Source of the DNA: Dendrobates tinctorius
Lineage: Eukaryota
Assembly: GCF_039654945.1 (NCBI RefSeq)
Contig: NW_027361784.1
Span: 42,470,001-42,534,000 of the forward strand
Reading direction: 5' to 3'
Length of the DNA: 64,000 nt
Positions 1 through 64,000 of the stretch are shown here, piece by piece. Below the pieces are notes generated by a model. It worked only from the letters and a program-made list of their open reading frames with translations, had not been told where the DNA came from and ran no database searches. The translations under genes and the position numbers were made by a program. The stretch's first letter is position 1; each line of letters opens with the position of its first letter.

Positions 1-3000
1 CGGCAATGTCTCCTGCTTTGTCTACATTCCCACTACTTGTAGTGGAAATGTGGACAGAGCAGGAGACATTGCCTGACTCACCTCTAGGGAGAAGCTGCTG
101 TTACAGAACCCCAGTAACACCGGAACAAGTGTGGGTTGTGCAGACGGCATTTCAGAGCAGCAACTGGCGTGGTTGGAAGCCAGAGGAAATACTCAAAACA
201 GAGTGAAGACAGAGGCCTAATTGGAGTACGTTGACAGTTAGTAGTAGTCTAGAAACAATCGCAAACTGCCACCAAGTAGGCCTCGGCCTACTACCTGATT
301 TTCTCTGGGCTCCGACACCGCCAGTTGGGCTCAGAAGTGCTGTCCGCACAGACAAAACACTCGCTCATGTGTAAGTGGGGTTCGGTAACGTCAGCTGATC
401 CCCTGCTGTGTGTATGGCAAAGTGTCCTGCTCCCTCCACAGTCAAACAACCTCAGATTTACACCTGGCTCCAAGTAGGCCTCGGCCTACTACCTGATTTT
501 CCCTGGGCTCCGACACCGTCGGTTGGTGCTCAGAAGTGCTGTGCGCACAGACAAAACACTCGCTCATGTGTAAGTGGGGTTCGGTAACGTCAGCTGATCC
601 CCTGCTGTGTGTACGGCAAACTCTCCTGCTGCCTACAACTTCTGACTACCTCTGATTTAATATGTTCTCTGATTTGCCCTCTGTCTCCACTCTGTTTTGA
701 GTATTTCCTCCGGCCTACAACACCGCCTGTTTCTGCTCTCAAGTGCCGTCTGCACAATCCACACTTGTTCCTGTGTTACCTGGGTCATGTAACATCTGCT
801 CATCTCCAGAGGTGAGCACGGCAATGTCTCCTGCTTTGTCTACATTCCCACTACTTGTAGTGGAAATGTGGACAGAGCAGGAGACATTGCCTGACTCACC
901 TCTAGGGAGAAGCTGCTGTTACAGAACCCCAGTAACACTGGAACAAGTGTGGGTTGTGCAGACGGCATTTCAGAGCAGCAACTGGCGTGGTTGGAAGCCA
1001 GAGGAAATACTCGAAACAGAGTGAAGACAGAGGCCTAATTGGAGTACGTTGACAGTTAGTAGTAGTCTAGAAACAATCGCAAACTGCCACCAAGTAGGCC
1101 TCGGCCTTCACCCTGATTTTCCCTGGGCTCCGACACCGCTAGTTGGGCTCAAAAGTGCTGTCCGCACAGAAAAACACACTTGTTCATGTGAAAGTGGGGG
1201 TCAGTAACGTCAGCTGATCCCCTGCTGTGTGGAGGGCAAACTGCTGCTGCCTCCAAATTCAAACAACGTCTGATCTTAAATTGCCTCCAAGCTGGCCTCA
1301 GCCTACAAAATGACTATCCCTGGGCTCCAACATCGTCAGTTGTTGCTCGGAAGTGCTGTCCACACAGAAAAACACACTTGTTCATGTGAAAGTGGGGGTC
1401 AGTAACGTCAGCTGATCCCCTGCTGTGTGGAGGGCAAACTGCTGCTGCCTCCAAATTCAAAATACCACAGCTTTACACCTGGCTCCTAGTAGGCCTCGGC
1501 CTGCACCCTGATTGTCCCTGGGCTCCAACAACGCTAGTTGGTGCTCGGAAGTGCTGTCCACACAGAAAAACACACTTGTTCATGTGAAAGTGGGGGTCAG
1601 TAACGTCAGCTGATCCCCTGCTGTGTGGAGGGCAAACTGCTGCTGCCTCCAAATTCAAAATACCACAGCTTTACACCTGGCTCCTAGTAGGCCTCGGTAT
1701 GCACCCTGATTGTCCCTTGGCTCCAACAACGCTATTTGGTGCTCGGAAGTGCTGTCCACTCAGAAAAACACACTTCTTCATGTGAAAGTGGGGGTCAGTA
1801 ACGTCAGCTGATCCCCTGCAGTGTGGAGGGCAAACTGCTGCTGCCTCCAAATTCAAAATACCACAGCTTTACACCTGGCTCCAAGTAGGCCTCGGCCTGC
1901 ACCCTGATTGTCCCTGGGCTCCAACAACGCTAGTTGGTGCTCGTAAGTGCTGTCCACACAGAAAAACACACTTGTTCATGTGAAAGTGGGGTTCGGTAAC
2001 GTCAGCTGATCCCCTGCTGTGTGGAGGGCAAACTGCTGCTGCCTCCAAATTCAAACAACGTCTGATCTTAAATTGCCTCCAAGTAGGCCTCAGCCTACAA
2101 AATGACTATCCCTGGGCTCCAACATCGTCAGTTGTTGCTCGGAAGTGCTGTCCACACAGAAAAAAACACTCGTTCATGTGAAAGTGGGGTTCGGTAACGT
2201 CAGCTGATCCCCTGCTGTGTGGAGGGCAAACTGCTGCTGCCTCCAAATTGTAACTACTTCAGATTTAAACATTCTCTGATTTGGCCTCTGCCTCCACTCT
2301 GTCTCTAGTATTTCCCCTGACCTCCAACACCGCCAGTTCCTGATCACAGTTGCCGTCCACGCATTCCACACGTGTTCCTGTGTTACTGGGGTTCTGTAAC
2401 GTCAGCAGATCCCCCAATATGTGTCCGCCACTGTCTCCTGCGCTGTCCACTTTCCCACTGCAAGCAGTGGGAACGTGGACAGAGCAGGAGACAGTGGCAG
2501 ACACACATCAGGGGATCTGCTGACATTACAGAACCCCAGTAACCCAGGAACACGTGTGGATTGGGCAGACGGCTGCTGTACGCATAAACTGGCGGTGTTG
2601 GTGGTCACGTGAAATCCTGGAAACAGAGTGGAGACAGATGCCTAATTGGAGCACGTTGACAGTCTGTTGTAGCCTACAAACAATCTAAAACTGCCACCAA
2701 GTAGGCCTCGGCCTACACCATAATTCTCCCTGGGCTCCAACAACGCTAGTTGGTGCTCGTAAGTGCTGTCCACACAGAAAAACACACTTGTTCATGTGAA
2801 AGTGGGGGTCGGTAACGTCAGCTGATCCCCTGCTGTGTGGAGGGCAAACTGCTGCTGCCTCCAAATTCAAACAACGTCTGATCTTAAATTGCCTCCAAGT
2901 AGGCCTCAGCCTACAAAATGACTGTCCCTGGGCTCCAATATCGTCAGTTGTTGCTCGGAAGTGCTGTCCACACAGAAAAAAACACTTGTTCATGTGAATG

Positions 3001-3735
3001 TGGGGGTCGGTAACGTCGGCTGATCCCCTGCTGTGTGTATGGCAAAGTGTCCTGCTCCCTCCAAAGTCAAAATACCTCAACTTTACACCTGGCTCCTAGT
3101 AGGCCTCGGCCTACACCATGATTGTAACTGGGCTCCAACAACACCAGTTGGTGCTCGGAAGTGCTGTCCACACAGAAAAACACACTCGTTCATGTGAAAG
3201 TGGGGTTCGGTAACGTCAGCTGATCCCCTGCTGTGTGGAGGGCAAACTGCTGCTGCCTCCAAATTGTAACTACTTCAGATTTAAACATTCTCTGATTTAC
3301 CCTCTGTCTCCACTCTGTCTCTAGTATTTCCCCTGACCTCCAACACCGCCAGTTCCTGCTCACAGTTGCCGTCCACGCATTCCACACGTGTTCCTTTGTT
3401 ACTGGGGTTCTGTAACGTCAGCAGATCCCCCAATATGTGTCCGTCACTGTCTCCTGCGCTGTCCACCTTTCCACTGCAAGCGGTGGGAATGTGGACAGAG
3501 CAGGAGACAGTGGCAGACACACATCAGGGGATCTGCTGACATTACAGAACCCCAGTAACCCAGGAACACATGTGGATTGGGCAGACGGCTGCTGTACGCA
3601 TAAACTGGCGGTGTTGGTGGTCACGTGAAATCCTGGAAACAGAGTGGAGACAGATGCCTAATTGGAGCACGTTGACAGTCTGTTGTAGCCTACAAACAAT
3701 CTAAAACTACCACCAAGTAGGCCTCGGCCTACACC
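1..3735 (+). repeat. Internal ~180-198-bp satellite units interleaved with hairpin modules (copy 1)
   Basis: Core GGGGT(T)C(A/G)GTAACGTCAGCTGATCCCCTGCTGTG recurs. 198-bp period at 1473/1671/1869; larger duplications with 818-bp (1 vs 819) and 1016-bp (2174 vs 3190) periods; inverted-repeat centres near 38, 856, 2462 and 3479. Confidence 0.9.
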
Positions 3736-5045
3736 ATGATTGTCCCTGGGCTCCAACAACGCCAGTTGGTGCTCGGCAGTGTCTTTGGCACGGGGACTCC
3801 CTGTTGCCCAGCCTGGTTCCAGCACGCCTGCTGTTTCCGGGTAGTGTCAAGGTCACTATGCCACCAATCCGTTGTCCTGTCATCTTGCGGCCGGGTTAGC
3901 CGACTCTACGGTGCCTGCAGTTTAGGTGTCTCCTATGTGGGCTGCGGGAACTGGCACTGAAGGCTGGATCCGTAGTGCCAATGGGACATGGACCCCCTGT
4001 AGGACTGTGGGTTTTGGTAACTGCGGCCGGCTTGCGGCCTGGCTACTTTGCTTTGAATGGGTACCTTCTGCTACCCACCCGGGTTCCAGCACTGTCTGCT
4101 GGTTCTCGCCAGAGCCTTTGGCCTAGGTGCCTCCATCTCGGTATCTGAAGTCCAGCACCGTCAGCTGGTCCTTGGTAGTGCTTTTTAGCACAGGTACCTT
4201 CTGCTTAGTAACCATGGTCCAGCACCGTCAGTTGGTCCTCGGTAGTGCCATTGGCTCTTGTAGCTTTTGCTACCCATCTGGGTTCCAGCACCGTCAGCTG
4301 CTTCTCGGCAGTGTCTTTGGCACGGGTACTCCCTGTTGCCCAGCCTGTTTTCAGCACGTCTGCTGTTTCCGGGTAGTGTCAAGGTCACTATGCCACCAAT
4401 CCGTTGTCCTGTCGTCTTGCGGCCGGGTTAGCCGACTCTACGGTGCCTGCAGTTTAGGTGACTCCTATGTGGGCTGTGGGAACTGGCACTGAAGGCTGGA
4501 TCTGTAGTGCCAATGGGACATGGACCCCCTGTAGGACTGTGGGTTTTGGTAACTGCGGCCGGCTTGCGGCCTGGCTACTTTGCTTTGAATGGGTACCTTC
4601 TGCTACCCATCCGGGTGCCAGCACTGTCTGCTGGTTCTCGCCACAGCCTTTGGCCTAGGTGCCTCCATCTCGGTATCCGAGGTCCAGCACCGTTAGCTGG
4701 TCCTTGGTAGTGCTTTTTAGCACAGGTACCTTCTGCTTAGTAACCGTGGTCCAGCACCGTCAGTTGGTCCTCGGTAGTGCCATTGGCTCTTGTTCCTTCT
4801 GCTACCCATCCGGGTGCCAGCACTGTCTGCTGGTTCTCGCCACAGCCTTTGGCCTAGGTGCCTCCATCTCGGTATCCGAGGTCCAGCACCGTCAGCTGGT
4901 CCTTGGTAGTGCTTTTTAGCACAGGTACCTTCTGCTTAGTAACCGTGGTCCAGCACCGTCAGTTGGTCCTCGGTAGTGCCATTGGCTCTTGTTCCTTCTG
5001 CTACCCATCCGGGTGCCAGCACTGTCTACTGGTTCTCGCCAGTTT
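3736..5045 (+). repeat. ~66-bp monomer higher-order array (532-bp and 199-bp periods) in copy 1
   Basis: Core TCCAGCACCGTCAG(C/T)TGGT every ~66 bp; 3926 vs 4458 = 532 bp; 4659 vs 4858 = 199 bp. Confidence 0.88.
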
Positions 5046-6004
5046 CTCAGCCTTCTTGTACCTTCTGCTACATTTCCAAGATCAAGCTTTTTGAAATTGT
5101 CTTTGGTAATCCTTATTGATCTCCATGACGACAACCCTGATGACGACGACCCTGAAAACCACACCAAAGAAGACCAGAAATATGACCCTAAATAATAAGA
5201 CCAAGAGGACAAAGAACATGAAGACAACCACCAAGATACAGAACAAAAGACAGAAGAACAAGAAGCAGAAGAAGCAAAAGCAGAAGAACAGAAAGCAGAA
5301 GAACATTAAGCATAAGACTAAAAATCAGCATAGAAGAAATCAAAATTATAAGCAGAAGAAGACTAAGCAGTAAATGGGGGTGAGTCCTTTCCTCCTCGTG
5401 GTGCCCCTGGAAAATGCCTGCTGCTGCAGGCCAAACTGAACGCGGACAAATCCTGTTGTAAATCTGTTGTGACAGGCAGAACGTAAGGTGTAATCTTATA
5501 ACTTTTATAGATAAGTACTACAGGAATGCCTGTCACCATAAGAAAATTAAGACAAAGAAGAATAGGAAGAAGATGAAGAAATAGCATATTAAAATTAATA
5601 ATAGCTGAATAAGAAGAATATGAAGAATGGAAAAAAAAATTAATGGGAAGAAGATGAAGAAGAAGAAGATGAATAAGGTGAAGAAAAAGTTGATGAAAAA
5701 AATGCAACTGCTGCGGATCATGAAGGAGAAAGTGTGGGAGAAGTACAAAAGAAGGTGAAGAGCATGGAAGTTGTGAAACATACAGTACATATCTGACAAA
5801 ATATATAAAAGGTTAACATAGTCAATATCTTTTTAACTCCGAACGTATTGAAAAAAAAAATTGGAATTAATGCTATGCCATGTGATTTGAATAAACCACT
5901 ATACTTTTAATGTCTCCTCCACCTCCCACAATACATTCTACATGATTCTTATTTGTTTTCAATTATGTAGAATTAGCCAACAAGGAAATAAAGGGCTTTT
6001 TTTA

Positions 6005-6140
6005 ATTCCGATACCGGAAGTCCCATTGACTTGAATGGGACTTCCGGTATCGGAATCGGCGATACCCGATATTTTTTTCGTATCGGGCGATACCATCCGA
6101 TACGATATTTTTGGGTATCGAACGGTATCGCTCAACACTA
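6005..6140 (+). repeat. 3' subterminal CCGATA/TATCGG motif cluster with a 23-bp-arm palindrome and TIR
   Basis: ATTCCGATACCGGAAGTCCCATT-gacttg-AATGGGACTTCCGGTATCGGAAT (6005-6056), followed by repeated CGATA/TATCG motifs up to the TIR. Such clusters are typical hAT transposase-binding subtermini. Confidence 0.8.
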
Positions 6141-7551
6141 GCGGTCACACTATAGAGCTCTGTACTGTAAGAGCGGTCACACTATACAGCTCTGTACTGT
6201 AAGAGCGGTCACATTAAAGAGCTCTGTACTGTAAGAGCTGTCACACTATCGAGCTCTGTACTGTAAGAACGGTCACACTATCGAGCTCTGTACTGTAAGA
6301 GCAGTCACACTATAGAGCTCAGTACTGTAAGAGCGGTCACACTATAGAGCCCTGTACTGTAAGAGCGGTCACACTATAGAGCTCTGTACTGTAACAGCAG
6401 TCACACTATAGAGCTTTGTACAGTAAGAGCAGTCACATTCTAGAGCTCTGTACTATAACACTGGTCAGTGGTCACACTATAGAGCTCTGTACTGTAAGAG
6501 AGGTCACACTATAGAGCTCTGTACTGTAAGAGTGGTCACACTATAGAGCTCTGTACTGTAAGAGTGGTTAAACAATAGAGGTCTCTACTGTAAGAACGGC
6601 CACAATATAGAGCTCTTTACTGTAAGAGCGGTCACACTATAGAGCTCTGTACTGTAAGAGCGGTCACACTATAGAGCTCTGTACTGTAACAGCAGTCACA
6701 CTATAGAGCTTTGTACAGTAAGAACGGTCACATTCTAGAGCTCTGTACTATAACACTGGTCAGTGGTCACACTATAGAGCTCTGTACTGTAAGAGAGGTC
6801 ACACTATAGAGCTCTGTACTGTAAGAGTGGTCACACTATGGAGCTCTGTACTGTAAGAGCGGTCACACTATAGAGCTCTGTACTGTAAGAGCGGTCACAC
6901 TATAGAGCTCTATACTGTAAGACCGGTCACACTATAGAGCTCTGTACTGTAAGAGCGGTCACACTATAGAGCTCTGTACTGTAAGAGCGGTCACACTATA
7001 GACCTCTGTACTGTAAGAGCGGTCACACTATAGACCTCTGTACTGTAAGAGCGGTCACACTATAGAGCTCTGTACTGTAAGAGCGGTCACACTATAGAGC
7101 TCTGTACTGTAACAGCAGTCACACTATAGAGCTTTGTACAGTAAGAACGGTCACATTCTAGAGCTCTGTACTATAACACTGGTCAGTGTTCACACTATAG
7201 AGCTCTGTACTGTAAGAGCGGTCACACTATAGAGCTCTGTACTGTAAGAGTGGTCACACTATGGAGCTCTGTACTGTAAGAGCGGTCACACTATGGAGCT
7301 CTGTACTGTAAGAGCGGTCACACTGTAGAGCTCAGTACTGTAAGAGCGGTCACACTATAGAGCTCAGTACTGTAAGAGCGGTCACACTATAGAGCTCTGT
7401 ACTGTAAGAGCGGTCACACTATGGAGCTCTGTACTGTAAGACCGGTCACACTATAGAGCTCTGTACTGTAAGAGTGGTCACACTATAGAGCTCTGTACTG
7501 TAAGAGCGGTCACACTATAGAGCTCTGTACTGTAAGACCGGTCACACTATG
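6141..7551. repeat. 32-bp minisatellite (GCGGTCACACTATAGAGCTCTGTACTGTAAGA)n, ~44 units
   Basis: Directly visible tandem repeat. A variant block (AACAGCAGTCAC...CACATTCTAG...ACACTGGTCAG) recurs at ~6392, ~6688 and ~7111. Confidence 0.97.
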
Positions 7552-8234
7552 GATTACTCTACATTAGGAGCAGTTATACTATGGCTTTTTCTATATATAT
7601 TGTATATATTTTTACATCTCACCACTGGAAAACCTAAAATCCTCTTTGTATTCTGCATTTGTCATTGCTGTAAATTGAGATTTAAATGATGAAATTTTCG
7701 CTATAAATATTGTACAGATAGAAAGCAATAAAGAACAACAATCAACTAAGATATTTTGCGACAGAATTGTTAGTGCTTGTATCTGTGTCACTAACAATCT
7801 GAAACCATTATGCATGACAATATAATAGGTGGAAACCACAGTAAAATCATTTCCCTGTGACATTTGCATATTGCCATGTCAATGCATAATGCCAGGAACA
7901 TTGCTTAAAAAAATGTCCGTCAAGGGATTTACAATTCAACATTTAAGGATACGAGCTGAAGCTTAAATTGGACAAGTGTTGAAAAATAACGTCGGAGACT
8001 TATAGGCTTCTCCATCTATCTGGATACAAATGCCGACATTTAGAAGAATTAGCCGCAGATGTAAAAGAACCTTTGAACAGAAAATACTTATTTTTTTTTT
8101 GCAAGCAGAGTTTTATTTTTTCATATTTTTTTTAAATTTCAATACCCAGCAGAATTCCCAATTATTTAACTGTCAGGTGCCATTACTTTCCTTATCTGAT
8201 AGTTTATTCGGTTTACAGGCACAATTTAGCCTTA

Positions 8235-8580
8235 ATGCCCCTTCTCACATAGCGAGATCGCTGATGCATCACCGATTTTGCAACAGTGATCTTGTCACTG
8301 ATCTCGCTACATGTGTCACATAGCGGCAACTGCTCCCCCCCCGCTGGATGTCGCTGATTGTGCTGGAATGTCGTTGGCCATTTTTTCATCGTCGGTGTCC
8401 CACTGGCCAGCATTCATCGCTGTGTTTAACTCTGACAAGCGACCTCGTTGGCGACGCAGAACTCAGAGACGCAGGCTGGAATCGTGCAGAATAGCTGCTG
8501 TGTGACAACACACCAGCGATCCTTACCAGGTCGTATCGATGTCGGGATCGCTGGCGCGTCGCTATGTGAAGCGGAACCCT
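8235..8580. mobile_element. Non-autonomous DNA transposon/MITE (PIF-Harbinger- or Kolobok-like), same family as 49051-49816
   Basis: Inverted termini CACATAGCGA.../...TCGCTATGTG with TTA(A) flanks; internal similarity to 49051-49816. Confidence 0.6.
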
Positions 8581-8800
8581 TAGTCTCAATTCATTCAATA
8601 CTTAAAACAGCTGCACAGAACTTATGAGGAACCTGTCAGGTCTTTCGTGCTGCCTTACCGCGGGCAGCAAGAATCACAGCCAGGCATATTATTCTCTCAA
8701 ATGTGCCCCTGATCCAGCAACCTTACAGGAGTCTCCCTTAGCAGTGCTGGGAATGAAGGAACTCTGCATTATTTGCGGGGGGCCACTGACTGGGCAACTT

Positions 8801-9380
8801 TGTTGAGCTGGCGGTTCTTTCCTCCTCATTTTTTGCCTGGCGGGAATATGACAGGTTAATAGTTCCCCTTACCTGAAAGAGAAGTTGTTCGTCATTGGTC
8901 CTGGATGCTGCGTCCGGTTCTATGGGCTGGCCCAGTGGGGGTATAAATTGTGGAGCCGGATGTACTCCAGCCTCTTTGACCCGGGACTCAGGAGCGGCCC
9001 ACCCTCCATCCCTATTGTATGAATTATTTGATGGATATGTTGTGTGTTTTTTCCGTTTCAGTAAAGGTTGAAAGTCGCAGCATTGGCGGAAGAGCAAGAC
9101 TGGGTAACATGTGCCCGGAGTCCGGTGACATATCCCCACAATCTTCCGAGGGTTAATGTGAGAGCTGTGACCATACACCTCCAACAATGGGTGTTATTTA
9201 AAAGATGAGAGTTGTTGAGAAAATGAAGATTACTCTCCAATAAAAGATGTTTATCTTGTGGATTGTTGTGAATGTGTGTTTTTTCTACGCGCCGGGTAAG
9301 AATGGGAGGAGGAGGTGTTCTAAGGTTTGGACAGTCAAGCTGGTCAGGGAGCAGCACTAGACGAGTCCTGTCTTGTCACA
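8801..9380 (+). mobile_element. Possible solo LTR
   Basis: TGT...TGTCACA boundaries, TATAAA at ~8942 and AATAAA at ~9239. No clean TSD seen. Confidence 0.3.
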
Positions 9381-10695
9381 TCTGTGTCTGCCCTGATCAC
9401 TAGGAAGCACAGCACTAATGCTCCAGTCACTGCTTGATATCTGCAGCGTATGGTAGTTTAGCTTTAGGATTGCTAAGAATTTTTGTCTCTTTCCTTTTCA
9501 CCTGTGTTTTTAAGCTGGTAGTGTACTTAACTCTCTGCTGAGAGTTGTATGTGGGGCTCCCTTCTAAAGAAAAATCAGCAGGATGTCTCTGCTTCCAGTT
9601 GTTTAGTTCAACTAGACATTGTACCTGTTGTACTACTTTGCATATTTTGTTTTCTGACCTCAGCTTGCATTTTGACTGCCTGCTGCTTGCTGCCAACTTG
9701 ATCCACCGGCCAGCAGCTGACTCTGTGTCCCCTGCCCAGGGGCCCTTGTGTAAGTCCAGATGTCTGGGCAGGAATTAAAAGGTGAAGGCCAAGGCAATCC
9801 GTGGCATCTGGTAAATGAAGTGGATTCCACTATTGCTGTCGATACAAGCCCTATTACCAGCTGGCAGGTTTCTATGAACAGTGCACCAATGACATGTCTC
9901 CAGCTATTGTCCCTGATGGGATCTTCAATGTGTACGTTCTATGAAATGCCTTTACATTTTAGAGAATAATATACCTGGCTGTAGCCATGCAGCTATTCCG
10001 CCATATTTGCTGTCCACTGTTAGGCAGTATGAATCACCTAAGCTCCCAGTGGTGACGTGGTGGGGCAGGGGTTGGATCAGGAGGCACTGCAGCCGACCTC
10101 TGACACGACAATATCACATGAGCCATTGGAGCAGTTCTGCACAAGATGAGTATTCACTGATTTTATTTCAAATGGGCCCTCCATTAGCAGATATCCCCTT
10201 TAAAAGACCTTACAAAGTAAAGTAAGACATATCTGGATCTTTTAGCTCTCTTTACTCAAAGATTACCCAGTATGGCATCATATGGAGCACGCAAAATGAA
10301 CAGGATGATTTGCAAAAAGCACTCTGAGTCAACATTTTAATACTGTTTTATTCTTAGCCAAAGCAGTCTAAAAATGCTACAAATTATCAAAGTGGTTCTC
10401 ACTGAATGATAAATTCAACATATTTTCAGACCATCTAATCCAGGAATTTGCACCTCAATTTTGGTGCACAGTGTTGGACGCTAGGTCTTGAATCTTTGGC
10501 GGACATGTACCAAAACGTGTCTGAAGCACATTCTAAATTTGGTGTAAGTTGTAAAAGACCACTTTTTGGCAAAAATTGAGCTAGAATTCTGGAGCACTTA
10601 GCTTGACCAATATGAACTTTTGGGGCCAATGAATGTAAACCGACATTTTACTGTGTACTTTCCTGATGCAGAGTCTTAGTGTCTTCTAGAATAAG

Positions 10696-10957
10696 ATTAT
10701 TATTATTATTATTATGCATTTATATAGCGCCATTTATTCCATGGTGCTTTACATGTGAAAAGGGGAAATATAGACAAGTATAATAAACATGTGTAAGACA
10801 AGGGACACACAAGTACATAAGGAGAGGTGACCCTGCCCGCGAGGGCTCACAGTCTACAGGGATGGGTGAGGATGCAGTAGGAGAGGGTAGAGCAGGTCGT
10901 GCGGTGGTTCAGTAGACCGAGGATCATTGCAGGCTGTAGGCTTGTCGGAACAGGTGC
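10696..10957 (-). mobile_element. L2 LINE 3'-end fragment
   Basis: (ATT)n tail plus TTTATATAGCGCC...GCTTTACA L2-type 3' end; near-identical to the start of 11831-12428. Confidence 0.8.
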
Positions 10958-11829
10958 TCCAAACTCTTTAATAGTCTTTTGGCTCTTAACAAATGTTTCA
11001 CATATTTCATCTTTCATGAACTAGAGAACATTTTTGATAGAATTTAGAGCATTTATTCCAATTTCATGCAATTTTTTTGCCACAATTGCAATAGATTTAC
11101 ATCAGTTTTCTGGCAAAAAAAATGAGGAACCAGGACAGATCTTTCTTCAATTCGATGGCACATTAGATGAGTGAAGGATACATGTATCTCAATGGCTTCC
11201 TTATCAAGGCTCTGTAGATTTAGCTACTCATATTGATAAAGAAATGAAACTGTAATACTGGAATTTCCATATGTATAAAATAAAATTAAATAACAGAATT
11301 TTAAATAAATGAGGGTTCGTTATAGATTCAGTCCTGGTCCCTCCAATGCTCAATCAATGAGGACACATCTGTTGATCTTGAATGTCACCTTTGTTGATCT
11401 CTCGGAATTTTTATTTTTATAATAGGTTCACTTTAAATAAAATGTTACATTCAATGTACATGTCAATGAATTAAAAAAGGAATGAAAACTGCAACCCACG
11501 GTAAAGGTTCACCTAATTCTCTGCATGTTGAAAGCATTGATTTTTATAGTTAACCAACTAATTTAACAGAACAAGACACTGAGTCTCAACAACAAATGGT
11601 TAATTAAGTAACAAGATGCTGTTTCCTCCAGTTCAATCCCAGGAGGGCAATTAACGATTTGAGAAATTTTACAGAGTCTTAAATTAGCTGATGTGATTAC
11701 AATACAAAGTCTCTCCCATAGTGAAAGGAGAAGGCATATATATTAAGGGGAAAGCCTTGAGCAATATCAATAGTAATTATAATATTTACATACTTATTTG
11801 TGTGCTTTATAAGATTTTATGTGACTTTA

Positions 11830-11830
<1 letters not shown>

Positions 11831-11863
<33 letters not shown>

Positions 11864-12428
11864 CATTTATATATCGTCATTTATTCCATGGCGCTTTACA
11901 TGTGAAAAGGGGAAATATAGACAAGTATAATAAACATGTGTAAGACAAGGGACACACAAGTACATAAGGAGAGGGGACCCTGCCCGCGAGGGCTCACAGT
12001 CTACAGGGATGGGTGAGGATACAGTAGGAAAAGGTAGAGCAGGTTGTGCGGTGGTTCAGTAGACCGAGGATCATTGCAGGCTGTAGGATTGTCGGAACAG
12101 GTGGGTCTTCAGGTTCTTGAAGGTTTCCGTTGATGGTGAGAGTCTGATGTGTTGCGGCAGAGTTCCAGAGTATGGGGGAAGCACGGGAGAAGTCTTGTAT
12201 GCGGTTGTGGGAAGAAGAGATAAGGGGGGAAATAGAGAAGGAGATCTTGAGATGATCGAAGGTTGCGTGCAGGTAGGTACCTAGAGAACATGTCACAGAT
12301 GTATGGAGGAGACAGGTTGTGGATGGCTTTGTATGTCATAGTTAGGGTTTTGAATTGGAGCCTCTGGGCAATAGGAAGCCAGTGAAGGGCCTGGCATAGG
12401 GGGGAGGCTGGGGAATAGCCGGGAGAAA
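11831..12428 (-). mobile_element. 5'-truncated L2 LINE (ORF2 C-terminus, 3' UTR, (TAA)n tail)
   Basis: Minus strand translates LHWLPIAQRLQFKTLTMTYKAIHNLSPPYICD...RNLRSS, a typical L2 ORF2 C-terminus; (ATT)n at ~11831-11860. Confidence 0.85.
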
Positions 12429-12779
12429 GGGTTTATTTTGTTTATCTCCATATTGCTGCCTATTTTTAAAGTGTTATGAATTTAACCATTCTTAGGCCAC
12501 TTCTTTTTTATTTTCATGTCATATCTGAACTATAGCATTAATGGTTGAGGTAAGCGATTTGCTTGACACAACCAGGTCCAGTGGCAAAATCAGTAGTCCA
12601 TGGCCAACAAATTGCCTTCTACCTGCTGTCACCCTGGATGGACTTTCAGAGTACTAGACCCAGCATGTGTTTCTTCAACAATGACATCAGGTAGGAAGCA
12701 GTTCACAGGATACGGACTACAGAAGTGGCCGCTGAACCAGGGCACTGCACCTGTATTTAATCATCTCCAGCTTATGGCC

Positions 12780-15700
12780 TTACATTGGCATAGGCCATGT
12801 GCAAATGAGAATAAGGACGATCCCTCTACACTGTGATAGCCCTTCAGACATTTGTAGACAGCTGTTAAATCTCCTCTTAGCCTTCTTTTTTTGCAAGCTA
12901 AACATTCCCAGATCCTTTAGCAGCTCCTCGTAGGACATGCTTTACTGTCTGCTCACGATCCTGGTAGCTCTTCTCTGAACTTGCTCCAATTTTTCAATGT
13001 TTTTTTAATCCCTTCACGACATGCACCATACATGTACGGCACATGTCGTGTCTCCTCCTTTGAAGTGGGTTCCGGCACTCAGCCGAAATCTTTCCTGGGA
13101 CAAACAGCTGACATGTGCCTCTAACAGCCATGGGTGGAATTGCAATCTACCCTTGGCTGTTAACCTGTTAAATGCCGCTGTAAATCTCTGACAACGGCAT
13201 TTAACTTGCGCTTACCAAAAGTGCATTGGTGACCCCATCACATGACTGTGGGTCACCGATGGGTTGGCATGAGAAACAGAAGTCTCCAGCCAGACCTCTA
13301 TGGTTGTCATAGGCGGATTGCTATGAACAATGCCAGATAGTTGGCACTCATAGCAAGTGAGCATTTCTGCTACACACAAGGAGAGGCGATCTGACAACTG
13401 CAGCTTCTAGTCTCCCAGGGAGGATATTGAAGCATGCAAAAAGTAAAAAAAAAATGTTTTTAAAAATATTTTAAAAAAAATGTATAAAAGCTTAAATCAC
13501 CCCCCTTTCACCCATTCAATATAAAACAATTAAAAAATCAAACATACACATATTTGGTATTGCCACGTTCAGAATTGCCCAATCTATCAAGCTATGAAAA
13601 GAATTAATCTGACCGATAAACGGCATAGCGTGAAAAAAGTCAAAACTCCAGAATTACTTTTTTGGTCGCCGAAAAATTGCATTAAAATTCAATAACGGGC
13701 AATCAAAACAACGCATACACACCAAAATGGCATCATTAAAAACGTCAGCCTGGCACACAAAAATTAAGCCTTCAACCGGCCTGAGATCCTTAAAAATGGA
13801 GATTTTATGGGTCTTGGCAAATGACACAATTTCTTTTTTTTTTTTTTTTAATAAACTGGATTTCTTTCATCACTTAAATAAAAAGTAACCTAGACATGTT
13901 TGGTGTCTATGAACTCATAATGACCTGGAGAGTCATAATTACAGGTCAGTTTTAGCATTTGGTGAACATGGTAAGAACAAATTAAAAAAAAAAAGTTGTG
14001 GAGTTACACTTTTTATTGCAATTTCACCACACTTGGAATTTTTTTACTGTTTTCGAGTACACAATATGGTAAAACCTATTGTTCAAAAGTACAACTCGTC
14101 TCGCGAAAAAAAAAAGCCCTCACATGACCATATTGACAGAAAAAAATAAAGGTATGGCTCTGGGAATAAGGGAAGTGAAAAACAGAAAAGAAGTCATGAA
14201 GTGTTTTAAAAGTGGTGCCCAGAAGTAAACATAATATTCCAGCTGAGGCCTGACCAAGGAGGAATAGAGTGGATAATTACTTTACATGATCTAGACTCTA
14301 TGCTTCTCTTAATAGATCCTAGATCTGTGTTTGACTTTTTTGCTTCTGAATCACACTGTTGACTCATGTGCAGTCTATGATCTATTAGTTTACCCAAGTC
14401 TTTTTCACACATCCTGTTGCTTAGTTCTATTCGTCCCATTCTGTATATGTAACTTTCGTTTTTCCTGCCCAGATGAAGAATCTTGCATTTCTTTCAGTTA
14501 AATAGCATTCTATTCTATTCTGTTTCTGCCAATTGTTCAAGCTTCTCTAGATCCTTCTGAATCCTTTCTCTGTCTTCTCTAGTTTTAGCTATCCCTCCTA
14601 GCTTTGCATTGTCTGCAAACTTGATTAGTTTACCTTCAATTCCCTTATCCTGATCATTTATAATGTTGAACAACACTGGGAACAGGACAGAGCCTTGAGG
14701 TACCACCTTGAAACACTCTTACAATTTTTCCATTTATTACCACTCTTTGAGTACCATCACATCACTGAGTCAGTTATGAATCCACCTAACAGTAGCCTTG
14801 TCAATCCCATACTCAGTATTTTTTTCAATAAGGATAGTAAAGAGATACTTTATCAAATGTTTTTCTACAGTTGAAATATACTATATCTACCACATTTCAC
14901 TGATACACTCAGTCAGAGATTCCATGATAGAAGGAAATTAGATTATTCTAGTAAGACCTGTGTGCTGCAAACCCATGCTGGCTCTGATTAATTACTGTAT
15001 TCTTATACAAGTACTTACATACATGCTATTTAATAATTTGTTCAAAGATCTACCCTGGTACAGAAGTAAGGCTCACTGGCCTGTAATTTCCTGGTTCAAT
15101 CTTTTTTCATTTTTTGAAGACAGGGACAACATTTGCCCTTCTACAGTCTTCTGGGATTTCTCCTGTTCTTCTGGATTTTTCAAAGATTCTGGCTAGTGGT
15201 TCTGTAGTTTCCTCTGCTAACTCGTTCAATACCCTAGGATGTAATTCATCGGGACCAGGAGATTTAAATTAATTTAAATTAGCTAAGTGTTTCCTCACAA
15301 TCTCTTTGTTTAGCGATAGTATGGATTATTTTATTACTTTGATAGCACCGTGAAGATCAGTTGATAGTATAATTGCTTTCTTAGAGAACACAGATGCAAA
15401 ATAGGAATTTAAAAGTTCGGCATTCTCAAAATGATTTTTGACCACTTCACCATTTTCATCCTTTAAAAATCCTATAGCATATTTAACTTTTCTTTTGCTT
15501 TTGAGATACCCCTAACATCATTATTAACTGCTTTAAAACTACCTTGCAAGCCTTACTTCATTACTGGCTTTAACTCTTGTATAGCGTGCCCTGCATTCTC
15601 TTCTTTAGATATGCTACCCTTTTTCCATTTAATATACATTGCTTTTTTCCTTTTTAACAAGTGATTAAGTTCTGAGCTCATCCATCCTGGTCTCTTTAAA

Positions 15701-16264
15701 TGCTTCCAGTTCTCCTTTCTTTTCAGGATTGTTACCGATGGTGCAGTGAGAATTTGATTTAGCAAAATCTCCTATCCTTCTTGGACTTTTCTGTCCTTTA
15801 GAACATCCAGCCACTGGACCTTTCCATCCACTTTCTGAGTCCATTAAAATCTGCCTTTCTAAAGGTCAACTTTAAAGTGGGAGTCCTCACAGGTCTTACT
15901 CGTCTTGTAATCTAAAATTACAGGATAGCATGATTTTTGCCTCCTAAATTCCCAGCCACCTTTACTTCCTTAACCATTTCCTTCCTGTTGGTAAGATTTA
16001 GGTCAAACATTGCATATCCTCTTGTTCTCTCTTCTACCTTTAGAAGTCAAGAAAAGATAAGAATTTTCTGTACCCATTATTTTTTTACCTGGGAGTGATT
16101 CCCAACAAATATCTGGATAGTTAAAATCTCCTATTTTCAAGATCACTTTGCCGTACTTTTTGAGAACAGAGACATCTGATGCAAAAATAGTTAATCCATA
16201 ACTTCTGTATTTCCAGGTGTCCTATAGTAAACACCTACAGTAGAATCTTTTCTGTTCTTCTGTC
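12780..16264 (-). pseudogene. Degenerate CR1 LINE ORF2 (APE endonuclease + RT), interrupted by a piggyBac-like element and an LTR
   Basis: VPQGSVLFPVLFNI...KLIKFADNAKLGG (14515-14706), EKDLG/SQQCD (14206-14439), GVYYR endonuclease motif near 16230; many stops and frameshifts. Confidence 0.88.
13009..14205. mobile_element. Non-autonomous piggyBac-like element inserted in CR1
   Basis: TTAA|TCCCTTCACGAC ... GTCATGAAGTGT..TTAA degenerate TIRs; the CR1 sequence resumes on both sides. Confidence 0.7.
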
Positions 16265-17158
16265 TGTGATGTCCGTCTGGTGCGAGTCTGGGCTGCAAGT
16301 AAGAAAGCACCCCGAGCAACCCCGAGACCCTTTACCCCTATACAGGGATCAGGAATTACAGCAGAGCCCAGAAGGTAGCTGTCTGTATAAGAGCAGCGGA
16401 CCAGAGCAGGACGGTCACCCGAAAGGGAATAATAAAGGGACCGAAAGCATAGTCAGGAGTCCAAGACTAAACCAGGCGGGCAGCAGAGGTACAAAATCGG
16501 CAGGCTGAAGAAGGGTCAAAAATCCAGGCCAAGGTCAGAGTCAAAAAACTGGGAGAGTAGCAGAGGTACAAAATCGGCAGGCTGTAGAAGAGTCAGAAAT
16601 CCAGGCTATGGTCAGAGTCAGAAATAGCAAATAACACACTAGCACACTGGGGAAGCCAAAACTATATCTGGTGACCTGCAGGACAAGCCCCAAAGCATTT
16701 GAAGGATAAGGCTATCCCTCACAGGCTCACAGTCTGATGACCTCATCTAGATCACCCCCAGAATCAGGCCAGATGGCGATGCACCAACCCCTTCACCTCT
16801 AACAGAGGAGCGGAGCCTGCACCCACCAGATGCATGCGCAGGAGCCCCTTCTCTGTCACCACCATCACCCATGGGAGAACCACGGCGATGCCCAATGACA
16901 GAAGCATGCATCAAAGGAGCAGACCCACATGAGGACATAGCCCTTCTATCGCCGGCACCACCAGTCGGAGTCCGGCGCCTCCCAGTTGCCGTGGCAGGAA
17001 CAGCAGCCCCCGAGTCCGATGGTGACGTGACAGTCTGGCGCCTCCCAGTGGCCGAGGCAGGAACAGCTGCCCCCAAGTCCAATGACAACGTGACAGTCCG
17101 GCACTTCCCAGTGGCCGAGGCCGAAACAGCAGCCCCTGAGTCCGACGGCGACGTGACA
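16265..17158. mobile_element. Probable solo LTR inserted in the CR1 endonuclease region
   Basis: TGT...GTGACA ends; near-TSD CTGTC/CTCTC; internal 63-bp tandem repeats at ~16975-17158. Confidence 0.6.
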
Positions 17159-17499
17159 CTCTCCTTGTAGACAATATGGGAAACTAGGAAAAACAGAGCA
17201 CAATAGAACTATGGAGGAGACCTTAATAAAAGTTTTAGTAAAAGGAAACAGGATGTTAAAAAAATGAAAACTCATAAATTTCAGTGAGATCAATTTGATT
17301 ATCAATCTTATAGAGGATATAAATGGAAAACGCATCTGAATCGCTCTCAATCAGGCTCCATAAGTTCAGTCTTTAACAACTCTTCCCCAGTATCAGCTGA
17401 TAGTAATGCTAAAGACCCAACAGTCAACATCAGATTTTATAACACCCGAGAAATGACATATGGACGTAAACATAACAACTACTAGGACTTCAAACACAC

Positions 17500-20340
17500 T
17501 GAAGATCTAACGGTAACTAATCTATCCAATATTAATCTTTTTCCAGCCAAAACCAAAAATTTTAGTTTGGAAATTACATTTTGTCCTACATCAGATATTG
17601 ACACTTTTGTGGACATTAAAGATGTTTTCTTTTTGCTCTTGAAACTTTCTTTTAAAAAAGTTTTGTAACAAAAGCTCCTTGCACACCTTTTTCTACAGAG
17701 ACAGAATTGGAAGCACTCCGGGTTCTAGAAGAATTACTCCTTGAACAACAGGAACCTTTGCAGAGTAAGTTCTCAAACCTTGTGAAAAATAAATCCAAAC
17801 ATTTTCCCCCTCTCATATTGAATTAATTTGTGGAAATATTTCTCAGGATGGTGTGTAGTGAATTCTACCAATTACGAATTAAAAGACCCTATGATAATTT
17901 GACGCATGTGCAACGTCAAGCACTGAGGGAACTCAAGAATATGAAACAAGTTGTATTCAACCCAGCTGACAAAGGAAGTAATGTGATGGTCTGACCTACT
18001 GAATTGTATGAAAAAGAAACTTTTAAACAGTCAAATGATGATATTTGTTGTCAAAAATTGGCTTTAGACCCCGCAACCGCTTTTCGAAAACAACCGTTTC
18101 ATTTTTTTTACATAGCCCTGGAAAAAGATTACATTACAAAGACAGTGTGGGAGGGATTACATGTCTCTTACCCGATTGTGCCAACTATATACAGTTAAGT
18201 CCAAATATATTTGGACAGAGACAACATTTTTCTAATTTTGGTTTTAGACATTACCACAGTGAATTTTAAACAAAACAATTCACATGCATTCGAAGTTCAG
18301 ACTTTCAGCTCCTTTGACGGCATGTTTCCTTCACAGCAAAACCTTCCAAATGCAAGCACCATACCTCAACTCAACTCCAGGCCTTTTATCTGCTTAATCG
18401 AGAATGGCATAATGAAGGGATTGCCCACACCTGTCCATGAAATAGCCTTGGTCAATTGTCCAATTACTTTTGGTCCCTTTAAAAACAGGGTGGCACAGGT
18501 TAAGGAGCTGAAACTCCTAAACCCTTCATCCAGTTTTAATGTGGATACCCTCAAATGAAAGCTGAAAGTCTGAACTTCAACTGCATCTGAATTGTTTTGT
18601 TTAAAGTTCATTGTGGTAATGTCTAGAACCAAAATTAGAAAAATGTTGTCTGTGTCCAAATATATATGGACCTAACTGTACTTTCTACCTAAAGTACAGA
18701 AGAAATGGACAAATCCATAGTTTCTGAGTGTGGTGGATTAAGTAAACCAGTTTGTAGTTTCCTTGATTGCTATCTCAAATCATATGCAACTGAGCTGCCC
18801 TTCAATATTAAGGATTCATTAGATGTTCTACGGAGATTACAAGGTATTGTATTTGAACCTGATATGTTTTTATTTACTGGAGAAGTGGAATCTTTATGTA
18901 CCTGTATAGATCAATGCCACGGTATATCAGCAGACAATTTTTTTTCCAACGAACAAAGGCATGGATAGGGAGCTCTTGGAGCTCCTTTTAGAGCTGTTGG
19001 ATTTTGCTTTGACCCACAATTATTTTATGTTTAAATATTGTTTCCATATGCAACAACGAGGTGTGGCAATGGGGGTGACCTGTATGCCCTCATATGATAA
19101 CCTCTTCATGAGTCTAAGGGAATGCGATCATATGTTGTCATATTTGTCCAATGTGCATGGTCCACCTGTGGTTAGTTGGATGCGCTTTATTGATGACGTT
19201 TTCTTTTGTTTGGCAGGGCAATAAACTGGAATTGGACAAATTCTTAACACATGTGAACATTAATGATGGGAATAACAAACTTGCATATAAAATTACCAAA
19301 GAAAAGATGATTATTTGGACCTTCATATTACAGTTAATCAATTTGGAAGCATCCACAGTAGCATCTATCGAAAAGAGACAAGTGCAAATTCAGTACTTTA
19401 TGCTAAATCTGCGCACACAAGATATACAATTAGAGCAATTCCTTAAGGACAATTTATAAGAGCAAGCAGAATTTGTGGTTCCAATGAAGAATTTGAAATT
19501 CAGGCCCGAGATTTAGCCTCCAGGTTCCTACGACAAGGATATAATTTATCTGGTATCAACCAAGGGTATCTACAAGTTAAAATTATGCACCGTAACACAC
19601 TGGTTATTAATAAACCATCAAAAAAGAAGATTCCCAATTACAATTCATTACTAGTTATCATGGAAGATGGAGAGATATGACCACTATTCTTTACCGATTT
19701 TGGCCAATACTAAAACAGGCCCCTGAACCTTCAAAATTGATTGAGAACCGTGCATGAACTATAGCGAGAAAAAGTAAAACCGTAGGTGAGACCATAGCAC
19801 ATATCCATAATGTTTCTCCCAAATAAAATTTTATTTTGTACTCTAAAATCCATAAATGGGGCTCCCATTCCTGCGGTGATTGTAGTCCATGTAAAAACAT
19901 GATAAGAACTGAGACTTTCAGTGATTCCTCAAATCAATGCAGCTCAGAAATTATTCATGCCATAAATTGTAAAACCACATCAGTAATTTACTATCTGACC
20001 TGTGCACGTGGCCTCATTTACCGTATATAGACTTCACATCAAGACAACTCCATGTTCGTATTTTGGAGCAAGTGAGGGACATAAGGGCACTCGGGATTAT
20101 TAATTCAGATGATACCCATAACGAAGAAATTGCAAAGCTGAAGACTTTGCCTTCCCAAATTTTAACCATCTGGAACTTTTGATCTAAAAGTCAGAGGCAT
20201 TGATGTTGTTCATTTAGGTATTCGTGGCGGCCATCTCATGAACAAATTAGCCCAAAGGGAATGTCGCTGGATCACTACCCACATAACTATGAAACTGTAT
20301 GGTTTGAATAATGACTGGGGGTTTGACAACTTTTTATGAG
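17500..20340 (+). pseudogene. Penelope-like retroelement ORF (RT + GIY-YIG endonuclease), degenerate
   Basis: PADKG (~17962); IYFLPKV restored after removing the MITE; GVAMG...YDNLFM; WMRFIDDVF; CGDCSPC; INCKTTSVIYYLTC..GLIY; ECRWI; GLN. Frameshifted. An AT-rich 3' region continues to ~21840. Confidence 0.88.
18192..18678. mobile_element. Tc1/mariner MITE (487 bp) inserted in the Penelope-like RT
   Basis: TA|CAGTTAAGTCCAAATATATTTGGACA ... TGTCCAAATATATATGGACCTAACTG|TA; ~118-bp TIRs; TA TSD. Confidence 0.92.
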
Positions 20341-21882
20341 CTGTTTAAGAACTAGTTCTTCGGTAGAGATCCCACTGTCTTTGCTTGTCTATCTTGTTTT
20401 TCTTTATTTATATTTCTCTTTTGTCCTCTAGTAACCATATTATTTATTAACTTACTCTATTTTGATCACTGACATGTTATTATTGTAATTTTTAATATAT
20501 TGCGCAGGATTGGGGTGTTTTTTGTTTGTGATTTTTTTTTGCAGCTGTATTCTCAGGTGCCATATTGTCTCTTTATGATAAGTCTATCATTATTTATCAA
20601 CCTTATGCTTTATCTGTTCATTCAGAATACCGGGATGACTACTTATCTGATCTGTCCCGTTGTGGGGACTGCTGTGGTGGCTATCTGTGCTCCCTCGTGG
20701 CTGCTATGGATATTGACTTTAACTTCCCTTCTCCGGTCTCCTTGTGACTCTTGTGGTCCACGGTTCATTACTGGCCATTTTCAGTTATTGCCTGTAATAA
20801 TATTTTTTCTTATTAAAACATTGTATTGTTGAACATGCAAAATTTGTATTTGTATTTTACTTATGTCGTCTTCATCATTTCTATATATTTTCTTATTTAT
20901 TTCTTCACTTTTTCTTCATCTTCGTTTTTCACTTAGCTTACACTACACACCTCACATCATTTGCTTTTACAATTCCCCCTTTTATCACACATTGAACAAT
21001 TTTGCACACATTCGTGTATATCTTTATAAATTGTACACATATACTCACCTTTTTATTACAACTCCATTCATTAACATTTATTTTTCCACACTCATCGCAT
21101 TTTTATTGTTTTATTTATGTTGTCATTTTTATCATCTTTATGATAGGTGCTATATGAAAATTATTAGTCTGCTATATGGCTCGTATTTTACTGCCTTGGT
21201 TTAATTTTTATTATTGCTCTTCTCTTTGCCCTTTAGTACTGTGGCTGCCCATCCTTCCTCTGTGCGTGCGTGCTCGTTCGCGTGCCTCACCTGTGACATC
21301 ATGGACGATGTGACCGTGCCTTCTGGTGATGTTTCTGCGGCACCTGCAATTGAGACGCAATACTTTGCTTATCTATTTTTTATGTGGAGCTATACTTCAT
21401 AATATGTCTATTATTTACTATATGGATTGCCACGGCCTCTTATTGTGGATATGGATGATTCATTGACATTGATTATTACGGTATTCATAATATTTGGCTT
21501 TCATTTGTATTCATTAGGATGATTTTTGGTGATTATTACCTCTTCAAGCACTGCACGTTATACTGTTAAACAACTTTTTGTCTGTTGGCCCTCATATATC
21601 CCCATATATAAATACTGAGAGGTGTGGTGAAATCTTATATATCCCCTTAGATAATTATTGTGGTGAAATCTATTTTGACTCCACTATATATTACAGGCCA
21701 TAACACCTATTTTGTTGCTGTATATATGCTGTCCTACTTTCTCTTTTTGTTTTTTATTTTATCATGTCTTGTAACGTTTGTGTTTTTGCAATCACTCTTA
21801 CCAATTTTGGTGTCTCTAATAAAATTAAATTGAATTATTTTGATTGCTTACAACTATGTTCAAGTAGATTCTTTATTCATAC

Positions 21883-22075
21883 CATGTGCTCAGAATGAAC
21901 CTGCACTTATCCTTGAAGAGTACAGGCTGCCAATGTCGAATCTGCCAATCTTGTTGTTGGGTGGAGGGATCACCACCCACTTGTGGACGTCGGGTCCTCA
22001 TATCACCCTCATGGAGTCTTTTTCTCACAGTTTGAGCATACCCATAGATGTTGTTGGCCTGCTAGAGGTCATGTT
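21883..22075 (-). mobile_element. Old Tc1 transposase fragment, left half of the element split by hAT copy 2
   Basis: Reverse complement aligns with ~57525-57620 of the related Tc1 fragment; continues at 35131. Confidence 0.75.
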
Positions 22076-22424
22076 TAGAGTTGAGCGATACCAGCCGATA
22101 CTTGAAAATATCGGATCGGAATGGATCGGCCGATCTTAAAAAAAAGTATCGGTATCGCCGATTCCGATACCGGGAACCAATGCAAGTCAATGGGGCCAAA
22201 ATATCGGAATTAAAAAAAACCTTTCTTTCCTTGTAGGTTAATTCTACATGAAGAAAAACAACTAAGAATAATGTAGAATGTATTGTGGGAGGTGGAGGAG
22301 ACATTAAAGCCATAGAGGTTTAGCCCAATCAAATGGAATAGCAGGAATTAAACTTTTTTTTTAAAGATGTTAGGAGTTACAAAGATATTGACTATGTTAG
22401 CCTCATTTATATTTTGCCAGACAT

Positions 22425-22775
22425 GTATGTCTTCTTCTTCTTTCTTCTTCTTTCTTATTCTTCTTCCTTTTTTTTACCTTCTTCTTCTTCTTCTTATTCC
22501 TTTTTTTACATTCTTCTTCTTCTTCTTCCTCCTTTTTTTACATTCTTCTACTTCCTTTTTTTACATTCTTCTTCTTCCTTTTTTTACATTCTTCTTCTTA
22601 TTCCTTTTTTTACATTCTTCTTCTTCTTCCTTTTTTAAATTCTTCTACTTCCTTTTTTTACATTCTTCTTCTTCTTCTTCCTTTTCTTACATTCTTCATA
22701 TTCTTCTTATTCAACAATTATTATTCTACATATTCAACTTCTTCATCTTCTTCCTATTCTTCTTCATCATATTCT
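22425..22775 (-). repeat. GAA/A-rich low-complexity tract (TTC/T-rich on +) in the hAT 3' region
   Basis: (CTT)n interspersed with TTTTTTTACATT units; counterpart at ~5540-5790. Confidence 0.85.
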
Positions 22776-23104
22776 TGTTTGTGTCAGGCATTCCTGTAGT
22801 TGTTATCTGGAAAAGTTAGAAGTTTACACCTTCCGTTCTGCCTGTCACAAAAGATTTACAACAGGATTTGTCCGCGTTCTGTTTGGCCTGCAGCAGCAGG
22901 CCTTTTCCAGGGGCACCACGAGGAGGAACGGACTCACCCCCATACACTGCTTAGTCTTCTTCTGCTTATAAATAAGATAATATCATTTGCTCAGAGTATT
23001 AGTCTTATGCTTAATGTTCTTCTGCTTTGTTTTTTTTATGCTTCTTGGTCTTCTCTCTCTTGTTGTTCTGCATCTTGGTGGTTGTCTTCCTGTTCTTTGT
23101 CCTC

Positions 23105-24160
23105 TTGAACCAGCTGAAGGAACTGGCACCGGGAGGGGCAGCAGAAGGAACAAGAGCCAATGGCACTACCGAGGACCAGCTGACGGTGCTGGAACCCGGT
23201 TACTAAGCAGGAGGTACCTGTGCTACAAAGCACTACCAAGGACCAGCAGACGTTGCCGGAACTCGGATACCGAGATGGAGGCACCTAGGCCAAAGGCTCT
23301 GACGAGAACCAGCTGACGGTGCTGGAACCCGGAGGGGTAGCATAAGCTGCAAGAGCAAATGGAAATAGCGAGGACCAGCTGACAGTGCTGGCACCCGGAG
23401 GGGCAGCAGAAGGAATAAGAGCCAATGGCACAACCAAGGACCAGCTGACGGTGCTGGAACCCGGTTACTAAGCAGGAGGTACCTGTGCTACAAAGCACTA
23501 CCAAGGACCAGCAGACGTTGCCGGAACTCGGATACCGAGATGGAGGCACCTAGGCCAAAGGCTCTGACGAGAACCAGCTGACGGTGCTGGAACCCGGAGG
23601 GGTAGCATAAGCTGCAAGAGCAAATGGAAATAGCGAGGACCAGCTGACAGTGCTGGCACCCGGAGGGGCAGCAGAAGGAATAAGAGCCAATGGCACAACC
23701 AAGGACCAGCTGACGGTGCTGGAACCCGGTTACTAAGCAGGAGGTACCTGTGCTACAAAGCACTACCAAGGACCAGCAGACGTTGTCGGAACTCGGATAC
23801 CGAGATGGAGGCACCTAGGCCAAAGGCTCTGCCGAGAACCAGCTGACGGTGCTGGAACCCGGAGGGGTAGCATAAGCTGCAAGAGCAAATGGAAATAGCG
23901 AGGACCAGCTGACAGTGCTGGCACCCGGAGGGGCAGCAGAAGGAATAAGAGCCAATGGCACAACCGAGGACCAGCTGACGGTGCTGGAACCCGGTTACTA
24001 AGCAGGAGGTACCTGTGCTACAAAGCACTACCAAGGACCAGCAGACGTTGCCGGAACTCGGATACCGAGATGGAGGCACCTAGGCCAAAGGCTCTGACGA
24101 GAACCAGCTGACGGTGCTGGAACACGGAGGGGTATCAGAAGTTACCCCTGAAAAGCAAAG
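23105..24160 (-). repeat. 265-bp higher-order repeat (4 x ~66-bp monomers), ~3.8 copies
   Basis: Near-identical blocks at 23223/23488/23753/24018; monomer core ACCAGCTGACGGTGCTGGAACCC. Confidence 0.93.
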
Positions 24161-24742
24161 TTGGCATGCCGCAAGCTGGCCGCAGTTACCGAATCACACA
24201 GTCCTACAGGGGGTGCTTGTCCTACTGGCACTATGGAACAAGCCTTTCTTACCAGAACCCGCAGTCCACATAGGAAGCACCTAAACTGCTGGCACCCTAG
24301 CCTCGGCTAACCCAACCGCAACACGACATGGCAACTTGGGGTGGCAAACTGACATTGACACTTCCCGGAAACAGCAGGCAGGGCTGGAACCAAGCTGGGC
24401 AGGAGGGAGTACCCGTGCCAAAGTCAGTTATGAGCAGCAACTGGCGATGTTGGAGCCCAGGACAAGCACTTAGCAGGCTGAGGCCTGATGTGCTGTCAAT
24501 TGGGAGGCAGCAGGACAGATTGCCATCAAAACAGCAGGGGAACAGCTGACGTTACTGAACCCCACAAACACAGGAGCTAGTGTTTTACTCTGTGAAGACG
24601 GCACTTCCGAGCAACAACTGGCTGTGTTGAAGCCCAGGGACAAGCACGGAGCAGGCTGAGGCTGCATTGAAGAAATTTTAAGATCGGTTGTAGACTACTA
24701 ATTTGAACCAAGCTCCACTTAGGCCTGTGGCTTCACTGATTT

Positions 24743-25049
24743 TCGTATTTCCCCTGTCCTCCAACCCCGCCAGTTACAGCTCCGAAGTGGCGTCTGCACA
24801 ATCCACACTTGTTCCTGTGTTACAGGTGTTCAGTCCGGTCAGTTAATCCCCTGATGTGTGTCCGGCAATGTCGCCTGCTCTGTCCACATTCCCATAATGG
24901 GAATGTGGACAGAGCAGGCGACATTGCCGGACACACATCAGGGGATTAACTGACCGGACTGAACACCTGTAACACAGGAACAAGTGTGGATTGTGCAGAC
25001 GCCACTTCGGAGCTGTAACTGGCGGGGTTGGAGGACAGGGGAAATACGA
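24743..25049. repeat. Perfect palindrome: 153-bp arms with a 1-nt spacer (centre 24896), imperfectly extending to ~24710-25080
   Basis: Left arm TCGTATTTCCCC...CACATTCCCAT, spacer A, right arm ATGGGAATGTG...GGGGAAATACGA; arms compared by eye and found to be exact reverse complements. Confidence 0.95.
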
Positions 25050-25109
25050 GAGACAGTGGAGCCACAGGCCTAATTGGAGCACGGTTAAAAATCAGTAGTG
25101 GTATGACTG

Positions 25110-27610
25110 TGTAGGCAGCAGGAGACTTTGCCATCTACACAGCAGGGGATCAGCTGACGTTACTGAACCCCACTGAGACACGGGAGCAAGTGTCTCTTTC
25201 CGTGTGGACGGCACTTCCGAACTACAACTGGCTGTGTTGAAGCCCAGGAAATAGGAGGGTGTAGGCAGAGGCCTACTGTATTTTGAATGAGGTGACAGCA
25301 GGAGAGACTGCCATCCACAAAGCAGGGGATCAGCTGAAGTTACTGAACCCCACTGAGACACGGGAGCAAGTGTCTCTTTCCGTGTGGACGGCACTTCCGA
25401 ACTACAACTGGCTGTGTTGAAGCCCAGGAAATAGGAGGGTGTAGGCAGAGGCCTACTGTATTTTGAATGAGGTGACAGCAGGAGAGACTGCCATCCACAA
25501 AGCAGGGGATCAGCTGACATTACTGAACCCCACTGAGACACGGGAGCAAGTGTCTCTTTCCGTGTGGACGGCACTTCCGAACTACAACTGGCTGTGTTGA
25601 AGCCCAGGAAATAGGAGGGTGTAGGCAGAGGCCTACTGTATTTTGAATGAGGTGACAGCAGGAGAGACTGCCATCCACACAGCAGGGGATCAGCTGACGT
25701 TACTGAACCCCACTGAGACACGGGAGCAAGTGTCTCTTTCCGTGTGGACGGCACTTCCGAACTACAACTGGCTGTGTTGAAGCCCAGGAAATAGGAGGGT
25801 GTAGGCAGACTGTATTTTGAATGAGGTGACAGCAGGAGAGACTGCCATCCACACAGCAGGGGATCAGCTGACGTTACTGAACCCCACTGAGACACGGGAG
25901 CAAGTGTCTCTTTCCGTGTGTACGGCACTTCCGAACTACAACTGGCTGTGTTGAAGCCCAGGAAATAGGAGGGTGTAGGCAGAGGCCTACTGTATTTTGA
26001 AAGAGGTGACAGCAGGAGAGACTGCCATCCACACAGCAGGGGATCAGCTGACGTTACTGAACCCCACTGAGACACGGGAGCAAGTGTCTCTTTCCGTGTG
26101 GACGGCACTTCCGAACTACAACTGGCTGTGTTGAAGCCCAGGAAATAGGAGGGTGTAGGCAGAGGCCTACTGTATTTTGAATGAGGTGACAGCAGGAGAG
26201 ACTGCCATCCACACAGCAGGGGATCAGCTGACGTTACTGAACCCCACTGAGACACGGGAGCAAGTGTCTCTTTCCGTGTGGACGGCACTTCCGAACTACA
26301 ACTGGCTGTGTTGAAGCCCAGGAAATAGGATGGTGTAGGCAGAGGCCTACTGTATTTTGAATGAGGTGACAGCAGGAGAGACTGCCATCCACACAGCAGG
26401 GGATCAGCTGACGTTACTGAACCCCACTGAGACACGGGAGCAAGTGTCTCTTTCCGTGTGGACGGCACTTCCGAACTACAACTGGCTGTGTTGAAGCCCA
26501 GGAAATAGGAGGGTGTAGGCAGAGGCCTACTGTATTTTGAATGAGGTGACAGCAGGAGAGACTGCATCCACACAGCAGGGGATCAGCTGACGTTACTGAA
26601 CCCCACTGAGACACGGGAGCAAGTGTCTCTTTCCGTGTGGACGGCACTTCCGAACTACAACTGGCTGTGTTGAAGCCCAGGAAATAGGAGGGTGTAGGCA
26701 GAGGACTACTGTATTTTGAATGAGGTGACAGCAGGAGAGACTGCCATCCACACAGCAGGGGATCAGCTGACGTTACTGAACCCCACTGAGACACGGGAGC
26801 AAGTGTCTCTTTCCGTGTGGACGGCACTTCCGAACTACAACTGGCTGTGTTGAAGCCCAGGAAATAGGAGGGTGTAGGCAGAGGCCTACTGTATTTTGAA
26901 TGAGGTGACAGCAGGAGAGACTGCCATCCACACAGCAGGGGATCAGCTGACGTTACTGAACCCCACTGAGACACGGGAGCAAGTGTCTCTTTCCGTGTGG
27001 ACGGCACTTCCGAACTACAACTGGCTGTGTTGAAGCCCAGGAAATAGGAGGGTGTAGGCAGAGGCCTACTGTATTTTGAAAGAGGTGACAGCAGGAGAGA
27101 CTGCCATCCACACAGCAGGGGATCAGCTGACGTTACTGAACCCCACTGAGACACGGGAGCAAGTGTCTCTTTCCGTGTGGACGGCACTTCCGAACTACAA
27201 CTGGCTGTGTTGAAGCCCAGGAAATAGGAGGGTGTAGGCAGAGGCCTACTGTATTTTGAATGAGGTGACAGCAGGAGAGACTGCCATCCACACAGCAGGG
27301 GATCAGCTGACGTTACTGAACCCCACTGAGACACGGGAGCAAGTGTCTCTTTCCGTGTGGACGGCACTTCCGAGCTACAACTGGCTGTGTTGAAGCCCAG
27401 GAAATAGGAGGGTGTAGGCAGAGGCCTACTGTATTTTGAATGAGGTGACAGCAGGAGAGACTGCCATCCACACAGCAGGGGATCAGCTGACGTTACTGAA
27501 CCCCACTGAGACACGGGAGCAAGTGTCTCTTTCCGTGTGGACGGCACTTCCGAGCTACAACTGGCTGTGTTGAAGCCCAGGAAATAGGAGGGTGTAGGCA
27601 GAGGCCTACT
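25110..27610 (-). repeat. 180-bp satellite array A (14 units)
   Basis: AGCAGGGGATCAGCTGA every 180 bp from ~25141 to ~27474; one 174-bp and one 179-bp unit. Confidence 0.97.
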
Positions 27611-29566
27611 GTCTTTGTAGTGCGGAGACAGCAGGAGAGACTGCCATCTCCACAGCAGGGGAACAGCTGGCAGTGCTGAACCCCACTAACACTTGAACGA
27701 ATGTGTTTGGCTCTGTGGAGACGACACTTCTGAACACCAACTGACGCTGTTGGAGCCCAGGATTAGGCGAGGAGCAGGCTGGGGCCTACTGGATTTTGGC
27801 AGGTGAATGCAGCAGGAGACTTGCCATCTCCACAGCAGGGGAACAGCTGACAGTGCTGAACCCCACTAACACTTGAACGAATGTGTTTGGCTCTGTGGAG
27901 ACGACACTTCTGAACACCAACTGACGCTGTTGGAGCCCAGGATTAGGCGAGGAGCAGGCTGGGGCCTACTGGATTTTGGCAGGTGAAGGCAGCAGGAGAC
28001 TTGCCATCTCCACAGCAGGGGAACAGCTGACAGTGCTGAACCCCACTAACACTTGAAAGAATGTGTTTGGCTCTGTGGAGACGACACTTCTGAACACCAA
28101 CTGACGCTGTTGGAGCCCAGGATTAGGCGAGGAGCAGGCTGGGGCCTACTGGATTTTGGCAGGTGAAGGCAGCAGGAGACTTGCCATCTCCACAGCAGGG
28201 GATCAGCTGACAGTGCTGAACCCCACTAACACTTGAACGAATGTGTTTGGCTCTGTGGAGACGACACTTCTGAACACCAACTGACGCTGTTGGAGCCCAG
28301 GATTAGGCGAGGAGCAGGCTGGGGCCTACTGGATTTTGGCAGGTGAATGCAGCAGGAGACTTGCCATCTCCACAGCAGGGGAACAGCTGACAGTGCTGAA
28401 CCCCACTAACACTTGAACGAATGTGTTTGGCTCTGTGGAGACGACACTTCTGAACAGAAACTGACGCTGTTGGAGCCCAGGATTAGGCGAGGAGCAGGCT
28501 GGGGCCTACTGGATTTTGGCAGGTGAAGGCAGCAGGAGACTTGCCATCTCCACAGCAGGGGAACAGCTGACAGTGCTGAACCCCACTAACACTTGAACGA
28601 ATGTGTTTGGCTCTGTGGAGACGACACTTCTGAACACCAACTGACGCTGTTGGAGCCCAGGATTAGGCGAGGAGCAGGCTGGGGCCTACTGGATTTTGGC
28701 AGGTGAAGGCAGCAGGAGACTTGCCATCTCCACAGCAGGGGATCAGCTGACAGTGCTGAACCCCACTAACACTTGAACGAATGTGTTTGGCTCTGTGGAG
28801 ACGACACTTCTGAACACCAACTGACGCTGTTGGAGCCCAGGATTAGGCGAGGAGCAGGCTGGGGCCTACTGGATTTTGGCAGGTGAATGCAGCAGGAGAC
28901 TTGCCATCTCCACAGCAGGGGAACAGCTGACAGTGCTGAACCCCACTAACACTTGAACGAATGTGTTTGGCTCTGTGGAGACGACACTTCTGAACACCAA
29001 CTGACGCTGTTGGAGCCCAGGATTAGGCGAGGAGCAGGCTGGGGTCTACTGGATTTTGGCAGGTGAAGGCAGCAGGAGACTTGCCATCTCCACAGCAGGG
29101 GAACAGCTGACAGTGCTGAACCCCACTAACACTTGAACGAATGTGTTTGGCTCTGTGGAGACGACACTTCTGAACACCAACTGACGCTGTTGGAGCCCAG
29201 GATTAGGCGAGGAGCAGGCTGGGGCCTACTGGATTTTGGCAGGTGAAGGCAGCAGGAGACTTGCCATCTCCACAGCAGGGGAACAGCTGACAGTGCTGAA
29301 CCCCACTAACACTTGAACGAATGTGTTTGGCTCTGTGGAGACGACACTTCTGAACACCAACTGACGCTGTTGGAGCCCAGGATTAGGCGAGGAGCAGGCT
29401 GGGGCCTACTGGATTTTGGCAGGTGAAGGCAGCAGGAGACTTGCCATCTCCACAGCAGGGGAACAGCTGGCAGTGCTGAACCCCACTAACACTTGAACGA
29501 ATGTGTTTGGCTCTGTGGAGACGACACTTCTGAACACCAACTGACGCTGTTGGAGCCCAGGATTAC
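27611..29566 (-). repeat. 180-bp satellite array B (~11 units) with a 540-bp higher-order pattern
   Basis: Units start at 27653+180n. Variant GGTGAATGC at ~27802/28342/28882 and GATCAGCTGA at 28201/28741 recur every 540 bp. Confidence 0.97.
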
Positions 29567-29635
29567 GCATGCCGCATGCAGAGGCCAATGGGCATCGGTT
29601 TTTATGGAGGTTGTGGACTACTACTGATTCTAACC

Positions 29636-30012
29636 ATGCTCCACTTAGGCCTCTGGCTCCACTGTCTCTACTATTTACCCTGGCCTCCAACCCCGCCAGC
29701 TACATCTCTGAAGTGGCGTCAGCACAATCTACACTTGTTCCTGTGTTACTGGTGCTCAGTCCCATCAGTTGATCCCCTGATGTTTGTCCGGCAAGTTCGC
29801 CAGCTCTGTCCTCATTCCCACTACTGGTTATGGGAATGTGGACAGAGCAGGAGACCTTGCCGGACACACATCAGGGGATAAACTGATGGGACTGAGCCAC
29901 AGGAACACAGGAACAAGTGTAGATTGTGCTGACGCCACTTCAGAGATGTAGATGGCGGGGTTGGAGGTCAGGGGAAATAGTAGAGACAGTGGAGCCAGAG
30001 ACCTAAGTTGGG
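29636..30012. repeat. Imperfect ~185-bp-arm inverted repeat, homologous to the 24.9-kb palindrome
   Basis: CTTAGGCCTCTGGCTCCACTG...CATTCCCA-ctactggtta-TGGGAATG...CAGTGGAGCCAGAGACCTAAG. Confidence 0.88.
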
Positions 30013-30246
30013 CACGGTTAAAAATCAGTAGTGGTTTGAATGTTGATGGAGCTGGTGACTCTGCCGTCCACACAGCAGGGGATCAGCTGGCATTACTGAA
30101 CCCCAGTAACACAGGAGCTAGTGTGTTTCTCTGTGCAGACGACACATCTGAGCGACAACTGGCTGTGTTGAAGCACAGGGATTATAGTTCAGGTGGTAGA
30201 AAAATGAACACACCAGCAGACCTGGATACAGTTGCCAACCACTAAT

Positions 30247-33200
30247 TTAGTCTGTAAGAGGAATGGCAAAGTCTTTGGAGATCCAGGCCTTGTTCATTTT
30301 CAGAAAAGTCAGCCGGTCAACATTATCGGAAGATAGTCGCGTGCGACGGTCTGTTAGTACACCACCTGCGGCACTAAAGACACGTTCCGATAATACACTG
30401 GCAGCAGGGCAAGCCAGCACCTCCAATGCATACTGGCTAAGCTCTGGCCATGTATCCAGCTTAGAGACCCAAAACTTGAAGGGGGAAGAGCCATCTGGGA
30501 GTACAGCGACAGGGCAAGACATGTAGTCTGACACCATCTGACGGAAGCGTTGCCTCCTGCTGACTCGAGGCGTCGCTGATGGTGTAGACAATTGTGGTGG
30601 ACACACAAAACTTTGGCACATTTGGGCCATAGTGGTCTTGCCTTGTGCTGCGGCACTGCCTCTGCTCCCTCTTTGTGCAGAGTTTCCTCCACTGCCTCGA
30701 CGCACAGAGCTGCTTTGTAAAGCACTAGCAACAATGCTGTCGGGTGGAATGGAAAACATTATGGACTGCACCAGTGACTCTTCGTACTCCCGCATTTTAC
30801 GCTCCCGGTTCAACGTTGGTATGAGCCTTTGTACGCTGTCCCGGTAGCGAGGATCTAGGAGGGTGTACACCCAATAATCAGCCGAGACGAGAATGTGGGC
30901 GATGCGGCGGTCGTTTCTCAGGCACTGCAGCATGAAATCAACCATGTGCTGCAGACTCCCAACTGCCAAAGAACCGCTGTCCCCTGTTTGAGGCGTGACC
31001 TCGACCTGCTCTGCATCACCCCACCCTCGCTGTACATACTGAGTAGAGGTTTGTGTACCTCCCTCCTCTGGAGAGATGTCTTCCTCCTCCATCGACTCCT
31101 CCTCATCCTCCTCACAAAGTGTCCCCTGCCTAGGCCTTTGTGAGGAAACACGTAGCGCAGACTGTCCAGAAGCAGATGGCATTTGGGACTCCTCATCCTC
31201 CACCTCTTCTGAAACCTCATCCCTTAGTGCTTGCAGTGTTTGTTGAAGCAGGCAGATAAGGGGGACAGTCATGCTGACTAGTGCATCATCTGCACTCGCC
31301 ATCCGCGTGGATTCATCGAAGGCACGCAAAACGAGGCAGATGTCCTTCATAGAGGCCCACTCAATGGTGCTGAAGTGTGAACGGCGCACAGTGCGACTTG
31401 TTTGCGCCTGATGCAGCTGGTACTCCATGACTGCTGCCTGCTGCTCACACAACCGCTCCAACATATGTAACGTTGAATTCCACCGGGTGGGTAGGTCACA
31501 TATGATGCGATGTTCCGGAAGGCCAAATCGTCGCTGCAGAGCAGCGAGGCGCGATCTTGCCGTGCTGGAACGTCACAAGTGAGCGCACTCTATGCGGACC
31601 TTGTGTAACAGTGCATCAAGATCCGGATAGTCCCTCAGAAAGCTCTGCACGACCAAGTTAAGAACATGTGCCAGACATGGGATGTGTGTGAGGTTGCCTA
31701 GGCCAAGAGCTGCCACCAGATTTCGGCCATTGTCACACACTACCAAGCCCGGCTGGAGATTCGCTGGCCCAAACCACACATCGCTCTCCAGCTTGATAGC
31801 ATTCCAGAGCTCCTGCGCTGTGTGGCTTCGATTCCCCAAAGAAATTAATTTGAGTACAGCCTGTTGACGTTTGGCCACGGCTGTGCTCATATCGGTCGTA
31901 ACAGGCTCCTGCTCTGCTGTTTCTGAGGAACTTGAGTAGGAGGAGGAGTCTATGTGTACAGACTGGAGTCCTGCAATCCGTGGCGTTGGAAGAACACGTA
32001 CAGCGCCACTCTCCAGATCCGTACCCGGCTCCACAACATTGACCCAGTGGGCAGTGAGGGAAAGGTATCGTCCCTGTCCATGGTTACTGGTCCACGCATC
32101 GGTGGTCAGGTGGACCTTGCTACTAACGGCGTTTAGTAGCGCATGTTTTATTTTGCCCTCAACATGTTTCTGCAGGGCAGGGACGGCTCGCCTGCTGAAA
32201 TAAAAGCGGCTGGGCACGTTGTATTGGGGGACTGCCAATGCCATTAAGTCCCGGAAGGTGTCAGTGTCCACCAGCCTGAATGACAGCATTTCAACTGCCA
32301 GAAGTTTGGCAATGCCAGCATTCAGAGACTGTGCTTGGGGATGGTTTGCCGAGTAAGGGCGCCTTTTATCCCATGCCTGTGCTACCGATGGCTGTGATGG
32401 ATGGGAACGTGCTGTTATGGGTGGAATCTGACAGGGTCTCCGGACAACAGTGGCAGAGGTTCTTCCTTGGCGATCCTGTGAGGAAGCCGAACCAGCAGTG
32501 TGTGAGCTGGAGGAAGAGGGCCCAACACGAACTGAAGGGGTGGTAGGTGGTGCTGTACGTTGGCCTACGTCTTCAGGGTGTCTCTGCAACTCCAACTCGT
32601 GCTTGGTGCGCACATGTTTCCACATATTTGTGGTATTGAGGTTGCTGACATTTCTCCCTCTTTTGACTCTCTGATGACACAGCTTGCATTTGACAAAGCA
32701 AATGTCATCTGCAACTGTGTCAAAAAAGGACCACGCACTGCAACTCTTGTGAGCGCCCGGTTTGCCTTTGGAAGGAGGAATGCTCCTAACGGGTGCCGAA
32801 GTGGAGGGTACAGGCAACCAAGTCTTCCCCCTCCCTCTGCCTCCTGTTTTGGCCGGTAGGGGAATCTCTTCCTCAGAGCTGCTACCACCACCTTCCTGTT
32901 GCTCACGCCATGATGGGTCAAGGACCTCATCATCTTCCCTCCCCTCTTCAAACAGCTGCTTCTCCGGTGTTGTCTCGCCAGCACCGTACGCACCAGAAAG
33001 TGGCAACTGAGTCTCGTCATCATCTGATGCGTACTGAGGTGTGCTGACCATAGGCACTGGCCCACTCGCCTCTTCAGATTCAGAGGGACAAAGAAGTTGC
33101 GCATCACTGCATACTCCCTCTTCTTCACATTCAGGAATGCTGCTTGGCTGGCCCCCTCTTTCCAAGCCAACAGATTCCGAGAACAGAAGTAGAGACTGTG

Positions 33201-33588
33201 ATGGCTCCTGTCCATGTCTCTCTGACTGCCTGGGCACTTTGGCAGGTGGTGAAGAGACAGATGGTTGCTCTTCGGTGCTCTGACCCTGAGAGGATGCGGA
33301 AGTAATTGAAGTCGATGCGTTAGCTGCCATCCATCCGACAACGGCTTCAATTTGTTCCTCCCGCAGCAGTGGGGTACGTTGAGGTCCTACAAAGCTGCGC
33401 ATAAAGGACTGTTGCCTGCTAAAACTGGGGGATGCTGATCCACTGGTGCCCGCAGCAGGCCCAGAATCCCCACGTCCTCTACCTGTAGAATCCCCACGTC
33501 CTCTCCCTGCAGAATCCCCACGTCCTCTCCCTGCTGAAACTCCACGCCCACGCCCACGCCCCCGCGCCTTACTCCCTGCCTTCTTCAT
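30247..33588 (-). pseudogene. hAT (Ac-like, ZBED-type) transposase, ~1,113 aa, one premature stop (CGA>TGA at 31575-31573)
   Basis: RG-rich N-terminus; BED finger (AWSFF..CKLC..MWKHVRTKH); catalytic D (LTTDAWTS), D (VCDNGRN) and E (SERVFS); CLAH; TRWNS; hATC C-terminus. ORFs 33624-31573 and 31464-30247 share one frame; probable start MKKAGSK at 33588. Confidence 0.95.
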
Positions 33589-33949
33589 CTTGCAAGACTG
33601 CTTAAGATAGGCAAAAAAGTACAAAGGGGGGCCTTAGTGTGCTTATTCCTGAACAGCTGGTTACAGGTACAAGAAACACTAATTTTATGAAGTGTGTGTG
33701 TGTGGACTAGACTTTAATAGGAGCTGATGTGGCCTACACAAGTTCAAAATGTAGTGTTTGGTGAACTTTTTATGTGGTTTCTTTGTTTGAAACAAACTCA
33801 AAGTATGAGAACAAAGAATTGAAACTGATAGTATCACCAACTTTTTGGAGCTATTACAATGCAGGCAGGTAACCTACAATGCAAAAGATGAGGCTCCCAA
33901 AAAATTGGGTAATACTAATCTGGCTGCGCCGGCAGGGCACAAGCCAGAA

Positions 33950-34700
33950 AAAAAGGCTCCTCTATCTACTCCTATATAGTGTTTGCAACCAACCAATGTT
34001 GATGGATACGGATGGATGCACACTAATAGGAGAAGAAAAAATGAGCTGCACTCAAAGACAAATATGTGTGAGGCAGTGACGCACGTTGAGCGTCCTACAA
34101 CCAGACGTAGCTGCAGGACACTCTACTCAGCGTGAGCTGCACTCACACACAGTCAGAGACCTCTCAGACAGCCGTCAACAGTGCAGCTAAGTGGGCACTG
34201 GCACTGACAGGCTGCAGAAAGGCTCCGCTGTGTACTCCTATATAGTGTTTGCAACCACCGTAGATGGAGACGGATGGATGCACACTAATAGAAGAAAAAA
34301 TGAGCTGCACTCAAATAAAAATATGTGTGAGGCAGTGACGCACGCTGAGCGTCCTACAGCCAGACGTAGCTGCAGGACACACTACTCAGCGTGAGCTGCA
34401 CTCACACACAGTCAGAGACCTCTCAGACAGCCGTGAACAGTGCAGCAAAGTGGACACTAGCACTGAAAGGCTGCAGAAAGGCTCTGCTGTCTACTACTAG
34501 TGTTTGCAACCAACGTATATGGATACGGATGGAAGCACACTAGATTGAAATTATTTAAAAAATGCAGCTCAAAAAATAAAAGATGTATGAGGCAGCAGTG
34601 ATCACACTGGGTGGCCTACAGCCTGACGTGGCTGCAGGACCCACTCCACAGCGTGAGCTGCACTCACACAGCCCTTGCAGACAGCTGTGAACACTGCTGC
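33950..34700 (-). repeat. ~260-bp direct repeats x3 upstream of the transposase
   Basis: GAGCTGCACTCACACA and GGATGCACACTAATAG blocks recur at ~260-bp spacing. Confidence 0.85.
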
Positions 34701-34837
34701 TAGGGCAAAGAACTCTACAGTGGTGGTTTATGTAGCCTGGGTAAAGCACTAGATGTTTGGTGGAATCGCTATTTCTAACTGTCCCTCACAGTCTTCTACA
34801 GCAGCCTGTCCCTAACTGAATTCACAGCAGAGTGACC

Positions 34838-34970
34838 AGAAATGGCGGCTGCGGTGGCTTTTATAGTGCATCATGACATCATTTCGGCAGCCAATCACAG
34901 CCATGCCAATAGTTAACATGCCTACATGCCTAACAGGATGTGCCCACACTTCGGAGGATTCCCATTGGCT
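34838..34970 (-). promoter_or_regulatory. Putative Pol II promoter of the transposase (CCAAT, CRE-like TGATGTCA, TATAAAA, YY1-like GCCGCCATTT)
   Basis: Reverse complement of 57913-58045; TATA at 34865-34859. Confidence 0.55.
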
Positions 34971-35130
34971 TAATCAAAGCAAGCAGGCTCATAGCATGAT
35001 GGGAACTTCCTATTCCGATTCCGATCCCGGAATCCGATATGAAAAAATTATCGGAATTAAGTATCGGAATTCCGATACCGCTAATATCGGCCGATACCCG
35101 ATACTTGCGGTATCGGAATGCTCAACACTA

Positions 35131-35671
35131 GTCATGTTACAGGGCTCTGACTTCTCCTCCTATTCCTCCTTGCACAAAGGAGTAAGTAGTGGCCCTGCTG
35201 CTGGGTTGTTGCACTCCTTCGGATTACTCCACATCTCCTGGTATCTTCTGCATGCTCTGGACACTGCTCAAAGACACAGCTACCTTTCTTGTCACAGCTC
35301 TCATTTATATTCCATCCTGGATGAGCTGCACAACCTGAACAACTTCTGTGGGTCGTAGACACCACCTCATGCTACTATACAGAACATTTAGGGGTGAGAG
35401 CAAAGACAAAATGTAAAAGTGACCAAACAACAGCCAAAAAGTATGATAACAGAAAAATGGTCTGTGGTCACCCACTGCAGAACTACTCCTTTATAGGGCA
35501 TGTCATGTTAATTGTTGATCATTTCTACCTGCTGTCTGTTCCATTTTTACAACAACAGGATAAATTGATTCCGTGTTTTGTCATAACTCGACAAGTTGAT
35601 TTCACAAAAGCGTGATTGATTTGGTGTTACATTGTGTTGCTTAAGTGTTCCCTTTATTTTTTTGAGCAGTG
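35131..35671 (-). mobile_element. Old Tc1 element 5' half with TIR (right half of the element split by hAT copy 2)
   Basis: Ends AAGTGTTCCCTTTATTTTTTTGAGCAGTG|TA; homologous to 56969-57530. Confidence 0.8.
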
Positions 35672-36778
35672 TATAATTAAATATATCTGAATATATGCAG
35701 CATTAGAAAAATAGCCAAACAAGGTTACAACAAATAGTGGGTACTGGTTCACTGTTGATGTATCACAAATGGAAGCCAAATGACAAAAAAAAACAAATAT
35801 GACCAGTACCCACTATTTGATGCCACCTTTTTTTGCTATTTTTTGGCCAAAGCCTCATTCATCCAATAGCCATACAACGTACATTTAGGCTAGAGGATTG
35901 GGGTGCAGATAAATCCTCTATGTTCCTTTTAGTTACACAATTGGACAGATTCTAAAAAACAATACTAAATGTGCAATACTATACAACAAAAAGATATACA
36001 TTTAAACAACTTTGCTGATAAATTAGAGGCCAAACACAAAAGGGCTTCAAGTGGTTTTTTGATGTCCCTCCTTCCTCTTTTCTTAATTAGCAAGAAATTT
36101 TATTGTTGAAAAGAGATTAATTCAGGTTCTTACTTTCAAAAAGATATAAAACTTTCTTTATTACTTTTTTGCCAACAGACAGTCTGTGTATCGTGCACAT
36201 AAACATGTACATGGTAATTTTTAAAGCCACTCTGGAGCAATTACTAACACAGCGTTTTGGTGGGTGATATCGCCCATCTGTCCATACATTGCTACAATAA
36301 AATAAAATTAGTTACATTAAAAGAAAGAAAAACAGTAATTGTTGTAGCCATCGCCTTTGGTGTTGTTTTTCTCCGTCTTTTGTCTTATAAGACAGTAATA
36401 ATGCCAATCTTATAAATATCATGGTAAAGATGTAGCTTGAGTCACGATTTTGGAACATGAAGAACAACTTCAAACAAGTAAATGTTGTGCTGCGAAAATT
36501 TTAATCAGACCTAACTAGAAACCGAGTCCAAAAATGGAATCATCTCTACATCGAAAAGTAACTTTAGGAAAAAGATTGTGTCTCCTTTGTCACATGCACA
36601 TGGAAGGTTCTCTATGGTTCTACATTACGAATCTGTCACCGACAGATTTAACAGGAGCCATCTGTGGTGATACGGTGTTTATTTTTAATTATGCCAGAAG
36701 CATTGTTCATTAGGACAAGGGACAGGATCCATTATTATTTATATTAGCCTCTACATTGACTCTATGTGTATTTTAATC

Positions 36779-37594
36779 TGTGAAATGCCTCAACCTCAAC
36801 CTTCTGCGATTTACTAGTTTTAAGACCTTGAAGGATAAATACACAGGTTAATTGAACAACTCATGTTTGTTAATTTGTTGAATACCTGCTGATTACACAA
36901 TGCATCAGCCCCTGCAGTTTACCAGTCTACGCAACTTAGAGGACAAATATGCAGCAGGTTCATTGAAGAATAGATGTTTAACCTCCCCCAACCTATCCCG
37001 AATCCTGTGGGAGAATGCCCTGCATGACACTTGTGGGTGTAAAAGGGACTTCTCCCCCTCTCCAGTGAGACTCTACAGGACAGCAACTAATGAACCATGG
37101 AACCAATTGGTGGAATACAGATCTTCACCACTGTCCATCACTGAACCTATGAAGACGTTTCGACCTCCCAGGTTGGGACAATCAGGTCATATGACAACAT
37201 ACCTCACTATAATTAGTCAGCTTCCTAAGCTTGCCACTAGCTCCTCTCTGTGGGTTCCCGTCATTAGCAGAGTGTTACTGTTTGGGGTAGTTGGCCCTGG
37301 ATGCCTCAAAATCGCAGATGTTCTAATCCTCAGCAAGTAAGCAGAAGAGTGTGAGTCTTTCATTTGCACCATGTTCTGTATTTTCTGGGACTGTACTATA
37401 TGTTGTTGACTGTTGGTGATCCAATAAAGTTTTACCGCAGTGTGTTACCATCACTCTGTGTTGTCTGAGTAGTAGTCTGCCCAAAGGGAAGGAGAGTAGG
37501 TGTTCAGTGGGATAAGTTCTGACCTATGTGGTCTTTTCAATGAAAGCTACTCCAGTGGACGAGCGCACCGAGTGACTCTTGTGTCTTTGCAACA
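36779..37594 (+). mobile_element. Possible solo LTR
   Basis: TGT...CAACA ends and AATAAA at ~37423; GC richer than the flanks; no clear TSD. Confidence 0.25.
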
Positions 37595-40500
37595 TCTTTA
37601 CAAAAAGGTTCAACATTTAAACATCACGCAGAAGTGCTGATTCAAATTACATGGTCGTACTACAATATCGGCATAGTATAACTCACCTCTTAAAGGGGTT
37701 GTCTCACAAATATATATTAGATGACATAGATGATAAATTTATTTTCAATGGGGTCTAATTGCTGAGACCCCAGACAATCCAGAAAACAGGGGGACCAGTG
37801 TCCTTTGTGTAAGTGGAATGTTTATAGTCATGTGTGACCATCAACCTTATGAACAGTGGATGGAGCAGTGGTCGCACATGTTCACTACCCCTCCATTCAT
37901 GTTTTGTAACTGTTGGGTGACCCAACATTCATACAACCATTATTCATACACTGATCACCTATCCAGTTAATATTTGATACATATCATTTGTAGGACTAGA
38001 GTTTAGATTGCTACATCCACAAAGTGTCACCCGATTATGCCCTACCTATATAATATGACATGTCATGCAGCAAGTAACTGTTTCATATGGATATGCTCTG
38101 CATATTCCTTTAAATAGGGAAATAGAGTGCAGTATTGTCCTGTGAGCGCTCATCGTGTATCGACATGACATAGACTCGCCATGTGCATAAAGCATTAAAC
38201 TAAATTTCAACTTTTCTTAGACTCTTCTTCATATAGACTTGTTCTGTTTTCTTGAGAATGTTGCGACTTTTTAATAAGTAGCATGTCCAATTGTTGTGTT
38301 TTGTTTTTACTGACTTAGTAATAGACATGAGTGAATAAATACAAGTTGAATTGAATTCTACTCAAATTTTTCCAAAAATTTGCATTTACCGAAATGACAA
38401 TTTTTTTGTAATTCACTTCCACATGGTTTCAACAAAACAAAATAACATCTGCTGGCTGCCATTTTTCTGAACTCATCTTGTGATCCATGCCATTAGAACC
38501 ACAATCTCCAAGAATCTGCACATGCTCGCGAAAGGTCACAGTGAACATCATTACGTCATGATTTTCTTCAGACCATAATAATTACCATTAAATTAAAATA
38601 ACTTCTCCATGAATCAACTTTCCAAGGAAAAAATGGCACAAATTGGTCAAATTCAAATTTTGCCTGGTCCGCTTATCTCCACTTAGTAATCTTGCACACT
38701 TCACTTGAGTCACCATGTTCTGAACTGTTAAATTCCATGACTGGAGGTATTCTCTCCAAGAAGCAACCAGGGAAGAAAGAGGCCAAGACACAATGTCTGA
38801 TGAAGCATAACATATGTATATATTCTTTATATGCCTTCGGCAGTGGTACCATACATTCCTGTACTATTACCGCTCCGTAAACCAAAGTTGTAAAATATTA
38901 CTTTGTAGTTTGATGGAGAAAAAATACAGGGATTCTTAATTAATCCAAAATATATGCAAAAGCCCCATTACTAATTAATATATTTATCATCGTAAACTCC
39001 AAAGAAAAGCTGTAGCAGAAAAGTTTTAAAAAATATATGACAAATTAAAGATTTGCTGTGATTAATTCTTCACCCAAAGTGAGAAGTAATCAGGATAGCT
39101 GGAGTTATGCGAATCTCCCAATACTCAACCTTGGGTAGAGCCTCTCATTTCAAGGCGAAAATATGATTTGCATCAAAATCAAATGTTAATTAAATTAGCC
39201 GAAAAGGTGTTTCAAAAACTCCTACAGTCACCTCTTCTCAACCTTCCCCGTACCAGTCCTACTGCCACTGATCCTCCATTCTGATCTTCTGTGTTCTGTC
39301 TTTTGGATTTTATCTTCAATCTCCCTTCCTTCTAGTTCTTCTGTTCATTTGGTCCAACATTGTCACGGGAGGCACGTTAGGTGTGCCGCACATAATTGAC
39401 GTATACTGCATCCCATGTGACGGCTATAAGGTTTAGTAAATGGAAGTCATCGTCAGAAGGAAGATAGATGACAGAAGAGACAATCAAAGGACCTGAGATA
39501 GTGAAACAGATGTGGGTATGGCAAACTTCTGCTAGATTTGCCCAAAATTTGAGGGGAATTTGATTAATCTTATATTCATTCTTCTCTAGGAAAATAATGC
39601 AATTAACTTGAATTTCTGGAAAACTTCAAATGATGCATCATGATATCCAGGAACTCTGGGGGCTTCTGGTGGGCCTATACCCCATGTGCTGAGTGATGTA
39701 GGAGCGTTGTAGGGAGCTGTATAGAGTTAGGAGGCAGATAGCTCTTCAGAAATGCCCCAAGATAAATCTTTAATGTTACACCAAGTTCTTCTAGTTCTAT
39801 ATAGTCAACCACAATTGGAATGAGAAGTTTAACACTCACACAGAAGAAATTTGAAGACACATTGAGGAATGGTGCAGTTGGTCTTTATGAGGATCATATC
39901 CTTAAATAAATGTATAATTAGTTAATCTGAGTCAACGTCTCCTTCTGTGGCTCGAACTAAAATTTAAAACACAATTTAAATAATTCACATTTGCTCAGAT
40001 TTTTACTCCATTACCATTCTTAATAACTTCCAACTTTATTTTCACACTTAGCAGAAAATGAAAGGAATAAAACAAGAATGATACAGTATAAAAGCTGAGA
40101 GAATGGACAGCATACAATAATATGTTCAAATGATATCGTAAAGATTTCACCACCTAACCAACGGTGAGTGACTGATTATACTTTTATACCTGCGGAATTC
40201 ATTTACCCATCACTTTTCTCTCCCCATTCTTTTTTTATTAATGGATTTTAGTAGTATACTTTAACGTGATGAAAAGAATTAATGATGTACAGGTACTATG
40301 TTATGAGAATGATAAAGAAGTAAAACTCCATGTTTAATGAACATTGGCTCAGCAGTTAGAATGAGCGGATCTGATGTGATCCGAAGTCGCAAAATCCTGT
40401 GGATTTCACAGAGTAAATCCATTTGCAGCAAATTAATCATCTGTGAATTAAATGATCCTTGTTTCATCCTGGACTCTGGGCATAATAAATGTAAGATGTA

Positions 40501-42193
40501 GAAAAAAACAAAAAAAAACAACTAATACTCATTTTACTACGCATCTCCGCTGCTCATTCTTTTCCATATGGTCCTCAGTGCCTTTTCTTACCACCATATG
40601 CTGAAATCCTGGCCAACTTCATGCTAGGCTAGGACCTGAGGTCACAATTAGGGGCATCTCGGGTATAGTTGCCTCTAGAAGTCATGGCCTAGAGTATGTG
40701 TTTTTAAGTCGCAGCACAGGTTATGACCAAAGTATCGGCCTATAATCAAAGCAAAGAGACTGGGGATGTTCCTGTCCATACCTATAATGTTACAAAAATG
40801 TCTTGATATCACAACATATGGTAAGACCCTAACAACGCATAAAAAAATTCACATTGTGAAGAATACAAATTTTTTAAAAAATTCAAGTAGAATTTAATTT
40901 CACTTGAATAAATTCACTCGACTTTACTCAGCAGTCTCCAAATGTAAAAATGGGAAAATTTTGGCTAAACAGTATTTTAACATTTTCATTGTTTGGATAG
41001 TTTTTTACGACATGCAGAGCACAAACTAACATGCACAAGCTAACCAGTTGCTAACGGAAAACCACCAGCAGTCAGGTTAACTTCTTAAAATTGTGCTTCT
41101 ACTGTATGTCCCTTGGAAGATTTCCAATTTTTCCCATTTTGTGTCCTCCTAAATTTAACGGGAAAGAGAGAAGCTGCAGAACTATTCATCTCATTGTACT
41201 TCTTCCTGTCTGCTATGTCACCATGTCAGTTATTAGTATTATTATTATATATTATCATACAATAAACACTAATCAATGAGTAACAAACATGTTACATTCC
41301 AAGAGTAGACCTTGCCCCCCGAGAGAAGAGGGAAGGATATGGTAGGTGAGGACAAAATCATATTCTGTTCATATGATGATGCAGTGGCAGTAAGATTATG
41401 GTTTTATTAAGTGGTGGGTTTTCAGGTTGCTTTGAGGGTTATGATGGTGGAAGAGACCTTTATTAGTTGGATTAGTAAGTATGGAGGAAGCATGAGAAAA
41501 TTTTTGGAAATAGTCATGTGAAGAGCAGATAAAGGGACAGCAAAGAAGGAGATCTTGTTTTTCTGGAGATTACATGTGGGAAGTATCAGAAGATTAGATC
41601 ACAGATATATGGAGGGGGCAGGCTATGGATAGGAGGTTATGTGTGGGAAGGGAGCATTGGATTAGGTTACAGATGTATGGTAGGCCAGAGATGTATGGAG
41701 GACATAGACTATAGACCAAATATTACATGTGAGGAGGTATCAGGATGTTAGAACAGAGATCTATGGATAGGACAGGTTATGGACTGGAGGTTATATATGG
41801 GGAGGTATCAGGAGATTAGGTAAAAATTTTATGGAGGAGGCAAGTTATGAACTAGAAATTACACAAGGGGGATATTGGAGGTTAGGACAAACATGTATTG
41901 AGAGGACATGTTACTGACAGGAGATTATGTGTGGGTAAGTATCAGGGAATTACCTAAAAGTTTAAAGGAGAGGACAGGTAATTGACCAGAGATTACATGT
42001 GGGGACTTATCAGAAGATTGGGTAAAAGTTCTTTGGGGGGATTCGTAACAAATGGAAGATTATGTGTGGGGAGGTATGAGTAGATTAAGTCAATGTATAG
42101 AGGGGTCAGGTTATGGACTAAAAATTACATGTGGTGAGATATCAGGAGATTATTTAAAACTTGCATGAAGGGAAAAGATTACAAGATAGTAAA

Positions 42194-43262
42194 TAGTGAT
42201 AGGCGAAACTCTGGATGTTCGGATCCGGCAGATTCGGCCGAAAATTTAAAGAACGTTTGGTTCGGGTACAAAAACAGTGCTCAAACCCAAACATGGACCC
42301 CATTCAGGGGCCAGGACATCTGTCGTTACCAATTGTAAAAAAGTTTACCTCCATTCACAGAGGCTAAAGCTGATGGGAGTACTACTCATTACAGCCTATG
42401 CCTGCTGCTGCTAATAGCTGATAGGAGTATTTAGCAGCTAACACCTGGCTATAAATAAATAAATAATTTAAAAAAGAGGTGGGATCTGTTTATTTTTGAT
42501 AACCAGTATGGCAAAACTGACAGTTACAGACTACAACCCTCAGCTGTATCATGGCTAGTTATCAAGAATAGAGAGGTCCCCACGCCATTTTTTAAATTAT
42601 TTAAATTAATAATTTTTAAAAAATTGCATGGGGTCACTCCCTTTTTTTGACTACCAGCCAGGCTAAAGCAGACAGCTGGGATATGGTATTCTCAGACTAG
42701 TAAGGGGCCATGTATATTGACCCACCCAGCCTAAAAATAGCAGCTTGCAGCCACATCTGTTAGATTCGCCAATTCTGGTGCTTTACCCGGCTCTTCTCAC
42801 TTGTCCTGTGGTGATGGCAAGTAGGGTTGATATTTGTAGGGTTGATGTCACCTTTGTAAAAAAAACAGAATAATGTCCTTTATTTGAATTAAAAATCCTC
42901 ACCCTATTTTATAAATTTAATTAAAAATAACAAACACAGGTATACTTACCTTACGCCTATTCCACTGAAGCCCGTCACCTGCAAGAAACAGAAAATAATA
43001 AAAAACAAAAGTAATCACCTTATGCCTCATTCACTAAACCCATGTCATCTGTAAAAAAATATAATAAACAACCATATTTGTTAGTTGTCTGAAATGAAGC
43101 TAATCCATACTGTCCCATGACAATTTGAATGATTAGGAAAGCAGTCACGTCAGCCCTACAGTAACAAGGATTTCCTGGAGAATTTCGTGTACGGGATCTG
43201 AGCCCGAACAGTAGGTGTTCTGTACGGACCCCGAACTTACTGTTTGGGTTCGCCCATCACAA
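42194..43262. mobile_element. Non-autonomous hAT-type element
   Basis: TAGTGATAGGCGAA ... TTCGCCCATCACAA TIRs; degenerate 8-bp TSD ATAGTAAA/ATAGTGAG. Confidence 0.7.
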
Positions 43263-43319
43263 ATAGTGAGATATTAGGTTATAAATGAATTAAGAAGACA
43301 GATTATGTACCAGAAATTA

Positions 43320-44399
43320 CCGTTTATACTCGAGTATAAGCCAAGATTTTCAGCCCATTTTAGTTGGCTGAAAGTCCCCCTCTCGTCTTATACTCGAGTC
43401 ATATATGGGGGTCGGCGGGGGAGAGGGAGCGCGGATGACAGAGATCATACTCACCCCCTCCTGGCTGATCTCTGCAGCCCCCCTGCTTCTCCCATGGACT
43501 TGGCAGCCCCAGATCTTCCTGCATTCAGCGGTCATGTGATACCGCTCATTAAAGTCATGAATATGCGCATATTCATGACTTTAATGAGCGGTACCAAGTG
43601 ACCGCTGAAGCCTGGAAGAACTGCAGCACCAAGACCATGGAAGAAGCAGGGGCTGCAGAGACCATGTGTCAGGAGGGAGTAAGTATGACAGGGGGAGGAC
43701 GGGGAGCAGAACTATATTCACCTGTCCCCGTTCCCCAGCCGCGTGCCGCTCTGTCCTCTGTGTCCTCTGGCTGTGACGTTCAGGTCAGAGGGCGAGATGA
43801 CATAGTCAGTGTGCGCCCTCTGCTGAACGTCACTGCAGAGACCCGGGAGACAGAGCGGCGCGTGGCGGTGGAACAGGGACAGGTGAATATCGCTAGTGCC
43901 GGGGGCCTGATCCAGTGGCGACACCGGCACCTGGACCACATAGCATGCTGGTGTTCCCACCTGCTCAGGACACCGGCACCTAGCCCCCTGTGACGAGAGG
44001 TGAGTACGTAATTTTTATTTTTTAATTGCAGCAGCAGCGGCACCATCAATATATGGGCCTTATTTATCTATGGAGCATCTTCTTGGGCCACTATTAACCC
44101 TTGTGCAGCATTTTATGGGGGTATTTATCTATGGAGCATCTTCTTGGGCCACCATTAACCCTTGCGCAGCATTTTATGGGAGTATTTATTTATGGACCAT
44201 CTTCTTGGGCCACCATTAACACTTGTGCAGCATTTTATGGGGGGTATTTATCTATGGAGCATCTTTTTGGACCATCATTAACCCTTGTGCAGCATCACCC
44301 TCGGCTTATACTCGAGTCAATAAGTTTTCCCAGTTTTTTTGTGGCAAAATTAGGGGTCTCGGTTAATACTCAGGTCGGCTTATACTCGAGTATATACGG
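43320..44399. mobile_element. Non-autonomous Tc1/mariner (pogo/Tigger-like) element, 1,080 bp
   Basis: TA|CCGTTTATACTCGAGTATAAGCC ... GGCTTATACTCGAGTATATACGG|TA; internal palindrome at ~43526-43607 and ~60-bp tandem repeats at 44050-44295. Confidence 0.88.
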
Positions 44400-46249
44400 T
44401 ACATGTCGGAGGTAGCAGGAGATTGGGCTAGAGATGTATGGAAGAGAAAGATTACTGACTAGAGGGTATTTGTAGGGAGGTATCAAGAGATTAAATCAGA
44501 GATGAATAGGGGGGACAGGTTATACAGAGTGGAATGAGCATCAACTCCAGTTTTGACCTCAATAACAGTCTTTAGAGATGTTGTTTCTTTGGACAAACTT
44601 TTTTTAGGAGGGTTCCCTGACCATATAATGATCACATAGGGTCTTGTCCCATATGACCTTAGATCAAGCAAAATTTTACTAATCTTAGGTAGAGGGCCTT
44701 GGTGGTTCTTACGCAATTCATTCCTCTTGTTTTGAAATATTAACATACATGGAGATTATGAGCTAGGATTTAATGCTCTAAAGGAAATACCTGACGCTGT
44801 CACCTCCCACTGGGCAATAAATAATATCTGGCACATATTGCTTTCATCAGATGCACTAAATCATTGAGTTACACACTCCTAACGAGGCAGTAATTAAGAA
44901 TTCTCATCTAATTCATACAATATTTAAAACCATCTCTTATGAAAAGTTTCAGGCAATAAATCATACTTTTCAGAGATGGCATGAAAATTACCAAGGAAAA
45001 GCTATTTCATAGCATAATTCATTAGGCGTCACAAAGACTTCGCACCCAGCTGGCCATTATCTTAGATTAATAAGAGCCTAGACATTTTAGTAAAAAAAAA
45101 CCTCATGAAGAGTGAAGGCAAAATTTAGGAGGCAACAAAGGCCTCGATTTATTACAATGTTTGCATCCTTTTTCTGGAGGAATAGTGATTCTGGTAGTGA
45201 CTTTAAACTTTATTTTTTTCATTATTTGACTTGCTCCTTTTATAAGTTCACTTTATTTCTTTTTTCTGTTTATTGTTTCAGTTTCACAATTCGGTGATGG
45301 TTTTGCTCATCCAGATGTTATAGCCTAATGTGACTGTTTTGAAATGCCACCAAATTATTTGGCAATTGTACTTTACTGGAGTACAAAATCTGACTAACTT
45401 TAGTTTTGCCCAGTAGGAATTTAAAGGCTCTTGTAACCTTTTACTTAAAAAAAAGTAGAAAAAAAGGTAAAAGGTTAAAAAAAGGAGCCTCTTTGATTTT
45501 GCCCAAAAATTTATCAAGCCACATGCACCATGTTGAAGAATTTTGAAAAAAAAATACTACAAACCAAAAAAGAAAAGTCACTTAAAATATGCAAATAATG
45601 AATTAAGGTAAAAAAAAGTTTGAAAAAGGTATAGGATATAGAGAAGTTTTATGGTAAAATCATGACAAGTTTTCAAGGATGGATGCAACATTGTAAATTG
45701 AGATTGAAACATTGTATACTCCAAGTCATTGTGAAGTACAAGCAGAATTGTGAACATCAGACTTGCATACAATCCCTAGAACAGGATGTTAAAAAAAATT
45801 AATAGAAAAAATTTAAACTAATACTCACCAATGACCTCCCAAGCTGCCATTTGCTTCTCTTCTTTCACCATCTTATGCCACATCTTCTGCCTCTTCACCG
45901 TAGACCATGACTTCCAGTTGCGTCTAGGAATTCCAGCCATGTCTAGACCAAAGGTGGCTATTATTGATTTGCTTCTGCATGGATTTTGTCAGGTTACAGA
46001 TCCTCAGTGACCCGCCACCTATTTACATACTGTATATACTATTGTGAGGTTATTAAAAAAATTAACTTCATCAAAATGGCATCAACAGCAGCACCTACAC
46101 TGTAGCATGAAACATGCCAACATGCCTTCATGTTTTATGCAATTATGCTGCAGTCAAATTTTTTTCCTCTTTTTGAGCACCGTGAATCCCATTAAGGTCA
46201 CTGCAGTTCATCGTCCCAGCTCACAGTGACGTGTCGGAGCGCAGCCTCA

Positions 46250-47896
46250 GTGACCTGCGATAACCTCCATGATGTCACCACTAGTCACTGAGTCTGTGTC
46301 CACAGCATCTCATTCTCGCGAGACTTTCGGCATCTTCACTTTGGACAGTTGAAGTATATGGTTGTTTATTGTTTTTCTTTTTTTATAGTGGACATGAGCA
46401 TTGGTGGATTAGGCATAATGTGACCATAACTTTCTTATTTTTAAATACATTTGTAAAACATAGTGTGGATTTTTATTTCAAATAAGGGACCTTATTCTGA
46501 GTGCTTTTTATTTACAATATGACTATGGAGTTAGCAATGGAGAAGCGTCTTGATGTCACCTGACAATGCAAAGGTGACACCAACCCCCAAAATATTAACC
46601 CCACTTGCCAACACCACAGGCTAAGTGGAAAGAGCCAGGCAAAACCCCAGAATTGATGCATTTAATAGATGCAACTTTTCTGGGGTGGCTGCCAGCTGCT
46701 ATTTTTAGGCCTGAGGTGCAAACATCCATGGCTTCTTATCAGCCTGAAAATGTCAGCCCTTGGCTGTCTGCTTTAGCTTGGCTGGATTTCAAAAATGGGG
46801 CGGACCCCACACATCATTTTTTATAGTTATTTATTTAAACTGTCATGATCCTATGGTAGGCTTGTGACTAGTGCCCCAGGGGTTATTCATTTCGGCCTCT
46901 TTCTGGATCTGGGAAGGCTTTTTATACCCTCAGGTTGCTCTAGTCATTGTCACTTAAACTACTGCCCTCAGCTGAGTTAAGTTGACCCCTGTGTGCCTGT
47001 GCCTTGTGCCTGTTCTCGTGTGTGATACCTTGGTTCTTACCCTGTCTGTTTCCCATTTTGTATTTGCCTGCTTATTTGGTACTGTCTGCTTGCTCATCTG
47101 GTTCTTTGACTTCTGCGTGTTGTGACTATCTGTTCTGTCTGTCCCCTTGGTACCATTACTGCCTCTCCCGGTTTCTTGACTCCTTTGTCTTGGCCCTGAC
47201 TAAACTCCTGCTTTTGCTGGCTTTGCCCCCAGTCTCGCCCCCTGTGGTCACGTGCCACCCCATCCCATGCCATCCCATCTCTGTCCCTGGACGCTGCAAA
47301 CCTCATTTGTCTGCATTGCACAGGAAGCATACATACCGATGGTACCTAGTACGCGGTCCTTGATAGAAACAATTTTAAAAAATGGTGTGGGAACCCTTCT
47401 ATTTCTGATAGGTATGTTAAAGCTGACAGCTAAAGATTGCAGCCTGCAGCTGTCAGTTTTGCTTGCGATGGTAATCAAGAATAGAAAAGAATCCACATCA
47501 TTTTTTTAGCTCATTTTTTTTAAACCTTAGGCGCTGGTTGATGAATACTCCCATCAGTGGCGCCTGCTCTCGATGTTATCAGCGACAACAGCCATAGGCT
47601 GATGAGAGTTGTGCTCTCATCACCGTTGCCTCTGTGATGAGCAGTAAACTTTTTACCAGCGGTCATAACTGCTGGCTCATGCTTTCATCTAACAGCATGG
47701 AAAGCATAGCTCTCTGACCAGCGGTAATGAACTTACCGCCAATCAGAGCCTGTGTTTCTTGTGCTGTAATGCAGATGACAGCGTGGCAAACAACAAATGT
47801 TCAGGCCCCCTATTCATCTGGGACCCAAACCCAACTTTTGTTAGATGTTCAGCTGAAATCGCTGGACCTGAAATTCCACGGGTTTGCCCATCACTT
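46250..47896. mobile_element. Non-autonomous hAT-type element related to 42194-43262 (part inverted relative to it), left boundary uncertain
   Basis: 46540-46830 resembles the reverse complement of 42590-42855; terminus GTTTGCCCATCACT at ~47882-47895. Confidence 0.5.
46841..47365 (+). mobile_element. Probable solo LTR nested in the hAT-type element
   Basis: TGTCATGATCC ... GGTCCTTGATA ends; near-TSD TAAAC/GAAAC; host element resumes afterwards. Confidence 0.6.
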
Positions 47897-48265
47897 AATA
47901 AGATCTGATGGATACCTGGCCTTGGTATTTCCCTTGTCATATCTGTAAACTCGTAAAGAGATGGATATTGACTTAAAGGGCCACTTAATATGGTGGTAAT
48001 GGTGGTTTCCAAAAGGAGCCACTCCTTGGCTGGGTCCTTCCCTGGAGGAAGATCTGGCTAGTCACGGGTTTGAGACTCTTAAATGAGGCTCCATGGACTT
48101 TATTTGCATATTCTTATTTCCCAGGGAGCAATGCACCTAGGATTTCACTGATTGAGCGCCTTTGCCGGCTAACGCAGTGTTTTCTTTGACTGGTCTCCCT
48201 GAGGTCAGTGATTGTTTCATGATGTTAGTCTACTAGGCATTGCTCCCACCTAGCCAGAAGCCTAC

Positions 48266-48309
48266 TCCACACTGATAAAGGGCAACACCCCGAAACAGCT
48301 GTCTGTGGA
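48266..48309 (+). ncRNA. Type I hammerhead ribozyme, core-mutated (CUGAUAA)
   Basis: TCCACA-CTGATAA-AGGG CAACA CCCC-GAAA-CAGCTG-TC-TGTGGA; G8>A and a stem II mismatch. Confidence 0.75.
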
Positions 48310-48502
48310 TGGATACCTGGCCTTGGTATTTCCCTTGTCATATCTGTAAACTCGTAAAGAGCTGGATATTGACTTAAAGGGCCACTTAATATGGTGGTAA
48401 TGGTGGTTTCCGAAAGGAGCCACTCCTTGGCTGGGTTCTTCCTTGGAGGAAGATCTGGCTAGTCACGTGTTTGAGACTCTTAAATGATGCTCCACGGACT
48501 TT

Positions 48503-48537
48503 ATTTGCATATTCGTATTTCCCAGGGAGCAATGCAC
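48503..48537 (+). promoter_or_regulatory. Octamer ATTTGCAT plus Staf/ZNF143-like TTCCCAGGGAGCAATGCA (snRNA-type distal sequence element)
   Basis: Also present at 48102-48136; octamer mutated to ATTTGCGT in unit 3; ~200 bp upstream of the ribozyme cleavage site. Confidence 0.55.
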
Positions 48538-48666
48538 CTAGGATTTCACTGATTGAGCACCTTTGCCGGCTCCCGCAGTGTTTTCTTTGACTGGTCTCCC
48601 TGAGGTCAGTGATTGTTTTATGATGTTGGTCTACTAGGCATTGCTCCCACCTAGCCAGAAGCCTAC

Positions 48667-48710
48667 TCCACACTGATGAGGGGCAACACCCCGAAACAGC
48701 TGTCTGTGGA
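48667..48710 (+). ncRNA. Type I hammerhead ribozyme with intact core; predicted cleavage after GUC at 48704
   Basis: Stem I TCCACA/TGTGGA; CTGATGA; stem II GGGG-CAACA-CCCC; GAAA; palindromic mini stem III ACAGCTGT. Confidence 0.92.
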
Positions 48711-49050
48711 TGGATACCTGGCCTTGGTATTTCCCTTGTCATATCTGTAAACTCATAAAGAGCTGAATAATGACTTAAAGGGCCACTTAATATGGTGGTA
48801 ATGGTGGTTTCCGAAAGGAGCCACTCCTTGGCTGGGTCCTTCCCTGGAGGAAGATCTGGCTAGTCACGTGTTTGAGACTCTTAAATGAGGCTCCACGGAC
48901 TTTATTTGCGTATTCGTATTTGCCAGGGAGCAATGCACCTAGGATTTCACTGATTGAGCGCCTTTGCCGGCTGCCACGGTGTTTTCTTTGACTGGTCTTC
49001 CTGAGGTCAGTGATTGTTTCATGATGTTAATAAGATCTATGACACTTTAA

Positions 49051-49816
49051 GGGGTACTTCACACATAGCGAGATCGTTAGCGAGATTGATGAACCGTCAC
49101 AGGTTTTGTGACGCAACAGCGACCTCCCAGTGATCTCTCTACGTGTGACACATACCGGTGACCGGCCCCCCGCTGCGATATCACTGATCGTGCTCGAATG
49201 TCCTAGGCCATTTTTTGATCGTTGGTGTCCCGCTGGCCAGCATGCATCAGTGTGTTTGACACCAAAACAACAACGAGCGACCTCGTTGGTGATTCAGAAC
49301 ACAGGGACGCAGGCATGATTTTGCTTTGTCTTTTCAACGCCCCCTCAGCTCCGATTGGTGATCTCATATTAGGATCTTTGTAGCGTTTCATTTTCTAGGT
49401 CAGCTATCAATTATATGAAATCATAACATTTAACATGTACAGTTATAATAATCGCATGTACCCATATCAGTGTCTGTGGATCCATGAATAAATAGTGCAC
49501 TAGCGACTCAGACAGGGACGCTGAAGCAAACCGCGTAGTGATAGAGCAGTAGTGGTCACCAATCGGAGCAGAGGGGCTTGGAAAAGGTAGCGCTGAAGCA
49601 CGTCTATTGAGGTCTGAGTCGTCAGAATAGCTGCTGTGTGACAAGGTCCAGACGACCGCCGAGGTCATTATATGGATCGCCGGATCATTGCTGTGTCATT
49701 GAGTAGATCTGCCTGTTTGACAGCTTACTAGTGACCATGTAGCAACGTACCAGTGATCCTTACCAAGTCGTATTGTTGTCGGGATCGCTGGAGCGTCACT
49801 ATGTGTAACGAGACCC
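49051..49816. mobile_element. Non-autonomous DNA transposon/MITE (PIF-Harbinger- or Kolobok-like)
   Basis: TAA|GGGGTACTTCACACATAGCGA ... TCACTATGTGTAACGAGACCC|TAA; internal inverted motif CTCCGATTGGTGA/TCACCAATCGGAG. Confidence 0.65.
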
Positions 49817-50129
49817 TAACAATAGATAAATAAAAGCCTGTTGAATTCAAAACACATCTATTGTTTCCATTGATATCTTTAGGTTTTGTACCTCAATATT
49901 GTCAATGTTACTAATTGATTCACATGAATAATTTGTAGTAAAGGGGAAGGGATCCAGTAACTACAGGTGGCCACAAGCAAAGACAAACTATAATACTTGT
50001 ATTAGTGGGTCAAACAAGCATTTTTGAGAGGAACTAAGTATTATTCTGCTAAATTATTAAATGGGTACAATTGCTAGCTTAAGAGCAAATTATTAACTCT
50101 TTAATGACAAATTTACAGGATACAATAAT

Positions 50130-50850
50130 TTTCAGACATGGAGAAAACCCAGGAAGAAACAAGGGCGAAACGCACGTCGGGGTGTGGGGAGACGGCATGC
50201 AATGGTGTCCAGGAGAACTTTATAGGCTCAGGTAATATGTGTCTGTCCTTTTTCAATTGCTTACTGGGACTAATCATTCTTGTAGACATGGGAAGATATG
50301 GCAATTTAGCCATTGGTTTTTTATACCAATGTAACCTGTGTAATTGTATTTACTTTATGAATTCCTTGGCAGGAGAAATATCTGTGATATAGGCATTTTT
50401 TATTTAAATTAACTGGGTATAAAAACCTATCCTCCCATTGTGGCATTAGTACTATATGGCACAATTATATAGGAATATATTTTTGCACAATGATTTTTTG
50501 TTCACCTATTTATGGTTGCTATAATATTTTCTTGAATATATGAAGACCTTTTTGTATTGAGCATTTTACCCAGCAATTTTTGCTTTCTGTATTGTGGAGG
50601 ATATTAGTAGCTCCTTTCTGAAATAAGTTATACTACAATAGGTCTGTGCAATTGGTTTCTACAAAAATATTTTATGAACAAAATATGGTATATAGGGATA
50701 ATGCAAATTATGTATCCCTCTGTTATTGCTGTTCTCCCTGCTCATGTATTTTGTATTTTGCGTTTTCAGGCAATGGGTATATATGTTTGTTTATTCTTTA
50801 ATAAAAATTGAGTTTTTATTCAAAATTGTTTCACTCTTGATCTATGTGCC
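50130..50850 (+). mobile_element. Penelope-like pseudo-LTR fragment with a degenerate hammerhead
   Basis: CCC-AGGAAGAA..GGC-GAAACGCACGTC-GGGG at ~50148-50182, similar to the minus-strand motif at 53255-53292; AT-rich tail with AATAAA at ~50800. Confidence 0.5.
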
Positions 50851-51404
50851 ATGATCTTTGTATCGTAATGGAGAAAAGTATAAAAATTCCCAAAGGTTAA
50901 GCCTTATGCAAGCCAATTAGTGGAAGATTTTAATTATGGTTTCAGATCCTTGACAACAATGCTTTAAGACCGTCCAACTATTGGCTTGGACTTTTTTCTG
51001 CTCTGCTTAACAATACATTTTTTGCCATACATGCATTTGCTCAAATAAAATGTAAAACAAAAAATAAAAAAAAAAATCACTGGAAATACTTCTCATGAGA
51101 CTGTAATTAATTTTCCTCTTCCCAATATAAAATATTAAGGAGGTTGTCTAATCATTTCATATCATAATCATAGTAAAGATCTGAAAAATCTCAGTGTTTT
51201 TTATAAGTTGTTAAAAAAAATCTAATGAAAAGTTATGATATTAACTTACATAGTAAGTGGCGCCACCTGTAGGTTAAAGTCTAAAGCAATATGGACGTCC
51301 ATCTAATAAGCGAAGCACTGGTGATCACATCAGTTTAGTCTATCAGGTTAGTGAGCCTCTATTCTTGGAAGAGAAGCCAATAAAAAAAGAAAAAAATTCA
51401 GGGG

Positions 51405-51872
51405 ATCAGAGCATCAGTCTACTTCCGGGCACTACATTTAAAAAAAAAAAAGATATAGAAAAACTAAAAACTAGAGCAAGTTCAGAAAAAAGCTACGAGA
51501 ATGATGACCGGTCTGCAAGCAATGTCCTATGAAGAACAGTTAGAAGATCTGGGAAAGGAGGAGACGGCGAGGAGCCTTGTCTACAAATATCTGAAGGGAC
51601 GTCGCAGTGTAGGGCGATCATCATTATTTTCATTTGCACACGGAAACACAAGAATCAATGGCCCGAAACTAAAAAGAGAAGATTATGATTAGATATTAGA
51701 AAAAAAAATTTGACAGTGAGGGAAATCAATGAGTGGAGAGTTCTCCTTCAATGGAAGTCTTCAAACAGAGGCTGGACAGACATCTGTCTGGGATGATATA
51801 GTGAATCCTGCATTGATCAGGGTGTTGGACACGATGACCCTGGAGGTCCCTTCCAACTCTAACATTCTATGA
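51405..51872 (+). mobile_element. CR1 LINE 3' end
   Basis: MSYEEQLEDLG..VYKYLKG remnants; canonical end GGTCCCTTCCAACTCTAACATTCTATGA. Confidence 0.88.
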
Positions 51873-52035
51873 CTAACCAGCAGTAGTAGAGAAGACTCAG
51901 ATATAGCAAGTAATACAAGACTATATTTTTAGCTACCAGAAGGGGAAGGAGACTTTTTCTTTCAGTAACCCATCTAAAGCAACAGAGTTTAGCAGTAGCT
52001 CAAAGAAGGATACATAAAATAATGATAAAAAAGTA

Positions 52036-52195
52036 CAGGAAAGATGTTGCAGAAATATGTGACTCTTCAGATTTTGTATTAGTCTTTGCCTGATGAAGAG
52101 ACCTGAGTAGTCTCGAAAGCTTGCAATGTGTTACCATCTTTTCAGTTCGCCATTAAAAGGTATCAACCACTGAGGACTCTCAATTCTAAATATTT
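52036..52195 (+). mobile_element. 160-bp Penelope-type retro-insertion carrying a minimal hammerhead
   Basis: 13-bp TSD TGATAAAAAAGTA at 52023-52035 and 52196-52208. Confidence 0.75.
52086..52126 (+). ncRNA. Minimal type I hammerhead ribozyme (Penelope-associated type)
   Basis: TTGC-CTGATGA-A-GAGAC ctgagta GTCTC-GAAA-GCTT-GCAA; stem III reduced to the palindrome AAGCTT. Confidence 0.8.
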
Positions 52196-52568
52196 TGATA
52201 AAAAAGTAATTATGCAAACAGTGCATATTACTATACTTTAACACAAATAATTATTTCCCAAAATGTGTCATACATATACATCACATGTTGGCTTCCTATG
52301 TATGGTGGTGGCTCAGAAGCTGAGCCCACTCCATACGTAGTGGGTAACGACTGTTATGCATCTGACACCTTACTGCAACAGCAATGATCAAAGATAGCTG
52401 TCATTGCTGCTGTTTAATCTCTTCAGTTTATAACAGTAACTTGATTGTGGGGTGCAAAAGGGGTTACTAAGGCTTCTGAGAGCTTTTTGAAGGCCACTGG
52501 CAGCACCATCTTTGTGCTCATGAATCTTGCTTCATAGGTGAGTGTTATGTTGTCAATATACTGCAATG

Positions 52569-53329
52569 AACAAAAGTCCTGTATAATAAGGGCACTTCAC
52601 CTCAGATTATAACACTAATCCCATATACCGCTACATAGGATAACGAAGAGATCCCAATAGTAATAAAAAATAATTTTTATTTCAAATAATTAAAAACATC
52701 ATAAAAAAGCAAAATGCCGTATATCGGAGACGTCAAAGCACAAAAGTTACAAAAATATAACAATAAAGCACTAATATCATAATCACTCCATGACACTTGT
52801 GAACAGAATTGAGATCCAATGTACTTGATATAAATATATATGAAACAGTAGTGCAAAAAAATGATAAATGCAGACAATAACACTTGCTCAAAAGAGCTAA
52901 CACTATCTCATAGCACTATATATTCAAAACACTATCTGTGTTCATAAATCACAGTGGAATAACCCTATAAATATACCACAAGTCAGGAAAGAGTGCTATA
53001 TAAATATGACCTAGGGAACAGTCAATAAATTCTAAGTAGAAAATAAAATAAATGAACAAATAAGAACAAGAGTCACATGTAAAATAACATGGACCCGCTA
53101 TATCACAAGGGGAAATCCAGGCTATCAATGAAAAATAACACAGAGCCACCTGTAAGTAGACCCTCTTTATCCCAAAGGAAAATCCCCCAGCCCTAAAGTC
53201 ATGCAAATCCAAAGTATATTACCAATATGTATGAGTGCCCGTGGCATCTCCTCACCCCGACGCGCGTTTCGCCGCCAGCTTCTTCCAGGGGGCGTTATCC
53301 TATGTAGCGGTATATGGGATTAGTGTTAT
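52569..53329 (-). mobile_element. Penelope-like pseudo-LTR insertion with an inverted terminal segment
   Basis: 14-bp TSD AATATACTGCAATG (52555-52568, 53330-53343); 40-bp inverted repeat 52606-52645 / 53293-53332; hammerhead-like motif. Confidence 0.75.
53255..53292 (-). ncRNA. Hammerhead-like motif with a variant core (CUGGAAGA)
   Basis: Minus strand CCCC-CTGGAAGA-A-GCTGGCGGC-GAAA-CGCGCG-TC-GGGG. Confidence 0.55.
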
Positions 53330-53652
53330 AATATACTGCAATGCTAACATATCCAAGTAAAATTATTTGCCAAATATACATATCATACAAATATCTGTGA
53401 AATACATTTTTTTGTGATTTATTTGGTAAAATTACGGCTTGACAGATGTCAATTTGCTGATTTTTAGAGGGATAAAGAGAAACCTCGCTGTTCACTCATT
53501 CCGCTGTCATAGCCCTCTGTCTGGTACTAAATGTAGATCCCAACGGGCCTCTTCTTTATGTTTTCACACTACGTTATGTCCTCCTTCTTCCATCATCTTT
53601 CTGCACCAGATCTTCCAGTGCCAAATAGTGTGTAATGATGTGTAAAGACTTA

Positions 53653-53975
53653 AGCTAGTTTCACACTAGCGTTTATTCCACGCAGCGCACGGCGCCGCTA
53701 AGTCCCGCCCCCTGCCGGCTCCCTGCCCAACCACATCCTGTCATCGCCGTCTACTATCGCACATGGACGCTTGCGATCTGCGCACCCTATCTTTAGCATA
53801 GGGTGCGCAGATCGTGCGCTGGCCGTGCGCTAGTAGGATTTTGGCGTGCGCTGCGCAAGCGTCCATGTGCGATAGTAGGCGACGATGACCGGATGGGGTG
53901 GGCAGGGAGCCGGCAGGGGGCAGGACTTAGCGGCGCCGTGCGCTGCGTGGAATAAACGCTAGTGTGAAACTAGCC
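53653..53975. mobile_element. PIF/Harbinger-type palindromic MITE (323 bp)
   Basis: TTA|AGCTAGTTTCACACTAGCG ... CGCTAGTGTGAAACTAGCC|TTA; ~120-bp TIRs plus an internal hairpin at 53774-53814. Confidence 0.88.
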
Positions 53976-55213
53976 TTAGCCAATGCTTCAGAGTATACAC
54001 AATGTGACGTCAATGGCCTTCTCGATGTCGGTAGCCCCGGCACGAAGAGAAGATGAAGGGAAAGGATGTTGTGAGCCATGAAGATGTAAAAAAAAAAAAG
54101 GCTGGAAAGTTCTTTATGGAGAACGCAATTTTCGGGATGTGGGAACAGAACAGGTTGGCTGTATGATCAGTGTTAGTTGTTTTATTTTTTTTACCCTTTT
54201 TTCATTATGCTTAGGGTTCTGAAAAAAGCAAAAAAAAAAACATTAAATTCGATGCTCATCAAATTTCTTGGCCAAATTCGAGCAAAGTTGCTAAATTAAA
54301 ATTTTAGCACAAGTTATTGCAGAGGTACAATACGAGTGCCACAATGTGGAGTTGGCCCCTCGCAATCTAATCCTGGCATCAAAAACGGTCCAAAAACTGC
54401 AATAACGGAAAAAAATTCTACCAAAGACAAAAACTAAAAAAAAATACAGTTCTTTCCCAATTTCTTCCTACCTTGGGTGAATTATTAAATGCTTAGCACA
54501 GTTGAAGAGAATGCAATATAATACGGCTTTTAAAATGCAACTTATGGACTGCATGAATAGATTTTATGTCGTTGCGTCGTGAAAATGAGAATTCATGAAA
54601 ACTCTTTCTGTTTGCACATAAGCGAGGATCAGTCATCTTGAATCTTATGGCTTCCCTGTGATTTCTAATTACAATTGCAAGCCATTTAATTAGGACTCCA
54701 TGCCGAAGCGAGACCATAATTCAGACAGGAAAACAATTAGATTTTTTTCCGAGTATTAGTCGGGACTTTATATCATTTTCTCTTTTTATGTTTCCTTATG
54801 AGATTTTTAAAGAAAACTGATGACTAAAATGCACAATTTCGACACCTGGATACTTGCCATATCCTACACTCCTGCAGAAGCAGGTTTTCTGATAAGATTA
54901 CTTTAGTTTTTTTTTTTTTTGCTGTTTTGTCACAGTGGGAAAAAAATAAATAAATTATCATTTATTTAAACACTTCATGAAAGAACGACAAAATGTCATT
55001 TTCCCTATCTCCTTCCAATTATTTTGAGCACAAAACAACAGAAAACAATGTTTATTTTAGAACACTTATCTGAAAATCTGATGGAATAAATTACAATATG
55101 CTTGAAATGAGTCAGGCAGAGACGACCTGCAAAGTGTGGAGTGAATCACAAAAATCAGCTGTGCTTGTGGTTATCATGTGGAAGGTTTACATCAGCTTAT
55201 CCAGCCAGTTCTA

Positions 55214-56819
55214 CAGTGGGGCAAAAAAGTATTTAGTCAGTCAGCAATAGTGCAAGTTCCACCACTTAAAAAGATGAGAGGCGTCTGTAATTTACATCAT
55301 AGGTAGACCTCAACTATGGGAGACAAACTGAGAAAAAAAAATCCAGAAAATCACATTGTCTGTTTTTTTTTCATTTTATTTGCATATTATGGTGGAAAAT
55401 AAGTATTTGGTCAGAAACAAAATTTCATCTCAATACTTTGTGATATATCCTTTGTTGGTAATGACAGAGGTCAAACGTTTTCTGTAAGTCTTCACAAGGT
55501 TGCCACACACTGTTGTTGGTATGTTGGCCCATTCCTCCATGCAGATCTCCTCTAGAGCAGTGATGTTTTTGGCTTTTCACTTGGCAACACGGACTTTCAA
55601 CTCCCTCCAAAGGTTTTCTATAGGGTTGAGATCTGGAGACTGGCTAGGCCACTCCAGGACCTTGAAATGCTTCTTACGAAGCCACTCCTTCGTTGCCCTG
55701 GCGGTGTGCTTTGGATCATTGTCATGTTGAAAGACCCAGCCACATTTCATATTCAATGCCCTTGCTGATGGAAGGAGGTTTGCACTCAAAATCTCATGAT
55801 ACATGGCCCCATTCATTCTTTCATGTACCCGGATAAGTCGTCCTGGCCCCTTTGCAGAGAAACAGCGCCAAAGCATGATGTTTCCACCACCATGCTTTAC
55901 AGTAGGTATGGTGTTTGATGGATGCAACTCAGTATTCTTTTTCCTCCAAACACGACAAGTTGTGTTTCTACCAAACAGTTCCAGTTTGGTTTCATCAGAC
56001 CATAGGACATTCTCCCAAAACTCCTCTGGATCATCCAAATGCTCTCTAGCAAACTTCAGATGGGCCCGGACATGTACAGGCTTAAGCAGTGGGACACGTC
56101 TGGCACTGCAGGATCTGAGTCCATAGTGGCGTAGTGTGTTACTTATGGTAGGCCTTGTTACATTGGTCCCAGCTCTCTGCAGTTCATTCACTAGGTCCCC
56201 CCGCGGGGTTCTGGGATTTTTGCTCACCGTTCTTGTGATCATTCTGACCCCACGGGGTGGGATTTTGCGTGGAGCACCAGATCGAGGGAGATTATCAGTG
56301 GTCTTGTATGTCTTCCATTTTCTAATTATTGCTCCCACAGTTGATTTCTTCACTCCAAGCTGGTTGGCTATTGCAGATTCAGTCTTCCCAGCCTGGTGCA
56401 GGGCTACAATTTTGTTTCTGGTGTCCTTTGACAGCTCTTTGGTCTTCACCATAGTGGAGTTTGGAGTCAGACTGTTTGAGGGTGTGCACAGGTGTCTTTT
56501 TATACTGATAACAAGTTTAAACAGGTGCCATTACTACAGGTAATGAGTGGAGGAAAGAGGAGACTCTTAAAGAAGAAGTTACAGGTCTGTGAGAGCCAGA
56601 AATCTTGATTGCTTGTTTCTGACCAAATACTTATTTTCCACCATAATATGCAAATAAAATGAAAAAAAAACAGACAATGTGATTTTCTGGATTTTTTTTT
56701 CTCAGTTTGTCTCCCATAGTTGAGGTCTACCTATGATGTAAATTACAGACGCCTCTCATCTTTTTAAGTGGTGGAACTTGCACTATTGCTGACTGACTAA
56801 ATACTTTTTTGCTCCACTG
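55214..56819 (-). mobile_element. Full-length Tc1 transposon (IR/DR type), 1,606 bp
   Basis: TA TSD; ~205-bp TIRs CAGTGG(G/A)GCAAAAAAGTATTTAGTCAG...AAGTATTTGGTCAG. Confidence 0.96.
55430..56452 (-). pseudogene. Tc1 DD34E transposase, 340 codons, single in-frame stop at 55579-55577
   Basis: [38 protein letters not shown]; the frame continues past TGA as [16 protein letters not shown]...KGYITKY*. Confidence 0.93.
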
Positions 56820-56968
56820 TATATGGGTGTCCTACGAAACCTCTTGCCTTGGTTACAGCAGATCCCAATAGTTCAATATTGATAGTCAGCTGAATATTTG
56901 TGCTTTGTTATGCTTGTTATTTCATTATTTGTCTTTTATACAAATTTTAGAAATTATATATATATGCA

Positions 56969-57620
56969 TACTGCTCAAAAAATAAAGGGAACACTTAAAA
57001 AACAAAATACAGTATAGCTCCAAGTAAATCAAACTTCTGTGAAATCAAACTGTCCACTTAGGAAGCAACACTGATTGACAATCAAATTCACATGCTGTTG
57101 AGCAAATGGAATAGACAACAGATGGAAATTATTGGCAATTATGAAGACACCCTCAATAAAGGAGTGGTCCTGCAGGTGGGGATCACAGACCACATCTCAG
57201 TACCAATGCTTTCTGGCTGATGTTTTGGTCACTTTTGAATGTTGGTTGTGCTTTCACACTCGTGGTAGCATGAGACGGACTCTACAACCCACACAAGTGG
57301 CTCAGGTAGTGCAGCTCATCCAGGATGGCACATCAATGCGAGCTGTGGCAAGAAGGTTTGCTGTGTCTGTCAGCATAGTGTCCAGAGGCTAGAGGCGCCA
57401 CCAGGTGACAGGCCAGTACACCAGGAGATGTGGAGGGGGCCGTAGGAGGGCAACAACCCAGCAGCAGGACCGCTACCTCAGCCTTTGTGCAAAGAGGAAC
57501 AGGAGGAGCACTGCCAGAGCCCTGCAAAATTACTTCCAGCAGGCCACAAATGTGCATGTGGCTGCACAAATGGTTAGAAACTGACTCCATGAGGATGGTC
57601 TGAGTGCCCGATGTCCACAG
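56969..57620 (+). mobile_element. Second Tc1 family, 5' fragment (TIR plus degenerate transposase N-terminus)
   Basis: TACTGCTCAAAAAATAAAGGGAACACT TIR; [36 protein letters not shown] region. Confidence 0.85.
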
Positions 57621-57912
57621 CTCCCTCCGTCCACAAGCTCCAGTGATGAGCAGGTCCCTGACATCACAATGTCATGTGATGAGCCACCTGAGTCACTAAC
57701 CAGGCTTACAGTGAAGCAAGTTGTAAGGGGAGGACAGGACTGTAGTCGTGACTAGTGTTGAGCATTCCGATACCGCAAGTATCGGGTATCGGCCGATATT
57801 AGCGGTATCGGAATTCCGATACTTAGTTCCGATACTTTTGTCATATCGGATTCCGGAATCAGAATCGGAATCGGAAGTTCCCATCATGCTATGAGCCTGC
57901 TTGCTTTGATTA

Positions 57913-58045
57913 AGCCAATGGGAATCCTCCGAAGTGTGGGCACATCCTGTTAGGCATGTAGGCATGTTAACTATTGGCATGGCTGTGATTGGCTGCCGAA
58001 ATGATGTCATGATGCACTATAAAAGCCACCGCAGCCGCCATTTCT
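57913..58045 (+). promoter_or_regulatory. Putative transposase promoter
   Basis: CCAAT (~57915), ATTGG (57973, 57988), TGATGTCA (58002-58009), TATAAAA (58018-58024), GCCGCCATTT (58034-58043). Confidence 0.55.
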
Positions 58046-58179
58046 GGTCACTCTGCTGTGAATTCAGTTAGGGACAGGCTGCTGTAGAAGACTGTGAGGG
58101 ACAGTTAGAAATAGCGATTCCACCAAACATATAGTGCTTTACCCAGGCTACATAAACCACCACTGTAGCCTTCTTTGCC

Positions 58180-58935
58180 CTAGCAGCAGTGTTCACAGCT
58201 GTCTGCAAGGGCTGTGTGAGTGCAGCTCACGTTGTGGAGTGGGTCCTGCAGCCACGTCAGGCTGTAGGCCACCCAGTGTGATCACTGCTGCCTCATACAT
58301 CTTTTATTTTTTGAGCTGCATTTTTTACATAATTTCAATCTAGTGTGCTTCCATCCGTATCCATATACGTTGGTTGCAAACACTAGTAGTAGACAGTGGA
58401 GCCTTTCTGCAGCCTTTCAGTGCTAGTGTCCACTTTGCTGCACTGTTCACGGCTGTCTGAGAGGTCTCTGACTGTGTGTGAGTGCAGCTCACGCTGAGTA
58501 GTGTGTCCTGCAGCTACGTCTGGCTGTAGGACGCTCAGCGTGCGTCAGTGCCTCACACATATTTTTATTTGAGTGCAGCTCATTTTTTCTTCTATTAGTG
58601 TGCATCCATCCGTCTCCATCTACGGTGGTTGCAAACACTATATAGGAGTACACAGCGGAGCCTTTCTGCAGCCTGTCAGTGCCAGTGCCCACTTAGCTGC
58701 ACTGTTGACGGCTGTCTGAGAGGCCTCTGACTGTGTGTGAGTGCAGCTCACGCTGAGTAGAGTGTCCTGCAGCTACGTCTGGTTGTAGGACGCTCAACGT
58801 GCGTCACTGCCTCACACATATTTGTCTTTGAGTGCAGCTCATTTTTTCTTCTCCTATTAGTGTGCATCCATCCGTATCCATCAACATTGGTTGGTTGCAA
58901 ACACTATATAGGAGTAGATAGAGGAGCCTTTTTTT
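58180..58935 (+). repeat. ~260-bp direct repeats x3
   Basis: GAGTGCAGCTCACG at ~58218, 58480 and 58739. Confidence 0.85.
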
Positions 58936-59294
58936 CTGGCTTGTGCCCTGCCGGTGCAGCCAGATTAGTATTACCCAATTTTTTTGGAGCCTCATCTTTT
59001 GCATTGTAGGTTACCTGCCTGCATTGTAATAGCTCCAAAAAGTTGGTGATACTATCAGTTTCAATTCTTTGTTCACATACTTTGAGTTTGTTTCCAACAA
59101 AGAAACCACAAAAAAAGTTCACCAAACACTACATTTGGAACTTGTGTAGGCCACATCAGCTCCTATTAAAGACTAGTCCACACACACACACTTCATAAAA
59201 TTAGTGTTTCTTGTACCTGTAACCAGCTGTTCAGGAATAAGCACACTAAGGCCCCCCTTTGTACTTTTTTGCCTATCTTAAGCAGTCTTGCAAG

Positions 59295-62200
59295 ATGAAG
59301 AAGGCAGGGAGTAAGGCGCGTGGGCGTGGGCGTGGAATTTCAGCAGGGAGAGGATGTGGGGATTCTGCAGGGAGAGGACGTGGGGATTCTACAGGTAGAG
59401 GACATGGGGATTCTGGGCCTGCTGCGGGCACCAGTGGATCAGCATCCCCCAGTTTTAGCAGGCAACAGTCCTTTATGCGCAGCTTTGTAGGACCTCAACG
59501 TACCCCACTGCTGCGGGAGGAACAAATTGAAGCCGTTGTCGGATGGATGGCAGCTAACGCATCGACTTCAATTACTTCCGCATCCTCTCAGGGTCAGAGC
59601 ACCGAAGAGCAACCATCTGTCTCTTCACCACCTGCCAAAGTGCCCAGGCAGTCAGAGAGACATGGACAGGAGCCATCACAGTCTCTACTTCTGTTCTCGG
59701 AATCTGTTGGCTTGGAAAGAGGGGGCCAGCCAAGCAGCATTCCTGAATGTGAAGAAGAGGGAGTATGCAGTGATGCGCAACTTCTTTGTCCCTCTGAATC
59801 TGAAGAGGCGAGTGGGCCAGTGCCTATGGTCAGCACACCTCAGTACGCATCAGATGATGACGAGACTCAGTTGCCACTTTCTGGTGCGTACGGTGCTGGC
59901 GAGACAACCCCGGAGAAGCAGCTGTTTGAAGAGGGGAGGGAAGATGATGAGGTCCTTGACCCATCATGGCGTGAGCAACAGGAAGGTGGTGGGAGCAGCT
60001 CGGAGGAAGAGATTCCCCTACCGGCCAAAACAGGAGGCAGAGGGAGGGGGAAGACTTGGTTGCCTGTACCCTCCACTTCGGCACCCGTTAGGAGCATTCC
60101 TCCTTCCAAAGGCAAACCGGGCACTCACAAAAGTTGCAGTGCGTGGTCCTTTTTTGACACAGTTGCAGATGACATTTGCTTTGTCAAATGCAAGCTGTGT
60201 CATCAGAGAGTCAAAAGAGGGAGAAATGTCAGCAACCTCAATACCACAAATATGTGGAAACATGTGCGCACCAAGCACGAGTTGGAGTTGCAGAGACACC
60301 CTGAAGACGTAGGCCAACGTACAGCACCACCTACCACCTCTTCAGTTCGTGTTGGGCCCTCTTCCTCCAGCTCACACACTGCTGGTTCGGCTTCCTCACA
60401 GGATCGCCAAGGAAGAACCTCTGCCACTGTTGTCCGGAGACCCTGTCAGATTACACCCATAGCAGCACGTTCCCATCCATCACAGCCATCGGTAGCACAG
60501 GCATGGGATAAAAGGCGCCCTTACTCGGCAAACCATCCCCGAGCACAGTCTCTGAATGCTGGCATTGCCAAACTTCTGGCAGTTGAAATGCTGTCATTCA
60601 GGCTGGTGGACACTGACACCTTCCGGGACTTAATGGCATTGGCAGTCCCCCAATACAACGTGCCCAGCCGCTTTTATTTCAGCAGGCGAGCCGTCCCTGC
60701 CCTGCAGAAACATGTTGAGGGCAAAATAAAACATGCGCTACTAAACGCCGTTAGTAGCAAGGTCCACCTGACCACCGATGCGTGGACCAGTAACCATGGA
60801 CAGGGACGATACCTTTCCCTCACTGCCCACTGGGTCAATGTTGTGGAGCCGGGTACGGATCTGGAGAGTGGCGCTGTACGTGTTCTTCCAACGCCACGGA
60901 TTGCAGAACTCCAGCCTGTACACATAGACTCCTCCTCCTACTCAAGTTCCTCAGAAACAGCAGAGCAGGAGCCTGTTACGACCGATATGAGCACAGCCGT
61001 GGCCAAACGTCAACAGGCTGTACTCAAATTAATTTCTTTGGGGAATCGAAGCCACACAGCGCAGGAGCTCTGGAATGCTATCAAGCTGGAGAGCGATGTG
61101 TGGTTTGGGCCAGCGAATCTCCAGCCGGGCTTGGTAGTGTGTGACAATGGCCGAAATCTGGTGGCAGCTCTTGGCCTAGGCAACCTCACACACATCCCAT
61201 GTCTGGCACATGTTCTTAACTTGGTCGTGCAGAGCTTTCTGAGGGACTATCCGGATCTTGCTGCACTGTTGCACAAGGTCCGCATAGAGTGCGCTCACTT
61301 GCGACGTTCCAGCACGGCAAGATCGCGCCTCGCTGCTCTGCAGCGACGATTTGGCCTTCCGGAACATCGCATCATATGTGACCTACCCACCCGGTGGAAT
61401 TCAACGTTACATATGTTGGAGCGGTTGTGTGAGCAGCAGGCAGCAGTCATGGAGTACCAGCTGCATCAGGCGCAAACAAGTCGCACTGTGCGCCGTTCAC
61501 ACTTCAGCACCATTGAGTGGGCCTCTATGAAGGACATCTGCCTCGTTTTGTGTGCCTTCGATGAATCCACGCGGATGGCGAGTGCAGATGATGCACTAGT
61601 CAGCATGACTGTCCCCCTTATCTGCCTGCTTCAACAAACACTGCAAGCACTAAGGGATGAGGTTTCAGAAGAGGTGGAGGATGAGTAGTCCCAAATGTCA
61701 TCTGCTTCTGGACAGTCTGCGCTACGTGTTTCCTCACAAAGGCCTAGGCAGGGGACACTTTGTGAGGAGGATGAGGAGGAGTCGATGGAGGAGGAAGACA
61801 TCTCTCCAGAGGAGGGAGGTACACAAACCTCTACTCAGTATGTACAGCGAGGGTGGGGTGATGCAGAGCAGGCCGAGGTCACGCCTCAAACAGGGGACAG
61901 CCGTTCTTTGGCAGTTGGGAGTCTGCAGCACATGGTTGATTTCATGCTGCAGTGCCTGAGAAACGACCGCCGCATCGCCCACATTCTCGTCTCGGCTGAT
62001 TATTGGGTGTACACCCTCCTAGATCCTCGCTACCGGGACAGTGTACAAAGGCTCATACCAACGTTGAACCGGGAGCGTAAAATGCGGGAGTACGAAGAGT
62101 CATTGGTGCAGTCCATAATGTTTTCCATTCCACCCAACAGCATTGTTGCTAGTGCTTTACAAAGCAGCTCTGTGCGTCGAGGCAGTGGAGGAAACTCTGC

Positions 62201-62630
62201 ACAAAGAGGGAGCAGAGGCAGCGCCGCAGCACAAGGCAAGACCACTATGGCCCAAATGTGGCAAAGTTTTGTGTGTCCACCACAATTGTCTACACCATCA
62301 GCGACGCCTCGAGTCAGCAGGAGGCAACGCTTCCGTCAGATGGTGTCAGACTACATGTCTTGCCCTGTCGCTGTACTCCCAGATGGCTCTTCCCCCTTCA
62401 AGTTTTGGGTCTCTAAGCTGGATACATGGCCAGAGCTTAGCCAGTATGCATTGGAGGTGCTGGCTTGCCCTGCTGCCAGTGTATTATCGGAACGTGTCTT
62501 TAGTGCCGCAGGTGGTGTACTAACAGACCGTCGCACGCGACTATCTTCCGATAATGTTGACCAGCTGACTTTTCTGAAAATGAACAAGGCCTGGATCTCC
62601 AAAGACTTTGCCATTCCTCTTACAGACTAA
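59295..62630 (+). pseudogene. hAT transposase, ~1,111 aa, one premature stop (GAG>TAG at 61686-61688)
   Basis: Same BED, D-D-E, CxxH, RW and hATC motifs as copy 2; ORFs 59259-61688 and 61695-62630 are in frame. Confidence 0.95.
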
Positions 62631-62864
62631 ATTAGTGGTTGGCAACTGTATCCAGGTCTGCTGGTGTGTTCATTTTTCTACCACCTGAACTATAATCCCT
62701 TTGCTTCAACACAGCCAGTTGTCGCTCAGATGTGTCGTCTGCACAGAGAAACACACTAGCTCCTGTGTTATTGGGGTTCAGTAATGCCAGCTGATCCCCT
62801 GCTGTGTGGATGGCAAAGTCACCAGCTCCATCAACATTCAAACCACTACTGATTTTTAACCGTG

Positions 62865-63241
62865 CCCAACTTAGGTCTCTGGCTCCACTGTCTCTACTAT
62901 TTCCCCTGACCTCCAACCCCGCCATCTACATCTCTGAAGTGGCGTCAGCACAATCTACACTTGTTCCTGTGTTCCTGTGGCTCAGTCCCATCAGTTTATC
63001 CCCTGATGTGTGTCCGGCAAGGTCTCCTGCTCTGTCCACATTCCCATAACCAGTAGTGGGAATGAGGACAGAGCTGGCGAACTTGCCGGACAAACATCAG
63101 GGGATCAACTGACGGGACTGAGCACCAGTAACACAGGAACAAGTGTAGATTGTGCTGACGCCACTTCAGAGATGTAGCTGGCGGGGTTGGAGGCCAAGGT
63201 AAATAGTAGAGACAGTGGAGCCAGAGGCCTAAGTGGAGCAT
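62865..63241. repeat. Imperfect inverted-repeat module downstream of the transposase (copy 3)
   Basis: Counterpart of 29636-30012; centre CCCA-taaccagtag-TGGG at ~63052. Confidence 0.88.
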
Positions 63242-63310
63242 GGTTAGAATCAGTAGTAGTCCACAACCTCCATAAAAACCGCTGCCCATTGGCCTCTGCA
63301 TGCGGCATGC

Positions 63311-64000
63311 GTAATCCTGGGCTCCAACAGCGTCAGTTGGTGTTCAGAAGTGTCGTCTCCACAGAGCCAAACACATTCGTTAGAGTGTTAGTGGTTTTCA
63401 GCACTGCCAGCTGTTCCCCTGCTGTGGAGATGGCAAGTCTCCTGCTGCCTTCACCTGCCAAAATCCAGTAGGCCCAAGCCTGCTCCTCGCCTAATCCTGG
63501 GCTCCAACAGCGTCAGTTGGTGTTCAGAATCGTCGTCTCCACAGAGCCAAACACATTCGTTAGAGTGTTAGTGGGTTTCAGCACTGCCAGCTGTTCCCCT
63601 GCTGTGGAGATGGCAAGTCTCCTGCTGCCTTCACCTGCCAAAATCCAGTAGGCCCCAGCCTGCTCCTCGCCTAATCCTGGGCTCCAACAGCGTCAGTTGG
63701 TGTTCAGAAGTGTCGTCTCCACAGAGCCAAACACATTCGTTAGAGTGTTAGTGGGGTTCAGCACTGCCAGCTGTTCCCCTGCTGTGGAGATGGCAAGTCT
63801 CCTGCTGCCTTCACCTGCCAAAATCTAGTAGGCCCCAGCCTGCTCCTCGCCTAATCCTGGGCTCCAACAGCGTCAGTTGGTGTTCAGGAGTGTCGTCTCC
63901 ACAGAGCCAAACACATTCGTTAGAGTGTTAGTGGGGTTCAGCACTGCCAGCTGTTCCCCTGCTGTGGAGATGGCAAGTCTCCTGCTGCCTTCACCTGCCA
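63311..64000 (+). repeat. 180-bp satellite array B (copy 3), ~3.8 units visible
   Basis: TAATCCTGGGCTCCAACAGCGTCAG at 63312, 63492, 63672 and 63852. Confidence 0.95.

What the first reader, a model, noticed from the sequence alone, without database searches (positions are those of the whole stretch)
22076..35130. 13-kb hAT transposon carrying ~8 kb of ordered satellite/palindrome cargo
Seen: exact 8-bp TSD, TIRs and a transposase, followed by a fixed module order. That order is hairpin, 180-bp array B, 180-bp array A, perfect palindrome, 66-bp higher-order array, GAA tract, conserved island, GAA tract, subterminal repeats. The diverged copy 1 keeps similar module types in its 3' part with different periods. 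Known: model autonomous hATs (Ac, hobo, Tol2, Hermes) are ~3-5 kb. Inference: this family mobilises nucleosome-sized satellite arrays as an integral part and may seed satellite or heterochromatin blocks genome-wide.
Basis: partly seen in the sequence, partly recalled or inferred. Interest (0 to 1): 0.8.

Follow-up and report, generated by a model that had tools for sequence, protein, structure and literature searches.

The report
Frog hAT transposon carrying satellite arrays
This is a real 13-kb cut-and-paste (hAT) jumping gene of a poison-frog genome, two-thirds of it inherited tandem-repeat arrays; it is a clean, unusually large example of transposons carrying satellite DNA, which is already known, not a new kind of element.

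Summary
Window 22076-35130 is one hAT insertion with an exact 8-bp duplication, YARNG-type inverted ends, and a diverged second copy of the host repeat that shows the uninterrupted target. The transposase reads on the minus strand. It has 1,114 codons, BED and hAT-dimerisation domains, and a single CGA>TGA stop.

Downstream lie 8.2 kb of ordered modules. They are a partial unit, a palindrome, array B (11 units), array A (14 units), a second palindrome, a 66/265-bp higher-order array, GAA tracts and the 3' end.

A 98.7% copy (57753-64000) and a diverged subfamily copy (1-6140) keep the same order, so the arrays belong to the family and are not local expansions. Array B still homogenises within each copy.

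New here:
- All arrays and both palindromes derive from one unit family built on a stem-loop core.
- The units keep a fold that is stronger on the sense strand.
- The 1.28 kb before the start codon, including the 259-bp array, holds no ATG.

Seeding of satellites or heterochromatin is untested. In this window the unit occurs only inside the three hAT copies. The scan has already found similar array-bearing hATs on other DNA of this genome. Published frog elements (FEDoR, miDNA4) show the same principle. Verdict: new variant of a known kind, moderate interest.

The parts
22068..22075 (.). Target-site duplication, left copy (GTCATGTT).
   Evidence: The paralogous empty site holds the 8-mer once.
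22076..22429 (-). 3' terminal inverted repeat (TAGAGTTGAGC) and the 3' subterminal region with ATCGG/CCGAT motifs.
   Evidence: It is 81.8% identical to copy 1 at 6140-5782.
22430..22776 (-). GAA-rich tract with a 23-26-bp period.
22777..23108 (-). Conserved non-repetitive island (about 22778-22960) followed by a second A/G-rich tract.
   Evidence: The stretch 22682-23107 is 85.6% identical to copy 1 at 5637-5202.
23109..24141 (-). Higher-order array: 3.9 copies of 265 bp, each made of four 66-bp subunits that carry the stem-loop core.
   Evidence: There are weak covariance-model hits.
24142..24701 (-). Spacer conserved with copy 1, followed by about 1.3 degenerate 180-bp units (24431-24662).
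   Evidence: The unit core at 24519-24604 scores 75.7 bits.
24702..25090 (.). Palindrome 1: a head-to-head dimer of a third unit type (P). The inner 152-bp stem is perfect.
25116..27609 (-). Array A: 14 units of 180 bp, 96-100% alike.
27610..29562 (-). Array B: 11 unit cores, starting with a hybrid junction unit. The units are 98-100% alike and 78% like type A.
29628..30023 (.).
   Evidence: It is 99.5% identical to copy 3.
30034..30184 (-). Single partial unit lying between the stop codon and the hairpin.
   Evidence: The core at 30060-30145 scores 89 bits.
30247..33591 (-). hAT transposase gene of 1,114 codons, with N-terminal RG repeats (the 24-bp x3.5 array), a BED finger and the hAT dimerisation domain. 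It is broken by one TGA at 31573-31575.
33592..34870 (-). ATG-free leader of 1,279 nt, which includes the 259-bp x2.7 array (33952-34670).
   Evidence: The count is 0 ATG against 17-20 expected, with 27 CAT in the same stretch. Copy 3 also has 0.
34871..35130 (-). 5' subterminal region with ATCGG/CCGAT motifs and the 5' terminal inverted repeat (TAGTGTTGAGC).
35131..35138 (.). Target-site duplication, right copy (GTCATGTT).
57753..64000 (+). Copy 3: the 5' part of a second element, 98.66% identical over 6,254 bp, running off the window. Its ORF is broken by a different stop, TAG at codon 801.
1..6140 (+). Copy 1: the 3' part of a diverged subfamily copy. It has 198-bp units, three complete palindromes and part of a fourth, a 66/199-bp higher-order array, GAA tracts and the 3' terminus.
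57020..57619 (-). Paralogous empty site: another copy of the host repeat into which copy 2 inserted.

Best explanation
This is a young, just-inactivated copy of an autonomous-type hAT DNA transposon family of dendrobatid frogs. Its catalytic core looks ZBED1/ZBED4-like (Ac-type).

Shown
- The element moved as a 13-kb unit by cut-and-paste, making an 8-bp duplication.
- Only a quarter of it codes for the transposase.
- The 8.2 kb after the stop codon are tandem arrays and two palindromes. All of them descend from one ancestral unit built on a stem-loop, and they are inherited from copy to copy in a fixed order.

Inferred
- Unit numbers change and units homogenise within each copy, probably by unequal exchange and gene conversion.
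- The 5' array is part of a long leader of the transposase message that lacks start codons.
- The 3' arrays are most likely carried along as tolerated, self-expanding non-coding DNA, probably transcribed with the gene. The sense-strand fold they keep hints at some constraint.
- Three copies within 64 kb fit the local hopping typical of hAT elements.
For: Insertion and family
- BED and hAT-dimerisation domains match.
- An alignment to Hermes covers the PTRWNST and SERxFS motifs.
- The nearest proteins are Ranitomeya 'ZBED4-like' at 72% identity and a 1,135-aa relative at 45%. Atlas neighbours are ZBED1/4-type RNase-H-like cores.

Recent activity
- Copies 2 and 3 are 98.66% identical with the same module junctions.
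- Each has a different single nonsense codon, and the ORF differences are 8 synonymous to 20 non-synonymous. This means an intact ancestor followed by neutral decay.

Arrays
- Array B differs between the two copies by four differences shared by most units, while units within a copy are 98-100% alike.
- Copy 1 keeps the module order at 72-89% identity.
- Palindrome arms are full-length diverged units, and the 66-bp units share the core.

Fold and leader
- The dyads are 89.6% paired, against 35-44% when the partners are slid.
- The sense strand folds at z -6.5, -4.9 and -4.8, against -2.8, -2.9 and -1.5 for the antisense strand.
- G.T pairs occur at 9 pair sites and A.C at 2.
- The leader has 0 ATG against 17-20 expected, in both copies.

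Distribution: the unit core is found only inside the hAT copies of the window.
Against: - Both complete ORFs seen here are broken, so no active copy is demonstrated.
- Only one copy is complete end to end in the window. Array A and palindrome 1 are seen in one young copy only.
- Transcription is not shown. The runs that cover the ORF, the leader and array B are only guessed to be RNA and are kept as contigs.
- Covariation in the unit fold rests on three or four lineages. It weakens when the palindrome arms are added: 7 pairs with two-sided changes, against 7-8 in the slid controls.
- A more distant relative (45% aa, L001) shows no array in the 280 bp after its stop, so the arrays are not a feature of the wider transposase clade.
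Confidence: 0.82

Rival explanations
1. The arrays are functional modules and not passengers. Each unit would fold, on the sense transcript, into a hairpin, an extended hairpin and a three-way junction. The 190-nt-arm palindromes would give long double-stranded RNA. Together they would act on the transposon's own RNA, through stability, localisation, or small-RNA production that regulates the family.
For: - The same fold is predicted independently for three unit types that are 72-78% alike, and it is much stronger on the sense strand.
- Compensatory changes occur in the outer stem and in helix 4.
- G.T pairs occur at 9 pair sites and A.C at 2.
- The 27-nt stem-loop is 92% paired across all unit types, palindrome arms included.
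- In the two runs guessed to be RNA, the hairpin bins 29500-29899 have zero depth, while the array B bin just before them and the bins from 29900 onward are covered.
Against: - There are few independent lineages, and the structure was derived from the same sequences.
- The covariation measures are not above the slid controls once the palindrome arms are included.
- There is no Rfam match.
- The library type of the runs is a guess, and palindromes can also simply fail to assemble.
- Dyad-rich satellite units are common, and dyads may merely favour slippage.
Confidence: 0.15
2. The array block (24431-30184) was originally a separate non-autonomous, foldback- or FEDoR-like element, bounded by inverted dimers, that nested into the 3' untranslated part of an ancestral hAT. 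Ever since it would have been carried as part of a composite.
For: - The block has the scheme inverted pair - array - inverted pair, as published for FEDoR in Rana temporaria.
- It starts only 63 bp after the stop codon.
- A 45% aa relative shows no array in the 280 bp after its stop.
Against: - No duplication or terminal repeats delimit the block. Unit-like sequence continues outside both palindromes.
- The 66-bp array further downstream shares the same core. This fits in-situ growth from one seed better than a discrete insertion.
- Copy 1 has three or four palindromes interspersed in the array, not two at the edges.
Confidence: 0.15
3. The arrays are post-insertion expansions at each locus, so the transposon does not mobilise them.
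For: Units within an array are 98-100% alike, and array B differs between copies at four positions in most of its units. This shows turnover after the copies separated.
Against: Independent insertions with different target sites carry the same modules at the same junctions. These are copy 3 at 98.7% and copy 1 at 72-89%.
Confidence: 0.04
4. One reading: the family seeds long satellite or heterochromatin blocks across the genome.
For: - The family is highly repeated. About 30,000 contigs of a DNA run lie on 6 kb of it. One exact 130-nt contig has word depth 15,190, against 7.3 for a contig of the flank. This comparison is rough.
- Three copies within 64 kb supply adjacent homologous arrays.
- Seeding of this kind from transposons is documented in other taxa (PMC9659126).
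Against: - No unit lies outside a hAT copy in this window.
- Contig depths cannot be read as copy numbers.
- The genome paper for the species named by earlier notes does not mention satellites or tandem repeats at all.
Confidence: 0.15

Closest known systems
Model autonomous hAT elements (Ac, hobo, Hermes, Tol2)
   Same: - It has an 8-bp target duplication and short inverted ends of the form T-A-G-N-G.
- It has subterminal short repeats.
- Its transposase carries a BED finger, the W and E motifs shared with Hermes, and the C-terminal dimerisation domain.
   Different: - It is 13 kb long, against about 2.7-4.7 kb for the model elements (sizes recalled, not tested here).
- The transposase has 1,114 codons, including a 290-aa N-terminal extension with RG repeats.
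- 63% of the element is tandem arrays and palindromes downstream of the gene.
- It has a 1.28-kb leader without ATG.
[quoted passage not shown]
   Same: - It is a dispersed frog DNA element with target duplications.
- Its internal tandem arrays keep a fixed order.
- The scheme inverted pair - array - inverted pair is the same.
   Different: - FEDoR is about 3.5 kb, has no ORF, has 22-bp-type monomers, and is not assigned to a superfamily.
- The element here carries its own hAT transposase gene, has 180-bp units, and has palindromes made of the units themselves.
- No sequence comparison was possible.
Satellite-carrying non-autonomous DNA transposons: miDNA4 and Xstir MITEs of Xenopus, Helentron/DINE central repeats, Tetris foldback (review PMC9659126)
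   Same: Tandem repeats lie inside the mobile unit, are spread by transposition, and expand locally.
   Different: According to the review, non-autonomous elements prevail as sources. Here the arrays sit in an autonomous-type element next to a nearly intact gene, and they are kilobases long.
Other array-bearing hAT elements noted by this scan on other DNA of the same genome (s1-382824, s1-362235, s1-382791, s1-376861)
   Same: - They are hAT ends and duplications enclosing homogeneous arrays.
- One note reports a start-codon-free upstream array.
- One note reports a 27-nt stem-loop core shared by several arrays.
   Different: Those elements are on other pieces of the genome and could not be aligned here, so whether they are the same family is unknown. 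In those notes the transposase lies between two arrays. Here most arrays lie downstream, with two palindromes.
Xenopus laevis '1723 element' (Kay and Dawid 1983; recalled from memory, not found in the paper library)
   Same: As I recall it, a 6-10-kb dispersed frog element with short inverted ends, an 8-bp duplication, and a variable number of internal tandem units of about 185-204 bp.
   Different: This is unverified. No sequence or text was available, so it is only a lead.

Membership tests
hAT superfamily of DNA transposons | 8-bp target-site duplication | tested here: met
   GTCATGTT stands on both sides. The paralogous empty site holds a single copy.
hAT superfamily of DNA transposons | Short terminal inverted repeats beginning with the YARNG-type motif | tested here: met
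   The ends read TAGAGTTGAGC and TAGTGTTGAGC, matching in 10 of 11 positions. All four termini in the window share the motif. The YARNG consensus itself is recalled, not tested.
hAT superfamily of DNA transposons | Transposase with a BED zinc finger and the C-terminal hAT dimerisation domain | tested here: met
   PF02892 matches at 4e-8 and PF05699 at 1e-14 in copy 2, and both match again in copy 3.
hAT superfamily of DNA transposons | RNase-H-like catalytic core with the conserved W and E motifs | tested here: met
   The alignment to Hermes covers PTRWNST and SERxFS. Candidate D motifs (TTDAWTS, VCDNG) and CxxH (CLAH) can be read, but they were assigned from recalled consensus. Relatives and Atlas neighbours carry ZBED1-type RNase-like domains.
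hAT superfamily of DNA transposons | Autonomy: an uninterrupted transposase reading frame | tested here: not met
   Copy 2 has TGA at codon 673 and copy 3 has TAG at codon 801. The frame common to both is open, so the family is autonomous in type, but these two copies are dead.
Transposon-borne satellite arrays (MITE, Helentron, FEDoR type) | Arrays lie inside the mobile unit and recur in independent insertions | tested here: met
Transposon-borne satellite arrays (MITE, Helentron, FEDoR type) | The same units also form free arrays outside the element (satellite seeding) | tested here: inconclusive
   None is found in this 64-kb window with BLAST or the covariance model. A genome-wide test is not possible with these tools.
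Foldback elements | Long terminal inverted repeats built of tandem repeats that form the element's ends | tested here: not met
   The ends are short hAT inverted repeats. The long palindromes are internal.
Known structured RNA families (Rfam, including hammerhead ribozymes of amphibian satellites) | Match of the unit to a curated covariance model | tested here: not met
   No hit at gathering score in the whole window, and none at E<=1 in 26800-28200.
Catalogued repeat family (Dfam or Repbase) | An existing consensus with this structure | not testable with these tools
   Neither library is on hand. The genome paper of the species named by earlier notes reports hAT at 3.91% of the assembly and does not mention satellites or tandem repeats.

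The most novel reading that the evidence does not exclude
The 3' arrays are selected RNA modules and not passengers. About 25 copies of a unit with a conserved three-way-junction fold, bracketed by two precursors of 190-bp double-stranded RNA, would be transcribed with the transposase message. They would control the family's own expression or silencing. This would be a transposon carrying a built-in structured-RNA and hairpin-RNA regulatory array.
Probability: 0.12. Interest if true: 0.75.

Novelty: new variant of a known kind. Interest (0 to 1): 0.42.

Why it matters
Large frog genomes are full of unclassified repeats. The genome paper of the species named by earlier notes left 39% of the assembly unassigned.

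Elements like this one show that part of the apparent 'satellite' DNA may be internal cargo of hAT transposons, annotated piecemeal. That would change how repeat libraries for amphibians should be built.

The element also offers a clean system for two questions:
- How do tandem arrays and perfect palindromes arise, homogenise and survive inside a mobile element?
- How much non-coding cargo can a cut-and-paste transposon carry?

The ATG-free leader and the strand-biased fold of the units are testable hints that part of the repeat load is functional. This adds an example to what is known, not a new principle.

Tried and rejected
- Papers on the Xenopus '1723 element': nothing in the library, so it stays a memory lead.
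- Rfam on the whole window and on the units: no family. The idea that the three-way junction is a hammerhead was dropped.
- DNA around the Ranitomeya relatives, to see whether their elements carry arrays: no DNA was served for P0001, P0004 or P0006. Only a 4.4-kb contig of a 45% relative was readable, and it is too short to judge.
- Read depth to compare unit and gene copy numbers: all runs are kept as contigs, so depth cannot be used that way. No splice joint was seen in the gene.
- Poly(A) signals: no AATAAA or ATTAAA on the sense strand after the stop. Only about one was expected in the GC-rich arrays, so this says little.
- Covariation with the palindrome arms added: not above the slid controls. 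I therefore call the fold suggestive only.
- Segmental duplication as the source of copies 2 and 3: rejected. The flanks are only 73-77% alike, the paralogue is uninterrupted at the copy 2 site, and the bases next to the copy 3 terminus differ.
- The search of earlier findings by sequence and by a long word list: blank.

Full report
What is there

The window is GC-poor (36-46%) except for three GC-rich blocks at 1-4000, 24000-34000 and 60000-64000. These blocks coincide with tandem arrays. The finding's interval, 22076-35130, is bounded by the exact 8-mer GTCATGTT at 22068-22075 and 35131-35138. It ends in TAGAGTTGAGC on the left and, reverse-complemented, TAGTGTTGAGC on the right. With one mismatch allowed, that 11-mer occurs four times in the window (6140, 22076, 35130, 57753). 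All four are ends of three copies of the family.

The flanks of the element belong to an unrelated repeat. Another copy of that repeat lies at 57020-57619, 73-77% alike and inverted. There the left and right flanks are contiguous, and the alignment needs an 8-column gap exactly where the second copy of the 8-mer stands.

The gene

On the minus strand an open frame starts at 33591 (MKKAG...) and ends at 30247. It has 1,114 codons and one in-frame TGA at 31573-31575.
- The piece before the stop has a BED zinc finger and the piece after it has the hAT dimerisation domain.
- The second piece aligns to the Hermes transposase over PTRWNST and SERxFS, the motifs that hold the conserved tryptophan and the catalytic glutamate.
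- The first piece aligns to the ZBED2 BED finger.
- The nearest proteins are a 'ZBED4-like' protein of Ranitomeya variabilis (72% identity) and a 1,135-aa protein with all three hAT domains at 45%.
- Atlas neighbours of the core are ZBED1/ZBED4/RICESLEEPER-type RNase-H-like proteins.

This places the element in the hAT superfamily, probably on the Ac side. That last step rests on recalled classification. Earlier scan notes name the genome as the dyeing poison frog. My own evidence agrees only with a dendrobatid frog.

Two more copies

The stretch 28877-35130 matches 64000-57753 at 98.66% over 6,254 bp, so a second, inverted copy runs off the window. Identity by module is given below.

| Module | Identity |
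|---|---|
| ORF | 99.2% |
| hairpin | 99.5% |
| 259-bp repeats | 99.2% |
| other non-coding parts | 98.0-98.5% |
| array B | 96.9% |

Copy 3 has CGA where copy 2 has TGA. Copy 2 has GAG where copy 3 has TAG, at codon 801. Each copy therefore carries its own single nonsense change and their ancestor was open. The other ORF differences are 8 synonymous and 18 missense, as expected for neutral decay. The bases next to the copy 3 terminus differ from the copy 2 duplication, so these are separate insertions.

A third copy at 1-6140 is 72-89% alike and shows only its 3' part.

The cargo

Read on the element's own (minus) strand, the order after the stop codon is as follows.
- A partial unit at 30184-30034.
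- A palindrome at 30023-29628.
- Array B, with 11 unit cores.
- Array A, with 14 unit cores.
- A second palindrome at 25090-24702.
- About 1.3 degenerate units.
- A conserved spacer.
- A 265-bp higher-order array of 66-bp subunits at 24141-23109.
- An A/G-rich tract, a conserved island, and a GAA tract.
- The 3' subterminal region.

A and B units are each 96-100% alike within the array and 78% alike between arrays.

Each palindrome arm aligns over about 170 nt to a unit at 75-78%. The first arm is in array orientation and the second is inverted. The palindromes are therefore head-to-head dimers of a third unit type. Palindrome 1 folds with a perfect 152-bp inner stem and a 3-nt loop. Overall it is 96% complementary, and the hairpin is 91%.

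The 66-bp subunits share a stem-loop core with two places of the 180-bp unit. The whole 7 kb from 23109 to 30184 thus derives from one ancestral unit built on a stem-loop.

Copy 1 has the same parts with other numbers:
- 198-bp units in runs of 2, 6 and 3.
- Three complete palindromes (80-84% complementary) and part of a fourth.
- A 199-bp higher-order array of three 66-bp subunits.
- GAA tracts around the same island, then the terminus.

The module set and order are therefore older than the split of the two subfamilies, while unit numbers are fluid. Array B of copies 2 and 3 differs by four changes shared by most units of each copy. This is the signature of homogenisation within each copy after they separated.

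Signs of constraint in the non-coding parts

(a) The leader. The 1,279 nt between 34870 and the start codon hold no ATG on the sense strand. The expectation is 17-20, and none of 2,000 first-order simulations gave fewer than 7. The same stretch holds 27 CAT. Copy 3 also has no ATG there. This stretch includes the 259-bp x2.7 array. It is best read as a long leader kept free of upstream start codons.

(b) The unit fold. Units of types A, B and copy 1 align throughout and keep five dyads:
- a terminal hairpin;
- an extended hairpin;
- a three-way junction made of a 9-13-bp outer stem enclosing a 7-bp hairpin and the 27-nt stem-loop.

On that alignment 89.6% of cells pair, against 35-44% with slid partners. 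Seven pairs change on both sides, three of them in the outer stem. G.T pairs occur at nine pair positions and A.C at two. RNA folding predicts the same architecture for all three types. The z-scores are -6.5, -4.9 and -4.8 on the sense strand, against -2.8, -2.9 and -1.5 on the other strand.

There are cautions. The lineages are few and the structure was read from these sequences. With the palindrome arms added, pairing falls to 75.5% and two-sided changes no longer exceed the slid controls. No Rfam family matches. I rate the fold as suggestive of strand-specific constraint, not shown.

Reads

All public runs that hold the stretch are kept as contigs.
- A DNA run lays about 30,000 contigs on 6 kb. 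One exact 130-nt contig has word depth 15,190, against 7.3 for a contig of the flank. This points to a family of roughly thousands of copies, but such depths are not copy numbers.
- Two runs guessed to be RNA give near-identical contigs of 200-830 nt over the gene, the leader and array B, without splice joints. They give none on the hairpin bins 29500-29899. This is compatible with transcription but does not show it.
- A second organism holds the gene at about 90% identity.

No spliced model was used.

Where the units are

BLAST of the element against the window finds the units only inside the three hAT copies. So does a covariance model of the 86-nt junction core searched without filters: every hit with E below 0.01 lies there, and the few hits outside have E above 0.1.

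Comparison with what is known

Transposons that carry and spread tandem repeats are well documented. The review PMC9659126 stresses that non-autonomous elements prevail. In frogs, miDNA4 and Xstir MITEs of Xenopus are cited there.

FEDoR of Rana temporaria is a 3.5-kb dispersed element without an ORF. It has target duplications, four ordered internal arrays, and the scheme inverted pair - arrays - inverted pair. Its authors expected an autonomous partner to be found. The element here has that scheme next to its own transposase gene. No sequence link to FEDoR could be tested.

The genome paper for the dyeing poison frog reports hAT at 3.91% of the assembly and 39% unclassified repeats, and does not mention satellites or tandem repeats. 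The scan has several earlier notes of array-bearing hATs on other DNA of this genome, so this is not a one-off.

Verdict

The reading 'arrays are an integral, mobilised part of the family' is supported. 'Seeds satellites or heterochromatin genome-wide' is untested. It is a new, array-laden variant within a known superfamily and a known phenomenon, of moderate interest.

Noticed in passing
window 6140-7550: A 32-bp satellite (43 copies, 88% matches) begins at the very base after the 3' terminus of copy 1. Either copy 1 inserted into this array, or the array belongs to another element. No hAT end is seen at its far side.
   Followed up: partly
window 47907-49029: A 401-bp x2.8 tandem repeat that another first-stage note calls a hammerhead retrozyme. 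Rfam gives no hammerhead match, neither at gathering score nor at E<=1.
   Followed up: partly
window 55577-56452 (minus strand): A 291-aa ORF with Sleeping Beauty-type HTH, Tc3 HTH and DDE_3 domains. It is a Tc1/mariner transposase fragment lying between the hAT copies.
   Followed up: partly
window 21982-22075 with 35131-35624, and 57020-57619: These are two copies, 73-77% alike, of an unidentified host repeat. One was hit by hAT copy 2. The other ends 134 bp from the terminus of copy 3.
   Followed up: partly
window 33462-33546: The 24-bp x3.5 tandem repeat is coding. It gives the GRGRGDSA repeats at the N-terminus of the transposase. A 6-bp indel between copies 2 and 3 lies just 5' of it at 33557-33562.
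   Followed up: partly
window 41722-42159, 44061-44295, 16482-17158: Further short tandem arrays (68-bp x6.5, 61-bp x3.8, 77-bp and 63-bp repeats) lie in the DNA between the hAT copies. They were not examined.
   Followed up: no
L001 (ENA ERZ6864144 contig, 4,372 bp): It holds an intact 1,135-aa hAT transposase, 45% identical to the one here, on a short contig of an assembly whose organism is not stated. No array lies within 280 bp of its stop.
   Followed up: partly
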